Notes: generated from the sequence alone by a model not told the origin. A stretch of DNA of 64,000 bases from a virus (IMGVR_UViG_3300010938_000017); one strand, 5' to 3'; counted from the stretch's first letter, positions 1 through 64,000 are shown. Made by a program: numbers and translations.

Positions 1-419
1 CATTTTAAACTTTCTATAGCTCTAATCGCTGAACTAGATATATGAGTAAGTTTTCTATCAGAGATAATATAAAAAACTGGTATATCTAATCCTAAATCTT
101 CGTTCCAATATTGTTGTGTTTTTTCATATTCAAGGTCAGAACCGTTTCGTAGACCTTTAATAACTGCTACTGGTCTTAAAGGGCCGTTTTTTAAAGATTC
201 CACAAAATCAACAAACAAACCATCAAACTTCATCACATTTACGTAAGGTGATGTTATAGAATTTTTCAAAGCGATAAAAGACTTATTATCTAATTTCTTA
301 TTTGGGTTTGTTCCTTGTGCAATTATAACTCTATCAAAAATACAAATCGCTTTAGTAATTACATCCTGATGACCTTTATGCCAAGGATTAAAGCTGCCTG
401 GATATACTGCTATTCTCAT
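1..419 (-). CDS. CoaD-like (phosphopantetheine adenylyltransferase family) nucleotidyltransferase, 3'-truncated by the window edge
   Basis: Minus-strand translation from the ATG at 417-419 reads MRIAVYPGSFNPWHKGHQDVITKA...VIKGLRNGSDLEYE...ISSSAIRAI. This matches the (H/T)xGH and ISSS motifs and the overall pattern of E. coli CoaD. The ORF continues past position 1. Confidence 0.6.
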   Translation of the reverse strand, partial: MRIAVYPGSFNPWHKGHQDVITKAICIFDRVIIAQGTNPNKKLDNKSFIALKNSITSPYVNVMKFDGLFVDFVESLKNGPLRPVAVIKGLRNGSDLEYEKTQQYWNEDLGLDIPVFYIISDRKLTHISSSAIRAIESLK

Positions 420-766
420 AGATATTCCATAAGTAAAATAATCGTTAACCCGTGTAACAGTTGGTCAAGACCTATTGTAGTATAAAACAAATGATCTTCC
501 CAGTATTTCCAATTTTCTTTAGTGGCATTTTTATTTCTAAAATAAACAGAAGCCGTATATACATTCCATATAAAGTTATCAATTATTGCATGAATAAAAG
601 CGTTACAAGCTGAAAATTCAACTCCAAAGGGTAAAAAACATAGAAATATGATACTAGTATGTAGCGCCAGGTATTTTAAAGAAGAAGATTTTCTTTGTCC
701 CATGGTTCGAGACTGAAGAATAAAATCTGCAATAAAATGAGTTATAAACGCTAGAGCTAGTTTCAT
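416..766 (-). CDS. small hydrophobic (multi-TM) protein
   Basis: The 116-aa ORF has several hydrophobic segments. Its stop overlaps the start of the CoaD-like gene in an ATGA arrangement. Confidence 0.4.
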   Translation of the reverse strand: MKLALAFITHFIADFILQSRTMGQRKSSSLKYLALHTSIIFLCFLPFGVEFSACNAFIHAIIDNFIWNVYTASVYFRNKNATKENWKYWEDHLFYTTIGLDQLLHGLTIILLMEYL

Positions 767-1137
767 TCAGTCTTAACCCATTGCTCCACTTCAACTTTTT
801 TCTTTTGGACTTCATAAACTTCTCCACCTTCCCATTCGGTACCAAAATACGAAGCATAGTAAACTGCGTCACATTTTACATAAAAAGGTTCTTTACCATC
901 ATCAAGTTTAAGAACAACATGGTAGGCACTTCTTTCATTTTCATCACCTTCTTGTTCTACTTTTTCAATCTTAAATCCGGCTTTATGTAGTTTATGAAGA
1001 TCTCCTGATGTCGGATCTTCGTAATCATAATATTCAGGGCTAGTTCCTTTTTCTACAACTTCTTCACGAATCAGTTCGATAGCTTCTTTCTTATCCATTG
1101 TTTTCTCCTTTCGTGTGTATTCCTGTTTTATCACCAT
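763..1137 (-). CDS. hypothetical acidic protein
   Basis: 124-aa ORF, Glu/Asp/Lys-rich, in tight tandem with its neighbours. Confidence 0.45.
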   Translation of the reverse strand: MVIKQEYTRKEKTMDKKEAIELIREEVVEKGTSPEYYDYEDPTSGDLHKLHKAGFKIEKVEQEGDENERSAYHVVLKLDDGKEPFYVKCDAVYYASYFGTEWEGGEVYEVQKKKVEVEQWVKTE

Positions 1138-2107
1138 TACGATATTTTTCTCTTAATACAAATATTTCATCATAGAACCATTGTGGAAATCCACCATTAT
1201 CTTTAATTTTTTTCTTAGCCTCTACCCAACGCTTTTCAATCTCATTGAAATGATTACGACCAAACTGAACTATATAATCAGCTTCACCGATCAAACCTTT
1301 AAGATTTACATGCTTGAGTAGCAGGTATGTGGGCATAGCTTCATTATTATTGTAGAACATAGGAACAAGACGATGATTGATGCCGCGCTCTACCATCTGG
1401 GGAATAAACCATCGTTCAAGGGCTAATACTAATGATTCTTCCATCATCAGATCGATCTTTTGTTCGTGCGACAACTTATTGAACAGTTCCTGAGCGACTG
1501 CAACATCACCAGAAGTAATCCTGATATAGGTAGGTAAAGTAATACCGACAAGATCTGCAACCAATTCATGGAGACGATCATGGGCAATATATTCAGGAAT
1601 CGTGGCGATCTTAGTTTCTTTCAAAGAATTCTTATGGAAAAACTCATACTTATTTTTATCGGAATTAGCCACTCGCTCTTGAGTTTCCTTTAACCTATCA
1701 CGATAAAGCTTAGTGTTTCGAGCTAATGAAGTGACTGTCTTTTCAATCAGTTCACGATCATACTTGTGTTTCCACTCATGAATACACTCAGCCGTTGCAC
1801 ACTTCATGTCATAAAGCGTCTGTAAGTCTGGAGTAACACATACACCAAAAGGAGTTTCAGCTACGTAATTATAAGACTTATTCCAGATTGTATAGTCATT
1901 GTCAGTAAATTTAGCCATAGGCTTAACTTCTACAATGGTTCCCTTGATATCAAACAAAGATGCTCCTGGTGTTTCCTTTACCAAAAACTCTTTATTCTTT
2001 TGAGTAAACCTTGCAAACTCATTGTCTGACATCCAGATATCGTAATCATGGATAATACGATTCAATGGAATAAATAATTCCAAGGCCTTAGAACCTACAA
2101 GCAGCAC
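1091..2107 (-). CDS. Pol-beta superfamily nucleotidyltransferase-fold protein
   Basis: 338 aa. The N-terminus LLVGSKALELFIPLNRIIHDYDIWM fits the minimal NTase signature h-G-S-x(9-14)-D-x-D. The remainder is helical with no recognisable second domain. Confidence 0.55.
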   Translation of the reverse strand: MLLVGSKALELFIPLNRIIHDYDIWMSDNEFARFTQKNKEFLVKETPGASLFDIKGTIVEVKPMAKFTDNDYTIWNKSYNYVAETPFGVCVTPDLQTLYDMKCATAECIHEWKHKYDRELIEKTVTSLARNTKLYRDRLKETQERVANSDKNKYEFFHKNSLKETKIATIPEYIAHDRLHELVADLVGITLPTYIRITSGDVAVAQELFNKLSHEQKIDLMMEESLVLALERWFIPQMVERGINHRLVPMFYNNNEAMPTYLLLKHVNLKGLIGEADYIVQFGRNHFNEIEKRWVEAKKKIKDNGGFPQWFYDEIFVLREKYRNGDKTGIHTKGENNG

Positions 2108-2122
2108 AACTCCCCCTAGAGT

Positions 2123-2359
2123 TTAGCAGTTACTATCGTAATAGTCATTTTCATCTGATTCAACTTCATCTAACCAATTAACTAAAATATCTTGCATACC
2201 ATCAAGAAGTTTTTCATCTTCTGAAGTTTCAATGATAGACCGAGATGCTTTAAGTATTTTAATTACGTCCGAACGTGTCTCTTTTTCAAGAACTTCCTTA
2301 AATAAGTTTTTAACCGAACTTTGTTTCTCTTGTAGACTCATTTTTATCTCCTTTATCAA
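2123..2359 (-). CDS. hypothetical small acidic protein
   Basis: 78-aa ORF with an acidic C-terminus (DEVESDENDYYDSNC). Confidence 0.4.
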   Translation of the reverse strand: MIKEIKMSLQEKQSSVKNLFKEVLEKETRSDVIKILKASRSIIETSEDEKLLDGMQDILVNWLDEVESDENDYYDSNC

Positions 2360-2610
2360 TTATATATTCAGTTTATTCTTTTTACAAATGTTTTCTTTAG
2401 CAGTTAAATACTGTAAATTCCAAGGAACATGTAAACCACTAACGGTTTTTCCTCTTAATGGAACAATATGATCTACATGATACCCTTTAGGACCGTTATG
2501 ATAGATTTCCTGCATTTCTTTGATATGTTCCTTAGTAAGCCATTTTGGAACAGCTTTTCTTTTAGCAATTTTATATGATCTCGACCAATATCGTTTTTTA
2601 CCAATAAGTC

Positions 2611-3144
2611 TTATTTTCTAACATATTGAACATGTAAATGCTCACCCTTACCAACATCATGACAAACCGAAGTCCATTTGTATCCGTTAGTGTTATTATA
2701 TACGGTATTAAGCATATTTACAAGTTCATTAATCTGAGTTGTATCAAAAGTAGACGAACGTAAGTCAAAGGCTTGCCAGAATTGATGTGGTGACTTAAAA
2801 GGCTTTTCCTTGTACTTAGGATCATCCTTATATATTTCTGCCTGTTCAGCATCTGTTCGATAGATCATAGTGACAGTAATGTTCTTACCCCATTTGTGGT
2901 AAGCATACATTTGACATTCTAATATGATATCCTGAAGATGACGATTTTTCTCATATAAATCCTTATATTCCTGATTTATACGTGGGGTTTTAAACAGAAT
3001 TTGAGGTAGCGGAGGTACTTGAACCTCAGGTTCCATTCCCTTCTTCGGTGGCTCCACTGGGGAGTCTCCTGCACTTTTTACAAACCATGTAAGAATTACC
3101 TTCATTATCTCTAAAAGTCCACGCATGAATCTCTCCTCTTTCAT
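2611..3144 (-). CDS. peptidase M15-like protein, candidate endolysin (L-Ala-D-Glu peptidase type)
   Basis: 177 aa. The spacing H..D (YAYHKWG...TDAEQAE) and the C-terminal [13 protein letters not shown] resemble the Zn-binding H-x6-D...ExxH/GGHxE pattern of T5-type M15 endolysins. The N-terminal hydrophobic stretch may be a signal-anchor. Confidence 0.45.
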
Positions 3145-3262
3145 TACACGCTATATCATTGCGTATATTATCTCTCTTATATGTATTACTTAATACACTA
3201 ATTAATACAATAAATCCTACAAATAGTAAAACTGTGCCCATTTGTGTATTATGGCTTAACAT
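3026..3262 (-). CDS. small single-TM protein with C-terminal CxxC pair, possible holin-like
   Basis: 78-aa ORF containing the TM segment GTVLLFVGFIVLISVLS. It overlaps the 5' end of the M15 peptidase gene; the true start is uncertain. Confidence 0.25.
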   Translation of the reverse strand: MLSHNTQMGTVLLFVGFIVLISVLSNTYKRDNIRNDIACNERGEIHAWTFRDNEGNSYMVCKKCRRLPSGATEEGNGT

Positions 3263-3283
3263 ACATATTAGGTCAAGGGTTTA

Positions 3284-3303
3284 AAGTTAACAACTGTATT
3301 TGA
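3284..3303 (+). promoter_or_regulatory. 20-bp element AAGTTAACAACTGTATTTGA (copy 1), about 30 nt upstream of the first plus-strand structural gene
   Basis: It is an exact 20-mer match to positions 15258-15277. Both copies sit immediately upstream of plus-strand genes and contain a TTAACA -35-like hexamer. Confidence 0.5.
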
Positions 3304-3333
3304 AGCCTTAATCTTCATTTATAGGGGTTTATC

Positions 3334-3810
3334 TTGCCTAAAGTACTTATAGTTAACAATATCCCATATAATTACCCAACTAGTGGTGATGAGCCTGGAT
3401 GGGGTGGAGACGCCACAGGATGGGCTACAGGAGTTACAAATGCATTGAATGACTTGTTAGGTCCAAATGATATTTTGGAAACAGCGTTCAATGTAGCGAA
3501 TAACCAAGCAAGCTTTGCTGATGTTACTGGTCTTATTTTTAATGCCGCATCTGTTAGAGCCGCTGATATCTCATATTCTATTTTTCGTATTTCAACCGCC
3601 AATCCCTCTGGATTTACCGAAAAGGGAACAATTCAGATTGTCTACGATAATAACGTTGGATGGTCTATTAATCAAGGTAATATCCTTGGTTCGTCAGGTG
3701 TGACGTTTTCAGTAACCACTGGTGGTCAAATACAATACCAATCTACTGACATTGGTTCCTTGAATTATATCGGAACTATGAAATTTAGAGCTAAAACTCT
3801 CCAGCAATAA
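3334..3810 (+). CDS. putative virion/tail-fibre-associated protein (TTG start)
   Basis: 158-aa ORF with an AGGGG Shine-Dalgarno 8 nt upstream of the TTG. It is Gly/Asn/Thr-rich like fibre proteins and is the first gene of the plus-strand structural block. Confidence 0.4.
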   Translation: MPKVLIVNNIPYNYPTSGDEPGWGGDATGWATGVTNALNDLLGPNDILETAFNVANNQASFADVTGLIFNAASVRAADISYSIFRISTANPSGFTEKGTIQIVYDNNVGWSINQGNILGSSGVTFSVTTGGQIQYQSTDIGSLNYIGTMKFRAKTLQQ

Positions 3811-3819
3811 GGAATTTAA

Positions 3820-5577
3820 ATGAATCTTTGGGGAATAATTAAAGGCCTATTGGTTCAGGACGAGACTGACAGATCGAAAGAAATGTCACTCGAAGTAGAT
3901 CCTGCTGCCACAACTGCCACACGTACTACACTTAAAGCTGCTCAAACAGCTAATCGTACTCTTTCATTACCAGATGCTACTGATACTCTAGTAGGTAAAG
4001 CTACTACTGATGTTTTGACTAATAAAAGTTTTGACGCCGATGGCGCTGGCAATAATCTGTCAAACGTGGATGACAGTAATATTAAGGCCCTTGCCGGAAT
4101 TGATGCCTCCAAGTTAGCCGATGGTTCTGTTTCAAATGCAGAATACCAATTTATTAATTCTTTAAATTCAAATGCACAAGATCAACTCGATCAAAATGCT
4201 CTGGATATTGCTAATCATATTAGTGACGCCTCTGACGCTCACGATGCATCGGCTATATCAAGCGTTCCAAGTGGTAATTTAGCTGCAACTGACGTACAAG
4301 GCGCATTAGATGAATTACAGTCTGATTTAGATAGTCGTGCTACAACCGCTTCAAATATTGGTACCGGCGCAGGAGAAGTTTTTAAACAAAAAACCGGTTC
4401 TACTCTTGAACTGCGAACGATTAAAGCTGGAACAAATATTACGGTTACTAATAACGCTGACGATATTACAATTGACGCTTCTGGTGGCGGTGGTGGTGAA
4501 GTTAATACCGCATCCAATGTTGGAGCAGGAGTTGGCGTATTCAAACAAAAGACCGGCGTTGATCTTGAATTTAAGTCTTTAACTAACGGTACAAATATAT
4601 CTATTACTGGAAACGCTAATGATGTCAGTATTGCTACTAGTGCAGAAGCCAATACTGCGTCAAATGTGGGAACTGGTGAAGGTACAATTTTTAAACAAAA
4701 AACTGGAGTTGATCTTGAGTTTAAAAGTTTAAAACAAGGGACTAATGTAACATTGACAAATAACGCAGATGACGTAACAATTGCCGTTGCTTCAACTCCT
4801 ACTACTGGTAGTTTTGCTAACGTAGGGTTAGCTGGACGCAATAATACTGCAACGCCGAATACACAATATGATTTTTCTGCAACAAGTGTCACTTTAAGAA
4901 ATAGTTCAAACGAAACTGTTACGGTTTTTAATACGGGAACTGTTACAAATGATATAAATGTTTCGGGTCCAACCGCTAATGGTCGGGATTCAGCAGTGGC
5001 TCCGAGCAATCAATGGCGACATCTTTATTGGATTTGGAATGGAAGTACGTTAGCAACCATAAATAGTACAGTTGCTCCTCCAACTGGCCCAACTTTACCA
5101 AGTGGTTATACACATTGGTGTTATATTGGCGCTCTTTATTTTTCATCTGCATATTATCGTTCGATACTACAAGGCTCCTGGGTATATTCTGGTAATATCT
5201 CAGATTTTAATTTAGGAACATTAACCGCCACTTCTCCAACAAATCATTCATTAAATGCCGTTGTGCCACCTAATGCATTAAGTTATGGTATTAATTATCT
5301 TGGAATCATTACTTCAACTGCTGGCGGGTTAGTTGAAATGCGTCTAAATGTTTATGATCCAATAGTTACTGCCAATATTATATATCAGATGGATGGACTT
5401 TTGAGTGGGCTTGCTGCGAGTAGTTTAACATATCCATTTACGGGACAGGCAACGCTACCGGCTGTGCTTAGTGGCGGCGATGTGGTTTTTAGATATGCGT
5501 TGTTAGTTTCGTCAGGAACAACCCCCGGAATTGGTGTTAAAATTTCTGGATACCAAATCCCGAATAGTGCTGAATAA
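3820..5577 (+). CDS. tail fibre protein with tandem beta-repeat modules
   Basis: 585 aa. Three tandem copies of the motif N(V/I)G(T/A)G.G..FKQKTG..LE(L/F)(K/R)(S/T)(L/I)K.GTN(I/V)..T.NA(D/N)D(V/I)(T/S)I are present. The composition is Thr/Asn/Gly-rich, typical of fibres. Confidence 0.65.
4348..4800 (+). repeat. three tandem in-frame repeats (162, 147 and about 147 nt) inside the tail fibre gene
   Basis: Repeat starts were read at 4348, 4510 and 4657 (ASN(I/V)G(T/A)G...). Confidence 0.7.
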
Positions 5578-5605
5578 TTTAAATTGAAATAATAGGAGAT
5601 AAAAA

Positions 5606-7057
5606 ATGGGTGATATCGGAAATATGCCTCAGTTTGTTAACCGAAAGATTGAAACCCTTGAGAATAAGGATTTTGATGGTGGTAAAGCATCTAACCAAAG
5701 TCGGTTAAGCTTACCTAAAGGTTCAACCGCTGAACTTGCTGCACTTCAACGTAAAGTTGGTTTGCTTGCTTGGGATACGACTCTTGGTATGCTCGTAGTT
5801 GATAGTGGGGCTGGTTTTGCTCCTGCAGGTGGTGGAGGAGGCGGTGCTGTTGGTGCTGCTGGTGCTATTCAACTTAGTGATGGTGCTGGTGGTTTTACTG
5901 CCGAAGCTGGTATTAGTGCCGGTGGTGGAGCAATGTCTGTCACTGGCGGATCAAGTCAAAATTCCTTTAGATCCTTCTCTTCTGCTTCTGTAAATGAATT
6001 ATTTTTCGGTCGTGCTGCTGCCTTTGGTGAATGTTTTGTTATTACTCACTGGCCTGATGCTGCTATACCATATACCGATTTACATCAATATAGCGGTCCT
6101 AGTGATCATTTAACACTTACTAGAGATGGTAATGTTGGTATTGGTTCATCTACTCCAAACGGTAGATTAGCTATATATAATGCTCAAGATGGTTCTGGTG
6201 ATACTAATCCTGCAATTGCCATACGCAATCAACTTCAACCTAATGATTTCGGTTTTGATATTATGCATAAGACCGTCACTACTGGAGATCTATTAATTAA
6301 TAGAATTTCTAGTGGTGTTTCATCTGAAGCAATGCGTATTCGTCGGGATATTAATCAAATACAAATTGGTCAACCTGATATTTTTGCAACTGGTGATCCA
6401 TCTATTTTAATGGTTTCCGGTGATTCTAACACTAATATTCTTACAGTTAGATCTAATGCCGGTGGTGCTGAAGGCGGATTTTCCATGGGTTCAACACCAA
6501 CCTACGGATTTATTCAAGGAACTCGTTCGGATTTAGCAAACGTAGCTGATTTAAAAATAAATAATCAGGGCGGGGATTTGTATTTAGGTAACTCAGCAGC
6601 GGCAGTAATTATTAATGGTAGAGTTAGTGCTCCAGATCTACTTAAAATTCGTTTTACTAAAGATGATAACCAAGTTATTCCAAATGCGGTTAGTACGTTT
6701 CAATTAGTTGAACTCAATGATTCATATTATGATAACTCTTCAGGTGCCTTCGTTAATGGAGTATTTACGGTTCCGACTGGTGGTTCTGGTTACTATCAAA
6801 TATCTATGAATTTAACTATGGAATCAACTGGTACTGGAGCATGGTTGTCTACTATTCAAATGAATGGTACTGAAGTTTGTCGTGGGGGACGTAATAACGT
6901 TACCGGAACTGTTACGACTGGTTCTTCACTTTCTACAATTTTACAACTAGCCGATGGCGACGTTGTTGAATTTGGAGTATTTAATGAAACGGGCGCAAAT
7001 ATCCAAACAGAAGCGTTTGGTCCTTCAAATACAGTATCTATTGCAAGAATGGTTTAA
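5606..7057 (+). CDS. second tail fibre-like protein with Gly-rich N-terminal region
   Basis: 483 aa. It carries the tract GGGGGGAVGAAGAIQLSDGAGGFTAEAGISAGGG and a beta-rich C-terminus, with a good Shine-Dalgarno (AGGAGA). Confidence 0.55.
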   Translation: MGDIGNMPQFVNRKIETLENKDFDGGKASNQSRLSLPKGSTAELAALQRKVGLLAWDTTLGMLVVDSGAGFAPAGGGGGGAVGAAGAIQLSDGAGGFTAEAGISAGGGAMSVTGGSSQNSFRSFSSASVNELFFGRAAAFGECFVITHWPDAAIPYTDLHQYSGPSDHLTLTRDGNVGIGSSTPNGRLAIYNAQDGSGDTNPAIAIRNQLQPNDFGFDIMHKTVTTGDLLINRISSGVSSEAMRIRRDINQIQIGQPDIFATGDPSILMVSGDSNTNILTVRSNAGGAEGGFSMGSTPTYGFIQGTRSDLANVADLKINNQGGDLYLGNSAAAVIINGRVSAPDLLKIRFTKDDNQVIPNAVSTFQLVELNDSYYDNSSGAFVNGVFTVPTGGSGYYQISMNLTMESTGTGAWLSTIQMNGTEVCRGGRNNVTGTVTTGSSLSTILQLADGDVVEFGVFNETGANIQTEAFGPSNTVSIARMV

Positions 7058-7062
7058 AATAA

Positions 7063-7470
7063 GTGAACCGTAGTAAGTTAGATCCTAATCATATTACTCA
7101 GTTGGTTTACGATGAAGAGGCTTCAGCCTATAAGGTGAAGCTTCAAGATACCGAGATTAATCTACGACTGAATAAAAAAGAGGATCACTTAACAGCACAT
7201 CCTGCTCAACTTACTATTAGTGCAATTGGATGCGATCTTGGTGATGATCATAAAGAAGTTATTCCCGCAATTGATTGTTCGTCACTGAGACAGGTTAGAG
7301 TTGATATAGAAGGCCATGGGACAGTAAGAATCCTGGCTAGTCCTAATGATACCGGCGATTATTTTTACTATGTTGGTGTTAACGGATTAATTCATGATAT
7401 CTGTGCTCGTAGACTTAAAGTAGAATCGTTGTCAGTTATTGGCAATGTACACCTTGTTGGACGTTCATAA
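7063..7470 (+). CDS. hypothetical protein (GTG start), possible fibre chaperone
   Basis: The 135-aa ORF has no internal Met, so a non-ATG start is required. It lies directly after the fibre gene. Confidence 0.4.
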   Translation: MNRSKLDPNHITQLVYDEEASAYKVKLQDTEINLRLNKKEDHLTAHPAQLTISAIGCDLGDDHKEVIPAIDCSSLRQVRVDIEGHGTVRILASPNDTGDYFYYVGVNGLIHDICARRLKVESLSVIGNVHLVGRS

Positions 7471-7661
7471 TGGCTCGTTTACTGATTGGTAAAGGAATTA
7501 AGATTGAAGTTCCCCTTGGTGAAGTAAAAGAAACTGAGATTGAAGACGTTAGCCTTCAAGTTCAACTTGATCGTGTTAACAAACAACTTAAACTTCAAAA
7601 GATTTTAAATATTGTTATGTGTTTTGTACTTGGATTAACCCTATCTTTACATTTGTTATAA
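7470..7661 (+). CDS. hypothetical small protein
   Basis: 63-aa ORF, start-stop coupled (TAATG) to the upstream gene, with a hydrophobic C-terminus. Confidence 0.3.
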   Translation: MARLLIGKGIKIEVPLGEVKETEIEDVSLQVQLDRVNKQLKLQKILNIVMCFVLGLTLSLHLL

Positions 7662-7671
7662 GGAGAATGTA

Positions 7672-7878
7672 ATGAAAAAAGAAAAAGACAAAAAACCATC
7701 GAGCAAGTCTAAAGGTAAAATGGCTGCTCTTAAAGGTTTGCATAAAATGGCTTCCGAAATGATGGGAGCGGATATGGCTAACATGAAAAAAGTGTCAGTC
7801 ATAGCTAAAGATAAAAAAGGTTTAAAAAAGGGCCTTAATAAAGCCAAACAAATGCTTGGTGACGAAGAAGAGTGCTAA
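7672..7878 (+). CDS. Lys-rich small basic protein
   Basis: 68 aa, about 30% Lys (MKKEKDKKPSSKSKGK...), with an AGGAGA Shine-Dalgarno. Confidence 0.4.
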   Translation: MKKEKDKKPSSKSKGKMAALKGLHKMASEMMGADMANMKKVSVIAKDKKGLKKGLNKAKQMLGDEEEC

Positions 7879-7934
7879 TATAGCGAGTTCGTTATAAAGC
7901 GATTTTATAATAGAAACGTTATATTGGAGTTCTA

Positions 7935-8885
7935 ATGAGAATCACTACTGCTACAGTTTTAATTGATGGTGTCAAACGCAGGGCTGCAATTCCAGAGAAC
8001 CAGGCTACTTTTGAGTCTGCTGATTTTCTTGCTTTTGCTGATGAGGAAATGCTACTTGGCGTTGTTCCTGGCATCATGTCTTTACACGAAGATTATTTCT
8101 TATTTGAGATAGAGGTACCTCTTGAAGCGGGTAAAACTGCCTATGAGATTCCATCTAGAGCTATTGGAAATAAGCTTAGAGATCTTCAATATAAACCGAA
8201 TGACAGCACATTTATTGAAATGACTCGAACTAGCATTGGTGAGCGTTTCTCTGATGATGATTTACTTAATGATATCCACCGTTATTATGTAAAAAATAAT
8301 AAAGTGGTTGTCAGTTCTGCCATTAGTACCGGAGCATCAGGATCTTTGTGTTTTGTATTTTACATAAAGCCTTCACAAATGGTTCTAGAAGAACGAATCG
8401 GTGTTATTCGGGGTATTAATGACCTAAATAACGGTAAGACTGAAATCGTTGTTAATGAATTACCTGAGAATTTTAGCACAAGTATCCTGTATGATGTATA
8501 TAAGGCTGAATCTCCAAGTACGATTCTAGAAATTGACATGACGCCTTTAACGATCAATACACTCGCTCGATCTGTTACTTTTAATACGGTAGATATTCCC
8601 GCAGAGTTACGAGTTGGAGATCATTTAGCTCAAGCCGGTGAGTCCACAATTCCCCAAATTCCTAATGAATTTCATGCAATGCTTGAACAAATGATTGCTT
8701 GTCGTGTTTTAGAGGCCCAAGGGGACTCACAGGGACTTCAAAATGCTTTACTAAAGCTAAAGCAAATGGAAACTGCCGGAGGAACACTAATCGATAATCG
8801 TGTCGATGATTCTCCACAGAAAATAGTTGCCCGACATGGACCACTTCGTTCTGGACTTTCCAGACGATCTGTTCGGCGCTGGTAA
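7935..8885 (+). CDS. virion structural protein (baseplate/tail-associated candidate)
   Basis: 316-aa ORF in the structural operon with a Shine-Dalgarno (TGGAG). Confidence 0.5.
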   Translation: MRITTATVLIDGVKRRAAIPENQATFESADFLAFADEEMLLGVVPGIMSLHEDYFLFEIEVPLEAGKTAYEIPSRAIGNKLRDLQYKPNDSTFIEMTRTSIGERFSDDDLLNDIHRYYVKNNKVVVSSAISTGASGSLCFVFYIKPSQMVLEERIGVIRGINDLNNGKTEIVVNELPENFSTSILYDVYKAESPSTILEIDMTPLTINTLARSVTFNTVDIPAELRVGDHLAQAGESTIPQIPNEFHAMLEQMIACRVLEAQGDSQGLQNALLKLKQMETAGGTLIDNRVDDSPQKIVARHGPLRSGLSRRSVRRW

Positions 8886-8894
8886 AGGTAAATA

Positions 8895-11800
8895 ATGCCA
8901 CAAAGAACAATCCTTAAAGCTAAAGGTCTATATACAGATCCCAACCAACTTTCTGGTATTCCAGAGGGAGCAATGGTTGTGGCTGAGAACGTTGTTATCG
9001 ATAGGGATGACATCGTCGAATCTCGTCGTGGCTTTGCTCAATATGGTAATACTTTCGGTATATCTTCTGATAGATCCAAACAGCTTTTAGTCTATAAAAA
9101 TCGCGTTCTTGTTCATTATGAAGATAAATTATTATTTAACGCTAATCCCCACAATATGGAAGTTGATGGAGATTTCGAACCATTTGCCGGTTCATATTCT
9201 GAACTTGAGCCTGGACTTCGAATCAAAGGTTTTGAATCAAATAAAAACTTCTATTTTACAACCAACGATGGTATCAAAAAAATCTCTGCTAGAACTGCGG
9301 CGGATTTCACTACTGCTGCGGGATTTATTCGTGATGCTGGAGCAGTAAAAGCTCTAAACGTTACGGGTTCATTGAACAGTACCACAGAAGGCTTTCTTCC
9401 TTCTGATAGTAAAGTGGCCTATCGTGTTATCTGGGCGTACAAGGATAACAATGATAATCAGGTTCCTGGTTCCCCAAGTTCGCGGTTGGTGATGATCAAC
9501 TCTTCTGTGGAGAATGCTAATATTGATCTTGAATTTGTCATTCCACAAAATATAACCAGTGACTACTATTACCAAGTTTATCGCTCCGCTGTATTTACCA
9601 CGAGTGGAAGTTTGACCTTGGACGATATCGATCCAGGTGATGAATTACAACTTGTTATTGAAGATTTTCCAACCGCAGCACAATTGTCTGCGGGATTAGT
9701 TACTGTTACGGATCTCGCACCAGAAGATTTCCGTCAGGGAGGTTTACCTCTATATACTAATCCTAGTTCTGGTGATGGTATTCAGTCAGCCAACGAGCCG
9801 CCTCCAAAAGCCAAAGATATTACTATGTATCAGAGCACGATCTTCTACGCGAATACTGAAACTCGCGCTAGAACACAGATTGCTTTGCTTGGAGTTGAAG
9901 ATTTTATTTCTGGCGTTTCCTCAATCTCAATTAATGATTCTATAAATCCTGTTCAAACTTATACGTTTGTTGGAGCAAAAGAAAAAAGTAGATTTGATTT
10001 TACTGCCTATATCGGAGCTATTCCTGCCGATTTAGACGGCACATATTTTTTGCTTAACTCCGCTTCAAACAAACATAAATATTATGTTTGGTTTGACAAC
10101 ACTAAAACGACTCAAACTTTAGATTTTACTTTTTATGTCGGTTCAATCCCTAGTGAATTAGACGGGAAATATTTTTTACTGTATACACCCGATTTAGAAC
10201 GAATTTATTACGTGTGGTATGACGCTACAGGAAGCTCTGTTGACCCCGGAACTAATCCTGCAAACGGTTTAGCAAGCTTTAGCGGCATTCGTGTAGATAT
10301 TAGTTCTGGTATTACCACGGTAACACAACTGGCCAATGCTACTCAGATTCAAATTGGCATTAACGATATTGAAGGCGACTTTGACATCACTTATGGTGGT
10401 GGATCGACTGTTATTGTCAAAACCGAATCGTTTGATGAAACCTTAACCCCGGTAACTGAAACATTAGGAAAAGGGTTTGTACAAACTATCACAAGTCCTG
10501 TAAACAGTGACCCCGCTAATGATCTTATTACTAATACTGATGTTGTTGGACGTTCACCTTTTCGGGTTAACGTAAGTCGAAATATTACGACTACAGCAGA
10601 CATTGCCACTAAATTAGCCACAACGATAGCTAACCAGGACACTTCTTTAGACTTTGAGGTACTCTACACACCATTAAATACCTATGTAGATGTAGAAAAC
10701 ACTAATAACGGTGATACCGATGATGCTATCGATAGCTTGATTAATCCCATTGGTAATGGATTCGCTATCAGTATTCTTAACCAAGGTGACGGTGAAGACG
10801 CCGCTTTAAAACAAGTACTATTGTCCGCTGCTGCTAGTCCTGGACAACAGATTGATGAAACTGCTCGATCCTTGGTTAACGTTATCAATAAGAATAACTC
10901 CGATTCAGTGTACGCTTATTACTTATCTGGACCTACTGATTTGCCTGGTCAAATCCTTTTTGAAGTCAAAGATATCGGTATTAACCAGTTTTCTATTACT
11001 GCCAATAGTGCATTAACTGGTGCTTCGTTCAATCCATCGCTACCCCCGGTGGTCGGCGCTGCGGCAGTAACGGGCACAACCGAAATTAAACCTAATCGGA
11101 TTTACTTTGCCAAGCTTCAACAACCCGATGCCGTTCCTCTGTTGAATTTTATTGATGTAGGACCAGAAGACAAAGCCATCCTGCGTATTCTAGCTTTACG
11201 TGAAAGTCTGTTTATTCTTAAAGAAGATGGTGTATATCGGTTAACGGGTTCCAACGGAAACTATTCTGTCGATTTATTTGATGGTTCGACAAAAATCTTA
11301 GCTGCTGACAGTGCTGTAGTTCTTAATAACCAGATTTACTGTTTAGCCAATAACGGTATTGCGAAAGTTTCTGACACAGGCGTAGAAGTTATCAGTCATC
11401 CAATCAGAAACACTATTCAATTATATAGTAGCTCAGGATATGATTTTGTTAACACTACGTTTGGTGTATCTTATGAAAACGACTTCTCATATCTGTTATG
11501 GATGCCGTCTAACGTTGCTGATGAAGTGGCGACTATTGCTTTTAGATATTCGACCGTTACTAATACTTTCACTACGTTTAGATTGACCAAGACCTGCGGG
11601 ATCGTTAATCCTGGTGATGACAAAATGTATCTTGGCGCGGCTGATGCTAATTTCATTGAGAGAGAACGTAAACTATTTAATAGAACCGATTTTGCAGATA
11701 GAAACTTTGATTTGATAATTCCTGCTGCTTCGGTAGATGGTACTCTTTTAAAACTATCATCGTCCGTTGACGTTACTATTGGTGATGCCGCAATACAATC

Positions 11801-13214
11801 ACAGTATCTGACATTGAATGAGTATAACCAACTATTGAAAAAGCTCGACCTTGATCCAGCTATTGGACAAGCCGAGATCTCTTTATTTGATTATACTGCA
11901 TATGTAGGTAGTATTCCTGCCGATCTCCACAGTAAATACTTTATTTTATATGCCGCTGGTGATGCTAGACGATACGCGGTTTTCTATGACGCTCAAGGTG
12001 ATTTACCAATATTAAATACTACAGTTTTTAATGATATTGCCGATGCTGTTCAGATTCGAGTGGATATTAGTTCTGGTGTTACAACTTTAGCTGATGTTGC
12101 TGCAGCTACAAAAACTGCAATTCAGTCTCTTGCAACGTTTGACTTTGTAGTAAATTATATTACATCAAATACCTTCTTTCAAACTACCACTGTTAGACAT
12201 GGCAATACTACTGACTCCTCCGACAGCGCAGTTAACGGATTAGATGATGGATTTGCTGTAACTGTGACGCAACAAGGTTTAGGAGACTATTTTACGGCAC
12301 TCGAAATGATACCGGGCGATAATGTTTTTGCTAAACTAAATGCTTTAGCTTCAAAACTAGACACCGATCCTGGTGTAGCTCAAACCGATTTTCTTGCTGC
12401 AATTGCTCAGTATTCAGCGACAGGATCTGTTGTGACTTTAGGAAACCCTACGGTGATCAGTGAAATTAACCATAACATTCAAACTGGTCGGTTGATAACT
12501 ATTACAAATAGTACCTGTACTCCTAGTATTGATGGTAATTGGGTTGCTACTCGTCTTGATGCGAACAACTTTTCTATTGAGGCAGTAACCACTGTTGGTG
12601 GAGCATGTGACTGGGCGGCTAATACCGCTACGTTTGCTCAAGCTCAAGGCGCTTACAACACTATAGTTAATAAACTGAACGCCGATACTAGCGTTATTTA
12701 TCAGAATTACTCACTGTCAGAAGGTATCAAAGAGTTCGAGGTTCTTCTTTTAGAAAAAGAAGCTAACACTACTGATGTTAGAATGCAGTTTTCTATGCCC
12801 TTTCTGGAAGGTCCTGTTACCATCTATAAAGGTATTCCTTGTGACATTCAGTATAGTCCTGAGATCTTTGGTGATACTTCAATGATGAAACAGGTTACCG
12901 AATCTACTGTAATTTTTGAAAATACTAACTTCTCAAGAGCCTCTGTTGGATTTCGTAGCGATCTTTCCCCCGGCTTAGAAGCCATTGACTTTCTTAAATC
13001 GGGTAAGGGTGACTTTGGTTACTTCACTTTCAGTCAACATAATTGGGGCGGTGGTTTCTCTGGGGTTCCATTAAGAACATATATTCCCCGTAGAAAACAA
13101 CGTTGTCGTTTTATGCAGCTTGATTTCCGCCATGATAGTGCTCGGGAACACTTTGCACTGTTTGGATTTTCTTATACTTTCAGACCAGTTTCTGAACGGG
13201 CTTATCGGAGCTAA
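8895..13214 (+). CDS. large virion protein (1439 aa) with internal duplicated modules
   Basis: The longest ORF. Three copies of the module F(D)(F/Y)TAY(I/V)G(A/S)IP(A/S)(D/E)L(D/H)(G/S)(T/K)YF(L/I)L..., ending in YY/AVW/FYDA, are present, together with two copies of IRVDISSG(I/V)TT. Confidence 0.6.
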   Translation: MPQRTILKAKGLYTDPNQLSGIPEGAMVVAENVVIDRDDIVESRRGFAQYGNTFGISSDRSKQLLVYKNRVLVHYEDKLLFNANPHNMEVDGDFEPFAGSYSELEPGLRIKGFESNKNFYFTTNDGIKKISARTAADFTTAAGFIRDAGAVKALNVTGSLNSTTEGFLPSDSKVAYRVIWAYKDNNDNQVPGSPSSRLVMINSSVENANIDLEFVIPQNITSDYYYQVYRSAVFTTSGSLTLDDIDPGDELQLVIEDFPTAAQLSAGLVTVTDLAPEDFRQGGLPLYTNPSSGDGIQSANEPPPKAKDITMYQSTIFYANTETRARTQIALLGVEDFISGVSSISINDSINPVQTYTFVGAKEKSRFDFTAYIGAIPADLDGTYFLLNSASNKHKYYVWFDNTKTTQTLDFTFYVGSIPSELDGKYFLLYTPDLERIYYVWYDATGSSVDPGTNPANGLASFSGIRVDISSGITTVTQLANATQIQIGINDIEGDFDITYGGGSTVIVKTESFDETLTPVTETLGKGFVQTITSPVNSDPANDLITNTDVVGRSPFRVNVSRNITTTADIATKLATTIANQDTSLDFEVLYTPLNTYVDVENTNNGDTDDAIDSLINPIGNGFAISILNQGDGEDAALKQVLLSAAASPGQQIDETARSLVNVINKNNSDSVYAYYLSGPTDLPGQILFEVKDIGINQFSITANSALTGASFNPSLPPVVGAAAVTGTTEIKPNRIYFAKLQQPDAVPLLNFIDVGPEDKAILRILALRESLFILKEDGVYRLTGSNGNYSVDLFDGSTKILAADSAVVLNNQIYCLANNGIAKVSDTGVEVISHPIRNTIQLYSSSGYDFVNTTFGVSYENDFSYLLWMPSNVADEVATIAFRYSTVTNTFTTFRLTKTCGIVNPGDDKMYLGAADANFIERERKLFNRTDFADRNFDLIIPAASVDGTLLKLSSSVDVTIGDAAIQSQYLTLNEYNQLLKKLDLDPAIGQAEISLFDYTAYVGSIPADLHSKYFILYAAGDARRYAVFYDAQGDLPILNTTVFNDIADAVQIRVDISSGVTTLADVAAATKTAIQSLATFDFVVNYITSNTFFQTTTVRHGNTTDSSDSAVNGLDDGFAVTVTQQGLGDYFTALEMIPGDNVFAKLNALASKLDTDPGVAQTDFLAAIAQYSATGSVVTLGNPTVISEINHNIQTGRLITITNSTCTPSIDGNWVATRLDANNFSIEAVTTVGGACDWAANTATFAQAQGAYNTIVNKLNADTSVIYQNYSLSEGIKEFEVLLLEKEANTTDVRMQFSMPFLEGPVTIYKGIPCDIQYSPEIFGDTSMMKQVTESTVIFENTNFSRASVGFRSDLSPGLEAIDFLKSGKGDFGYFTFSQHNWGGGFSGVPLRTYIPRRKQRCRFMQLDFRHDSAREHFALFGFSYTFRPVSERAYRS

Positions 13215-13215
13215 T

Positions 13216-14853
13216 GTGTCACGAAGAATACCTAAATCAATAATCGATGCTCTAAGATTAAGTGGCGAAAGTGTTCGTGCTAGTGAACCTTTTGTTCGAG
13301 AAGGCGTGGAACGAATTATTAAAGAACAACACCTTCCGAAGTCGCAGAAAATTGTTGAAAAACTACCATCAGCCGATGAGTATGCTATGAAAATGTCTCA
13401 ACTAAGAAAAGCCGCTGGCATCGCTGGTACAGTCAGTGCAGGTTCTTTAATGTCTCCAGAAGAAGCCGAAGCTGCAGGATTACAAACTATTGTACAGAAA
13501 CTGGGTGTCGGTCTAGAGGATGCTGCCAAAATTAAAGCTTTAGCTAAATCTAAACCGGCTCAAGATGTTTTTGAAGAAAATATTAAGGCGTTACAAACCA
13601 TTACGGACTTTAAAAAGAATCCCGATGCTTATCAAAAATTAGGATCTGGGGTAGATTATCGCGCATTTCAAACACCTAGCGGTCAAGTCTTAAAACAACC
13701 CAAAGACTTTACCGAACCAAATTTAGTTCATCATGTGGCACCGTCATTAACTGAACTGGCGGGTTTAGGACCTAAAACAAAAAATATTGAATTAAGTAAC
13801 AAACTTTATATGATTCAAGATAAAGTTAATCCTTTAGATGATTTAGTTAAAAAGGCTAAAAGACCAGGAGGAGATCCTGAGTTAGAAGCTTTATGGAAAA
13901 AACATGACGATTTATGGAAAGATGTTCCAATTCATAGTAGTGAAGCCACGGCAAAAGTAAATATGTCTCCTGAGAATCAGGCCTTAGAAAAACAGATCAA
14001 AGAAAAAGAATTAGAGTTACTCACTAAACAGGGTATTAATTTATTAGATCTTGAAAAGAAAGCCTCATCATTATCTCCAGATCAACGTAAATTGCTGAAT
14101 TTAGACCAGTCTGTTCAAGATGATCCTGATTGGGCTTTTCAAAAATTATTGGAACATGACGCAACCCAAAAAATAGGATCTGTTATTGAACCAAATGACT
14201 TACATGCAGGTAATATTGGTCTTGATAAAAGCGGTAAACCAACAATTTTTGATACTTCAAGATTTGATAATGTAAACGTCAAAAAAATGAGTCCAGAACA
14301 AAAAGCTGCAATTCTTCAAAATAACATTTTAAAACCAAAAGCAAAACAACAGTTAAACTTTTCATTAAATAGTCTTGATGGCGCTTATATAACTAACCTT
14401 CCTAATTCTACTGAACAAATACTTCCAGATTTAGAGAAACATTCTGCTGCGATAAATGAGATTGTCGAGGAACAAGCCAGAAAAGCCGCGTATGTTGATC
14501 ATCTTAAAAAAGCTGCTGCAGTGGGTGCTTTTCCAACTGGAATTACAAATCCGATTAAAGATATTAGTGATACATATACATCTATTCGTCAACCAATTTT
14601 AGACGCGACTACAAAAGTTGGAGAAAAGATCGCTGATACAGTTAGACCTCCAATTCCTCTTTCTGAAGAAGCTAAACAACAAGAACGAGATATTGCTGGT
14701 GGTATAACTTCTATGGCTTTAGATCCCGCTAATCTTATCGCTCCTGGTGCTGGTATGGCAATTGGAGCAGCAGATATGGGGTTATTAGCTCCTAAGACAC
14801 CAGAGGAAGAACAAACTATACAGCGCCAATTAGCCATTGAAAGATTACGATAA
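13216..14853 (+). CDS. virion protein (GTG start proposed)
   Basis: The longest ORF in this frame (from 13120) would overlap the preceding gene by 95 nt. A GTG at 13216 has GGAG 5 nt upstream and follows the TAA of the preceding gene. Confidence 0.45.
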   Translation: MSRRIPKSIIDALRLSGESVRASEPFVREGVERIIKEQHLPKSQKIVEKLPSADEYAMKMSQLRKAAGIAGTVSAGSLMSPEEAEAAGLQTIVQKLGVGLEDAAKIKALAKSKPAQDVFEENIKALQTITDFKKNPDAYQKLGSGVDYRAFQTPSGQVLKQPKDFTEPNLVHHVAPSLTELAGLGPKTKNIELSNKLYMIQDKVNPLDDLVKKAKRPGGDPELEALWKKHDDLWKDVPIHSSEATAKVNMSPENQALEKQIKEKELELLTKQGINLLDLEKKASSLSPDQRKLLNLDQSVQDDPDWAFQKLLEHDATQKIGSVIEPNDLHAGNIGLDKSGKPTIFDTSRFDNVNVKKMSPEQKAAILQNNILKPKAKQQLNFSLNSLDGAYITNLPNSTEQILPDLEKHSAAINEIVEEQARKAAYVDHLKKAAAVGAFPTGITNPIKDISDTYTSIRQPILDATTKVGEKIADTVRPPIPLSEEAKQQERDIAGGITSMALDPANLIAPGAGMAIGAADMGLLAPKTPEEEQTIQRQLAIERLR

Positions 14854-15263
14854 TGGGAAAAGTACCAGATATCAAACGTATTTCTATTGAAGACTTTCCT
14901 CAAGAGTACAAACCTCTTGTGGAGAAGTTAGCTTTTCCTTTGAACTCTTTTATGGAACAGATTCGAAACTTGTTTGATAAAAATATCGATTTTAGCAATC
15001 TTAATCAAGAACTTATTACACTAAAAGTTCAAACTAATGAGAATAGTAAACCTCTTAGTAATTTGACCTTTAAAAGCGCGTTGAGGAACAAAGTAAGAGG
15101 AATTGTAGTACTTTCTGCAAATATTACATCGTCAAATAATACGTTCCCATCTCAAGCCCCATTTATCTCGTTTTCACAAAATTTAAGCACTGTGACTATA
15201 AGTAATATATCAGGTCTAGCGCCTGAAACAACATATGAATTGTTATTATTAACAATAAGTTAA
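14853..15263 (+). CDS. hypothetical structural-module protein
   Basis: 136-aa ORF, overlap-coupled (TAATG) to the upstream gene. Confidence 0.45.
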   Translation: MGKVPDIKRISIEDFPQEYKPLVEKLAFPLNSFMEQIRNLFDKNIDFSNLNQELITLKVQTNENSKPLSNLTFKSALRNKVRGIVVLSANITSSNNTFPSQAPFISFSQNLSTVTISNISGLAPETTYELLLLTIS

Positions 15264-15277
15264 CAACTGTATTTGAG
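15258..15277 (+). promoter_or_regulatory. 20-bp element AAGTTAACAACTGTATTTGA (copy 2), about 25 nt upstream of the gene starting at 15304
   Basis: It is an exact repeat of 3284-3303. Confidence 0.5.
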
Positions 15278-15303
15278 ACTCTATTCAAAATTAGGGACAT
15301 TCC

Positions 15304-16980
15304 ATGGCTGTAATTTTAAAACCGAATCCTACTCCAATCGCTCTTACTCCTGAACAGATCGCCGCTAAGAAGGGTGAGTTACAAACTATAGGTACTGCTA
15401 CACCCCAAACACCTGCGACTTCCAGTCAGGCTCCTGCGAGGGCACAACCGCAAGGCTCAGGCCGGTTCACTAATATTCAAAAATATATACAGGCAAATCG
15501 CACTGGTGGACAACAGATTGCAGGTAATATACAAGGGCAGTTCGATAAAAACGCTCAAAACGTAAGCGAAGGCATTCAAAACGCTCAATCTCAGCTTCAA
15601 AATAAGGTTAACCCTTTACAAACTCAGTTAGGGCAACAAGGAGCAGATAAGTTAAAATCTGTATTTATTGATCCTAACGCCGTGTTACAAGACCATGATA
15701 AACTCAATGACTTTCAAAATTTACAGCAAGGATATAAAACTAATATTGCTAACGTTCAAGGAACTGAGTCTATTAGACAACAGCAACTCCAAGGTGAAGC
15801 TGCCAAACTAGCTCAAACTGCCGATCTTGCTAACTCTGAACAAGGTCGTTTCCAATTGCTAAGAAATGCATTAGGACCCCAAGGTGGTTATAGTCAAGGT
15901 GCTCAACGTCTTGATCAAGTTCTTTTACAATCTCAACCCAACGTTAGTCGGGGCCTCCAAGCAGGTTTAAAGGGAACCGTTAATCAACAGCGTCAAGGTA
16001 TTTCCCAATTGGAACAAGACAGGGCTAATCATATTAAGAATCTTAAAACTCTTTCTGGTCAAAGACAAAATGAGTGGCAGCAATTATTAAATGACGGCCT
16101 TGATGCAGGGGCGGTAGATAATGATCTGAGTGCTCGTGGATACAACGACATTGCTGCTAATACACAACAGCGAATTGCTGACGCTACCAAAGATATGAAT
16201 GAAACTATTCCAGCAATTAGAGAGAGATTGAAAAATAACACAATAACTGCTGATGATATGCAGCGTTTAGGTTTATCAGGCGGCACGACACTATACGATG
16301 TGAATCTGAATGATTACATGAGTCAAACTCAATTTAACCCAGATAAGATAAACGTAAATGATCCTGAACAAATTAAACGTTATAACGCATTAAGAAAACT
16401 TTCAGGACAAGATCAACTCGGTGGAGGATTATTTTCTGAAGCTGACGTTGCCAACGCTGGGACATGGAACCCTGCTCAATATAATCATCAAGGTCTTCAG
16501 GATGCTCTTAGTGCTGCTAAGAAGAAATATGAACGTGATAACATTATTGATTTAATTGCACAGCTATATCCTGGCGATTGGACAGGAGCTAAAATGAATA
16601 GCACCGCTAATCCTTTATCTAATATTCAATCTCAGCTCCCAGGTGGAACTGGAATGCGAGCGCGACGGTATAACCAAGATGGATATGCTCGACAAGATGC
16701 TAACATAGCCGCGATGTTTAATAAAGATCCTAACGATCCAAAATCTGAGGATACCCTTTCTTACGAAAATCTCATTAACGCTATTGATAATGCTTGGGGT
16801 AAAGGTGTTGTACAAGATCAAACTGCTCGATTTGGCGGTAAGTATGCTCCTATTTTTGAATATCAAAAGAAACTCAATGAAGTTCGTAAGAGAGTTATAG
16901 GAAATCAACTTTCAGACAAAGCTGTTACTCCTGCTCCTGATACTGGTGGGTTGAAAATTTACACTAAAGGTAGCAGCTAA
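15304..16980 (+). CDS. Gln/Asn-rich virion protein (internal/ejection-like)
   Basis: 558 aa with low-complexity Q/N/G-rich composition. Confidence 0.5.
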   Translation: MAVILKPNPTPIALTPEQIAAKKGELQTIGTATPQTPATSSQAPARAQPQGSGRFTNIQKYIQANRTGGQQIAGNIQGQFDKNAQNVSEGIQNAQSQLQNKVNPLQTQLGQQGADKLKSVFIDPNAVLQDHDKLNDFQNLQQGYKTNIANVQGTESIRQQQLQGEAAKLAQTADLANSEQGRFQLLRNALGPQGGYSQGAQRLDQVLLQSQPNVSRGLQAGLKGTVNQQRQGISQLEQDRANHIKNLKTLSGQRQNEWQQLLNDGLDAGAVDNDLSARGYNDIAANTQQRIADATKDMNETIPAIRERLKNNTITADDMQRLGLSGGTTLYDVNLNDYMSQTQFNPDKINVNDPEQIKRYNALRKLSGQDQLGGGLFSEADVANAGTWNPAQYNHQGLQDALSAAKKKYERDNIIDLIAQLYPGDWTGAKMNSTANPLSNIQSQLPGGTGMRARRYNQDGYARQDANIAAMFNKDPNDPKSEDTLSYENLINAIDNAWGKGVVQDQTARFGGKYAPIFEYQKKLNEVRKRVIGNQLSDKAVTPAPDTGGLKIYTKGSS

Positions 16981-17007
16981 TGAAACACTATATGAGAGGT
17001 TTTTAAA

Positions 17008-18027
17008 ATGGCATGGCCAATTGTAGCAGCGGTAGCTGTTAGTGCAGTAAGTGGTATGATGGCGAATGGAGCGGCTCAAAGTGCTGCTAACGCTAAAAAA
17101 AGAGCAGCGGAAGCTGCTGCTAAAGCTTTTGCCAATATCAAGATACCGACTATTGAAGAACAAAAAATCATCTTACAGAATCCAGAATTAGTTGGTCAAT
17201 ACACGCCTGAACAAGTTGAAGCTATGCAATTGGGCGTCTCGGCTATGGAAAATGTATCTGCTGATCAATCAACTAAGGACGCTCAAAGTGATGCTCTCGA
17301 AGGTATTAGTGAAATCGCAGAAGGTGGATATAGTAAGTCAGATAAAGCTACATCTCGTGAGATTAATCGAGAAATTAATCAAAGTGCTCAAGCTCGCCAG
17401 AAAGCAATTCTTAACGCTATGGCTAGTCGTGGAGTTCTCGGTTCTGGTATGGAACTTGCCGCACAGCTTCAAGGCGAACAACAGTCGATTGACCAAGCCA
17501 GCAAAGCTGGAGACAACCTTACGTCACAAGTTCAGGCTCGTGCATTACAAGCGTTAGGAAAACAAGGTGACTTAGCAGGTCAAATGCGTGGACAACAGTT
17601 TGGTGAACAATCGGACATCGCTCGTGCAAGAGATCAAATTAACGAATTTAATCTTCGTAACCGTCAAGGTACTATGAACTCTAATGTTGCCGAAAGAAAT
17701 CGGGCACAGCAAGCTAATTTAGCCGCTAAACAAGCAATCGAAGATGGTCGTGCAGCTAACGCTAATAAACAGAATATGTATAATACCAGTTTAATTCGTC
17801 AAAGATACCAAGATGAAATGCAACACACTGGCGCTCAACATGGAATGAATATCCAAGCTGCTGACGCTGCCGCACAAGGTCATCTAGCTAACGCAGCTAT
17901 GTATCAAGGATTAGGATCATCTGCTGCTGGAGCTTTTATGGGTTACGGTAATATGCAGAATGCTAACGAACAGGCTGATAAAGATCGTGCAAATTCTTTA
18001 GAAGTTGCAAAGTATGGTAAGAAATAA
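17008..18027 (+). CDS. Ala/Gln-rich virion protein
   Basis: 339 aa with a hydrophobic N-terminus (WPIVAAVAVSAVSGMM) followed by a coiled, Q-rich region. Confidence 0.5.
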   Translation: MAWPIVAAVAVSAVSGMMANGAAQSAANAKKRAAEAAAKAFANIKIPTIEEQKIILQNPELVGQYTPEQVEAMQLGVSAMENVSADQSTKDAQSDALEGISEIAEGGYSKSDKATSREINREINQSAQARQKAILNAMASRGVLGSGMELAAQLQGEQQSIDQASKAGDNLTSQVQARALQALGKQGDLAGQMRGQQFGEQSDIARARDQINEFNLRNRQGTMNSNVAERNRAQQANLAAKQAIEDGRAANANKQNMYNTSLIRQRYQDEMQHTGAQHGMNIQAADAAAQGHLANAAMYQGLGSSAAGAFMGYGNMQNANEQADKDRANSLEVAKYGKK

Positions 18028-18036
18028 GGATTAAAT

Positions 18037-19368
18037 ATGGATGAAATGAACGATGATGAAATATTAGCAAAACTCCAGGCTGAGATGGAAAATCCCAATC
18101 CAGAGCCTCCAGCTCCCGAAGTTCCATCTGCTGCTGATAGGCTTCATGATGCTCAGGTTCATGGAAATAAACAAAATTTCTATGCTGATCTATTAAAAAG
18201 TTTTCAAGGCGCTATTCAAGCTTCTGCTCCTAACTCAGGATTTAAAGCTGATACTTCAATAGCTGATGGCATGGCTGCGAGATCGGGACAATCGCTCCAA
18301 AACGTTCAAAATCAATTGAAACAAGAAGCTGCTGCTAAGGTTGCTGCCCAAGAAGCTGAAAAGCATAAACTTTTTGTCGATGAAGCTAAGAACAAATTAA
18401 CTTTATCAAATATACAAGTTGAAGATACAAAAGAATCTCATAAACCTGGCTCTAAGATTTCTTTAGCCCAAGTTGCGATTCTTAAGGATTACTTAAATAT
18501 GATAGGTAAGCCGTATGACGAACGTTCTGTTGACGCGCTTAGTGCTGACGAAGCTATGAAATTGATTCCGAATATGGAAAAAATCGGTTTTGAATACTTT
18601 AAACAAACCGAAGCTGATAAACGCATGAAGAATGAAAATATACAAAAAGGTCTTGATAGACAACAAAAAGTTGATAGTGATGCTGCGCGATTAAAACTTG
18701 AAGAAGAACGTAATAAGCGTTTGGATGATATGGAAGAACGCCGGATAGGTAAAGAAGCTCGTCAAGAAAAAGAAGGTAATCGTAGATATCGCCAGCAACA
18801 GATTAATACTGTTCGTGGCGTTCTTAAGGACGATCCTCGTTTTAAAAAGACCATGGAACAAACTATGGCATTTGATGACGTTGCTCAACTTCTTAAAGAA
18901 GCTGAAGGCGGTAATGAACAGGCTGTTGGTGCTTTAGGTACTAAACTTGCCAGAGCAATGGGTGAAGTTGGTGTGTTAACTGATACTGACGTTGTACGTT
19001 ACGTAGCAGGACAATCTTGGGGCCGTAAACTCCGGGACTGGTTCACTAAAGGTGCAATAGGTCAACTGTCTCCTGAAACTATTAAGGGTATTAAGGCTAA
19101 CATTAAAACTCTTAAATCCAAAATGGATGGCGATGTTAACCGTGTGATTGATAATAGTTCTTCTAGAATTAAACAAATGTATCCTGAATTAGAAGATGAA
19201 GATATTCGTGGTATGTTAGGTTACAATGGTGGAGCTAAATCAGATGCTGGGAAATCTCCTTATGGAGAAGACGTTATTGAACGAGATGGTAAGAAATATA
19301 AATGGAATCCCAGTGCCCCAAATCCAAAGACCGGTAAGCCTGGTGGATATCAAATAATTGGTGAATAA
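18037..19368 (+). CDS. coiled-coil virion protein
   Basis: 443-aa charged helical ORF. Confidence 0.5.
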   Translation: MDEMNDDEILAKLQAEMENPNPEPPAPEVPSAADRLHDAQVHGNKQNFYADLLKSFQGAIQASAPNSGFKADTSIADGMAARSGQSLQNVQNQLKQEAAAKVAAQEAEKHKLFVDEAKNKLTLSNIQVEDTKESHKPGSKISLAQVAILKDYLNMIGKPYDERSVDALSADEAMKLIPNMEKIGFEYFKQTEADKRMKNENIQKGLDRQQKVDSDAARLKLEEERNKRLDDMEERRIGKEARQEKEGNRRYRQQQINTVRGVLKDDPRFKKTMEQTMAFDDVAQLLKEAEGGNEQAVGALGTKLARAMGEVGVLTDTDVVRYVAGQSWGRKLRDWFTKGAIGQLSPETIKGIKANIKTLKSKMDGDVNRVIDNSSSRIKQMYPELEDEDIRGMLGYNGGAKSDAGKSPYGEDVIERDGKKYKWNPSAPNPKTGKPGGYQIIGE

Positions 19369-21416
19369 TGGCAGATAATAAATATGATGACAGCCTTTTT
19401 CTAGACGACAAACATCCTGATAATGCAGATGATGATGAACTTTTTCTAGACGAGCCTCATCCTGAATTTAAATATAGAACATTAGCTAGTGTAGCTGAAG
19501 AACAAAATCCTCCTCAGGATATTCCTGATGTTAGTGCTAGCCGAGCTGCGTTAGTTGGTGCCGGTCAAGGTGCCACTTTTGGTTTTGGTGAAGAAATTAC
19601 TGCTCCATTTGTGGCTGCTGCTGGAATGGCTCAAAGTGGTTTGGATAAAACTTTCGGTGATGGGTCAGAAGCGTTACCTACGTTGCCTGGTGAAGACACT
19701 TGGGCTAAATACCAACGTTTAATGCAAGAATATAGAGATGTCGCTAGAGCCGAACAACAAGGTGCTCAAGAACAACAGCCTGGTGCTTATACTGCTGGCG
19801 CTGTAGCTGGCGGCTTGGCCGCTCCAGGCTTGGGTGCTGCTAAAGCTATGGGCGCTGTTGGAAAAGCTGTTCCCGGCTTCATGGGATTACCTATCAGAGC
19901 CGCTGCTGGTGCTGGTATGGGTTATGGAATGGGTGGATTAGCCGGTGCTGGTGAAGTTGAAGGTTCTTTAGAAGAACGCCTTCCAGCCGCTCATGAAACC
20001 GCAAAGATGGGTGCTGGTATTGGTGCAGTTATTCCTGTAGCTGGTCAAATTGCCTCTTTTATTGGAAAAGGTGTAGGTAAAATTGCTGAGTTACCCCTTA
20101 TTAGTAAATCTGTTGAAGCTTATCAAAGAGGAGCTAGAAGACAAAATTTAATCACTAAAGCTGGACTAGAAGAAGCCAATCAAGTTGGTCGTAATCTGGG
20201 TGGTGATTTAGCAGAAGATATCAAATCATTAAAAGATGATGTTGGAAGACGTATTGGTTCTAAAATTGATGAAGCTGAAGCTTCTGGTGAAAAAGTTGAT
20301 CTTAATGAAGAAATTCCTGCTGTACTAGAAAAGCTTAAAGTTATTAAAGCTGAAGGTTCAGAGGAAGCTGCTAAATATGCTAATAGCATCGAAAAAGAAA
20401 TTAAAAAAATCCTTAAGATTAAGTCTCAAGAAGATGGTTACTTAGGTGTTGCTGACGATGCTTTACCTGAAGGTCTTATTAAACCCAAACAAGCTCCACC
20501 GTCTTATGAAGTTAGTCCCAAACAAGCTCAGGATCTTAAACAGGTTCTTGGTGGTTATTCCAGTAAGCCTGGAATTGATCCACAGAGAATAGAGGGCGCT
20601 AAGATTGCTAAAGATTTAAAAGGTAATGTTGGTAAAAAACTTGATGAAGTCTCAGGCGTAAACACTCCTGAAACAGAAGGCGGTCTGGCCTTAAACGAAC
20701 AATACGGTAAGGTTAAGGACATTTTAAAAGATCGATTAAAACTTAAACCCACTGATTCACCTGAAGCAGTTAAGGATAAGATGTTCAACCTTGTGAATCA
20801 ACTTGAAAGTAATTCTAATGCTATCCCTAAAGCTAAGGTAAATCATATCCTTAATGAATTAAGAGAAGTAGCGCCGGAATTAGCTGATAAATACGCTAAT
20901 AAATTAAACGATGCCTCTGGTCGTATTCAATTAGCTAATGAAATTAACAAGGGCTTCGGATCTTGGGGTCTACTTGGTACCATACAAGGCGGTATTAAAG
21001 GTTCTGCTAACGTTATCGGTCGAGTGAGCGGTAAACTCGGGATAGATACTGTTGGTAAAGCAGGAGCTAACTTTACTAAAGCAGTACTTGGAAGTAATGC
21101 AGCTAAAACTGGTGTGATAAAACATCAAACTCAAGGTGCTGGTGCATTAGAAAATGTTTCTCAGAAAATGGAACCTTATAAGCTTCAACGTCAAGTAGCT
21201 AGTGCGGCTGAAAATGCCGAACCAGAACTGTTAAAAGAACAGGCTGAAGAGATCCGTAAAAAACACGGTAATCAGGGCGCACAGCTAGCGACAATTTTAG
21301 ATAATATGGCCGATCAAGGCAAAGACAGTCGGAGAGCATTAATGTTTACTGTTCTTCAAAACCAAGCCTATCGTAAAATGTTAGGCTTGACTCAAGATGA
21401 GGACGAGGCCCAATAA
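19368..21416 (+). CDS. Gly-rich membrane-interacting virion protein (internal/ejection-like)
   Basis: 682 aa containing GxxxG-rich hydrophobic tracts (GAYTAGAVAGGLAAPGLGAAKAMGAVG...). Confidence 0.5.
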   Translation: MADNKYDDSLFLDDKHPDNADDDELFLDEPHPEFKYRTLASVAEEQNPPQDIPDVSASRAALVGAGQGATFGFGEEITAPFVAAAGMAQSGLDKTFGDGSEALPTLPGEDTWAKYQRLMQEYRDVARAEQQGAQEQQPGAYTAGAVAGGLAAPGLGAAKAMGAVGKAVPGFMGLPIRAAAGAGMGYGMGGLAGAGEVEGSLEERLPAAHETAKMGAGIGAVIPVAGQIASFIGKGVGKIAELPLISKSVEAYQRGARRQNLITKAGLEEANQVGRNLGGDLAEDIKSLKDDVGRRIGSKIDEAEASGEKVDLNEEIPAVLEKLKVIKAEGSEEAAKYANSIEKEIKKILKIKSQEDGYLGVADDALPEGLIKPKQAPPSYEVSPKQAQDLKQVLGGYSSKPGIDPQRIEGAKIAKDLKGNVGKKLDEVSGVNTPETEGGLALNEQYGKVKDILKDRLKLKPTDSPEAVKDKMFNLVNQLESNSNAIPKAKVNHILNELREVAPELADKYANKLNDASGRIQLANEINKGFGSWGLLGTIQGGIKGSANVIGRVSGKLGIDTVGKAGANFTKAVLGSNAAKTGVIKHQTQGAGALENVSQKMEPYKLQRQVASAAENAEPELLKEQAEEIRKKHGNQGAQLATILDNMADQGKDSRRALMFTVLQNQAYRKMLGLTQDEDEAQ

Positions 21417-21417
21417 A

Positions 21418-21741
21418 ATGTCACAGAAATTAGAAGCCATGATTGAAAATCTGGCTGAAAAGATCGATAATTATAAGTCACAAACCGATACTCGTCTTCT
21501 TAATGTAGAAAAGGTACTGGTTGCGTTAGATATTAATATGGAAACTCATATGAAAAGATCTGACATGTTAGAATCTTTATATAATCATATTAGAGAAAAA
21601 GATCTAAAAGAAATCAGAGAAGAAATAAAACCAATTCAGACGCATGTTAGTCACGTTGAAGGTGCCCTGAAATTATTAGGAACGTTAGCTCTTATCGTCA
21701 CCATCGTCGGTGGATTCGCCAAGCTCTTTAACATAATCTAA
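21418..21741 (+). CDS. small protein with C-terminal TM anchor
   Basis: The start is placed at the ATG directly after the TAA of the preceding gene. The C-terminus reads LGTLALIVTIVGGFAKLF. Confidence 0.4.
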   Translation: MSQKLEAMIENLAEKIDNYKSQTDTRLLNVEKVLVALDINMETHMKRSDMLESLYNHIREKDLKEIREEIKPIQTHVSHVEGALKLLGTLALIVTIVGGFAKLFNII

Positions 21742-22179
21742 ATAATCAATCATCGCGTCCTCTACAAATGCCGGATTTAAAGATTTCTTCTTATCCAGGT
21801 ATTCCTTCTTTCTCAATAACGCTTCATAATCCAAACGATCAATCATCTTAAGAGCCTTAGCTACACCATACTGATCTCTGTTACGCATATTGGTACGATC
21901 AGTACATTCCTTGACTTCTTTAGCCGTTCTATGGAACTTATTCTTCTTAGCTTGAGACTGCTTAGAAACGTTACCATTATTCCATTCTTTCATAAATATA
22001 GACATCCATTCCAGTTCAGATACCATAGTACCGTCAGGTAACTTATGAACCTTTTTGGTATTATCTAACTTATCAGTATAATCAATATCAATATACTCTT
22101 GACGAATCTTAGTATTATACTCTTTTTTCAATGGTGCCGTAGGGATCTTATCTCTACGACTTTGCTTTTTTTTGCTCAT
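21685..22179 (-). CDS. hypothetical Lys-rich protein
   Basis: 164-aa ORF. Its 3' end overlaps the 3' end of the convergent plus-strand gene. Confidence 0.4.
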   Translation of the reverse strand: MSKKKQSRRDKIPTAPLKKEYNTKIRQEYIDIDYTDKLDNTKKVHKLPDGTMVSELEWMSIFMKEWNNGNVSKQSQAKKNKFHRTAKEVKECTDRTNMRNRDQYGVAKALKMIDRLDYEALLRKKEYLDKKKSLNPAFVEDAMIDYLDYVKELGESTDDGDDKS

Positions 22180-22552
22180 GTTGTTCTTTTCTCAGTAGTG
22201 CTCTAGCTTTAAAAAAGCCTTGCGGGGTTAAATCAAATGATTTTGCATTTAATAAGAATCCAATACCGTCATCAGTTTTTATCTTTTCAAACTTAGTTTT
22301 AAAGTAATTGATGAATTTTCTTCTAGGAATTAGTCTGGTTTTCTTCCACAAGTAATAGCTGTAATAAACTACATACGTTGGAACCTTCTTTTTACCAGCT
22401 AATATATTAAGTTCTTGAATGAACTTATCGATCTCAGGATTTGATTGTGGTTTCTTTTCCTGAACCTTTGGTTTGGCACTGGCCAGCTCTAATAATTTAT
22501 CTAGATCGTCTTTACCCTTCATATTTATTTCTTTTTTTTTTAAGATTATCAC
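22154..22552 (-). CDS. hypothetical protein
   Basis: 132-aa ORF. Confidence 0.4.
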   Translation of the reverse strand: MIILKKKEINMKGKDDLDKLLELASAKPKVQEKKPQSNPEIDKFIQELNILAGKKKVPTYVVYYSYYLWKKTRLIPRRKFINYFKTKFEKIKTDDGIGFLLNAKSFDLTPQGFFKARALLRKEQHEQKKAKS

Positions 22553-22817
22553 TAGCCCAAAGAGGTTGTAGATTTATATAATGATTTAATATATGAATAT
22601 CATTAATACTATTAGCTAAAGATAGGGGTTTAATATGATCTATGTGCCATTTACCTTGGTTTTGCCAGGTCATTCCTGGTTCAAATTTTTGTTCTAAATA
22701 GCTTTTGAATTCTAATATTGAACAACCTAAAATCTGGTTATAACTTGATTTTTTTTGATTCCTAACTTTATTAGGATTTTTTAATTTCCAATTTCGAACT
22801 GCCTTGGCTTTTTTCAT
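22512..22817 (-). CDS. HNH homing endonuclease
   Basis: The sequence HIDHIKPLS...N...N...LQPLWASDN matches the HNH motif. Confidence 0.6.
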   Translation of the reverse strand: MKKAKAVRNWKLKNPNKVRNQKKSSYNQILGCSILEFKSYLEQKFEPGMTWQNQGKWHIDHIKPLSLANSINDIHILNHYINLQPLWASDNLKKKRNKYEG

Positions 22818-23206
22818 CGTTTAACATTAGCCGCAATAACCCCCGTTATTAATACACCCAAACCAAAATATGCAAACTTTTGCCAATTGTCTTCGTTTTC
22901 CTTCTTAGTGACACGTTCCGCTAATAGCTGACTCTGATCCATATACAATTTCAAACGCTGATCTAATATACTAATTTCCTTATTAGTAGCATTTCTACGC
23001 TCAAATAATCTTTCGCTTAATTCTTTGTAGTGTTTGGCATCCAGGATTGCTTCGTCTGCTTTTTTACTAGCTTCTGGAGAAAGTAAGATACCTGTACAAT
23101 TAGCTGTCTGTCCCTTTTCAAGGTATTGTGCCTCAAATGGACACTGATCCACTTGAGCATATGTTAATTGACTAAATACAAGGATAGCAGCTAATACGAT
23201 TTTCAC
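22814..23206 (-). CDS. secreted protein with N-terminal signal peptide and C-terminal TM anchor (spanin-like topology)
   Basis: A signal peptide (MKIVLAAILVFSQLTYAQV) is followed by a coiled coil and a C-terminal TM (FAYFGLGVLITGVIAANV). Confidence 0.45.
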   Translation of the reverse strand: MKIVLAAILVFSQLTYAQVDQCPFEAQYLEKGQTANCTGILLSPEASKKADEAILDAKHYKELSERLFERRNATNKEISILDQRLKLYMDQSQLLAERVTKKENEDNWQKFAYFGLGVLITGVIAANVKR

Positions 23207-23514
23207 TTCAGGTTCTTCCTCATGGCTTCGGCACGTTCTTTAAGAGTCATATTTTTATCACGTTGACGTTTAGCTTCACGTTCGGCTTGCAACTTAGCAA
23301 TACCATCATCTAGTGACTTAATGGTATCCTGCACATCCTTTTGATTAACAGAAAGTTGTGAATCCTTACCACGAATTTCAGCAAGTTTAGAATCTGTTTC
23401 AGCCTTCTCAGATTTATTCTTATAAAAGAATACTCCACCAACTAACATTAAAATTAGACCAATAATATATTCCATTATTTTCTCCAAATTAAAGGATTTA
23501 AAGTGTTTCGACAA
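23203..23514 (-). CDS. N-terminal-TM coiled-coil protein (i-spanin-like topology)
   Basis: TM segment IIGLILMLVGGVFFY followed by a charged coiled coil. Confidence 0.45.
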   Translation of the reverse strand: MSKHFKSFNLEKIMEYIIGLILMLVGGVFFYKNKSEKAETDSKLAEIRGKDSQLSVNQKDVQDTIKSLDDGIAKLQAEREAKRQRDKNMTLKERAEAMRKNLK

Positions 23515-24362
23515 AAATCTTTAAGTGAGCTACTTTTAACTTCTTTACATTTAGTATAATCAAATACTCGATTAAAAATGCCTTTATCATCCACTTTTGT
23601 ACCAACGGCTACCCATTCAAAATGATTAGAATTCTGTGTAAAGTATAGTAAAGGTAATTGTGGAACCATATAACCATAACTCAAACCTTCACCATTACCA
23701 GCAAATACAACACCAATTACTTCGCCTTTTGTGTTAAAAACTGCGCTACCTGAACTTCCAGGCATAACTAAATTAGATATTAACTGTGCTTCCAGTTTTG
23801 TAATAACTGGCATACCACCAAGGAATATACAAAATAGTGGATTCTCACCTTCTTTACCTTCACAAGGGATCACACCGGCTAATAACTCAATTTCTTTAAT
23901 TTCTGAAAGATGACCTTGCGATGAAAGATGGGGAAGTAAGTTTGGATGACCTGACACTATAGACACATCTGATACTTTAGCGGGATCTTGAGATATTTTT
24001 AAACTTACTTTAAGATTGGCTTCAATCCGAATTAAACAAAGATCATGTTCAGGAAATTTTTTATAATGAGTAATTTTTGTCATCTCATCTTTATAAAGAA
24101 CGTTACCACCTTGTTCGATCAGACGGCAAACATGTTTATTAGTTAATATATAAGTCGCTTTTTCAGTTGACTGAAGAATTGATCCCGTTCCACCGCTTTT
24201 CATTTTTACATCAATAATCCTTACGGACGTTTCTTTCATATCGGCAATTGTTTTGGGACGACTTGTTTTAGCTGATGCAGATGCGCCTATCGTTAAAATA
24301 CTTACTAACAATATAATTATTTTACTCACTTTATTCTTCCTTACCTGCGTATTGTTTTCCAC
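23475..24362 (-). CDS. secreted trypsin-like (S1/DegP-type) serine protease
   Basis: A signal/anchor (KIIILLVSILTIGASASA) is followed by a His motif (TNKHV), an Asp (DLCLIRI) and a Ser motif (GSSGSAVFN, resembling GDSGGP). Confidence 0.6.
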   Translation of the reverse strand: MENNTQVRKNKVSKIIILLVSILTIGASASAKTSRPKTIADMKETSVRIIDVKMKSGGTGSILQSTEKATYILTNKHVCRLIEQGGNVLYKDEMTKITHYKKFPEHDLCLIRIEANLKVSLKISQDPAKVSDVSIVSGHPNLLPHLSSQGHLSEIKEIELLAGVIPCEGKEGENPLFCIFLGGMPVITKLEAQLISNLVMPGSSGSAVFNTKGEVIGVVFAGNGEGLSYGYMVPQLPLLYFTQNSNHFEWVAVGTKVDDKGIFNRVFDYTKCKEVKSSSLKDFCRNTLNPLIWRK

Positions 24363-24546
24363 CTATGTTTACTCGACGACCAAAATACAGGGTGGCGCAT
24401 GCATAAAACAATTGCATTAGCGGCTCAGGATTCTTTGTTTGGTCGAGAACTGCGGCAATTGAAAATCCTGCAGCTAACACGAAACTAGCTACAAGGAAGG
24501 TCAACGAAACTGATACTTCACCGTTCTTGGGGTCTTTAAGATACAT
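24331..24546 (-). CDS. small membrane protein
   Basis: 71-aa ORF with two hydrophobic segments. Confidence 0.35.
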   Translation of the reverse strand: MYLKDPKNGEVSVSLTFLVASFVLAAGFSIAAVLDQTKNPEPLMQLFYACATLYFGRRVNIGGKQYAGKEE

Positions 24547-24549
24547 GAC

Positions 24550-24870
24550 TTACCAAACGATATTCAGAACAATAAACTCGCCGATTTTGTCATCTTTGCG
24601 GGTTTCAGCAGTTACAGCGTAACCTGCTTCAGTAAGTTTATCGGTAACGGTTTTCAAAAGAACTTGATCAAATTGAGGATGGAGATTAGCCGAGTAATTA
24701 CGGGCTCCATTGTCAGTAGCTACTTTAACCATTGAAGACATAAGGGTCTCAAGGATGCTGTTTTTCTGACGTTCAAAAAGACTTTCTTTAGTTGCAGTCA
24801 TCTCACGAAGAGTTTCTGCGGGAACAATTTCTGTTACATCTGATTCTGTTGCTGTCGTTGCGCTTTGCAT
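24550..24870 (-). CDS. hypothetical protein
   Basis: 106-aa ORF with an AAGGAG Shine-Dalgarno. It is preceded by a sigma70-like promoter containing a palindrome. Confidence 0.45.
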   Translation of the reverse strand: MQSATTATESDVTEIVPAETLREMTATKESLFERQKNSILETLMSSMVKVATDNGARNYSANLHPQFDQVLLKTVTDKLTEAGYAVTAETRKDDKIGEFIVLNIVW

Positions 24871-24902
24871 TTTTACTCCTTAGTAGTGTTATTATTAGAT
24901 GT

Positions 24903-24925
24903 TAATGTCTCATTATGAGACAGTC
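24903..24925 (-). promoter_or_regulatory. perfect palindrome TGTCTCA-TTA-TGAGACA inside a TTGACT-N17-TAACAT promoter-like context
   Basis: The coding orientation reads cagTTGACTgtctcataatgagacatTAACAT, about 35 nt upstream of the ATG at 24870. Confidence 0.45.
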
Positions 24926-25259
24926 AACTGTTTTTTATCTCTTTTCTTAATTTATTTTCTTCTTCAGTCTTTTTATCATGGCAAGGACCACATAAGGCTT
25001 GATAGTTCTCTTCTGAACAGAACAGTGATTCCACATACTTACCTAGGTTTTCAAACCCTGTAATAGCCACTACAGGAAATTTATGATCCATGAATATTTC
25101 TTTAGGTCCAAAGATTTCTTTACAGTTATTACACTTATACAGTCCACGAGATACTCGTGCAAGCTTTTTAGCTTCATTACGTGGTGGCCATTGATAACTA
25201 AGTCTACGTAGCTTAGGAATTAACCACGTTTTAAGATTTATTGGTTTCTTTTTTTTCAT
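24924..25259 (-). CDS. HNH-type endonuclease (zinc-finger)
   Basis: CNNC...H..F pattern typical of small HNH nucleases. Confidence 0.5.
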   Translation of the reverse strand: MKKKKPINLKTWLIPKLRRLSYQWPPRNEAKKLARVSRGLYKCNNCKEIFGPKEIFMDHKFPVVAITGFENLGKYVESLFCSEENYQALCGPCHDKKTEEENKLRKEIKNS

Positions 25260-25618
25260 TTTAAAGGTTTAATCCAGTTTTTTGAATACTCAGTTAATCG
25301 TATGATATGTTTAGCAAAAAAAATATAATCTAAGCTTTTTTTCATTGAATTACATGTTCTACAACATGGAAGACAATTATGTGAAATATATCCTTTATTG
25401 TTATCAATTCGATCTAGACCATTATATGGAATTTTTTTAATTCGTGCTCGACCAATACCACACAAATTTGAAGATTCAATTCCACAGTAATAACAAGGTT
25501 GAAAAATTAGATCCCGAAAATCTTTAGGTGTTAAACTAAATTCTAACTTTCGTCGTTTAGATTGAACTTTATAAATATTATAAATTGATCTAGATGCTAC
25601 ATCTAATGGATCTTTCAT
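25256..25618 (-). CDS. HNH homing endonuclease
   Basis: The sequence NGLDRIDNNKGYISHNCLPCCRTCN is present. Confidence 0.55.
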   Translation of the reverse strand: MKDPLDVASRSIYNIYKVQSKRRKLEFSLTPKDFRDLIFQPCYYCGIESSNLCGIGRARIKKIPYNGLDRIDNNKGYISHNCLPCCRTCNSMKKSLDYIFFAKHIIRLTEYSKNWIKPLK

Positions 25619-25887
25619 AACTTCCTTTTATAATCACATTCCTGGCAGATCTCGTACTGTACATACTTAAAGTCTTTGTAATTAAGTTTGCCGGTTTTAC
25701 ATTGCGGACACTTATCGTCTATTATGATTTCTTCAGCGACTGCTTCTAAAAGATCATTATAAAAATGAGCCCGTTTATCTAAAGCTCGTACTCGCTTTTT
25801 TAGTTGTCTATTCTCTGTTTCTAATTTTCGAACTTGTCCACGTAGATATTCGGTTTCACTACGCTCACGTTGTTTAGTTTTGGCCAT
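25615..25887 (-). CDS. coiled-coil / zinc-ribbon small protein
   Basis: CPQC...CQEC motifs. Confidence 0.4.
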   Translation of the reverse strand: MAKTKQRERSETEYLRGQVRKLETENRQLKKRVRALDKRAHFYNDLLEAVAEEIIIDDKCPQCKTGKLNYKDFKYVQYEICQECDYKRKL

Positions 25888-25950
25888 GTCTTTTAATTTC
25901 GCATTCCCAACTGTTCTTTAAAAAATATCCAACAATAGTTCTTTTATCCA

Positions 25951-26463
25951 TTATGTGCCAGAACTACCAAACCCTCCAGCACCTCGGTCAGTATCAGAAA
26001 GTTCATTTACTTCTTCAAAAGTCACTTCTTCATATTTCTTAAAGATAATCTGTCCAATGCGATCACCCACATTATACTTCTTACCGGCAGCAGGGTTGAT
26101 ATTGCGAAACTGAAACTTTACTGTTCCTCGATAATCCGAATCAATAACGCCAGCCCCATTACCAAGCATAAGAGAAGTCTTAGTGGTAATGCCAGAACGA
26201 GGTCTAGCATCAATGTAAAATCCTGGAGGAACTTCAAAAGCTAATCCAGTATCATATTCCACAACAGGGCCAGTCGGTCCATTAATAATAGTTTCTTTAG
26301 CTGCAAATACATCATAAGCTGCTGCACCCGGAGATCCTTTAACAGGAAGCTGGGCATTCGGTAAAACCTTTTTAACTTTAATGTTTAATGGTTGATCATT
26401 CATTTCTAACTCCGATGTTGGACTATCTACACGTTTACTCATTGCCTTACTAAACCCTAACAT
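25951..26463 (-). CDS. dut: dUTP pyrophosphatase
   Basis: All five dUTPase motifs are present: AAYDV, RSG, GVIDSDYRG, GDRIGQ and RGAGGFGSSG. The true start may be an internal Met. Confidence 0.85.
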   Translation of the reverse strand: MLGFSKAMSKRVDSPTSELEMNDQPLNIKVKKVLPNAQLPVKGSPGAAAYDVFAAKETIINGPTGPVVEYDTGLAFEVPPGFYIDARPRSGITTKTSLMLGNGAGVIDSDYRGTVKFQFRNINPAAGKKYNVGDRIGQIIFKKYEEVTFEEVNELSDTDRGAGGFGSSGT

Positions 26464-26464
26464 A

Positions 26465-27127
26465 TTAACTCCATTCTTTAGCTTTTGCGATATTAGGAAA
26501 CTGCTCGATGAATATACTTTTAATACACTCAGCTATTTCCTTATGCTCTAATTGTGTACCGTTTCCACATCTTAAGTCAAGATAATGTAACCAACTGCGT
26601 ACAGTACCGTTCATATAAAGTTTAGTAGTAGTCGATAAAGGAAGAAGGAATCGTGCTTGCTCTTTGGCAATACCACGATCTAACGCTTGTTTGTACAGAT
26701 CATTAGATTTTGTCCAGGTTTCGATTTGAGCATTAAGAAACCAGTCTTTATCCTCTTTACTCATATCATCAATGCTATTTTGACGATTCTTATTATCCTG
26801 TCTACGAGCGTTGTAAAATTGAGTATCAGAACATGCAGCATAACGCTGGCTAAACTCTTGAAAGGAAAAACTACGATGTCTCAGGATTTGTTGTGCTATG
26901 GCTCGGCTCGTTTCGATTTCAACACAAAAATTTGCCATTTCAAATATAGACCAGTGTGAATTTTTGATACAGTAATCTAATAACTTAGTACTTGTGCTAT
27001 TTTGATTTGATGGGTTACTTACCCTTGCGCAATACATCATTTCTTTTTCGGCATCAGGAGTTACCCAAACTAATTTAACTTTCATTTTTACTCCTAAAAT
27101 TAACAATTCGAGCAATCCAAGACTCAA
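26465..27127 (-). CDS. thyX: flavin-dependent thymidylate synthase
   Basis: The ThyX signature RHRSFSFQEFSQRY (RHR-x7-S) is present. Confidence 0.8.
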   Translation of the reverse strand: MSLGLLELLILGVKMKVKLVWVTPDAEKEMMYCARVSNPSNQNSTSTKLLDYCIKNSHWSIFEMANFCVEIETSRAIAQQILRHRSFSFQEFSQRYAACSDTQFYNARRQDNKNRQNSIDDMSKEDKDWFLNAQIETWTKSNDLYKQALDRGIAKEQARFLLPLSTTTKLYMNGTVRSWLHYLDLRCGNGTQLEHKEIAECIKSIFIEQFPNIAKAKEWS

Positions 27128-27257
27128 ACTCTTGAGCCATCAAATCTCTCTTTGCTTTATTACAAATTTCACAACACGGTACACTATATTATCTACTGTA
27201 TATCCCAGATTATTATCAAACCGGTCTATTCCATTATAAGGATATACCCCATTATAA

Positions 27258-27692
27258 CTAGTTCGCATTAAAGCGCCAGGACCTTCGTTTACAATAATGA
27301 CAATTACTGGACGTTAACTTTTTAAATTGTTCTCTATTTAAAGAGAACTCAATTTTTTTTCGTCTTGATCTCTGATAATAAGAATTAAATAACTCATTAA
27401 AAGCTGCTACTCCAGGAGGTTTTGAGTTTCTGATTCTAGAAAGGTTAGGTAAAATGTTTTTTCTATATTCAACTAGATAACACCCACAACTTATTTGACC
27501 GTTTAGAATACTACCTTGTCTTACTTTAGCGGTTTTTACACATAAACATTCGCATATCCAATAGGCATGCTTATGAACTTTTCCAAAGTATCCAGCAAAT
27601 TTTTTAACGGTTAATCTTTCGGTCTTAAACCCCAATAAGTCTCGGCGTGGCTTTTCAAGGGAACTACCTTTTATCATCGCAACGGTTCCCAT
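27258..27692 (-). CDS. HNH-like zinc-finger endonuclease
   Basis: It carries CECLC...CGC and CHYC clusters and is paralogous to the N-terminus of the HNH protein at 41147-41722. Confidence 0.45.
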   Translation of the reverse strand: MGTVAMIKGSSLEKPRRDLLGFKTERLTVKKFAGYFGKVHKHAYWICECLCVKTAKVRQGSILNGQISCGCYLVEYRKNILPNLSRIRNSKPPGVAAFNELFNSYYQRSRRKKIEFSLNREQFKKLTSSNCHYCKRRSWRFNAN

Positions 27693-27931
27693 TCTTCATT
27701 ACGAATAAATCTACTTTTAGGGTTTTTACATCGTAACCAGTTTTGTAAGTGTTCAGGACGAATAAAGAACTCTGCACCATAATTAAGAACAAACGATTCG
27801 GTTTGACCTTGATTTAACCAAACACCATTAACTAGCGTATTACCAGTTGTCGGATCAACGCTTGTATAGAGAACTTGTATTGCAACATCCATTGATGCTT
27901 TATGTTTGATAACATCGTCGGGTCTAATCAT
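27674..27931 (-). CDS. hypothetical protein
   Basis: 85-aa ORF. Confidence 0.35.
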   Translation of the reverse strand: MIRPDDVIKHKASMDVAIQVLYTSVDPTTGNTLVNGVWLNQGQTESFVLNYGAEFFIRPEHLQNWLRCKNPKSRFIRNEEWEPLR

Positions 27932-28302
27932 TTGACTTCCCCAAAGAATATACGATTACCTACAATTTCCTCAAACGTCTGTTTGTCATCGATATGACGA
28001 GTCAATTTACACATACAAATATCAACGTAAGCCTCAAGCTTTAAAACCTTGACTACTTGTTCAGCCCATTGATAACGATTCTTTGACCAAACAATAATAA
28101 GATCACCACTGTTAGAGCAATGCTTTAAATAACGAATATGTTCCAAATGTGGCTTATAATATAAGGTCTCATCGCCATAAGTAAGTTTGACAGAACCTTT
28201 AAATGGTTTAGTTTTACCAGGACCAATTAAAGTTCCATCTACGTCATAACCCGAAACATTATTATTTTTAAATACTATCATGTTTTTCATAATTGAACCC
28301 AT
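27928..28302 (-). CDS. HAD-superfamily phosphatase-like (possible nucleotidase)
   Basis: HAD motif I DVDGTL is present. The true start is probably internal, since the longest ORF overlaps the LAGLIDADG gene. Confidence 0.5.
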   Translation of the reverse strand: MGSIMKNMIVFKNNNVSGYDVDGTLIGPGKTKPFKGSVKLTYGDETLYYKPHLEHIRYLKHCSNSGDLIIVWSKNRYQWAEQVVKVLKLEAYVDICMCKLTRHIDDKQTFEEIVGNRIFFGEVK

Positions 28303-28639
28303 TTTTAGAGTTTAATTCCTTATTCTTTATATAGTACTTCATTTGTCTCTTTTTTAATAGCTTTGATTTTGGTCTCCCATTACCATAAATTCCATATTTT
28401 ATGGCAGGTTTACTATTTTTAAAATTACCAGTTGATAACTTACATTCATGAAAAGTTCCTCCATATATTTTAACCAATTTTTTAAAAACGGTTTGAGTTT
28501 CTTTTTTATTTGTCCATGTTATTTGTATAGAAATACCATAATAAGGATTTGAACGTTTGATATGTTTTCTTATAACAGAAATAGATCCATCACTATCAAT
28601 TACTCCAGCTAAATAACATTTAAATTGTTCTGTTTTCAT
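28268..28639 (-). CDS. LAGLIDADG homing endonuclease (single-motif)
   Basis: The sequence YLAGVIDSDGSISV is present. The gene starts directly at the RNR stop codon (TAAATG). Confidence 0.6.
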   Translation of the reverse strand: MKTEQFKCYLAGVIDSDGSISVIRKHIKRSNPYYGISIQITWTNKKETQTVFKKLVKIYGGTFHECKLSTGNFKNSKPAIKYGIYGNGRPKSKLLKKRQMKYYIKNKELNSKNGFNYEKHDSI

Positions 28640-30262
28640 TTACAAACCACAAACGCCATTTATACACTCATTTTCCGTTTCTTCAAAGACTTTTCCTTCA
28701 TCCTTTAAAGCCTCATCTAAAGAAACTCGCGTTAAAGGTTGGCCACCACGAGAACCATCAGGATACACAGTAAACCCTCTTAATCTTTTTGCGTAATTTA
28801 ATAATATATCACATTTTTCTTTAAGATTGTTTTCGTTATTTTTTTCTGATCCCCATTTTGGTAGATTACATGTAGATGAAATTGCCATATCAATATAATT
28901 TTGTATATCTGCTTGAAATTTAACTCTTTCTTTAAAATCAATATCATATGAATCTTTTATATTCTCAAGTTTAACCCCTTGGTCCATTAAACGTTTCACA
29001 GTACCGTCTACTACATATTGATAAACCCATTTATCCTTGCTTTGTAAATATCGTCTTTTATAAGCTTTGCAAAATAACGGTTCAATTCCTGTTGTGGTTT
29101 CGGCTAAAATTCCTAGGGTACCTGTAGGAGCTATTGCCCTTACACCTTTAGGTACAGCGACCTTCAATTCTTTAGCAGTAATGAATGCAGAACTATCAGA
29201 TTCATCTTCATAGATTTTAAGCCATTTATGAAGCTCAGGAACTACTTCATAATCATGTCCACGAACTATGAGCCACTCATGAAGACCACCAAGCCCAAGA
29301 CCAATCCTATTATTTTTATCACCAACCTCACGAATACGTTGACTGGGAACGTCACTGTAAATTCCTCCACAGATTAAGAATTTGGTGGCGAGTTCTGTTG
29401 CTTCTTTGAATTCTCTTTTGTTTTCAAAACGATTGATCCAGAGAGTACCCAAATTACACTTGTCAGAATCATCTTCACTGACCACTTCAGTACAAGCATT
29501 CCGTAGTGACTCATTGTCCTTACGAAAGTTGAATGACATGCCTGGTTCAGCACTTGAGAAAGCTTGTTCACAATTTTTCATCCAAATCTGCATAGCCATG
29601 AGATGCTTAGGGTGATTTACATTATTTACTGCCATAAAAAACTCAGTATCATAGATAACTGAGATATTAGTTAACTCCATAGGTACAGGAAAGGTAAAAT
29701 CCTTTTCTTTGATAGCTTTAACATCCTGAGGCCAGTCTTTAAGAGCCATGAACTTTTGAATATCAGGATGTGCCCAGTTGAGTCCTGCCCAAATAGCAGA
29801 TCGACGTTGACCACCTTGCATAATATATCGACCAGCTTCATTAACCATATTCATAAGTGCAATAGGACCTGTAGAAGTGCCTCCAGTTCGCTTTATACGT
29901 GCTCCCTCTTCACGTAGAGAGGAATAGTCAAGACCTATGCCGCCGCCTGTCATAAGGGCTGCTGTAGCCTTATTCATAGCATCTGCCCAGCCTTCACGAC
30001 TATCTTCAGCACGAAATAAGAAACAGTTATTAACTTGGTGTAATGGACGACCAGATGAATAGAGATAGCGGCCACCTGGAATGAATTTTCGTTCCAGCAT
30101 AAGCTTATAGATCTTCTCTTGAGTGTCAATATTAAGTAATTGACCACATACAGAAGTTACAACTCTACGACAAGTGTCTTTCCACTTTTCAGCACCATCA
30201 AGGCTGTATTTTTGTAAATAAATATCATTAGCAAATTTGCTTGAAAAAACATCTGTTGGCAT
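28640..30262 (-). CDS. ribonucleotide reductase catalytic subunit, compact (540 aa), probably class II-like
   Basis: Catalytic motifs NNCFLF..D (first Cys) and NACTE (N-x-C-x-E) are present, with a C-terminal CxxxxC pair. No beta subunit or activase gene is in the window. Confidence 0.7.
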   Translation of the reverse strand: MPTDVFSSKFANDIYLQKYSLDGAEKWKDTCRRVVTSVCGQLLNIDTQEKIYKLMLERKFIPGGRYLYSSGRPLHQVNNCFLFRAEDSREGWADAMNKATAALMTGGGIGLDYSSLREEGARIKRTGGTSTGPIALMNMVNEAGRYIMQGGQRRSAIWAGLNWAHPDIQKFMALKDWPQDVKAIKEKDFTFPVPMELTNISVIYDTEFFMAVNNVNHPKHLMAMQIWMKNCEQAFSSAEPGMSFNFRKDNESLRNACTEVVSEDDSDKCNLGTLWINRFENKREFKEATELATKFLICGGIYSDVPSQRIREVGDKNNRIGLGLGGLHEWLIVRGHDYEVVPELHKWLKIYEDESDSSAFITAKELKVAVPKGVRAIAPTGTLGILAETTTGIEPLFCKAYKRRYLQSKDKWVYQYVVDGTVKRLMDQGVKLENIKDSYDIDFKERVKFQADIQNYIDMAISSTCNLPKWGSEKNNENNLKEKCDILLNYAKRLRGFTVYPDGSRGGQPLTRVSLDEALKDEGKVFEETENECINGVCGL

Positions 30263-30272
30263 AACTTCCCTT

Positions 30273-30512
30273 TTAAAAATTTATATCTTCAATATCAGTA
30301 GTATCGGCTGTTACTTTCTTAATTGCAACCCAAGGATAGAATGATAGCGGTTGATTTAACCTTGATCGGTCAAAGGCTTCTATACCATCATGTGTAATAG
30401 TGCTCAAAATAACGTAATCACGAGATCCGTTATGAAAAACAATAATAGCTTCATCACCACTCTTAAGCCCAGCAATTGTCATTGAATTATCAATAGTTAT
30501 TACATTATCCAT
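30273..30512 (-). CDS. hypothetical protein
   Basis: 79-aa ORF. Confidence 0.4.
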   Translation of the reverse strand: MDNVITIDNSMTIAGLKSGDEAIIVFHNGSRDYVILSTITHDGIEAFDRSRLNQPLSFYPWVAIKKVTADTTDIEDINF

Positions 30513-30769
30513 TAATCAATCGCTATTCCATCAGTAGGTTGTGCTCCACGCAGTTCTACAAATTCTAGTATTTCATGATGACGTATTGAAAAGGTTTTAC
30601 CACTCTTAGCTTCACGAACTAGGCTAACAGGTAAAAGATCTTCATCGTACCAATTAAGTTCAATTTCAAATATAACACCACCGCGACGATGATGAACGTA
30701 AGTCGTTGGAGGGAACTTGTGTTTCTGTAAAAAGAAACGTCTATACAGTCTACCGATCAGTTTTTTCAT
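30512..30769 (-). CDS. hypothetical protein
   Basis: 85-aa ORF. Confidence 0.4.
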   Translation of the reverse strand: MKKLIGRLYRRFFLQKHKFPPTTYVHHRRGGVIFEIELNWYDEDLLPVSLVREAKSGKTFSIRHHEILEFVELRGAQPTDGIAID

Positions 30770-31056
30770 TTTTTAACTCCTCTATTTAAGAAATCTTCAA
30801 TTGGATTATCGACTCTCTCTATTAATTTCAAATATTGAGCGTATCCAATTTTTCCAAAGTATCCGTCATCTGTGATATAAACATCCCTTAAATATTTTGT
30901 ATAGTTCCCACTTAAAGGGAAAAATTTAACTATATAGCCAGCAAAGTTTTGCATCTCTTTAACTTCATTAATAAAAATTAAAGCGTTATCAGTTAATTCT
31001 CGTACAGTTGCAGCATCATCATACATAGTTACAAATTTATTATTTAGCTTTTTCAT
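30766..31056 (-). CDS. hypothetical protein
   Basis: 96-aa ORF. Confidence 0.4.
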   Translation of the reverse strand: MKKLNNKFVTMYDDAATVRELTDNALIFINEVKEMQNFAGYIVKFFPLSGNYTKYLRDVYITDDGYFGKIGYAQYLKLIERVDNPIEDFLNRGVKK

Positions 31057-31433
31057 TTTTTTGCTCCTGGAGCTAAAGGTGCTCCGTATTTTTCATGTAG
31101 TTCTTGAGATAATGCAAGTGCTCTCCATGCCATAGAGGACACTTCTAATAATAAATCATCTACGCCTTTAGGAGTTAGTGCCCCTCTTTCGTCCATAGCC
31201 AAAAGGTCCTGAACGTCCATTAAATGTCTTATCACACAATCTCCATGATCGGTGCTTTTACCACGGGCATGATGTAATGGTTCACCTGGATTGTGTTTAT
31301 CATTACCTAGCTTAGATGTAAGTGCTATACCGGCCAATGCCGCAGGAAAGTAGCGTATTACTCCACTTAGTAATGGATAGTTTTTACGATCGGCTGAATC
31401 GGTAGGTAATGTGAAAATCCTCTTCTCGCTCAT
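31053..31433 (-). CDS. hypothetical protein
   Basis: 126-aa ORF. Confidence 0.4.
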   Translation of the reverse strand: MSEKRIFTLPTDSADRKNYPLLSGVIRYFPAALAGIALTSKLGNDKHNPGEPLHHARGKSTDHGDCVIRHLMDVQDLLAMDERGALTPKGVDDLLLEVSSMAWRALALSQELHEKYGAPLAPGAKK

Positions 31434-31639
31434 TCTTTTTTCCTAAAATAATATACATTCTCAATAATGTTGTTCTCTGTTACCTGTTTACATACTAATT
31501 CAACCTGACTAGGAAGTAAACCGCTTTCTGCCAAATAAGCTTTAGCAAACGCTTCAATAATCTTATTCTTTTCAGATAAGATCTTCTTCATTGCCTCTTC
31601 AACAGTAATATCTTTAAATTCTAGATCCTTTTTATCCAT
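31430..31639 (-). CDS. hypothetical protein
   Basis: 69-aa ORF. Confidence 0.35.
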   Translation of the reverse strand: MDKKDLEFKDITVEEAMKKILSEKNKIIEAFAKAYLAESGLLPSQVELVCKQVTENNIIENVYYFRKKE

Positions 31640-32126
31640 TCAAAACCTTTGATTCATAAGCATCCATTACTTTAGCTCCGGCAGGTCGGCCATGTTTATA
31701 AAAGTACTGATATGGAAAAAGATCAATCTTTTGTTGTTTCTTCACTCTTTCAAGTGGAATTTCCAATTCTAGCAACTTATGTATAGTTGTCATGCGCCTT
31801 ATTCCAGCTTTTTCTACTTCAAGTATGATTTTACTATACTTTTTATATTCTTTAGCCTTGAATCCAGTGTAAGCCTTTTCGGTCTCTTTATCTATCCTTT
31901 TATTGAGAACCCAATCTAAATGATGACCAAGTTCATGTAATAACGACAGAATTATCTCTGTTTTAGATGTGGTCGAAGAAACAAAGACTGTAATATGTCT
32001 GCCCAGTACATACTGAGCCATATCTGTGTAACGAGTATAAGGACGATAATATATTCTGAGACCAAAGGAATTGGCGAATTTCTTTAACTTGGATATATCT
32101 CTGTCCTGTTTTGTCATTCCAAACAC
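31632..32126 (-). CDS. HExxH zinc-metallopeptidase-like protein
   Basis: SLLHELGHHLDW motif. Confidence 0.45.
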   Translation of the reverse strand: MFGMTKQDRDISKLKKFANSFGLRIYYRPYTRYTDMAQYVLGRHITVFVSSTTSKTEIILSLLHELGHHLDWVLNKRIDKETEKAYTGFKAKEYKKYSKIILEVEKAGIRRMTTIHKLLELEIPLERVKKQQKIDLFPYQYFYKHGRPAGAKVMDAYESKVLNG

Positions 32127-33331
32127 ACCGGATAGCTATAAAGGAAAGCATTAGGCAGGTTTTTATCATCAACATAAAAGTTGATGGTTTGACCAGCAGT
32201 CGATGCATACCCTTTTACCTTGGCATATGAATCCTGACCACATGCTGACTCATTGATAATGGCACGACCACGTTCATAACAAACATATTCATGCCAATGG
32301 CCACCACGAAGCATTTTGATCTGAACACCAAGTTGTTTGCTGCGATCTGTGATCAAATCATCAAGCGAGCCTTTTGCCGTGCTCTTAAGATTATCCAAGT
32401 GTTCAAATAGAATGGTGTGACCGTAAATGGTCGAAGTAGTAAATCCACCAACCGGAATATCAAATTTAATATTAGTCAATCCTGCAAGTTCACAATAATC
32501 CTTAAGACAGTTATAAATAACCCAGGTCATATAGTTCTCACCAGGATTATTAAATGTACGATGGACTTCAGTGCGATCATGATTACCGGCAACAGCCGGA
32601 ACGTCAATTTTAATGCCAGTACGAGCTATCGGAAGGAAAACTGCATCAAATAACACCTTAATAGCGGTATAAATCTGTTTTGGATTACCAAACTCACAGC
32701 TTAACGAAGATTCGGAGCCATGCATAGTGTATGATTCCATAATGTCACCAAGCAAAGGTAAAAGAATGCGTTCTACATTATAACCTTGGTCTTGTTTAAA
32801 CTTAAGTTCAGTCAAAAAGACTTCAGTAAGCTTAGTTAAACGAGCCTTTAATACATTGAGATCAAAGCTTTCGCTTTTCTTTCCAAAATGAATATCGGAC
32901 AGCATCATTTCGATGGTCATATTCTTCTTATGGAGTTTAGGATGGAATTTCGGAATCTGTTGCTTTGGGGGATCAAGACGTTCGATAGCAACACGAATAG
33001 TTTTCAAGATTTGTTCTTCAAAATTAATCTGATTACCAAGCTGTTTTTCCAGCTTATTAATATAAGCCTGAATATCCTTTTGTTTATTAATCTCAGCGAG
33101 ATCTTTCTCCGTTACTGGGAAGTATTTCTTGATTCCAGTCATACCACCGAAGGCACGAAGACTCCATTCAGTAACGTTTTCATCTTGAGCCTTAAGCATG
33201 GCCAAATTAACGTTTGATGGATGAATTAAATTGTCTTTAGCAGCTTTTTTTACTAAGTCCTTAATATGTTCTATCGTTAGTTCTGGTTTTTCTTTTTCAG
33301 GTTTCTTAGTATCCTTATCTTTTGACATCAA
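32114..33331 (-). CDS. Mre11/SbcD-like calcineurin-type metallophosphoesterase (nuclease)
   Basis: Motifs LSDIHFG (DxH), LLGDIME (GD), AGNHD (GNHD) and GGHWHE (GHxH) are present, with about 130 aa of N-terminal extension. Confidence 0.65.
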   Translation of the reverse strand: MMSKDKDTKKPEKEKPELTIEHIKDLVKKAAKDNLIHPSNVNLAMLKAQDENVTEWSLRAFGGMTGIKKYFPVTEKDLAEINKQKDIQAYINKLEKQLGNQINFEEQILKTIRVAIERLDPPKQQIPKFHPKLHKKNMTIEMMLSDIHFGKKSESFDLNVLKARLTKLTEVFLTELKFKQDQGYNVERILLPLLGDIMESYTMHGSESSLSCEFGNPKQIYTAIKVLFDAVFLPIARTGIKIDVPAVAGNHDRTEVHRTFNNPGENYMTWVIYNCLKDYCELAGLTNIKFDIPVGGFTTSTIYGHTILFEHLDNLKSTAKGSLDDLITDRSKQLGVQIKMLRGGHWHEYVCYERGRAIINESACGQDSYAKVKGYASTAGQTINFYVDDKNLPNAFLYSYPVCLE

Positions 33332-33539
33332 CTTTGTCCTTTAATAGTTGTTCATGTTCGTAGTACTCAACATAGTACCTAGCTCTTATGTCTTCCAGTT
33401 TCATTAGTGTATCCCATACACCAGCAAATTCAAGTCTATTATACAAATTATCGGCTATTACGTCTAATTCATGCAAAAACATCCTTAATTCCTTAATACG
33501 CTTCTCTGTTTGTTTGACATTTAGGTTAATAACACTCAT
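33315..33539 (-). CDS. hypothetical protein
   Basis: 74-aa ORF. Confidence 0.35.
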   Translation of the reverse strand: MSVINLNVKQTEKRIKELRMFLHELDVIADNLYNRLEFAGVWDTLMKLEDIRARYYVEYYEHEQLLKDKVDVKR

Positions 33540-36103
33540 TTTAGTGCCTCAAGTGCTTTGGCTTGTTTTGGCGAGTGATATTTAGGAAATTTCTCAATAT
33601 CCACAACATTTTCAAGAATCCTTGCGGTATCAAAGATACGTTTAAGATAAGCCTTAGTATCCTGATCCTTACCATTCCATAATTCCGGAAATCGATAGAT
33701 ATCATTTGGAATCATCTTTACTTCACCAGTCTTCTTAACGATCACTGGCTCACCTTTCTGCATCTTTGGGCGCTCTCCATCGATAGCAGAGTACAACCAA
33801 ATCTTGTCACCTTCTTGAATACCGGCAATGACGCCACGTTTGATAGCTTCATCAATTGCATCTTTAGGATCTTGTTCATTAGCTCGTTTAGGATTTAGAA
33901 TCGATTTAGTAACAGTTTTCTTAGTTACCCAGTCCATGACTTTAAAATTGTAAGCCACTTCACGACAAGCATCGTTATAAAGTCTGATTAACTCAGAGTC
34001 GCCGCCATCAACCAAAAGAACGTCAATCATCTGTCTTAATAATTTAAGCAAACGAGGCTCTTTCTTTTGATCAGTTAAAGATGACCCTTTAATTTTAACT
34101 TTAGGATTACCATTCTTATCCAGATCCTTAGGTTTACACCAGTCTTTATGTTTCTTTAGAATGTAATTCTTAGCTTTAACTACAATTACTTTTTCATACA
34201 CTCCATCGTCTTCCCACTTGATCAATTCGGGGTAAAGATTATTTAATGTAAGAATTTGACTATTAAAATCCGCTTTAGTCGGAACAGTGTTATCAGTATA
34301 GCTGAAACTATCAGTATCGACGTTTACCAGTTGATATCCAAGACCGGCTGAGATTTTATCTCCCACAATCCAATGGAATCTTTCTTCTTCGTCCTCTGTA
34401 CCTTCATTACGTACCGTTTTTAGAACTTTATTCAGCGTCAAACCAGTGGCCCATTCAACACCCTTAAGAAGTATTTCTCGACCATATTTAGTAACTGCTG
34501 CGGCACCTTCAGGATAGTTAAATAATAGGAAGCCAGCGCCCAAAAAACCGTACATAGAGTTAATCACGATTTTTTGTGCATTCTGCATGTCATCGTAATA
34601 TTTTTCACCTGTTGAACTAGCTAATGCTTTATTTGATAGACGTTCAGTACGAAAATAATCAAGTATCTTGAGCATATTCCGATGTGGATCTTTTTTCTTA
34701 TCGTAAATGTCGTATTGCAACATGATCGATGGATAAAGTGACGCAACGTCAACTTTTCGAACATTACTATAGCTGCCAGGGACACCCATTGAAATAGCGC
34801 CTTCAAATTCTTCTTTTCTAGAAGAACGAGGTAAACTATAACCATCCTGTAAGTACGAACGAATCATCAGTGAGTCAAGTTGACTTCCTGAAGCTTCATT
34901 GATTACTTGTTGAAGTGTTTTAGGGACAGATTGGCAAAGATAAAAGAAAGCCGGGATCATGATGTCAAACATTTTAATAGGACTATCACTATCATCAGCG
35001 CAATATTGTCTAAATTTTGCCCAAATCTCATTATTACCATTTTTCTTAGCTTCTATCAGCTTTTTCACTGGCCACTCTTGAAAGTCCCAAGTACGATCTT
35101 CTTCCACTAGTCCAAGGTGTTTTTCAATAGCTTTAAGACCGTAACTCGGAAATTCACGAGCAAGGTCATATTTAATCGATAAAAAGAACGTATCGATGAT
35201 TTCTCGACCATTAATGAATCCATTGAAGTATTCATATTGCTGAGAGCCGTCCTTACGCATTTTTGAGGCTTTTTTATCAAAAATAATTCTAGAACCATCG
35301 CGGCCCCAGGTTAAGCCAGGTGAGTTTTCATCAGCATAAGGTAAATCGTATGAAAGGATGTTGTGACCTAGAATAATATCAGGATTCTTCTCTCTTACGT
35401 AATTATTTACTGCTGCCCAAAATTCTTCTGGGTTTTCATCGTAATCAAATATATCAAATAGTCGTTTTTCAATTACACCTTCACGACTTCGATAAGTGAT
35501 CGATAACAGTACAACCTGTGCATCTTCAGCGTTCTTATCTAATCCTGGAGCCTCTAAGTCGAATGACATTAACGAGACTTGGTTGACCTTCATTCCTTTG
35601 TAGTAAGTCATACCTGTACGTATCAAAAGACCTTCAGAGGCTGTTCTAGGAGTCCAAATGCGAGGATTCCAGCTTTCTCTCAAGGAGTAATACTGGTCCT
35701 CTGGTAAATCCTTAATGTACTTATAATACTGGTGTCCTTTGAGGCGTTGACAGCCTTCATCCCAATTAGTGCCGACAGCCCAATTGTAGTACTCACGTTC
35801 CTCTACCGTACCGTCAGCTTTATAGATATAAGCGACTTCGTTATCTACTGTGACATTAACAATGCCTTCAGTAGTGTCTTTACCAAAAATAAGCGGATCA
35901 TATTTTTTTGATGGCTGTGACTTATTATACTCAGCAGGAATATGAACTTTCATACCATTAGTATCAGTATAAATATAATTACCATCAGTATCAAAACTCA
36001 TAGTCGTAAACTGTGGAAGCTGACCATTTAGAAATTCAACAAAGTCTTTCCAGTCTGATTCGTTATTAATCCAGAACTCATTGGTCATTCTGACTCCCAG
36101 CAA
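33536..36103 (-). CDS. family B DNA polymerase with 3'-5' exonuclease domain
   Basis: Exo I MSFDLEA; pol motif A DVASLYPS; motif B KIVINSMYGFLG; motif C VNVDTDS. Confidence 0.9.
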   Translation of the reverse strand: MLGVRMTNEFWINNESDWKDFVEFLNGQLPQFTTMSFDTDGNYIYTDTNGMKVHIPAEYNKSQPSKKYDPLIFGKDTTEGIVNVTVDNEVAYIYKADGTVEEREYYNWAVGTNWDEGCQRLKGHQYYKYIKDLPEDQYYSLRESWNPRIWTPRTASEGLLIRTGMTYYKGMKVNQVSLMSFDLEAPGLDKNAEDAQVVLLSITYRSREGVIEKRLFDIFDYDENPEEFWAAVNNYVREKNPDIILGHNILSYDLPYADENSPGLTWGRDGSRIIFDKKASKMRKDGSQQYEYFNGFINGREIIDTFFLSIKYDLAREFPSYGLKAIEKHLGLVEEDRTWDFQEWPVKKLIEAKKNGNNEIWAKFRQYCADDSDSPIKMFDIMIPAFFYLCQSVPKTLQQVINEASGSQLDSLMIRSYLQDGYSLPRSSRKEEFEGAISMGVPGSYSNVRKVDVASLYPSIMLQYDIYDKKKDPHRNMLKILDYFRTERLSNKALASSTGEKYYDDMQNAQKIVINSMYGFLGAGFLLFNYPEGAAAVTKYGREILLKGVEWATGLTLNKVLKTVRNEGTEDEEERFHWIVGDKISAGLGYQLVNVDTDSFSYTDNTVPTKADFNSQILTLNNLYPELIKWEDDGVYEKVIVVKAKNYILKKHKDWCKPKDLDKNGNPKVKIKGSSLTDQKKEPRLLKLLRQMIDVLLVDGGDSELIRLYNDACREVAYNFKVMDWVTKKTVTKSILNPKRANEQDPKDAIDEAIKRGVIAGIQEGDKIWLYSAIDGERPKMQKGEPVIVKKTGEVKMIPNDIYRFPELWNGKDQDTKAYLKRIFDTARILENVVDIEKFPKYHSPKQAKALEALK

Positions 36104-36315
36104 TTATCTCGGACCATCATATCACCCATTTTAAACTCACATGAAGATGGTATCATACCTAATTCTTCAATACGCTTTAAAATAGCTTCTGCTTCAACTT
36201 CAAACAAATGTAGATTAACCACATCATCATTAAATGGCGTACACATCGCCTTAATCATATCACTACGCTTCATTCTTTCCAATATTCCTTCAATAGGTAA
36301 ACCAAGTAATCCCAA
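36085..36315 (-). CDS. hypothetical protein
   Basis: 76-aa ORF. Confidence 0.35.
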   Translation of the reverse strand: MGLLGLPIEGILERMKRSDMIKAMCTPFNDDVVNLHLFEVEAEAILKRIEELGMIPSSCEFKMGDMMVRDNCWESE

Positions 36316-36361
36316 TCACCTTGGGCCTGTTCCATTAGTCTTTCCAGTTCTTCTTTAGAAA

Positions 36362-38377
36362 TCATATATCCCAGCCCTTTTTCTCAGCCCGTTGTTCTTC
36401 TTTTGCCGCAGCAATAGATTCACGAAGGTTTTGAAGCTGGTCACGCTCTAGTTTGGTAAGTTCCTTAACTTCACCTTTTAATCCGCCCCAGGAATAATCG
36501 AGAGTTTTAACTTCTCCCATATTATTCTTAACAATAGCGATAGAGGCGAATCGGTCACTTGAAGAATCACGAGGATTAAATCCTGGACGCCACATTGTTA
36601 AGATTACACGACAGTCCTGTTCAATAACACTAGCGCCTTTAACATTACGCATAGATAAAAGTTCTTCACTCGGATCTCCCGCAGATTTCTGCGGTTGAAG
36701 TAATAGGATGATACATACGTCATGGGTGCTTGCTAAATCAGATAACCGACTAGCAACATATCCTGAGTTGGCTGTAGCATCACTATACGGGCCACGAACT
36801 TTTTCGAGGTAGTCAACAACGACAAGCTTGAACTTATCACCGTTCTTAGCCTTGTTAACCTTGATGTCTTCCTCAAGACTTTCGATGGTTGCCCCACGAG
36901 TGAAGTTAAATTCCACATTACGATAAATTTGACCAAGATTCTCAACTGCTTGCAGGATTGAGTTGTCTTTTCTCATGTCGTAGCTAGCGTTATACAAGGG
37001 ATCGCCTTGTATCCGAGATCTCAGTTTGTTTTGTACGTTATCACCTGACTGACGCTGAATAAGACGCATCATCATAAGGTGTTTTGTCATGTCCAGTGAA
37101 TGAAACAGGGGTTTCATACCCTCTTTGGCACTCTTTTCAATGATTGACGTTACCAGTGAGGTTTTACCAGCAGAGGGAGCGCCTAACACACCAACCATCA
37201 TTCCGGTTGTGATAAGGAGCGTCTCATCAAGTGATTTAATACCAGTCTTGATCACATTCTCATTGATGTTGTCTGCGAACTTAAAAAAGCTCTCTTTAAT
37301 AGAATCGAAGGATTCTAGTTTCGAGTTATCGGTAATACCAAACTTTTTGGCTGTCTCTTGAAGTAGCTTGCTATTCTCGATGGAATAGGTGCCGCCCTTC
37401 CAGTTAGGACTATAGATAACTTCGACAACTTCTTTCCAGATTTCATTATTATCGCGTTTTGGAATATTGTAGATCTCTGCGCGTTTTTCATTCACACCTT
37501 TAAGCATGTGATAAGAATCTGTCATATCGAACCCTACATGTTTGTAGGTAGCACACAGAATCAACATGCCTTCATTACCGTGGCTAGGTGGAATAAATCC
37601 TTTATGAAGGGCATACTTCAAATCGGTCAAATAATAAGGTTTTTTACTGAAATCAATTGCATGACTAACTTCTTCTTCAGTTTTTTTAACTTCTTTCTTT
37701 TCTTTCGGTTTCAAAGCAAACAAAGTTTCGGGTAAAGCTATTCGGTTAAATTTCTTAGGAAGCTTTTTGGTTTTTGCTTTCTCTTTAATTTGATCGATAG
37801 ATTCATACAAATCATCAGGATCTAATTGTGTTTTATAAAGGCTGGTTTTGGGATGCTTTGTACCGTCAACACGAAAGATACGTGAAGCATTATATAGTGT
37901 AGGATCAAAGGTTTCCAGATCCCCAGCAATTGCCTGAGCAATATTTTTATGTTGTTCTGGTGTAAGATTTTTGTCGTGATTAACAACCACTGAAAACCCT
38001 TTACCACCGGAAAACGACACATGAATGTCTTCAACGTCAATATTGTGAGCGATTAAACGTTCAACAGTACTAATTGTATCTTGTTTAGCTTTATCAAGAT
38101 CAGTACGATGATCAAAATCAAAACCAATGATATTAGTAACAACATCTTCGATGCCTTCAACACCCTTATCACGAGTATATTTAATCAACTCGCCAGTGTC
38201 TTTAATAAGACGTTCAGCTTCAATTCGCTGCTCTGCATCTTTTTTCTGAGCTTCATTGTATTTATATACTGAAAGGTAATAATCGGTATCTTTTTTAATA
38301 TGATCGTAAACATTTGCATTTTCAGGTATCAACTTACCTACTGAGTTCAAACCGTCTGATAATCGTTGGTACATCAT
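36362..38377 (-). CDS. DNA primase / DnaB-like replicative helicase fusion
   Basis: 671 aa. The C-terminal half has Walker A GAPSAGKTSL and a RecA-like/DnaB helicase pattern. The N-terminal half is primase-like. Confidence 0.75.
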   Translation of the reverse strand: MMYQRLSDGLNSVGKLIPENANVYDHIKKDTDYYLSVYKYNEAQKKDAEQRIEAERLIKDTGELIKYTRDKGVEGIEDVVTNIIGFDFDHRTDLDKAKQDTISTVERLIAHNIDVEDIHVSFSGGKGFSVVVNHDKNLTPEQHKNIAQAIAGDLETFDPTLYNASRIFRVDGTKHPKTSLYKTQLDPDDLYESIDQIKEKAKTKKLPKKFNRIALPETLFALKPKEKKEVKKTEEEVSHAIDFSKKPYYLTDLKYALHKGFIPPSHGNEGMLILCATYKHVGFDMTDSYHMLKGVNEKRAEIYNIPKRDNNEIWKEVVEVIYSPNWKGGTYSIENSKLLQETAKKFGITDNSKLESFDSIKESFFKFADNINENVIKTGIKSLDETLLITTGMMVGVLGAPSAGKTSLVTSIIEKSAKEGMKPLFHSLDMTKHLMMMRLIQRQSGDNVQNKLRSRIQGDPLYNASYDMRKDNSILQAVENLGQIYRNVEFNFTRGATIESLEEDIKVNKAKNGDKFKLVVVDYLEKVRGPYSDATANSGYVASRLSDLASTHDVCIILLLQPQKSAGDPSEELLSMRNVKGASVIEQDCRVILTMWRPGFNPRDSSSDRFASIAIVKNNMGEVKTLDYSWGGLKGEVKELTKLERDQLQNLRESIAAAKEEQRAEKKGWDI

Positions 38378-38429
38378 TTATTTTCCTCTAAACTAGTGTA
38401 CTAAGCATTAATGTCAAAAACAAGTTAAA

Positions 38430-38476
38430 AAAAAAGCCTCAGGACCGAAAGGAAAGTCCGAGGCTCGAAAACAATG
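38430..38476 (-). terminator. Rho-independent terminator
   Basis: The minus strand reads GCCTCGGACTTTCCTTTCGGTCCTGAGGC followed by T9. It lies between the stop at 38488 and the primase-helicase start. Confidence 0.7.
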
Positions 38477-38487
38477 GGGGGTTTGTT

Positions 38488-38835
38488 TTACTTTTCTTCT
38501 TCAACCCGAGGAGGAGGTAGTTGAATTTTGTAACGGAGCCAATCATGTGCATCTTTAGCTGTTTGTCGTCTTGACTCAATTTTGTCTTCGGTAATTGCAC
38601 CGTTCTTGATCAGACCTTCGACTTCTTCAACAGGGCTTTTCAAGATACCAGTACGATATTTATTCAATTCAATAACTTGACCATCAACCATAACAGTAAC
38701 ATTATCTGCTAACTTAAAACCCAGTTTGTAGATGATGTTACCTGCTTTATCTTTAAGTACGTTTCCATCTTTATCTTTTTGTGGGTTACGGGTAATTATA
38801 CCCAGTTCTGGCCAACTATTATTTTTCTTACTCAT
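38488..38835 (-). CDS. hypothetical protein (start trimmed to internal ATG with AAGGAGAA SD)
   Basis: The longest ORF would overlap the upstream gene by 100 nt. An ATG at 38835 has a strong Shine-Dalgarno. Confidence 0.45.
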   Translation of the reverse strand: MSKKNNSWPELGIITRNPQKDKDGNVLKDKAGNIIYKLGFKLADNVTVMVDGQVIELNKYRTGILKSPVEEVEGLIKNGAITEDKIESRRQTAKDAHDWLRYKIQLPPPRVEEEK

Positions 38836-39151
38836 CTGTAGGTTCTCCTTTTTTAATTTTTTCTGCTCTTTCGAATGCGTAACGTAATACTTTACCTTTA
38901 TTCTGCATGATCTCTTGGCAAAAAGCAAACAATTGTTCTTCTGCTTTGCCTTGTAACTTCACTTCTTCAAGAGGTTCAAATAATACAGCCTCTAATACAC
39001 GGGCTACTGAGTTCTTCTTACGAGCTACCCCATAAGCTAGATTACGAAACTCTTTATGAGCCTGGTTAATAAAGAATGCGGCCTCTTCAGTTTCATCCAC
39101 TTTCTTCTGAGTCTGAGGCGTTACCTCAGAGAGGATTCTGTTATTATCCAT
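38828..39151 (-). CDS. hypothetical protein
   Basis: 107-aa ORF. Confidence 0.4.
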   Translation of the reverse strand: MDNNRILSEVTPQTQKKVDETEEAAFFINQAHKEFRNLAYGVARKKNSVARVLEAVLFEPLEEVKLQGKAEEQLFAFCQEIMQNKGKVLRYAFERAEKIKKGEPTDE

Positions 39152-39759
39152 TATAAATCATCCTGGGAAACTAGTTCCGGTTGAGGTTCATGATTTGTTA
39201 CTTGTGGGGTTGTTTTTGTCTTTCTAAAGGACGGTTTAGCTACTGGTGCTGCTGTTTGGGCAGGTGCTGGAGTAGATGTTACCGCAGCGGCCGGTTTAGT
39301 ATCAGCCGTTCCTCCAACAGGTGTTGGAGCTTTAGCTGGTGCGGTGGGCTTTGTAGTAGCCTTACCTACAGCAGAGTTACCATCGTCATCTTCAGCTTTC
39401 ATCGATAGCAAAGCACCGAGAGTATAACGACGAGCATAAGTGATACCTGAACCAGACTTCTGCATATCATTATCACCAACAAGCTTCATTGAAGATTCAA
39501 GATATTGACCTGATTCGACATGATAGATCCTGCTAGTAACAAGATTGTGTTCACCGTAACTAAGTACAGGTTGTAACAGTAAAAGACCATTTGCTTCAAG
39601 AAGAGGTTCAACCTCATCCAAGTAAGTATTCAGATCTGCATACTTGCTCTTAAAGAAAGGATTATTGGCAGTTTTAGTAACCGCTTGTAAGTTTGATTTT
39701 ACTTTGGCTAATGCGGGAAGGATTTTATCCAAGCCGCGATTCATATCTAAACCTTTCAT
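39151..39759 (-). CDS. ERF-family single-strand annealing protein
   Basis: NPFFKSKYADLNTYLDEVEPLL and GITYARRYTLGALL parallel P22 Erf (NSFGKYKYRSCEDILEGVKPLL and SSYARKYCLNGLFG). The C-terminus is a low-complexity Pro/Ala/Thr tail. Confidence 0.65.
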   Translation of the reverse strand: MKGLDMNRGLDKILPALAKVKSNLQAVTKTANNPFFKSKYADLNTYLDEVEPLLEANGLLLLQPVLSYGEHNLVTSRIYHVESGQYLESSMKLVGDNDMQKSGSGITYARRYTLGALLSMKAEDDDGNSAVGKATTKPTAPAKAPTPVGGTADTKPAAAVTSTPAPAQTAAPVAKPSFRKTKTTPQVTNHEPQPELVSQDDL

Positions 39760-40073
39760 TTTTTATTTACTCCTCTATTGTTTTTTTCATAAAAATATTC
39801 GTGATTTTTCTTATCCAATTGAATTGCCATACCAGCAGTTTTATCTTCGAAAGGACGTACACTATCAATACGCGCTTCTTTAGTATCCAGATTATAAACT
39901 AACTTAACAATTACAAATTTACGACTATTAGTAGTCGGATCTTGAATAACATCATAAGCAATCAAATCTGATGTAGCTTCAACCGGAACTACTGGTTTTT
40001 CAACCACTACTTCTAACTGTTTATCTGTTAACTTCTTACGAAACTCATCAACCGCATTTTTGATTTTACTCAT
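39756..40073 (-). CDS. hypothetical protein
   Basis: 105-aa ORF. Confidence 0.4.
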   Translation of the reverse strand: MSKIKNAVDEFRKKLTDKQLEVVVEKPVVPVEATSDLIAYDVIQDPTTNSRKFVIVKLVYNLDTKEARIDSVRPFEDKTAGMAIQLDKKNHEYFYEKNNRGVNKK

Positions 40074-40258
40074 TTAGTCCTCGCTCTTTTAAGCATTTCT
40101 TCTAATAGTGTAACACGTTTTTTTAGTAATTCAACTTCTCTATTTAATTTTTCCATATCTAAATTACCCAGGTTATTATCAAACATCGACTTTAACTTAG
40201 GTTTAATCTTCTCTAACGCTTCTACTCTTTGTTCTAAAGTCTTATTACTTTTTACCAA
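40070..40258 (-). CDS. hypothetical coiled-coil protein
   Basis: 62-aa ORF. Confidence 0.35.
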   Translation of the reverse strand: MVKSNKTLEQRVEALEKIKPKLKSMFDNNLGNLDMEKLNREVELLKKRVTLLEEMLKRARTK

Positions 40259-41150
40259 TTTTCACCAATCCCGTCATATCTTTGCCACCTGACTTACAAT
40301 ACTTCTTATAACAACACGACTCTCCATAAGCGTCACAATTAGGGCTTTTACAATCAAAATTACCTTCTTTTATATTAGATAATACAATATCAAATTCATC
40401 AAATGTTTTTTGTATTAATCCTTCAGGGGGCACATCAATTATTACGCTAGTTCTAACTCGTGGTTCATTCTTACGAATTTTCTTTTCCATTACAAAAAAT
40501 GCAGCACCATCGAGAGGATACTTAGGCTTTAATGCATCATAATATACTGCTGTCTGTTTGCCATATTCTTCAGTTTTAATAGAGTCTTCTTTATATTTTA
40601 CAGAAGTAGTTTTATGATCAGGAACAATCAAACGACCATCTTCCCACTCTAAAATAGCATCGACTTTACCATTGATCTCATCACCGATACCATTGGGTAA
40701 TGTAAAGCTTTCCTGAAGCGCAATAACCTTTTTAATTTTAGGGCGAATCTCTTGAGCATACGCAGTAATCAACATTTCACCCTTACGTTGTAAAGATGCC
40801 CATGTCTGAAATTGAACTGGCTTATTCTGAAGATCTGCTTTTTCTTTATCATTAAATACATCCATATCTAAATCAGCTTTGGTATAACGAATGTATTTTG
40901 AATTGGATAAATCCACTATTGAACCATTAACTGTGTAAGTTTTAAAGTTTTTGCGGAATACATCTAATGCTTGTTCTAATGTTGCTCCTTTAAGCAAGGC
41001 TTCAAGTCCAGTCTCAATCAAACTACCAAAGAAAAAAACGGACTTTAATTTTTCGTCACGTAAATATAAGTGATAATGATAAAAATAAGCGCGTGGTGAT
41101 TTTAGATATAATTCTTTTGATGTATGTGAAAGACTAATTACAGATTTCAT
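40245..41150 (-). CDS. Cas4/RecB-like PD-(D/E)xK exonuclease with C-terminal Cys cluster
   Basis: 301 aa with the C-terminal cluster CKSPNCDAYGESCCYKKYC, and adjacent to ERF, a typical phage recombination pair. Confidence 0.55.
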   Translation of the reverse strand: MKSVISLSHTSKELYLKSPRAYFYHYHLYLRDEKLKSVFFFGSLIETGLEALLKGATLEQALDVFRKNFKTYTVNGSIVDLSNSKYIRYTKADLDMDVFNDKEKADLQNKPVQFQTWASLQRKGEMLITAYAQEIRPKIKKVIALQESFTLPNGIGDEINGKVDAILEWEDGRLIVPDHKTTSVKYKEDSIKTEEYGKQTAVYYDALKPKYPLDGAAFFVMEKKIRKNEPRVRTSVIIDVPPEGLIQKTFDEFDIVLSNIKEGNFDCKSPNCDAYGESCCYKKYCKSGGKDMTGLVKIGKK

Positions 41151-41722
41151 TTTATATGATTCTCATAAATCTTTTTAACGCAATTCATAAATATATTAAA
41201 ATCAATATCTCTTTTCATTATATTACAATTGGAACAACAGGGGACAACATTATTGATTTCATAACCTTTATTACTATCAAGCCGATCTAAACCGTTAATG
41301 GCTATCCATCCTCGATTGGCTGTTTCCAAAGTAACATGATTGTCGAGTAATCTCTTATCATTTGTAAAATAAGAATTATAATTTTTTGGGTTAGAACCAC
41401 AATAATAACAATTTTTAGAAATTAATTCAATAAATGCGTCTTTTGAAATCCTAAAATCTAAATTTCGATATTTAGCACCTCTTTTATATTTATCAAATAT
41501 ATAATGATAACTTGCATATCCTGGAGGTTTTGTGTTAATTTCCAAACGTAAACATCCACAAGATCTAGTATGTTGACTTTTTAATTTATAAACGTCTATT
41601 TCTTTTTTATTCCCACACTCACATTGACACAACCAAAATTGTTTATTATTAACTATCTTACTTTTTTGAAGAACAGTTAATTTACCAAATTTTTGATTGG
41701 TTAAATCAATAAATTTACCCAT
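41147..41722 (-). CDS. HNH homing endonuclease
   Basis: GLDRLDSNKGYEINNVVPCCSNCN motif, with an N-terminal CxC...CGC zinc finger. Confidence 0.6.
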   Translation of the reverse strand: MGKFIDLTNQKFGKLTVLQKSKIVNNKQFWLCQCECGNKKEIDVYKLKSQHTRSCGCLRLEINTKPPGYASYHYIFDKYKRGAKYRNLDFRISKDAFIELISKNCYYCGSNPKNYNSYFTNDKRLLDNHVTLETANRGWIAINGLDRLDSNKGYEINNVVPCCSNCNIMKRDIDFNIFMNCVKKIYENHIK

Positions 41723-41999
41723 TATTATCTTTTTTCACAATCCCGTAATTTCTATCTCTTTCCTCAGTTGCAAAATTATATCCAAGATGAATCAAGGCTT
41801 TCTTAGCCTGACGAAGTAGCACGATATAATTCTTAGTATTACCACCCTGAACAAGTGCTTTACCATCATGATTTACAATTTCAAATGTGAAATTTTCTCT
41901 ATCGATAACAATCCTGACGTTCTCACCACTAGTAGTGCCATAAGTCTGTCTAGAAATTCCAATCGCGCCTTCAAAATCGTATCTAATTCGTTGATGCAT
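41715..41999 (-). CDS. hypothetical protein
   Basis: 94-aa ORF. Confidence 0.35.
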   Translation of the reverse strand: MHQRIRYDFEGAIGISRQTYGTTSGENVRIVIDRENFTFEIVNHDGKALVQGGNTKNYIVLLRQAKKALIHLGYNFATEERDRNYGIVKKDNNG

Positions 42000-42029
42000 A
42001 TTTTCTCCTATCTCATAATGATACGATCA

Positions 42030-42284
42030 TTAAGGTGTATTGTCAATAGAATGTTCTTCAAGAAGCGCCTCTATTGCTTCATACATAACTAAGCGAAATC
42101 TCTTGATAATATGGCGTTTCGTATTCGATCTTAAACCAGTAGCCTTAGCTACTAAGTACATTTGTTCCCAAGTAAACCATATTTTATCATCATCATCGAC
42201 TTGTTTTAATATTGGTTTTTCCTTAGTGTGTTTTTGTAAAAGGTCACAATAAGGCTTACGATGTGCCGAAAATCTACGTTTCAT
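42030..42284 (-). CDS. hypothetical protein
   Basis: 84-aa ORF. Confidence 0.35.
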   Translation of the reverse strand: MKRRFSAHRKPYCDLLQKHTKEKPILKQVDDDDKIWFTWEQMYLVAKATGLRSNTKRHIIKRFRLVMYEAIEALLEEHSIDNTP

Positions 42285-42745
42285 TTTATATAAACCTTTA
42301 CCGTAATATCTTTAAATGTGCTTTCCAGGATTGCTTTTACAATGTTCCAGTCGCCACCGGCTAGTCCACATCCGATCTTTGGCATAGCGACTACATTAAT
42401 TTTATACTGTTTACAATAGTTGTATAGTTCTTCCATGCAGGAAACTAATGCATCGTAAGAAAGATACTTTTCACCATCTCCACCGTAATATTGTTGTGTA
42501 AAACAATTAGCTACCTGTTTACCATGACGTTCAACGTAAAATACATCGATCTTACCAAGAAAGTTTTCACCTTCAGGTCCAGCATTAAACTCTTCAAACA
42601 TATCGTGATACCATTGCTTAACTCTAGGCCACTTCTCAAATAAGGCTTTAGCAACACCGCTCCCCATAACGCCTTGGCAATTAACGCCGTGCGCTATAAG
42701 TGGAGCATCAGTATCTAAAAGATCACCCTTTATTTCCTGAATCAT
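42281..42745 (-). CDS. macro-domain protein (ADP-ribose binding/processing)
   Basis: The sequence IKGDLLDTDAPLIAHGVNCQGVMGSGVAKAL matches the macro-domain G-D-I-x...A-N and G-x-G-G-V signatures. The start is set at an ATG with an AAAGGGGAAG Shine-Dalgarno. Confidence 0.7.
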   Translation of the reverse strand: MIQEIKGDLLDTDAPLIAHGVNCQGVMGSGVAKALFEKWPRVKQWYHDMFEEFNAGPEGENFLGKIDVFYVERHGKQVANCFTQQYYGGDGEKYLSYDALVSCMEELYNYCKQYKINVVAMPKIGCGLAGGDWNIVKAILESTFKDITVKVYIK

Positions 42746-42917
42746 CTTTCTTCCCCTTTGGTCTAGGATTTCTTGTATCCATAACAAAAGACCAGTATTT
42801 ACCCCATTCACCAGTTTCGAGATGAGGACCTTCACCAGTCTCTTCATAACCAGATATCAAGCCGCGTTTCCTTTGGCTCTCAACTAGTTTCCAAAACTTT
42901 CGTTCTTTTCGATTCAT
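42723..42917 (-). CDS. small basic ORF between NAMPT and macro genes (uncertain)
   Basis: 64-aa ORF without a clear Shine-Dalgarno. It overlaps the longest version of the macro ORF. Confidence 0.25.
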   Translation of the reverse strand: MNRKERKFWKLVESQRKRGLISGYEETGEGPHLETGEWGKYWSFVMDTRNPRPKGKKDDSGNKG

Positions 42918-42922
42918 TTTTC

Positions 42923-44407
42923 TTAGGCTCGTTGACTTGTCAGCTTGTTACGGATATCTGCAAAGGTCTGTTCACGAATTAGCACACCATTCACGAACAC
43001 ATCCTGAAGTAGGTTGTGACCTGTGGCCGTAGCTTGTTCTTCATCCTTTTTCAAGAATCCATCGATGTAACCAATTGTACCATCAGCTTGCACTAGTACA
43101 ACCACTTTGCCTTTTTGAGAGATCTTAGTACCATCATCAGTCTTCGGTGCCTTAAAGATCTGACGCTCATCACCGTTAATTACTGCATACGTAGACTTAA
43201 GAGCGAACCCAAAAGTATCACGAGTATTATAATTATAGGTATAAGAGCCAATGCCGTAGACGAGGTTAGTAGTTGCGAAACCTTTTTCTTTAAGTTGATC
43301 GCAAATCGCTTGGCATCTTTCCAACGTGATTGCATCTCCATAGATACAACCAATATGAGAATCAAGCTCTCTATAGCCAGCAGAATTAGTCGTTCCGCCA
43401 AAGCTATCCCAAAGCGTTTCAACAAGGCCTTTGCGTTCTGCTTCAGTCTTTGCATCTTTATCTCCACAGATAATTTTAACCGGATCGCCAGAATCAGGGC
43501 GAATCACAAGTTTACCGTTACGAGCCATAATTTCAGTTTTCAATACAGGAAGAACTACTGTCACTACATTCCAAAAATCAGTAGTATCACTCACTACCGA
43601 TACAATACCTGAGGGATACAGTTGAGTAAGAATGCGACGATAAGCCGCTACTTCATCAGCCCCATAGGCCGACATGATTGAGTGCTCTGTAGCAGGTACT
43701 GAACAACCCACAAGCTCCTTTTCAACGTTAGCACCATAGTAGTGCTCTACGTAAAGGATTGCCGGAATGGTATCAGTGCCAACAAACGACAACAAGTGAC
43801 CAGCCCCGCTTAACATAGCCGATTCATTGCTACTCATACCACGATAGCTGAAGTCATGACCTTGGAATGGAACAAACTCTTGCGATCCACCAGTGTCTTT
43901 GGCACCCTTATTCAGGATTGTTCTGTATTGATTAGCGATGGTGGCGCTAGTGGAAGGTCCCCATAGTTCGGACGACATAAGGGTTTCAATGAAGTTAGTC
44001 AGCCAATAGAAACGAGGATCGGTATTCTCAATGGTCAACATCGGAACACGCAAAGGAACCAAGGTGCCTTCTTCTACTGCTTTGATTCGCAGAGGGAGAT
44101 AGCCTAGCTCATGCAGTTCAACAATGTGATCTGTCTCAGGGTTAGCAACCCCAAGAGTATTCTTAATGATACGAGTATACTCAGAGAGTACGTCAACGAT
44201 ATCACGATCAAAGAAGTTTTGATCGAAGTACGCGATCAGATATTTCTTAATGAAGCCCTGAAAACCAAAGGCCACAACCTTATTAACACCATCAATCCTG
44301 CTTGTACGAGGAGTCCAAGTAGAATATACAACTTCGGTTTTAGCTGGATAAAGCGAACGATGCGAGATCTTATAGAAGTCACACAATAACATTACTGACG
44401 GTTTCAT
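42923..44407 (-). CDS. nadV: nicotinamide phosphoribosyltransferase (NAMPT/NadV-like)
   Basis: The 494-aa length and overall composition fit type II PRTase/NAMPT, and it is adjacent to a Prs homologue. Confidence 0.8.
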   Translation of the reverse strand: MKPSVMLLCDFYKISHRSLYPAKTEVVYSTWTPRTSRIDGVNKVVAFGFQGFIKKYLIAYFDQNFFDRDIVDVLSEYTRIIKNTLGVANPETDHIVELHELGYLPLRIKAVEEGTLVPLRVPMLTIENTDPRFYWLTNFIETLMSSELWGPSTSATIANQYRTILNKGAKDTGGSQEFVPFQGHDFSYRGMSSNESAMLSGAGHLLSFVGTDTIPAILYVEHYYGANVEKELVGCSVPATEHSIMSAYGADEVAAYRRILTQLYPSGIVSVVSDTTDFWNVVTVVLPVLKTEIMARNGKLVIRPDSGDPVKIICGDKDAKTEAERKGLVETLWDSFGGTTNSAGYRELDSHIGCIYGDAITLERCQAICDQLKEKGFATTNLVYGIGSYTYNYNTRDTFGFALKSTYAVINGDERQIFKAPKTDDGTKISQKGKVVVLVQADGTIGYIDGFLKKDEEQATATGHNLLQDVFVNGVLIREQTFADIRNKLTSQRA

Positions 44408-44559
44408 ACTAACTCCACTTGTTTACGTTTTTTAACAATTACTTTATCATCTTTTTCTTCTGGGCCACGGCATTGTAGTTTAACTGTATGCTTACGTTGC
44501 TCCAAAACTTCAGCTTCAATTTCCATATCGAATTTCAATGAGTATTATTTAGCTTTCAT

Positions 44560-44976
44560 TTAGTATTGTTTCTCATATTTAACGTTGAATTTTTTAGGAA
44601 AGTTCTTTTCTACAAAGTTAACTAATCTTTTAACAACGGAAGCAGAGGCGTGTTTTGACTTCTCTCTTTGCATAATATATTCAAAGTAGTTTGATAATGC
44701 ACCTAAATAATTCTTTTCATTAAGCAATCGTTTAATATTGTGATCAACTGCTGTTCCTCTACAATAACCCATCGCTATTTCACTAAGAGTACTGGTAGGT
44801 GCAAGATTTAAAACTCTTTTATCCAAAGAATTTTTAAGGACAGCGCCGACCGCACAAACAAAACATGATTCCGAATATATATTAGTTTTTTCATCCTTAA
44901 AAAAAGCACCAGCTCTAAGTGGTTCAGTTTTAATAGCTTTAATTACTTTGTTTTTAGTTAGCTTAAGTGTTTTCAT
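44560..44976 (-). CDS. hypothetical protein embedded in the NAD cluster
   Basis: 138-aa ORF between NAMPT and the Prs-like gene, with no recognisable motif. Confidence 0.4.
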   Translation of the reverse strand: MKTLKLTKNKVIKAIKTEPLRAGAFFKDEKTNIYSESCFVCAVGAVLKNSLDKRVLNLAPTSTLSEIAMGYCRGTAVDHNIKRLLNEKNYLGALSNYFEYIMQREKSKHASASVVKRLVNFVEKNFPKKFNVKYEKQY

Positions 44977-45763
44977 ATTTCCTCACTGTAATTTGACCTT
45001 GAACTTCACTGACTTCTCCATCTTTAGTGAAGATTCGGTTAATCTTAGCTTCCTTTAATGGTCGCAATCCTTTTGAATAGATACCATGACTAGTATAAAG
45101 ACTAACTGACTTAGCTCCACTATTATAGAGTTCTTTAGCCAGTAATACAAACGTCATACCACCATCACAAATGTCATCAATGATCATTACGTCTTTATCA
45201 TAGACGGTACCATTCATATCATTAAGTGTATATTTAGTGATATTGCCTGTCAACTGATCACGTTGCTTTTCACCATGAGCCACTGAACGATTAAGGAACG
45301 CTAGGTTCTTTGCATATCGCAGTCTGGCACCACGATCAGGAAAGCACAACACATCAGGATCACACGCTTTAACCGCATTGGCGATCTGAACAACAGGAAA
45401 GATATTGTGAAAATTCTTGATAAGAAAGATAGGTTCATCGCTGTGTGAATCAATAGCTGAGATCTTGTCTAACTTCAATGTATTCAAGAAGTTAGCGAAT
45501 GTCCTTAAAGCGAATGTGGATTCATTGCTGATCTCTTTATCTTGACGACCATAAGGCAGGTAATCCATAGCCAAAGAAATCTTCTTTACTTTCATAGACC
45601 TAAGCAGGTCAACCAGTTGGGCTAGGTGAAACAGTTCTGCCTCTTGAGAGAATTTCCAATCAATCATGGCAATGTCACCAACGATGAACGGAAGCTTCCA
45701 AACCTGTGAAGTCTGGTCACTAAAACGAGTTACCTCAATTGGATAACTATTTACGCTAATCAT
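44963..45763 (-). CDS. ribose-phosphate pyrophosphokinase (Prs) homologue, short form (266 aa)
   Basis: RFSD...VW, LPYGRQDK (resembling Prs IPYFGYARQDR) and the PRPP-binding loop VMIIDDICDGGMTF are present. Confidence 0.8.
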   Translation of the reverse strand: MISVNSYPIEVTRFSDQTSQVWKLPFIVGDIAMIDWKFSQEAELFHLAQLVDLLRSMKVKKISLAMDYLPYGRQDKEISNESTFALRTFANFLNTLKLDKISAIDSHSDEPIFLIKNFHNIFPVVQIANAVKACDPDVLCFPDRGARLRYAKNLAFLNRSVAHGEKQRDQLTGNITKYTLNDMNGTVYDKDVMIIDDICDGGMTFVLLAKELYNSGAKSVSLYTSHGIYSKGLRPLKEAKINRIFTKDGEVSEVQGQITVRKYENT

Positions 45764-45907
45764 TTTAACCCCTAGTTACTGGCACCGAATGAAAAGGAAT
45801 CGGTATCAATTTACCATCATACCACAGCCGATATCAACACCGACAGCAGCAGGACTATCACATCCTGCTGCAAATATTAAGAATAATACCAGAGCTACTT
45901 GTTTACA

Positions 45908-47353
45908 TTAGCGAGTCGAGGCTCCGTTAGACTTACCCGAACCATTCAATGCCGAAGCAGAGGGAGCCGGTTTAGCCAAAGTCTTGGTCAAGTTACCTAA
46001 CAGACCAGCGCCTTGTTCACTATTATTCAAAGCCTCAAGCATGGCACCAACTTGAGTGCCACCATTAGCAGTAAACAAGTCCATCACATTCGTCAAACCT
46101 TGGGTAGGTCCTGCTCCAGTGTTGGAGATAACCTTAATATCGGCATGGCCCAAAGCCTTAGCTTGCTCAACACCCACAGCTTGAGCGGCATGAATCTTTT
46201 CAATAGTAACGAGATACTCTTGATATTCCTTATTGCCACCAATCTCTTTAGCCAAGGTAATCTGTGCAGATACAGGAGCTAGTTCCATTGCCTTTGTAGC
46301 TTCAGCACGAGCAGTACCTTCAAGACTAATACCTTCAGCCTCGCGGCGCTTTGCTTCCAGATCGCCTTCAGCAACCAGAGTAAGTGTTGCCTTCTGTGCT
46401 TCAGCATTAATAAGCTGGGTTTGCTTTTGGCCTTCAGCGTTAATAACCTGAGTTTGTTTAATCTGTTCAGCCTTAACTATTTCAACTTCACGAGCAATTT
46501 CAGCGGTACGAACTTGTTGAACACTAAACACGTTCATCTCTTTCTCTTTAGTCACCTTTTCTTGTTCCTTAATTGCCTGAATCTTCTCTTGTTGAGCAAG
46601 GGCAACCTGACGTTCATTCTGAGTTGTACGCAGACCTACTTCTTGTTTTGCATTTTGATCCTGCAAATCAATTTCTTTCTTAGCTTCAATCTCAGCGATA
46701 GAAGCAACGCGCTTATTCTTAGCAACCTCAGTACGAGATTCCATTTCGATATGCGATTGTTTCTTAGCCATAATGTTCTTAATCACAGGGCTATCTTTAG
46801 AGTCACGAATGTCCATCAACTCGATGTTTTTAACAGTCGAAACACCCCAGTTCTTAAGCTGTTCAGCCACTTCTTTAGTGAACTGTTCGCCAAATACTGA
46901 GCGACCTTGCAGGATTTCTTCAATGTCGTAACTGGCCAAGACCACACGTACTGCGCCTTGAACAATCGAGGTCAATTGATCATGTAGTTCTTTAAAGGAA
47001 CTAACACGTTGAGCGGCAGTATTGCTATCAGAAATACGAAAGAAAGCCATAATGTCAACTACGAAAGGCAAGCGGCCTTTATCATAAGCTTCGTAGTTAT
47101 CAAGACGTAGTGAAAATACACTAACAGGCAAGATAATCCTGGTCACTCCAAAGAAAGGAACAAACGAAGGCCATTGATAATAAACGTTACCGTTACCAGT
47201 GTCTTTACCGTAACTAGTAGTTTTACGTGCCGATTGAACGGTATGTACTTCATTAGTCGATACTACTCGACGAAATACGAAAGCTACGAACAGGAACGTT
47301 GCGAGAGCTACGACACCTAATGTACCGAGAGCCGTAAGTGTAATTAGATCCAT
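45908..47353 (-). CDS. SPFH/band-7 (flotillin-like) membrane protein
   Basis: An N-terminal TM (LGTLGVVALATFLFVAFVF) is followed by an SPFH-like region and a long EA/EK coiled coil of flotillin type. Confidence 0.65.
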   Translation of the reverse strand: MDLITLTALGTLGVVALATFLFVAFVFRRVVSTNEVHTVQSARKTTSYGKDTGNGNVYYQWPSFVPFFGVTRIILPVSVFSLRLDNYEAYDKGRLPFVVDIMAFFRISDSNTAAQRVSSFKELHDQLTSIVQGAVRVVLASYDIEEILQGRSVFGEQFTKEVAEQLKNWGVSTVKNIELMDIRDSKDSPVIKNIMAKKQSHIEMESRTEVAKNKRVASIAEIEAKKEIDLQDQNAKQEVGLRTTQNERQVALAQQEKIQAIKEQEKVTKEKEMNVFSVQQVRTAEIAREVEIVKAEQIKQTQVINAEGQKQTQLINAEAQKATLTLVAEGDLEAKRREAEGISLEGTARAEATKAMELAPVSAQITLAKEIGGNKEYQEYLVTIEKIHAAQAVGVEQAKALGHADIKVISNTGAGPTQGLTNVMDLFTANGGTQVGAMLEALNNSEQGAGLLGNLTKTLAKPAPSASALNGSGKSNGASTR

Positions 47354-47486
47354 TAGTTATTCTCCTTATATTCTTGTTTAAGTTCTTTATACAAAAGTCG
47401 GGAACATTCATTCATCAGCTAGTTCAACAGTACCACTAGAGAAACGGTTACGTCTACTCTTATTTACGGTAATATAGCTACGTGGA

Positions 47487-47882
47487 TCAGTAGGAGGAGC
47501 CTGAGTTCCAGTCGCCTGAGTTCCTGTTGCCTGAGTTCCCGTTGCCTGAGTTCGTTTTATTCATAAAAAAATCTAAAAGATATGAATGATCTAGTTCTTT
47601 AACTATTCTAATTTTTGAAGTACAAGTTTTATCTTGTTCATCAAGAGTTGGACCAATTGCCTCAATTTCACAAATCCTGGTGTCAATACTTTTCTTATAA
47701 TAATTATATACATCCAAAAGATTTTTACAAAAATGAAAACCATTTGAACACATTAATAGTTCACCTTCAACTTCATAGGTTTTACCTACTTCAAATTGAA
47801 AGTCTTTACACTTAAGATCTTTATCAAAAGCTTTATAACCTTTCACTTGACACCTCTTCTTCGAGAAACTTTCCAAAGACAT
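47487..47882 (-). CDS. hypothetical protein with C-terminal NSG pentapeptide repeats
   Basis: The C-terminus reads GNGNSGNRNSGDWNSGSSY and is encoded by a 15-nt tandem repeat. Confidence 0.45.
   Translation of the reverse strand: MSLESFSKKRCQVKGYKAFDKDLKCKDFQFEVGKTYEVEGELLMCSNGFHFCKNLLDVYNYYKKSIDTRICEIEAIGPTLDEQDKTCTSKIRIVKELDHSYLLDFFMNKTNSGNGNSGNRNSGDWNSGSSY
47499..47555 (-). repeat. 15-nt tandem repeat (gcctgagttccNgtN, about 3.7 copies)
   Basis: Read directly from the sequence; it lies in-frame in the 3' end of the gene at 47487-47882. Confidence 0.7.
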
Positions 47883-48118
47883 TGACGCACACGTTCTCTA
47901 GTCACATTAAACTTCTCAGCAATTTCATTCACATCCCAACCATCTTTATACATTATTGCCATAAGAAGATAGCGAGGATAATAAGGTTTAAGGGAATAAC
48001 GATTCACAATTGCATAAACATCAAGCTTATCTCTAGACGGATAATCAGAATTATTATGACGACTATTATTTTTATAAATATCTTTAAAAATATCTACCAT
48101 AGATCTTCGCATTAACAT
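47843..48118 (-). CDS. sigma-70 region-4-like helix-turn-helix protein
   Basis: The C-terminus EIAEKFNVTRERVRQCLWKVSRR matches the sigma region 4.2 HTH (compare LGVTRERIRQIE). Confidence 0.5.
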   Translation of the reverse strand: MLMRRSMVDIFKDIYKNNSRHNNSDYPSRDKLDVYAIVNRYSLKPYYPRYLLMAIMYKDGWDVNEIAEKFNVTRERVRQCLWKVSRRRGVK

Positions 48119-48414
48119 GTCCCAACAATATTAGGGTTAGAACTCATCTTTTCTTCTTCAATTTCTGGTACTATAATTTTAACAGTTTCTGGATATATTG
48201 TCAATTCTACATATTCTTTCTCACTGATTGCTAGTCCAAAGCATACACCCCATTTAAACGCCTCAGAACAGGCTTTAGTCGTTGCATTATCCATATGAAA
48301 GGTAGGTGCCCGGGACATAGCCTTTTTGTAGTTATAATAGCATATAGCGTGAAATACCCCTTGCCAAAAGAAATAGTCTGCTGCTCCAAAATATTGCATT
48401 ATTTCTTCTCCCAC
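48112..48414 (-). CDS. hypothetical protein
   Basis: 100-aa ORF. Confidence 0.4.
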   Translation of the reverse strand: MGEEIMQYFGAADYFFWQGVFHAICYYNYKKAMSRAPTFHMDNATTKACSEAFKWGVCFGLAISEKEYVELTIYPETVKIIVPEIEEEKMSSNPNIVGTC

Positions 48415-48878
48415 TTATTCCACATTTGTTCCTTAGAGAAATCAAAGTGAAGTTTAGAATCCATAAAGTGATCTTCTCTCTCATCTCGAAAGACTTTACC
48501 TTCAGCTACACCTAACACAGTAAGACGAATACAATCTTGATGTTCTGATGGATGAGCTATCACTTCCATCCATTCGACCAATGTTCCTTTGTATGCACTG
48601 ACAGGAAGGAAACACTTCTGTACCTGGGCGTATTGCTCTCCATCAACATTATGAGCCTGACCATTTAGATCTACAGTAAAGAGTGAACCATCATTGTCAC
48701 GTCTAATTTCTACTTCACCAATACCTTTTTTACATATACCTTGTTTAGTAGCATCAACATTCAACACAATACCATATTGTTCATCAATACCAATTATCTT
48801 AGCATCTGGTCCAAGCTTATCATACTGGACTAAGCATATCCTGACAGTATCACCACGTTTAAAAGCAAAGTAATCCAT
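48399..48878 (-). CDS. hypothetical protein
   Basis: 159-aa ORF. Confidence 0.45.
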   Translation of the reverse strand: MDYFAFKRGDTVRICLVQYDKLGPDAKIIGIDEQYGIVLNVDATKQGICKKGIGEVEIRRDNDGSLFTVDLNGQAHNVDGEQYAQVQKCFLPVSAYKGTLVEWMEVIAHPSEHQDCIRLTVLGVAEGKVFRDEREDHFMDSKLHFDFSKEQMWNKWEKK

Positions 48879-49093
48879 TAAAAATACCTCATCGTGATTT
48901 GATCTAGTTCAATATTGTTACGTTTCAAATGCATAAACTTCTTTTCTTTACTAACAATTTCCATTACCACGTATCCAACTATTGCTTGAAAGTCTTTAAC
49001 ATTATTATGCTTTACTCGTAGGCCCTTGATCTTCTCCAGAAAGAAGCCGCTCTTATCAATATAATCTAATAGTAAAGACGTTTCCTTATTCAC
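48878..49093 (-). CDS. hypothetical protein
   Basis: 71-aa ORF. Confidence 0.35.
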   Translation of the reverse strand: MNKETSLLLDYIDKSGFFLEKIKGLRVKHNNVKDFQAIVGYVVMEIVSKEKKFMHLKRNNIELDQITMRYF

Positions 49094-49337
49094 AACTCTG
49101 CATCTTCTTTTGGTGAATAATAATATCAGTTAACATATCCCTAAAGCTTTCACATTCCTTAATCGTAAGCTTGCGTCTGTAATGTACTTTAGGATTAGGA
49201 CTGTCACAGCTATTAATCTTAATTACAATAGGTTCATCATGACATTTAGGTGCTGATTCAAGATAAATAATATTGTCATTATCATCTATTGCAATACTGT
49301 TTTCTTTCCAATACTGACTCATGCCGGTACCCACCAT
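49086..49337 (-). CDS. hypothetical protein
   Basis: 83-aa ORF. Confidence 0.35.
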   Translation of the reverse strand: MVGTGMSQYWKENSIAIDDNDNIIYLESAPKCHDEPIVIKINSCDSPNPKVHYRRKLTIKECESFRDMLTDIIIHQKKMQSCE

Positions 49338-49487
49338 ACTCTTATTTGATATCTATCTTCGTTAAGATGACCGTAGTGTTTATCCTTAATAGTCTCTACA
49401 TTAACAATCCTGATAGGGAACTTATCGAAAGCTTTACTAGCCTTTTCAAGACATTCACCCATTGTTTCGCCAGTAAAAACTTCTTCA

Positions 49488-49850
49488 TTAAGAATTCGTA
49501 TCATTGAAATCCCACCCGTAAACATTAGTAAACCATTGGCGGCAACGTTCAACACCATAAAAAACAATAACTTGGCGGATACGAATACCATGTAAAGGTT
49601 CATTAAGCATTTCAGGATTGTATAGTTTTTCTTTGAAAAGCTTGATTATGAGTGTCGGATTGTAAGTTTGAATCAGGTTGTTGATGTGAATCGTCAACTG
49701 ATAATCGAGCGGCTGCTGGCCCAGTGGGAAGCCTCCGATGCGGACTTCCCCCGTTCTCGGTTCAACGTTCAATTCTACAGCAATGGCAGGTTGCGGTCTT
49801 ACTTGAGTATCCACAAAATCCCCTCGGCTACGTAGATCACACAGATCCAC
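49488..49850 (-). CDS. hypothetical protein with GC-rich 5' half
   Basis: 120-aa ORF. Its first roughly 170 nt are about 55% GC against roughly 38% locally. It overlaps an alternative 94-aa ORF (49319-49603) in another frame. Confidence 0.35.
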   Translation of the reverse strand: MDLCDLRSRGDFVDTQVRPQPAIAVELNVEPRTGEVRIGGFPLGQQPLDYQLTIHINNLIQTYNPTLIIKLFKEKLYNPEMLNEPLHGIRIRQVIVFYGVERCRQWFTNVYGWDFNDTNS

Positions 49851-49901
49851 AATACAATTCCAGTCAACGTCATAAATTCCCCCCCCTGAGTTAATTAATA
49901 T

Positions 49902-50708
49902 TTAGTAATTATAACCATCGTCGCTGTTGTAGTAATCGTCGTCAGCTTCCAATTCATTGTATTCTTCATTTTCAAGATCAGCCATCATCTCTTCATTGTC
50001 CATGCGATACACTGGTTCAGTTCGCATTGCTTCACTTTTAGCTACAACCTCGAACTTACAGACGCGCATCTTTGTGCCGTTGTAATCAGTAGGAACAGCA
50101 ACCACATCTTTGGGATCAACTGCGACTTCAATCAACTGTGGACCAAAGCTTCGAGCGTAATCATAACAGGCTACATGCAACCCGTGGCTACAAGTATTGT
50201 TGGGATTGTCATCCACTTGATCTCGTGGCACTTCACAAACTTGGCCCACCGAGTTATCAAACTTGCCGGTATGTTGATCCTTGAAGTCTTTGGTTACACC
50301 ACGGTATGCGATGAACCGACCATCCTCAGTCAACGGATGCCCGTTGTGTTCAAGGAACGCATAGAGCATTTTTCGAGAATTGAATGAAGGGTTCTGCTTA
50401 AGGTTCTTCCAAAACTTGACCATGATATCAATGGGTAGTTGAGCTTCGACAAGTTGTAAGACTCGCTTACTCAGCGTCTCAGGCAGCGGTTCGTTGTCCA
50501 TGTGCAGAAGACCATCCTTCAACACTAGACCTCTCTTTGCAAAGGCAGCTTCGGTATCCATCAACTCAGGAATATCACCTAGTCGATTCTCACGAATACA
50601 AGCCACGATCTGTTCGAAGCGCGTATCCCCTTTACGGAATACACTAGTTCGACCATTATGATTAACCACTACTGAATCACCTAGCAAATGATAGTTAACT
50701 TGTTTCAT
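49902..50708 (-). CDS. rIIB: rIIB protein
   Basis: The C-terminus TCSHGLHVACYDYARSFG...DVVAVPTDYNGTKMRVCKFEVV aligns with T4 rIIB (TCSRGLHVCSKSYIRHFG...DVVSIPIDYNDAKMRTCQYEVV). Confidence 0.85.
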   Translation of the reverse strand: MKQVNYHLLGDSVVVNHNGRTSVFRKGDTRFEQIVACIRENRLGDIPELMDTEAAFAKRGLVLKDGLLHMDNEPLPETLSKRVLQLVEAQLPIDIMVKFWKNLKQNPSFNSRKMLYAFLEHNGHPLTEDGRFIAYRGVTKDFKDQHTGKFDNSVGQVCEVPRDQVDDNPNNTCSHGLHVACYDYARSFGPQLIEVAVDPKDVVAVPTDYNGTKMRVCKFEVVAKSEAMRTEPVYRMDNEEMMADLENEEYNELEADDDYYNSDDGYNY

Positions 50709-50730
50709 TCTTCTCTCTCCCTATGTTTAT

Positions 50731-50759
50731 CTATCGGTATCGTTCTTTAAAAACTTTAG
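50731..50759 (-). promoter_or_regulatory. conserved promoter-like element, copy 1 (upstream of rIIB)
   Basis: In the coding orientation it reads CTAAAGTTTTTAAAGAACGATACCGATAGATAAAC and is followed by the GGGAGAGAG Shine-Dalgarno and the ATG. Confidence 0.5.
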
Positions 50760-50761
50760 CA

Positions 50762-52789
50762 CTATTTTGAATTAATATATAAAGCTATGTCATCACTCAA
50801 CTTATTAAAGTTTGCATGGTTGATAGCATCTAACAACGGATACTCTTTAAGCTTCTTAGTCAACTCTGCATCCTCTTTATTAAACGTATCAACGTCCGGT
50901 TGCTGGCCAAATATCTTTAGTATCTTGGTAGGAATACTATCATATGTGGCTGATCTAGAGTCTACCATTATCTCTTTATACTCAGCAATCATTTTGTTTA
51001 AGAACTTATCTTTAATACCTGTAACGTTTAACAGACTACTCATCATATCGGTATTCTTAGCTTCCTTAAGCTTTAAGACAGCAACATCTTTCTTAGTAGC
51101 CTTTACCTTAGCTAATTGTGTCTCTAATGGTATGAAGTTTGCATCACCTTTAACCAGACTTATCGCCTGTTTCGATAAAGCACATACCTTAAAACCTTGA
51201 GCAGAGAAGTACGTGTCCATCTCATGTAATTCAGACTTGTTTATAAGATCAGTCTTCTCAACAAACAACCACTTAGTAGTATTCGATTCAGTACTAACTG
51301 TCAGCATTGTATGTCTGACGCGGTCCATTCGATGAACGATGAACTGTTTCTTTGTTCGTTCAACCTTCATCGACTCCCGAGCCTTACGATCCGGTTTGGT
51401 AAAAGCCAGTGAAGACAATGGCTTAAGACCTAAATCCTTCTTGACTTTATCAAACTCACCTTTATCATCCTTGTGCTTACTAAACAGAATGAGATGTTTG
51501 TTCGTCTTTAAAAAATCCTTGATACGATAATTCGTAATGACCATTGCCTCAGTCGTATCGTTGTAGTAAAGAGCATCGAAGTATACAGCGTTGATATAAG
51601 GCGTTGAATATGACCAGGAGTATCTCGTTTTCTTGAACAGATTATCCTTAAGCAAACTGTTGTTGGTCGGATGAAACTGACACTTATGAGCTATGATCTT
51701 TTCAAACAAAGGTGATTGAATTTGATTCTTAGCATCAACCGTATAGTCACCATACTTTCTAAAAGAATCCAGATTGTACTTATCCTTCAATGTCATGAAC
51801 GTAGTTAGATGCTCAAAGGGTGACGTAACTTTAGCAAACTCTTTCTTTAGTCTAGCCAAGATGTTCTTGTGTGCTTCAGCCGCGATCTTATCCAGGTTAT
51901 CTAAAGTGTATTTAGAATCGGAGATCTCTTCACGAGATGCACCGACTTCAATCTCACCGTTACCAACGTGAAGAACTATGTTTGAAGTTACACTCTCTTT
52001 TAACAATTTTAAGTTAGGGCACGAAGCAATAAGAGATTCACCTGCCACATAAGGAATACCATCAATTGAGATAACAATCTTTTTACCGTAATGATCGGCG
52101 ATGTAATTTGGCAACTCCGTACACAACTCAACGTTACCAATAGTTTCGCCTTGGACACGAGGAACTACTTCCTCCTTAGTAAAACCTTTTAAGATCGGTT
52201 GTTCTTTCTCAGGCCAGAAGTATACAGCACGACGAGCCGCATTCTTAAACTCTTCAACATCCTTCGGACTAACTGGAATCTGAATCTCTGTTCCATTCGG
52301 CTGATCGGTGTTAGCCTCTCCTAAATAATCCAAACGTCCGTTGTTATTCGCTCCGATATGGGCAATGTAAGTACGTTGTACCCCATCGATGTATGTAACA
52401 ACCGTAAACGATTCGGTGTAGGACCATGCCGATTTCGCACCAATGCCGAAGCCGCCAGTCTCTTTGTTCGACTTATCCTTAGTCGAAGCATCATACTTGA
52501 TGAAGACATTCAACATCCTGTCAGGGGTAATGCCAGGACCAAAGTCACGAACCTTAAACGTTGGTGTGAAAATTGTGGGCACAGTAATCTCAATGCGGTC
52601 GGAGGAACCTAACTCCCTCATCGCATCACGAGCATTACAAATATACTCTTGGCTTGGTGTACGAACTTTAAACTTGTACATTTTGTTACGAAGAATCTCA
52701 ATGATCTTTGAAGTATCACCAATTGAAAACTCTTGACTGGTGAACTGAGCGTTAGTCTCAAGTGTTTTTTGTGTTTGATTCAATTTCAT
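50762..52789 (-). CDS. rIIA: rIIA protein
   Basis: The N-terminus FSIGDTSKIIEIL...FKVRDFGPGIT...GGFGIGAKSAWSY aligns with T4 rIIA (FSITASPKVFKIL...FVCRDFGPGMS...GGFGLGSKSPFSY). Confidence 0.85.
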   Translation of the reverse strand: MKLNQTQKTLETNAQFTSQEFSIGDTSKIIEILRNKMYKFKVRTPSQEYICNARDAMRELGSSDRIEITVPTIFTPTFKVRDFGPGITPDRMLNVFIKYDASTKDKSNKETGGFGIGAKSAWSYTESFTVVTYIDGVQRTYIAHIGANNNGRLDYLGEANTDQPNGTEIQIPVSPKDVEEFKNAARRAVYFWPEKEQPILKGFTKEEVVPRVQGETIGNVELCTELPNYIADHYGKKIVISIDGIPYVAGESLIASCPNLKLLKESVTSNIVLHVGNGEIEVGASREEISDSKYTLDNLDKIAAEAHKNILARLKKEFAKVTSPFEHLTTFMTLKDKYNLDSFRKYGDYTVDAKNQIQSPLFEKIIAHKCQFHPTNNSLLKDNLFKKTRYSWSYSTPYINAVYFDALYYNDTTEAMVITNYRIKDFLKTNKHLILFSKHKDDKGEFDKVKKDLGLKPLSSLAFTKPDRKARESMKVERTKKQFIVHRMDRVRHTMLTVSTESNTTKWLFVEKTDLINKSELHEMDTYFSAQGFKVCALSKQAISLVKGDANFIPLETQLAKVKATKKDVAVLKLKEAKNTDMMSSLLNVTGIKDKFLNKMIAEYKEIMVDSRSATYDSIPTKILKIFGQQPDVDTFNKEDAELTKKLKEYPLLDAINHANFNKLSDDIALYINSK

Positions 52790-53128
52790 GCAATCTCCTT
52801 AAACTCAATCTCATTTTTAATCCACCAACGTATTACAACTGTCAAAACTTTCGTAAACTACTGTTTAGTTTGCGACTCAGTTTGAGGCGTTCCCCAGACT
52901 CAAAGCGAAACACACGTAACTAATGTTGATTGATACAACCAATATCCAGAAGATAGGACTAGCTGGGATGTTAGTTATAAAGTGTTGAGCAACTGCAATA
53001 ATAAAAGACAATACAGTAAGAGATACAATCCGTTTAATATGTTTCATATGTTCCTTTAAAAGAAGTTCGTTTTTGTTTTACTCTAAGAACGAACTAAACT
53101 TAGGACTTGAGCCTGGGGACACAGGCTA

Positions 53129-53389
53129 CTATTTTACTTCATAAAATTGTTTATTGATATTCAAACTACTTACTGTCTCAAGATTAACCATACGGTAATC
53201 TTTGGCTTGCATGTCAAAGACAGTGATCAAGTTATAGTCACTTGGATCATAGGTCAAGCCGTTACCATTAGTCTTATTTGAAACACCAAGTCTACAATTC
53301 ATCTTCCTTACTTCACCATCCTTCTTAGTAAAAGTTACTGTAAAGATCTTACCATTTGATTTAGTGATCAAATCCTTTGCCTGTTCCAA
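53129..53389 (-). CDS. hypothetical protein
   Basis: 86-aa ORF. Confidence 0.4.
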   Translation of the reverse strand: MEQAKDLITKSNGKIFTVTFTKKDGEVRKMNCRLGVSNKTNGNGLTYDPSDYNLITVFDMQAKDYRMVNLETVSSLNINKQFYEVK

Positions 53390-53654
53390 ATCAAGAATGT
53401 TTGCATTAGCTTCTGTCTTCTTATTAACCTTAGCCTTAGAAACTTTTACTTCTTCTTTATCATAACCAAGACAACTAACAGTACCGTCTCGTTTCAGGAT
53501 ATATGTATATTCCTGTCCACAATCTGAGTCGTAGGGAACAACCTAATCAATCCAGCAGTTGTTCTCATTTTGAGATTCCACTTAATAGTCGGTACCACAA
53601 CAGTAGGAAACTTCGCCTTGAACTGAGATACAACCCTATCAATGATATCCCGTT

Positions 53655-53855
53655 TCATAACACTTCAATCTTTTCTTCTTCAATACAACCCATGTCAATA
53701 TATCTTACTTTAGATACATTAAACTTTAAGAACGTATCAATCTTAGATAGAGTCTCAACTTGAAACAACTCCAATTGTTTCTTAGTAGGTTTAATAAAGT
53801 AATGTTCTTTAACTAAACAGTTACCAAACAAATCAACCGCTTCAATTTTATACAT
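53655..53855 (-). CDS. hypothetical protein
   Basis: 66-aa ORF with a Shine-Dalgarno; promoter-element copy 2 lies upstream. Confidence 0.4.
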   Translation of the reverse strand: MYKIEAVDLFGNCLVKEHYFIKPTKKQLELFQVETLSKIDTFLKFNVSKVRYIDMGCIEEEKIEVL

Positions 53856-53870
53856 ATCATATCCCTTTTG

Positions 53871-54425
53871 TTAAGAGCTACAAACACCGTACACTAGCCA
53901 GCGTAACTCTCTACTATTCTTATCGGCTTTCTTTTGTAGAACTTTAGCCTCATCTGAAATTTTCTTATTAACTAATGCAAGTTTATTATTAAGCGATTGT
54001 TCCTTATTAGTATATGTATTAGATGCAAACGAACCATCACATATTGGACAACGTAACGTTCTGGTACGGAATCGTGTATCAAGTTGAGACTTACAATGTG
54101 AACACTTAATAAACTCAACCGCTTTTAACTTCGACTCAACATGAGACGCTTTTTCAGTTCGTAACAATCTAATCTCTTCTTCAATTTTGAGACGTTGCTC
54201 TTTAAGACGTTTCAGTTTAGCACTCTCTTTAATTTTATTGCTTGTCTTAAATTGAGCCGCTAATGCATCACCCCATTTTTTTGCATTATTAGCACAATAA
54301 TCATACGCCTCATTTAGGGATTCGAATGTCTTATTAGTAAACGTTAATCCTGTACACATATTGAGAATAAGAGTTACCAGACTCATATTTACATTCATCT
54401 TGATACTCTTTAAACTTTGCCTCAA
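53871..54425 (-). CDS. zinc-ribbon / coiled-coil protein (start uncertain)
   Basis: Zinc-ribbon motif CSHCKSQLD...CPICDGSF. The longest ORF begins at a TTG; probable ATG starts lie at 54398 or 54385. Confidence 0.4.
   Translation of the reverse strand: MRQSLKSIKMNVNMSLVTLILNMCTGLTFTNKTFESLNEAYDYCANNAKKWGDALAAQFKTSNKIKESAKLKRLKEQRLKIEEEIRLLRTEKASHVESKLKAVEFIKCSHCKSQLDTRFRTRTLRCPICDGSFASNTYTNKEQSLNNKLALVNKKISDEAKVLQKKADKNSRELRWLVYGVCSS
53918..53947 (-). promoter_or_regulatory. conserved promoter-like element, copy 2 (diverged)
   Basis: The coding orientation reads CTAAAGTTCTACAAAAGAAAGCCGATAAGAATAG. It overlaps the 3' end of the upstream gene. Confidence 0.4.
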
Positions 54426-54507
54426 CTTGAGACATTGTTAATTTGCCGTCAAGTTCAATAGAATCGTCGCAAGCTCCCATATAATTCCTCCGTCTCATTT
54501 TGAAACG

Positions 54508-54753
54508 TTAGTCGCTCGTGTCCCAGTCTGAATCAATTAGTGTTAACTGACCATCTGCTTCAATATAAAACAATCCTGTTCCCCATTTGGCACGTTTAGG
54601 TCTTGTCTCAAATTCATCCACATAAACGTCTCGATGTAAGACACCTAATTTTTCTAATGCAGGATCAATTGATTCAATATGAAACGGTCGTGGCATATAG
54701 TTTAAAACGTGCTGACCTAATTGAATGTATCTCATTATGATACCTTTGCCCAC
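54508..54753 (-). CDS. hypothetical protein
   Basis: 81-aa ORF. Confidence 0.4.
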   Translation of the reverse strand: MGKGIIMRYIQLGQHVLNYMPRPFHIESIDPALEKLGVLHRDVYVDEFETRPKRAKWGTGLFYIEADGQLTLIDSDWDTSD

Positions 54754-55412
54754 TTCGTATTAGTATAAGATTTTGTCCCATGATAGCACAGTCCCACTTT
54801 GGGATTGTTACCCATAGCTGTTACCATATCATCTTGAGTCGCATCACTATAACCCGCTGTCTTAAGTTGAGACACTGTCTCAAATACACGCGAATGAAAA
54901 TCTTTATTAATATCAATTAGAGAATCCTGTTTGCCTCCAAATGAGAATATAACTCGGAAGTTCTTAGGAATACGTTTCTCACTTTGATACTGTTTGAACA
55001 TCTTAACTTGTTTAGTATAGGCATAAAATGATACAGTACTCGTTGACTCAAATCGACACATGATCATTAGCCACTTATCAAGATATGTCTCATTATAGAA
55101 ATCACCAGCATCGTGGATTCTCACTTTGAGATGCTTAGTGTTTCTCTTATTGATCCACTTTTCAATCTCAGCAATCATATCAGTAACGAACGTATCAGTT
55201 TGAGTTAATGCTAATTTAGCTTCGTGTGCTTTTGAGACATTGTTCCAAATGTAGGCACCTTGTTTAGCATAACAACCCGCAGCACATAATCCCGCATTGG
55301 GACATGTCTTAAGACCTGTCTTAGATTGAAACGCTGGTATCGTCCAGTTCACTACAGTAATCCCATTTTGAGACGACTTCTTCATCTTTGCGTTTTGTGT
55401 TAACAATTCCAT
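54735..55412 (-). CDS. hypothetical protein with Cys cluster (CPNAGLCAAGCYA)
   Basis: 225-aa ORF with an AAGGAGG Shine-Dalgarno; promoter copy 3 lies upstream. Confidence 0.5.
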   Translation of the reverse strand: MELLTQNAKMKKSSQNGITVVNWTIPAFQSKTGLKTCPNAGLCAAGCYAKQGAYIWNNVSKAHEAKLALTQTDTFVTDMIAEIEKWINKRNTKHLKVRIHDAGDFYNETYLDKWLMIMCRFESTSTVSFYAYTKQVKMFKQYQSEKRIPKNFRVIFSFGGKQDSLIDINKDFHSRVFETVSQLKTAGYSDATQDDMVTAMGNNPKVGLCYHGTKSYTNTKWAKVS

Positions 55413-55428
55413 GTGTCCTCCTTACAAT

Positions 55429-55461
55429 ATAACTTATCGGTATTATTCTAGAAAACTTTAG
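55429..55461 (-). promoter_or_regulatory. conserved promoter-like element, copy 3
   Basis: The coding orientation reads CTAAAGTTTTCTAGAATAATACCGATAAGTTATATTGT, followed by AAGGAGG and the ATG. Confidence 0.55.
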
Positions 55462-55523
55462 GACTAAATCAACTATTTTTCTGTATCATTTCGAGGCGCT
55501 TCCCCCGTTTCATTCTGATACGA

Positions 55524-55949
55524 TCAGTTCCCAAAGTGAGATGCTATAACTGATTTAGCAAACAAATGACCATCATCCCTAATACGCTCAAGCGTCTCAT
55601 TAAGATCCACAGGATGATATAGATTGTATTGTTTTGTGTCAACTCCAGCCGCCTCAACTTGATACTTACTCATCTCAAAACAGACCGTTAGTTCAATAAC
55701 TCCTTTTGAGGCACGAGGAAACTCTTGTCTCATACTGGGTCGTGCATAACTTGGTACGCCTCGAACTGATACGGCATCAAGTACAACATTCTTAATTTGA
55801 GCCATGCCAGCCTCAAGAGGATTCTGTTTCTTTTTGATACGGTTAAATTCTTTTGCATCAAATTGAATCACTACAGCCAGTTCATAGCCATCTTGTCCAT
55901 AGCCACGCTGTCTCTGAATGACACCTTTCATCGATTTAATATAATTCAT
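55524..55949 (-). CDS. hypothetical protein
   Basis: 141-aa ORF; promoter copy 4 lies upstream. Confidence 0.45.
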   Translation of the reverse strand: MNYIKSMKGVIQRQRGYGQDGYELAVVIQFDAKEFNRIKKKQNPLEAGMAQIKNVVLDAVSVRGVPSYARPSMRQEFPRASKGVIELTVCFEMSKYQVEAAGVDTKQYNLYHPVDLNETLERIRDDGHLFAKSVIASHFGN

Positions 55950-55962
55950 GTTGTCCCCTTAT

Positions 55963-55996
55963 AATAACTTATCGGTCAACTCTCAAAAAACTTTAG
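55963..55996 (-). promoter_or_regulatory. conserved promoter-like element, copy 4
   Basis: CTAAAGTTTTTTGAGAGTTGACCGATAAGTTATTATAAGGGG, followed by the ATG. Confidence 0.55.
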
Positions 55997-56289
55997 AGCT
56001 AAATTGAGATCTTTACAAATAACAGCGACCACATTTGATACTATCATAATAGTACACTGTCTCAGCATGGGCCATATACTCTTCATCACATTTCCAACAG
56101 CCCACTTTGATACGTTTACCAGTGCCGCGATAATATCGATATAAGACCATAAGCTTAAAAGCCTTGTATCAAATATAGACACGCGATCTACCATATAGAT
56201 TTCTTGATGCCAAATATAAAAACTGTTTCATAATAGAACGCTTAATAATGGGGCGACTTGATAATATCGCCCTAATCTCTTGTTTCATA

Positions 56290-56661
56290 TTAATACAACT
56301 TTTCTTGTACACAATCGTACACATAAGAACTGTCTTCATTTAATACGTCTAATTCTTCGTCAGTCATTTCCCTGCCTTGATATGAGGCGCTTGCAATAAA
56401 AGCATCACAAAAGTCAGGATAGTCTCGTATATCAATACCATCCACTTCAACATCCTCAATTTGAGAATAGTCCAGTTTGATACGTTCTCTAATAGGACCA
56501 TGTGTAAATAGACGAATCTTGTTTTGATCCATTGCTTCAAATCGAGACACCCAACGTTTGTATCCTGCCTCTGTCTTAAATTTAAACGTTCGTCCCTCTG
56601 TGAAACGCTCACGCGGTACCATCACCTTAATCACATACCCTATAATTTTTCGTTCTGTCAT
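56290..56661 (-). CDS. hypothetical protein
   Basis: 123-aa ORF; promoter copy 5 lies upstream. Confidence 0.45.
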   Translation of the reverse strand: MTERKIIGYVIKVMVPRERFTEGRTFKFKTEAGYKRWVSRFEAMDQNKIRLFTHGPIRERIKLDYSQIEDVEVDGIDIRDYPDFCDAFIASASYQGREMTDEELDVLNEDSSYVYDCVQEKLY

Positions 56662-56670
56662 ATGTCCTCC

Positions 56671-56707
56671 ATATATATACTGATCGGTATCTTATCAGAA
56701 AACTTTA
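56671..56707 (-). promoter_or_regulatory. conserved promoter-like element, copy 5
   Basis: CTAAAGTTTTCTGATAAGATACCGATCAGTATATATATGGAGG, followed by the ATG. Confidence 0.55.
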
Positions 56708-56806
56708 GTCAAAAACCACATTTATTTTCGTCTCACTTTGAGGCGTTAAGGGAACGCCTCAAATAGAGATGGACTAAGGTATCTCATATTAAGACACCTT
56801 AACTAT

Positions 56807-57004
56807 CTAAGACACCTTAACTATAAGACCATCTTTCATGGTCACTTGAGCGTACCATTTCCGAACGTATGGAGATGGGCCAACGACACAAAATGAGCCG
56901 TTTTCTTTATATTCAGGACCAAACATAGATGTCTCAGTATAATTCAACGGTTTCCCAATTTGAGACTTCAACTCTTTTTTCGTTTTATAATTAGCACCCA
57001 TCAT
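56807..57004 (-). CDS. hypothetical protein
   Basis: 65-aa ORF with an AAGGAGG Shine-Dalgarno. It is preceded by a 155-nt leader downstream of promoter copy 6. Confidence 0.45.
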   Translation of the reverse strand: MMGANYKTKKELKSQIGKPLNYTETSMFGPEYKENGSFCVVGPSPYVRKWYAQVTMKDGLIVKVS

Positions 57005-57160
57005 GGAACGCCTCCTTTTGATACAGTTATTATTCTTCGTATGAATATGGATCGTCTCTCAAAATAAAACAACCTGCATTCCGGTTGACCGAAGATAGAC
57101 GCATATCAGTCCTATCGATTAGTCTGGCCACCGCTTACCGGCTTACCATCACCGCGCTTA

Positions 57161-57195
57161 CATATAATTTATCGGTGTCTTTTCGTAAAACTTTA
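57161..57195 (-). promoter_or_regulatory. conserved promoter-like element, copy 6
   Basis: CTAAAGTTTTACGAAAAGACACCGATAAATTATATGT. Confidence 0.5.
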
Positions 57196-58305
57196 GCAAT
57201 ATATTAACTATTTTATTGACTCATAACGATACATGCATCAAAATGGGATTAACAACTGAATGTGAACGAACCATCTTGAGACAAGGCCCGTATTGTCTCA
57301 TTTTGAGCCGTTCCTAAATGAAACATAAGGAAATGTGTCATTTTAAAGCAATCAACATAATAGTTCGTCCCATATCAAGGTGTTTGATTGTGAGTGTATT
57401 AAAACTAATCGTATTGTAATGATACGACTCATTTCGAGACTAATCCTGCTGTGGTACGTCTCAAGGTGAATGAGCTAAAATGTGACATATTCGTGACCAC
57501 CTATTGAATGTCTCACTTTAATACAACTAGCCTATTATGAGGCCTAGTATCATAACGAGAATAAAGTGTATTAATTCGAGACTTAACCCTCTCTAATGGA
57601 TTTTTTTAACTATAATATAAAATGTTATTAAGTTTAACCTATTTAAGATAATATATAACACAATCCTGATGAGAATTAGCTTATTTAACTTGAAATAATA
57701 TATATTTCATCTAATAGAGTATATTAACTTATCCTGAAATGATACAGTAAACTATATTGAATCTGAAGTGAAATCAATACGTTATCACATCTAATGTAAA
57801 GCATTGTAAAAGCATCTACAATAGAGTATATAATGAATGTATTAATACCTATTAAGACTGTATCTTTTTCTATAAATCACATATAACAGCTAAAAACTAA
57901 TAAATTGTCACGGATAAGTGTCTCAAAATGGTATTTTGGCATCTTATTTGCAGGATAATGGTGTGTCTCACTATAGATACACTTTAAAATCGCTATATTA
58001 AGCTATAAACGCTTAGTGTATAATCATTTTACGCTCCAAAATGAGTCATTTATCCTGTGTATTAACCTTAGAATAGGCTATATTAGTGCCTACAATGACA
58101 TATGAGAGGCGTAGCCTGAACGGGGTCACTGGGGGTCACTCGGTAACATCATTTTAAATACCTATTTCTACTACGTTTTTAATACATGTTACTCAATGAC
58201 ACCAGGTTCGGGTTTCAATATGATACAGGCACAATTCTTGCAAATACAAAAACCATGCCATGTCTCATTTTGATCCTCCGTCTCAAATTGATACGTTTAA
58301 TTTAG

Positions 58306-58345
58306 ATACAAAAAAACCCTGTACCATTGCGATACAGGGTAAAAC
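58306..58345 (-). terminator. Rho-independent terminator
   Basis: The minus strand reads CCCTGTAtcgcaatggTACAGGG followed by T7, just downstream of the stop at 58371. Confidence 0.65.
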
Positions 58346-58370
58346 TTGTGTATTAACACCTATGGGACGA

Positions 58371-58595
58371 CTAGGCTACACGTTTTTTATTGAGAAAATC
58401 AACCTTAATAACATTATGGTCGTTTTTAAGACGCTTATGGATTTTAGCCATCTGAAATTTAGCTATAGCCATTTCTTTACTCCAATATGAGATAGCATAC
58501 TGATCGCCTGTCTCACATTTACATTGTAACGCCGTACCACACTGAGAAATCCTTTGGGCCAAAATATTTAATGCACCGATATAATACTGTCTCAT
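58371..58595 (-). CDS. hypothetical protein
   Basis: 74-aa ORF with a GAGGGAG Shine-Dalgarno and an ATGAGACAG start. Confidence 0.45.
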   Translation of the reverse strand: MRQYYIGALNILAQRISQCGTALQCKCETGDQYAISYWSKEMAIAKFQMAKIHKRLKNDHNVIKVDFLNKKRVA

Positions 58596-58910
58596 TTTGA
58601 AACTCCCTCTTCTTTAAGTATGTGTCTCACTTAAAAACGCTTTTAAATCTTAATTTGAGACAATAATTTATCAATTAACTCTTGTCTCATATTAGCCCAC
58701 CTCGTCCAAGGTCTCAAAATCGTCCACATTCTCAAAATAGTCCTCAATCTCAAATAGAGACTCTTCATCTAGGAACGTAACATCCTGAGACAGTTTCTCT
58801 ACTAATTCTGCTTTCTCAGTTTCAGTCAATTGGTATACATTTACATCATGTTTCATAACGAGTCGTCCCCTTTTCGTTAATGTTTATTCACTTAATTCTT
58901 AACTGCCTGA

Positions 58911-58945
58911 CATATAACTTATCGGTGTATTAACTCTTAACTTGA
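58911..58945 (-). promoter_or_regulatory. conserved promoter-like element, copy 7
   Basis: CTCAAGTTAAGAGTTAATACACCGATAAGTTATATGT. Confidence 0.5.
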
Positions 58946-59610
58946 GGTATTTTGTCATCTTATTATTCTATGGATACCATAAGCAGAACTGCGTCTCATA
59001 ATGAAACCCCTTTCTCCGTTGTCTCATTTTGATACACTTCCTCCGGCATGGTTATTGCATGGGGGCACAGTGGCACGGTTTATGCATAACTGGGTATGGC
59101 TGGCACAGTATGTGCAATATCAAGAGTCATGCCAACGTCTCAGGTTGAGACAGAGGGAGGGGTAGGGGGGATGGGGGGTACAAACAGACGAATGACCGGA
59201 AATGTCTATATACTAGAGAGAGTATTTTATTAACAATACAACTTATTACACTTAATCAGACTTTTCAGATTTCTTTCTTAGAATAGTCTTTGGAGTAAAC
59301 GATTGGTCTTTCGGATAGAACTTTTCACGTTCTCTACGTTTCTTTTTCCAGTAAGGATCATCCTTATCGGCGTACCGACCTTTCTCACTTTTAGATAAAA
59401 ATCTCATAATTTATTATCACTAGACATTAATAAAACGGTTCTCGATCACATTGGCCAGGGTAACTGGCTTGAGCCGATAAGCAACCATCTCACCACTATG
59501 AGCATTTCAGCTCTTTGGAGTAGGTGACACTCAAGACTGGTACTCTTTGGTCCGCGCCAGTACGCAATTAAATTATCTCTTATATAATTTTTGAAGTCAA
59601 TTATAACTTA

Positions 59611-59841
59611 TTACACTATCTTCTTTAGAATCAACTCATTGTTGTTATTCATATCCTTTTCTCGATCAACGTCACGGTCACGAGAGCATCGGATGAAGAA
59701 GTCACGTTGGCTCATAGCTAGTTCCAATGCCTCAACCAACTTCAGGATATCTTGTCGATAGTACTTCACCAAGTTAGCATCAGACTTAACATCGCCAGTG
59801 TTGTAGAATTTGAGTTGGTCTAATTTTTCTTTAAGTGTCAT
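59611..59841 (-). CDS. hypothetical protein
   Basis: 76-aa ORF. Its start lies inside a GTGTAATAAGTTATG box that recurs at 59227 and 59614. Confidence 0.4.
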   Translation of the reverse strand: MTLKEKLDQLKFYNTGDVKSDANLVKYYRQDILKLVEALELAMSQRDFFIRCSRDRDVDREKDMNNNNELILKKIV

Positions 59842-60047
59842 AACTTATTACACTTCTTATTAGAACACTTCATGAGGATGGGTTCAGAGACATCTGGTGA
59901 TAGGTGTTGCCCTGTTCCCTTACAATATTCGCAGACAGTTTGTTTTGGAGAAGTAGGAGTCTTACGAGACTTAATAGAATAAATGGTTTCAGGTTTTTGA
60001 CCTTTAGGCGTTGTAGGTACTCTCATTCCCCAATCTATAGATTTCAT
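59838..60047 (-). CDS. zinc-ribbon small protein
   Basis: CEYCKGTG...CSNKKC motif. Confidence 0.4.
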   Translation of the reverse strand: MKSIDWGMRVPTTPKGQKPETIYSIKSRKTPTSPKQTVCEYCKGTGQHLSPDVSEPILMKCSNKKCNKL

Positions 60048-60048
60048 T

Positions 60049-60234
60049 TTATTGCAAATCCTTCTTCTTAAAGGTTAATACAATAGGACCATCTTCCAAT
60101 TGACGAACATCTTTAACTGGTTGTGGTAGTTCGCTTCTTGGCCATTCAGTAGTATCTTCTACATAAATGTCTACTTCACCACCAACACGATTTCGCCACC
60201 ACTCTAATCTTTTAATAAGTTCTGATAACTTCAT
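60049..60234 (-). CDS. hypothetical protein
   Basis: 61-aa ORF. Confidence 0.35.
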   Translation of the reverse strand: MKLSELIKRLEWWRNRVGGEVDIYVEDTTEWPRSELPQPVKDVRQLEDGPIVLTFKKKDLQ

Positions 60235-60296
60235 AATGAAACAATACCCAATATATTTTTAGAAGTCAATTGCAAATTAATATACTCTATGAAAAG

Positions 60297-60371
60297 TGGC
60301 GTACCCTCTTGGAATCTAACCAAGGACCTTCGACTTAACAAGACGCTGCTCTAACACTGAGCTAAGGGCAC
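60297..60371 (-). tRNA. tRNA-Asn(GUU)-like gene with encoded CCA and a weak anticodon stem
   Basis: The minus strand reads GTGCCCTTAGCTCAGTGTTAGAGCAGCGTCTTGTTAAGTCGAAGGTCCTTGGTTAGATTCCAAGAGGGTACGCCA. It has a 7-bp acceptor stem (one G-U), a 4-bp D stem, a perfect 5-bp T stem and a TTGTTAA loop. The anticodon stem has only 3 of 5 pairs, and A56 and the absence of G18G19 are atypical. Confidence 0.5.
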
Positions 60372-60399
60372 AACTCAGATTGTCATACCAGGAGAACCA

Positions 60400-60660
60400 T
60401 TACTTGATTATTTCATCTACAGCAACCAGTTTAAGGGTCTTGATAAATTTAGTATTGATATATTCTCCACTATCTTCATCTTTAACAGTTGGTTGTTTCA
60501 TAATTCGATAAATGGCATCTTCTTCATCTAAAGGAAAATCAGTAAGCCAATCCATTTGGGCCTGGATAACTGCGATTCGTCGGGTTCCAGTAGCCTCACC
60601 AATAAGAATGTCAAATGTATATTTATTATATTTTTGTGTTTCCATAATTAATCCCACCAC
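60400..60660 (-). CDS. hypothetical protein
   Basis: 86-aa ORF. Confidence 0.4.
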   Translation of the reverse strand: MVGLIMETQKYNKYTFDILIGEATGTRRIAVIQAQMDWLTDFPLDEEDAIYRIMKQPTVKDEDSGEYINTKFIKTLKLVAVDEIIK

Positions 60661-61244
60661 GTTCTAATATATTTATTAATGATAGCGTAGACAATTTGAC
60701 GGTCACGATCTTGCTGGCGATCATCAGCCATGGCAGCTTCAAGGAACTCTTTACGTTCTTGTTCCTTCTCTGCTTCGGTGTTGGCATTTGGTCTGCTGGT
60801 ACGTAAATAGGAGCCTTGATGGGGCTTATCGCTTTCAACTTCTTCAAACCAATGTTTGGATTCACCCCACTTTTTATCGTGGAGATCCATAAAGCGGTTG
60901 TAACCCATGTCACCTTGATTAAGTCTTTCAAGAAGTTTGATACAAAGTTTTAACGCCTTGAGTTGTTTGGGACCTTCACCAACAGAATAATCGACATGAC
61001 CATTAATCAAACAATCCTGAACACGTTTTAATTTGAACAAGAGATAATGTTCAATCGTAATGGCATCGAAGTCCCAATTATTATAACCAAGCTTGGCATA
61101 TGCCCATGAACGCTTAAGACGATGAATGGTACTATCAATCTTCCTCTTAATATCAAACCACCATTCAAAAGCTGGGTGTATTGACAGTTTCTCCAACCAA
61201 GTCAATTTAATATCATCCATTTTAATCGGTTTAGACCTAAACAT
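60648..61244 (-). CDS. hypothetical protein
   Basis: 198-aa ORF. Confidence 0.45.
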   Translation of the reverse strand: MFRSKPIKMDDIKLTWLEKLSIHPAFEWWFDIKRKIDSTIHRLKRSWAYAKLGYNNWDFDAITIEHYLLFKLKRVQDCLINGHVDYSVGEGPKQLKALKLCIKLLERLNQGDMGYNRFMDLHDKKWGESKHWFEEVESDKPHQGSYLRTSRPNANTEAEKEQERKEFLEAAMADDRQQDRDRQIVYAIINKYIRTWWD

Positions 61245-61464
61245 CGTTCAACCTCGCCATTAAAAATTTCACTAGTAATCTACCAGTGTATGTTATTTGT
61301 TGTTCACCATCAATAAGTTCTAGTTCACAAAGCTTAGAATAATACTTACCAAAACAAACAAAGCTGTCCTTGTCTTTATCATTATGATATAGAAAGAAGG
61401 ATTGTTTCAATAAGAGATACTCATTAGGCGTCAGCTCTTGGATTTTGGGGCGTATTCGCTTCAT
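61237..61464 (-). CDS. hypothetical protein
   Basis: 75-aa ORF. Confidence 0.35.
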   Translation of the reverse strand: MKRIRPKIQELTPNEYLLLKQSFFLYHNDKDKDSFVCFGKYYSKLCELELIDGEQQITYTGRLLVKFLMARLNDV

Positions 61465-61562
61465 TATAATACAGTAACGGTTTTTAGTTCCTATTGCAAC
61501 ACTATTTATGAGATAATTCTTTTATGGTGCGGCGTAATGGGACCGAAGTACAAGGTTAGCAG

Positions 61563-61850
61563 TTAAATGGTCACGAACCAGCCTTTTGTTAAGGAGAACT
61601 CTTCGGTAGGCTTGTCAGAAACTTTAGTCTCTTTTTGAGATTGTGAAGCTTGACCGCGTTTGAATCCCAATTTATAGGCGCAGTCAAAGGCTTCGTTCCA
61701 AAAAGGGAAGTTGCGGAGCTGGATGTTGAAGGCCCAGTGATATTGGTCGGCTCCCAACTTTTCGGCGAGGATTCGGACCTTTTCTGGGCGTTTGGGCTTT
61801 AGATCTAACATGAAGCTCTCATGAATCCAATAACCATTAGTAAATCTCAC
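61563..61850 (-). CDS. hypothetical protein
   Basis: 95-aa ORF. Confidence 0.4.
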   Translation of the reverse strand: MRFTNGYWIHESFMLDLKPKRPEKVRILAEKLGADQYHWAFNIQLRNFPFWNEAFDCAYKLGFKRGQASQSQKETKVSDKPTEEFSLTKGWFVTI

Positions 61851-62068
61851 AAAAGCTCTTTTACTTCTTCATAAATTTTATCCACAGCTTCATTAAGATC
61901 TTCATACGAATAAGTTTTATGTGTTACATGATGAACATCATTAGGTTGCTCGGCCATTCTAAGAGTAATGTCCCAAACAAAGTTGTAATCAGACTTGATC
62001 TCAATACAACAGAACAATCCTGAATTACGAATCTTTGTTAGTTTTTTCTGACTTTCTTTGGTTAACAT
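61847..62068 (-). CDS. hypothetical protein (start trimmed to ATG with AGGAG SD)
   Basis: The first 24 codons of the longest ORF run across a hairpin-rich intergenic stretch. The ATG at 62068 has a Shine-Dalgarno. Confidence 0.4.
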   Translation of the reverse strand: MLTKESQKKLTKIRNSGLFCCIEIKSDYNFVWDITLRMAEQPNDVHHVTHKTYSYEDLNEAVDKIYEEVKELL

Positions 62069-62162
62069 ACTAACTCCTAAAAATGGTCTGAGTAACAGGA
62101 TTTGCACCTGCGTCTTCCAGATTCCAGATCTGGCCTGCACCTATTTCCAGCCACACTCAGGA

Positions 62163-62555
62163 TTAAAGAATATCATCGTTAGTGTTTACCGGCAAATATT
62201 TTCTTAATATAACCTCATAAACTGGTTTATTAAGGTGTTCCATCTCGGCCTTCATATTTTTAGAACCCTTAGATTTACCATCCCAAATAAGTAATAAAGC
62301 GTCCCCATATTCGGCCATTTGCTGATTACGTATAGGTCCCGCAGATTGACCATACTGTTTCCAATTAGCAGGAAATACAGTAACAGATGCGTTAATCATT
62401 TGAGCATAGGCTTCACCCAAATCATCAATACCAGGCGCTTGCCCTGAAACAATCTCATCAGGTTTACCAATATTAAATTCATGAACTAGATCTTCTATAA
62501 ACGTAGTTGCTAATCTTTTCCCTAATGTTCGACTACCGGCGATTATAAGTTTCAT
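62163..62555 (-). CDS. SLOG/DprA-like Rossmann-fold protein (DUF2493-like)
   Basis: The pattern IIAGSRTL...VSGQAPGIDDLGEAYA...LLLIWDGKSKGS resembles the DprA/LOG-like SLOG fold seen in phage DUF2493 proteins. Confidence 0.45.
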   Translation of the reverse strand: MKLIIAGSRTLGKRLATTFIEDLVHEFNIGKPDEIVSGQAPGIDDLGEAYAQMINASVTVFPANWKQYGQSAGPIRNQQMAEYGDALLLIWDGKSKGSKNMKAEMEHLNKPVYEVILRKYLPVNTNDDIL

Positions 62556-62902
62556 TGTGCCTTACTCCAGCGTTTAGCAGAAGCCAATCGACTGTTCTCT
62601 GCATGAGTAACCCATCTTATATTATTTAGTGTATAACCCAGTTTTGAATCTATTCGATCAATACTAGGAGTAAATCGAGTATCAAAATTATTAGCTACCC
62701 AATTAACAAAAAGTTTTTGTAAATCAAGGTTATTATATGACCACTGAATAAATTCAGACTTAGTTAAAAGTTCTAATCCAACATAAAGTTCTGGATTAAG
62801 AACGTTATCGCCAAGTACTCGCCGCTTCATTAAGTAATAACAACGCCGAACTAATCCACGTTTTGAATGTCTATATCTACGATTACTTTCTCGTGTACTC
62901 AT
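62552..62902 (-). CDS. HNH homing endonuclease
   Basis: SIDRIDSKLGYTLNNIRWVTHAEN motif. Confidence 0.6.
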   Translation of the reverse strand: MSTRESNRRYRHSKRGLVRRCYYLMKRRVLGDNVLNPELYVGLELLTKSEFIQWSYNNLDLQKLFVNWVANNFDTRFTPSIDRIDSKLGYTLNNIRWVTHAENSRLASAKRWSKAQ

Positions 62903-63247
62903 AACTCTCCAAAAATGTGCGAGTGGTGGGACGCGATCCCCACTTCGAAGGGTAGTATAAGCTACCGCCGAACTCTTATAAGTATGTGTCTCCAGTGACC
63001 TTCATCATAACCTCACCGAGAGTTAATATCGGATTTGGATCGTATCAAACATACGATTTGTCACAGCGTTACCCTAAGCTACCCTACCTCAACGATTCGG
63101 ACACGCCTCAGGTTCTCCACATCTCACCCGCTTTAAATTACTTGTGTACTAGTATAATATAAAACCAAAAAACAAACAACACTTAATAACATGTCAGCAG
63201 TATAAAATCCTATACTACCAGCTATTACTACACTGATTAAAAATCCT

Positions 63248-63451
63248 TTAGTCATTGTTATTTTTTCCACATATAGCTCTATACACTCTATCTTCAACCT
63301 TTGTAAACTTAATCAAACAAGGACTATTTTTATAGATCTGGTAACAACGTGTTCGTGCCCTTGTCATATTATCCATATCTTCTGGAAGCCACTGGAGTTG
63401 TGGTGTCAAAACTGAAGTGCAACAATACATAACACAATCAATAAAGGTCAC
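63248..63451 (-). CDS. hypothetical Cys-rich protein
   Basis: 67-aa ORF. Confidence 0.35.
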   Translation of the reverse strand: MTFIDCVMYCCTSVLTPQLQWLPEDMDNMTRARTRCYQIYKNSPCLIKFTKVEDRVYRAICGKNNND

Positions 63452-63741
63452 TCGGCTAACTCTTCCGGTTCGTTTAAAAACATTTTTTTCTTATCTTTTT
63501 TAACTCGTTTAACCACCCAACGGGCATCAACCGTTTTAGTGCCTACAACTTTGGGTATACAAGTAAAATCCTGTGATACAACCATTTCTGTTACAGTTTC
63601 ATAACCTTTAGTGACAACGGGTTCGACAACCTTCTCGTCAGGATGATTATTGTAATAAGTAACTTCACGTACTTCAGTTACTACTCGCCGTTGACTTTCT
63701 TTAGGCTTAGACAACTTTTTCGTATCTTCATAATAAAACAT
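63448..63741 (-). CDS. hypothetical protein
   Basis: 97-aa ORF. Confidence 0.4.
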   Translation of the reverse strand: MFYYEDTKKLSKPKESQRRVVTEVREVTYYNNHPDEKVVEPVVTKGYETVTEMVVSQDFTCIPKVVGTKTVDARWVVKRVKKDKKKMFLNEPEELAE

Positions 63742-63998
63742 TAGGCAGTTCTCCCAAAAAATTTAGATAGAGGTTGCTCTTTTTCATCACCATCATTTTC
63801 ATCTTCTTCCGGCTCCTGTACTTCAACTCCCATAAGAGTATTAGCACTAAACACTCCGGTTACAGCGTATTCTTCTGTTCTAGAGTTGTAATCCTCAAGA
63901 AATAGCCAAAGACCGTATGTTCTCATTCGATCAGCTTCAAAAATGAATTCTTGTTGATTAGTGCCATCAAGAGTAGTTACTTTATATTCTTTTCTCAT
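63741..63998 (-). CDS. hypothetical acidic protein
   Basis: 85-aa ORF whose start (ATG at 63996-63998) is near the window edge. Confidence 0.4.
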   Translation of the reverse strand: MRKEYKVTTLDGTNQQEFIFEADRMRTYGLWLFLEDYNSRTEEYAVTGVFSANTLMGVEVQEPEEDENDGDEKEQPLSKFFGRTA

Positions 63999-64000
63999 TA

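Follow-up and report, generated by a model that had tools for sequence, protein, structure and literature searches.

Organization of the locus

The window, the whole 64,000-nucleotide stretch of the virus IMGVR_UViG_3300010938_000017 analysed here, carries rIIA-like and rIIB-like genes and, upstream of them on the same (minus) strand, a block of small genes that holds many copies of one short palindrome, referred to below as the dyad. Matrix scans place 68 dyad sites of at least 12 bits (about 90 at 9 bits or more) in positions 52873–59152, approximately 10.7 per kb, as compared with six sites of at least 12 bits in the other 57.6 kb of the window. The array has sharp limits, with 0–0.2 sites per kb in its flanks and none in rIIA and rIIB. 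Training of the matrix used the block of the window itself, which makes the window counts partly circular; those of the relatives are independent. The landmarks, in the order in which the minus strand is read, are as follows.

59154–59251, minus strand: upstream boundary of the block, with a GTGTAATAAGTT box (59240–59251), a sigma-70-like promoter TTGTTA-N18-TATATA (59207–59236) and a leader with a C-rich tract (59154–59178)
59136–59152: first (promoter-proximal) dyad, the perfect palindrome CGTCTCAGGTTGAGACA, 20.2 bits
58588–58604: dyad with an internal ATG (minus strand, 58595–58593), the start codon of a 74-aa ORF (58371–58595) with the Shine-Dalgarno sequence GGGAG upstream
58261–58295: two abutting dyads 18 bp apart, TGTCTCATTTTGATCCT and CGTCTCAAATTGATACG, which on the gene strand closely follow a terminator-like hairpin
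57575–57927: dyad-free, non-coding and very AT-rich gap in mid-array (23% GC, minimum 17% per 100 bp)
56729–56771: dyad pair, jointly a longer palindrome, with centres at −52 and −78 from the G of the sigma-28 −10 element at 56685
54735–55412, minus strand: GP88-family gene with 10 dyads, four of which occupy codon positions matching those in the ortholog of a related contig (L001), the others being lineage-specific
54858–54892: two abutting dyads inside the GP88-family gene, quoted as TTGAGACAcTGTCTCAA in the initial annotation
53871–54498, minus strand: Zn-ribbon/coiled-coil gene, which a 1-nt frameshift splits in the window and whose product alone is conserved across all dyad blocks
52873–52912: final dyads, separated by about 31 nt from a GAAAGTTT element that lies downstream of them, ahead of rIIA
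49902–52789, minus strand: the rIIA-like (50762–52789) and rIIB-like (49902–50708) genes, dyad-free, the downstream bound of the array

The initial annotation called this region coding-poor, which is true of the non-coding stretch at 57.2–58.35 kb but not of the region as a whole, about half or more of which is ORF, with several ORFs in protein families (GP88, WYL_2, PHROGs). Its designation as an early region is plausible. The phage looks virulent from its gene content, with rIIA/B, its own polymerase, a primase-helicase and no integrase seen in the window.

The hexamer excess and the dyad unit

More than 30 copies of GTCTCA or its complement TGAGAC had been noted in about 6 kb, against about three by chance, and the excess is borne out. 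The whole window contains 55 copies, as compared with 28.2 ± 6.3 in dinucleotide shuffles, and 37 of them fall in 53752–59151, where 1.8 would be predicted from the rate outside this region (Poisson p = 4e-35); GTCTCA is the most enriched 6-mer of the block region. The annotation had named a shuffled-sequence control for local AT content. Markov models trained on the block region itself, which supply this control, yield 2.6 ± 1.7 copies (maximum 11) at order 1 and 4.9 ± 2.2 (maximum 14) at order 2, so that the 37 counted stand against about 2–5 expected. The four sequence contexts quoted at the time are all present (54868/54877, 57277/57295, 59137/59146 and 58589).

Codon bias, a repeated peptide or some other artefact of composition or coding could be suspected from the similar peptides (S-Q-N-E-T) that some copies encode in a preferred reading frame. 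The probability of this reading is next to nil, and we consider it refuted: the enrichment persists against the local Markov models, the dyad is equally dense in coding and non-coding DNA, the motif occurs in all frames and both orientations, and the per-genome site densities show that the array persists where the genes themselves are unrelated.

The hexamer is a half-site of a 15–17 bp dyad, YGTCTCA-N3-TGAGACR, with a 3-bp A/T-rich (AAA/TTT-rich) centre. Arm spacing is strictly 3 bp, GT.TCA-N3-TGA.AC occurring 10 times in the block and not once at a spacing of 2 or 4. Both arms are conserved, and their variable positions are independent, without complementarity. Arm covariation of the kind expected for an RNA hairpin was looked for in four genomes, in which pairing between the two arms of a site does not exceed that with shuffled partners. 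The stronger arm favours one strand in the window and the other in L001. The dyads show no consistent strand bias, nor any sign of hairpin selection. Given the fixed spacing, the independent arms and the lack of hairpin selection or consistent strand bias, a dimeric dsDNA-binding protein is the likely reader, and the dyad is likely to be the recognition site of a sequence-specific, twofold-symmetric protein of this kind. The suggestion that the hexamer is an operator half-site agrees with its being one of two independent arms at fixed spacing, and with an isolated perfect copy in a 17-bp promoter spacer (see below). The palindromic 15–17 bp unit, the sigma-28-type promoters, the sharp block edges and the clade-wide conservation are absent from the initial annotation.

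Promoters and dyad placement

The sigma-28 (FliA) consensus of flagellar class 3 genes consists of the −35 element TAAAGTTT, an N11 spacer and the −10 element GCCGATAA (PMC2859248). The window has seven gene-strand matches to it, with 1–3 mismatches of 16 (four with one mismatch), and the dyad also occurs within a promoter of another type far from the array:

58919–58945, minus strand: sigma-28-type promoter TCAAGTTA-N11-ACCGATAA, 3 mismatches
57169–57195, minus strand: sigma-28-type promoter TAAAGTTT-N11-ACCGATAA, 1 mismatch
56681–56707, minus strand: sigma-28-type promoter TAAAGTTT-N11-ACCGATCA, upstream of ORF 56290–56661
55969–55995, minus strand: sigma-28-type promoter TAAAGTTT-N11-ACCGATAA, upstream of ORF 55524–55949
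55434–55460, minus strand: sigma-28-type promoter TAAAGTTT-N11-ACCGATAA, upstream of the GP88 gene
53920–53946, minus strand: sigma-28-type promoter TAAAGTTC-N11-GCCGATAA, within the 3'-terminal part of the Zn-ribbon gene
50731–50758, minus strand: sigma-28-type promoter with an N12 spacer preceding rIIB, without dyads nearby
24899–24927, minus strand: sigma-70-like promoter TTGACT-N17-TAACAT, its spacer filled by the isolated perfect dyad GTCTCATAATGAGAC (24907–24921)

Sigma-28 matches number 6–13 each in the related contigs L178, L179, L001, L034 and L037, only two in L032, and zero in relatives outside the clade, with a shuffled null of 0.2–2.4 per sequence. In the relatives such promoters precede both rIIA and rIIB, and in the window, rIIB. 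The block and rII promoters resemble FliA class 3 promoters in matching 13–15 of the 16 consensus positions with the canonical N11 spacer, and differ in being phage-borne and placed ahead of accessory and rII genes; their reader may be host FliA or a phage factor. Our literature search found no report of such phage sigma-28 promoter sets.

Dyads shun the interval from −40 to +35 around the sigma-28 −10 element, which holds two of 61 neighbouring sites, and flank the promoters instead, recurring at −42/−52 and about −78 from the −10 element. The sigma-70-like promoter at 24.9 kb precedes an operon that includes peptidase and Rz-like spanin genes, and the dyad in its predicted spacer is in a classical operator position.

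Start codons

Among 62 called block genes of four phages, 28 have their ATG exactly at dyad centre +1, ranging from 3 of 11 genes in the window to 11 of 14 in L034, and some dyad copies abut a Shine-Dalgarno sequence. The earlier proposal of a conserved gene-start module is therefore upheld as regards the register, which recurs in the unrelated phage L115, but not as a general account, as only 31 of 348 dyad copies (about 9%) are start-associated. The supposed micro-ORFs with ATGAGAC starts turn out to be ordinary small genes, and of the 11 called window genes only the three mentioned above use such starts.

Conservation in related phages

At least five other contigs from uncultured phages (L001/L037, L032, L034, L178 and L179) carry the same array immediately upstream of rIIA. 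It is kept although rIIA is only 30–36% identical and the window and L001 share only two block genes; block genes have largely turned over between members of the clade. The block holds about 10 dyads per kb in L034, L037 and the window, 8.1 in L032 and 4.3 in L179, as compared with 0–1 per kb in the adjacent rII genes and 0–0.3 elsewhere. L034 and L037 have the boundary in the same order as the window: sigma-70 promoter, C-rich leader, first dyads. In orthologous GP88 genes, some dyads are retained at the same codons and others have been gained or lost. Comparison of L034 with L037 shows that promoter-leader modules of about 100 bp recur within and between blocks.

Comparison with known repeat systems

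Stoperators of Cluster A mycobacteriophages (L5 gp71 type) are many short sites, beyond promoter operators, for one phage protein; they are asymmetric, 13–14 bp long and read by a monomer, number about 20–35 per genome, and are dispersed genome-wide in short intergenic gaps, oriented with transcription. They serve temperate immunity, being bound by the phage's immunity repressor, and are thought to halt elongating RNA polymerase, silencing whole transcription units (PMC9283540, PMC6550527). The array resembles them in having many copies of one short site beyond promoter operators, but the dyad is symmetric, 15–17 bp, with both arms conserved; its 70–90 copies are concentrated in one 6-kb block and equally dense inside genes; its orientation bias is opposite in two genomes; and the phage looks virulent. 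In site form, dispersal, intergenic placement and orientation, the array thus differs from stoperators.

The Start-Associated Sequence (SAS) of Cluster K mycobacteriophages is an asymmetric 13-bp motif found only 3–8 bp upstream of start codons (PMC3203893). The block motif is not an SAS, being symmetric, with the ATG inside and more than 90% of copies away from gene starts. PeSL cassettes of T4-type hyperplastic regions combine an early promoter with a stem-loop. Both systems place repeated regulatory modules ahead of many small genes in plastic regions, and the block is similar in its recurring promoter-leader modules and in a conserved sequence locked to start codons; in contrast to PeSL stem-loops, the block dyads are not hairpins under selection. 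The phiC31 conserved inverted repeats and the P1 C1 operators are 17-bp sites for a single repressor at a dozen or more places per phage genome, intergenic and associated with promoters or terminators, and both phages are temperate; their density is roughly a tenth or less of that of the block dyads.

Lambda iterons, the origin sites bound by the O initiator, share a CTCAAAAyGAG core with the block dyad and are read by a dimeric winged-helix domain. They are imperfect inverted repeats about 19 bp long, centred on an A tract and situated in gene O adjoining an AT-rich region (PMC7466680), and so resemble the dyad in form and in that they can be intragenic. Two unrelated phages arrange the very same dyad in the lambda manner, repeating it 3–5 times inside a putative initiator gene: the product has an HTH_36 winged helix in L093, and its neighbour is an IstB/DnaC-like loader in L071. 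This suggests, without proving, that proteins with this dyad specificity exist in phages. A few copies in a putative initiator gene were found only in L093 and L071; lambda has 4–6 copies in one gene by one AT-rich unwinding element, whereas the block has tens across many genes, which obey position rules relative to promoters and start codons.

Candidate functions of the array

The lambda paradigm raises the question of whether the array is a replication-origin zone, its dyads being phage-initiator iterons that, with the AT-rich gap, start replication or titrate the initiator. The arrangement in L093 and L071, the likeness to the lambda iterons and the 352-bp gap at 23% GC fit this reading, which we nevertheless consider unlikely. 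The 68–90 sites extend over at least 11 genes and 6 kb, the gap has no clear equivalent in L032, L034 or L037, DnaA boxes were tested and are not enriched, and tblastn and Pfam searches of the window and the incomplete sequences of relatives gave no O-like, HTH_36 or winged-helix initiator; the start-codon register, the bracketing of promoters and the 24.9 kb operator would also go unexplained. It is less probable still that the array is a decoy, or sponge, titrating a host DNA-binding protein, for example a flagellar or motility regulator, as the phage genome amplifies. Very high local copy number suits a sponge, the sigma-28-type promoters would tie the block to the host flagellar sigma factor, and a shared host-type factor could explain the dyad in unrelated phages of quite different GC; yet their GC range, 0.36–0.60, speaks against a single host group, a sponge needs no position rules relative to promoters or start codons, and no known host site matches. 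For the FleQ box (14-bp GTCaNTAAATTGAC), GTCA-N6-TGAC occurs 0 times and GTC-N8-GAC once in the block.

We give little credence to an RNA-level element, in which an mRNA hairpin or single-strand site at gene starts serves as translational operator or is attacked by an RNase. The exact start-codon register and the copies abutting Shine-Dalgarno sequences would suit it, and since a palindrome is identical on both strands, strand symmetry alone is compatible with RNA. However, arm pairing does not exceed that with shuffled partners, start-associated sites are no better hairpins than the others (5.03 versus 5.13 pairs of 7, p = 0.55), few sites are at starts, the copy in the 24.9 kb spacer would escape transcription from that promoter, and palindromy is needless for a single-strand RNA site. 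Equally improbable are recombination or cassette-exchange sites, integron-like or PeSL-like, driving the rapid gene turnover of the block. The motif is kept while gene content has turned over, the dyad centre marks the exact beginning of many genes, and dyads of L115 lie at gene boundaries; but homology breakpoints between L034 and L037 are no nearer to dyads than random positions are (medians 30.5 versus 33.8 and 40.5 versus 29.8 nt), the recurring segments are the promoter-leader modules, the majority of dyads are intragenic, and no recombinase was found in the blocks.

A proposed block-wide control domain

The reading that we favour, with about even confidence, is that the array provides operator- or iteron-type, block-wide control of accessory early genes. 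The sequences themselves show the dyad, its geometry, density and limits, its placement relative to promoters and start codons, and its conservation, while protein binding, the identity of the binder, and the direction (off or on) and timing of control are inferred. The window ORFs scanned and the partial sequences of relatives yielded no convincing HTH or winged-helix protein, and none of the ORFs scanned was recognisable as a repressor or integrase. The one protein shared by all blocks is a coiled coil with a Zn-hook-like tip, for which no DNA-binding structural neighbour was found. The reader of the dyad would perhaps be a winged-helix protein like that apparently using the same dyad as origin iterons in other phages.

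That dyads stay clear of promoter cores speaks against simple occlusion of the promoters, and the upstream dyads, which lie near −64 and −90 relative to the predicted start, would equally fit an activator. The AT-rich gap, like the dyad's iteron-like use elsewhere, fits an origin function.

In this phage clade some 70–90 dyads cover one sharply bounded block of 6–8 kb, entered from a sigma-70-type promoter, composed of small, fast-turning-over accessory genes, most with their own predicted sigma-28 (FliA)-type promoter, and ending at rIIA. Under block-wide control, occupancy of the array would control the whole block as a unit, most likely by silencing, through roadblocks at gene starts and inside genes and through bracketing or looping of each promoter. 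As rIIA and rIIB have the same promoter type but no dyads, they would escape this control. The array most likely marks a block-wide gene-control domain of a kind not previously described.

A dense array of symmetric sites directly upstream of rIIA

Every gene from 21.6 to 64 kb lies on the minus strand, and the array described here ends next to the rII genes:

50762-52789, minus strand: rIIA-like gene, with the end of the array just upstream
49902-50708, minus strand: rIIB, following rIIA; one of its homologs carries the Pfam family Phage_T4_rIIB

The 64-kb window contains GTCTCA, in one orientation or the other, 55 times. Of these copies, 37 fall within 53752-59151, where the word frequency of the rest of the window predicts 1.8 (p = 4e-35); GTCTCA is the top-enriched hexamer of the array region. 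The excess of this word noticed in the initial annotation therefore withstands control for local AT content, as Markov models trained on the array region itself predict only 2.6 +/- 1.7 (order 1) or 4.9 +/- 2.2 (order 2) of the 37 copies, and all of the sequence contexts quoted there can be located in the window. The same annotation called the region coding-poor, which is true of a 1.1-kb non-coding stretch but overstated for the block as a whole, since this has genuine small genes, among them those for a GP88-family protein, a WYL_2 protein and members of several PHROG families.

When the 37 copies are aligned, T, G, A, n, A, C are conserved 9-14 nt downstream of the hexamer, as is a pyrimidine immediately 5' of it, so the unit is a dyad of 15-17 bp, YGTCTCA-N3-TGAGACR, with the hexamer as one arm. 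An iterated matrix with the core left unfixed finds about 91 dyads scoring 9 bits or more within 53.5-59.3 kb, against about 25 across the remaining 58 kb (null, about 21 per 64 kb), and at 12 bits or more 68 within 52873-59152 and six elsewhere in the window; as the matrix was trained on this block, these counts are partly circular, and those from the relatives are free of that circularity. The two arms keep a strict distance of 3 bp: in the block, the relaxed form GT.TCA-N3-TGA.AC is found ten times, and never with a spacing of 2 or 4. The centre is A/T-rich, most commonly AAA or TTT. Dyad density is 10.7 per kb in the block, zero in rIIA and rIIB, 0.2 upstream and 0.14 downstream, giving the array sharp edges. 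Inside the block, 14.2 dyads per kb in called coding DNA versus 11.6 in the remainder are taken as equal. A 9.5-bp signal of helical phasing (z about 3) has a period picked post hoc and is weak in two of four genomes.

Midway through the array lies a dyad-free, non-coding gap of 352 bp with 23% GC (57575-57927). Copies of a short motif, TGTATTAA(C/T), surround this gap, together with the repeat AATAGAGTATAT at 57713 and 57820.

The window also encodes a family-B DNA polymerase, a primase-helicase, a ribonucleotide reductase, ERF and a PD-(D/E)XK nuclease, and on the minus strand a cluster of NAD- and nucleotide-related genes at 42281-47353:

42923-44407: NAMPT
44963-45763: PRPP-synthetase-like protein
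45908-47353: SPFH/Band-7 protein
within 42281-47353: Macro-domain protein

Megablast against GenBank phages found no near relative of the window, and its rIIA and polymerase have distant matches only.

Conservation in a deeply diverged clade

A homolog of the GP88 protein led to a 118-kb IMG/VR contig, L001, with 68 GTCTCA copies in a block of 7-8 kb that likewise stops just before rIIA. Alignment of rIIA added L032, L034 and L037, all of which have this dyad, placed in the same way (L037 and L001 are one contig). L036, where the contig is cut off, has seven sites within the 1.4 kb of available upstream sequence, and L178 and L179, reached through the Zn-ribbon protein of the block, have 3.5-4.8 sites per kb upstream of rIIA. 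With rIIA identities of 30-36%, divergence within this clade is deep, and the only genes common to the blocks of the window and L001 are those for GP88 and the Zn-ribbon protein. The orthologous GP88 genes have dyads in common at codons 38, 80, 206 and 353, and their other dyads are found in a single lineage; such retention alongside turnover is the pattern expected of binding sites under selection. In L032, a dyad-free stretch of 2.5 kb (6601-9095) precedes rIIA.

The rIIA contigs outside the clade (L030, L031, L035 and L038-L057) have neither the dyad nor an equivalent of other specificity, only diffuse word biases. Two of them carry tandem arrays unrelated to the dyad: about 93 copies of the 12-bp unit TAGCGAGTnCCA in several arrays in L042, and a unit CCAAGTG..GA.C at 19-21 kb in L057.

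Promoters of the block and of its upstream edge

A second conserved element, CTnAAGTTTT-N11-(G/A)CCGATAAG, stands 20-45 nt before many block genes and fits the sigma-28 (FliA) consensus, TAAAGTTT-N11-GCCGATAA (PMC2859248). On the gene strand of the window, seven sequences match it at all but 1-3 of the 16 positions:

58945, 57195, 56707, 55995, 55460, 53946 and 50758, minus strand: sigma-28-type promoters, the one at 50758 preceding rIIB

There are 6-13 matches in each of L178, L179, L001, L034 and L037, against 0.2-2.4 per sequence in a shuffled null. L032, with two, is a partial exception, and no matches occur in the non-clade relatives or in unrelated phages that use the dyad. In L034, L037 and L179 such promoters also precede rIIA and rIIB, with no dyads near. 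Because the promoters are so close to the sigma-28 consensus, they suggest that the phage uses the flagellar sigma factor of its host or a mimic of it; in our search of the literature, sets of phage genes under promoters of this type did not turn up. A 91-aa ORF at 47843-48118 (minus) has a C-terminus (NEIAEKFNVTRERVRQ...) resembling sigma-70 region 4.2, and five of its six best PDB sequence matches are RpoD/SigA region-4 fragments, at weak E-values of 0.1-0.8. By mimicking region 4, its product could redirect RNA polymerase.

Conservation extends to the upstream edge of the block, where a sigma-70-type promoter, followed by a leader containing a C-rich tract, precedes the first dyads. In the window and in two relatives the elements at and near the edge are:

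59207-59236, window: edge promoter
59154-59178, window: leader tract, G-rich on the plus strand and C-rich in the leader RNA, between the edge promoter and the first dyad
59136-59152, window: first dyad
59240-59251, 59605-59616 and 59842-59853, window, plus strand: 12-bp box AACTTATTACAC (GTGTAATAAGTT on the gene strand)
2235-2270 in L034 and 2695-2725 in L037: palindrome TGACGCAGTGCGTCA, overlapping the -35 of the strong sigma-70-type edge promoter

The edge promoter of L034 and L037 reads TTGACG...TATAAT, and the palindrome that overlaps it differs from the dyad. Further copies lie 100-250 nt upstream in both contigs, and the palindrome is likely a second operator system. At the position equivalent to the leader tract, both contigs have TATCCCCCCGTA. 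The 12-bp box, which in the region upstream of the block stands directly upstream of the -35 of sigma-70-like promoters, is reversed in L034 (about 2163) and L037 (about 2618). Downstream of a good sigma-70-like promoter, TTGACT-N17-GATAAT, about 190 nt (59410-59600, minus) are non-coding; their fold stability is not significant (z = -1.6), and they have no match in Rfam.

Placement of the dyads relative to promoters and start codons

With positions measured from the G of GATAAG at 22 promoters, dyad centres are nearly missing from -40 to +35, where 2 of the 61 neighbouring sites lie. Recurrent positions are -42/-52 and about -78, and the dyads resume downstream of the promoter. In 28 of the 62 block genes, as called by a heuristic (Shine-Dalgarno plus ATG), the ATG falls exactly at dyad centre+1, in the form GTnTCAAA-ATG-AGAC (window 3/11, L032 5/21, L034 11/14, L037 9/16). 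The Shine-Dalgarno GGAG often supplies the first G of the left arm, and some dyads adjoin the Shine-Dalgarno on its upstream side, as at 54491-54507 and 42009-42025. Start-associated dyads make up 31 of the 348 across six blocks.

The best site of the window outside the block is a perfect palindrome, GTCTCATAATGAGAC, at 24907-24921, which occupies the whole 17-bp spacer of a sigma-70-like promoter, TTGACT-N17-TAACAT (24899-24927, minus). This is a classical position for a repressor. The operon that follows encodes a 106-aa protein of unknown function, a trypsin-like peptidase (23475-24362) and an Rz-like spanin (23203-23514), so the lysis genes may be under the same regulator as the block. As a general rule, placement in a sigma-70 promoter spacer was rejected, this being the one clean case.

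Probable recognition as duplex DNA

A dyad at so many gene starts might act in the transcript, as a hairpin. Between the left and the right arm, however, the variable positions are complementary about as often as chance predicts (7 against 7.8 expected in the window, 22 against 19.4 in L001), in four genomes the pairing within a site does not exceed that obtained after shuffling arms among sites, and copies at start codons form no better hairpins than the others (5.03 versus 5.13 pairs of 7, p = 0.55). These three tests rule out a covarying hairpin and make an RNA element a disfavoured reading. The strand bias of the stronger arm, moreover, is opposite between the window and L001. Chance-level complementarity, the shuffled-arm result and the opposite strand biases argue that the dyad would be recognised as duplex DNA, by a symmetric protein.

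A search of Rfam over 52.5-64 kb returned two tRNAs and nothing else. The window has a tRNA-Asn at 60297-60371; a second tRNA at 62087-62160 (minus; Rfam, 35.6 bits) is absent from the ARAGORN output.

The dyad in other phages and the possibility of an origin

Among the matches listed from an IMG/VR scan for GTCTCAAAATGAGAC, most are chance singles and a few loci are informative. In L093, an ORF of 302 aa whose N-terminal part is an HTH_36 winged helix contains five dyads (4620-4770), the repeats encoding V-S-Q-N-E-T, and L071 has three inside an ORF followed by an IstB/DnaC-like loader (8807-8897). Both are GC-rich contigs of unrelated phages. The lambda iteron TCCCTCAAAACGAGGGA presumably has its CTCAAAAyGAG core in common with the dyad. 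With iteron-like dyads inside a putative initiator gene, the two loci resemble lambda O, where the iterons, imperfect inverted repeats of 19 bp around a central A tract, lie midway along the gene and beside an AT-rich region (PMC7466680). Judging by this architecture, the repeats of L093 and L071 probably function as iterons; no homologs of their putative initiators were found in the clade sequences searched.

Elsewhere, L080, L131 and L175 are overlapping pieces of one unrelated phage with scattered dyads (about 1.2 per kb), and L115 has eight near-perfect copies of AGTCTCACAATGAGACT at gene boundaries, three of them with a gene start at centre+1. Neither L115 nor L080 has sigma-28-type promoters. 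L108, which has GP88 and DUF932 in common with the clade, carries three strong dyads within 300 bp. No domains were found in the small ORFs beside the dyad clusters of L108, L115 and L080.

The iteron-like use in L093 and L071, together with the AT-rich gap at 57575-57927, would fit the array being a replication origin. This reading is weakened by the number and spread of the sites; moreover, the gap is not clearly conserved in the relatives, DnaA boxes are not enriched, and no initiator was identified in the sequences searched. A role as recombination sites finds no support in a breakpoint test between L034 and L037. It is also possible that the array is a sponge titrating a host factor, for which there is no positive support; FleQ boxes, at least, are excluded as the identity of the dyad by a motif check of the block.

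Search for the dyad-binding protein

Searches of Pfam and PHROGs detected no convincing DNA-binding domain in ORFs of the block, the region upstream, the replication module or the 22-25 kb operon, nor in 150 pooled ORFs of the window and its relatives. They yielded only the 91-aa ORF with its weak likeness to sigma-70 region 4, and two proteins present in L032 alone:

9080-9382, L032: protein with a PhaR-type DNA-binding domain, between the dyad block and rIIA
11-334, L032: CarD_C-like protein

The sole protein found in every block is the Zn-ribbon/coiled-coil protein of about 200 aa, whose predicted structure (pLDDT 74.7) consists of an alpha/beta domain and an inserted coiled-coil hairpin with a zinc ribbon at its tip. 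It has no Pfam family, PDB sequence match or significant structural neighbour, and is absent from cultured phages; for want of a structural neighbour it is not supported as the binder. In the window its gene falls into two ORFs because of what looks like a 1-nt frameshift at a conserved YSG motif (54334-54425); a sequencing error, decay to a pseudogene or a programmed shift could each account for this. At 84 kb or more, the genome extends past the window, and the gene for the binder may lie in the remaining part.

A candidate regulatory unit

What the analysis establishes is the dyad with its geometry, density, boundaries and conservation, and its placement relative to promoters and start codons. 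The most economical reading of the array is that its dyads are sites for a dimeric protein that binds double-stranded DNA and would treat the accessory block as one regulatory unit. As to the effect, we favour silencing, since the sites lie at gene starts and within gene bodies and off the promoter cores, since they bracket promoters at distances like those of known repression loops, since one copy sits inside a promoter spacer, and since the rII genes have the same type of promoter without dyads. Activation from the upstream dyad positions is conceivable as well.

Multi-site operator systems, such as stoperators, the CIRs of phiC31 and the C1 operators of P1, are familiar, as are iteron arrays. 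We know of no description of a symmetric site at about 10 per kb, in coding and non-coding sequence alike, over a single block with sharp edges, in a virulent-type phage with sigma-28-type promoters and conserved across a deeply diverged clade, and a literature search found no dense dyad array coupled to such promoters.

The silencing reading can be extended into a more speculative joint one, which as a whole we consider rather doubtful. A clade of large virulent phages would run fast-evolving accessory genes, for host takeover or anti-defence, from host flagellar sigma-28 promoters, thereby tying their expression to motile cells, perhaps because the phage enters via the flagellum. Iteron-derived dyads, about 10 per kb, would be spread over exactly this block, sparing the rII genes despite their shared promoter type, and would serve to nucleate a silencing domain resembling chromatin, with a winged-helix protein of the initiator type as its reader. 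If this were so, the block would be switched on and off as a whole, in a manner undescribed among phages.

Should the array indeed be coated by a protein, a virulent phage would thereby have a novel means of switching an accessory cassette as a unit, one combining features of stoperators and of origin iterons with one site per 60-100 bp inside genes, a density unreported before. The dyad also serves as a sequence marker by which the hyperplastic accessory-gene block, where genes for anti-defence and host takeover build up, can be recognised in genomes of uncultured phages. The presence of sigma-28 consensus promoters alongside it suggests that a phage may couple early gene expression to the motility state of its host, which would be relevant to flagellotropic infection.
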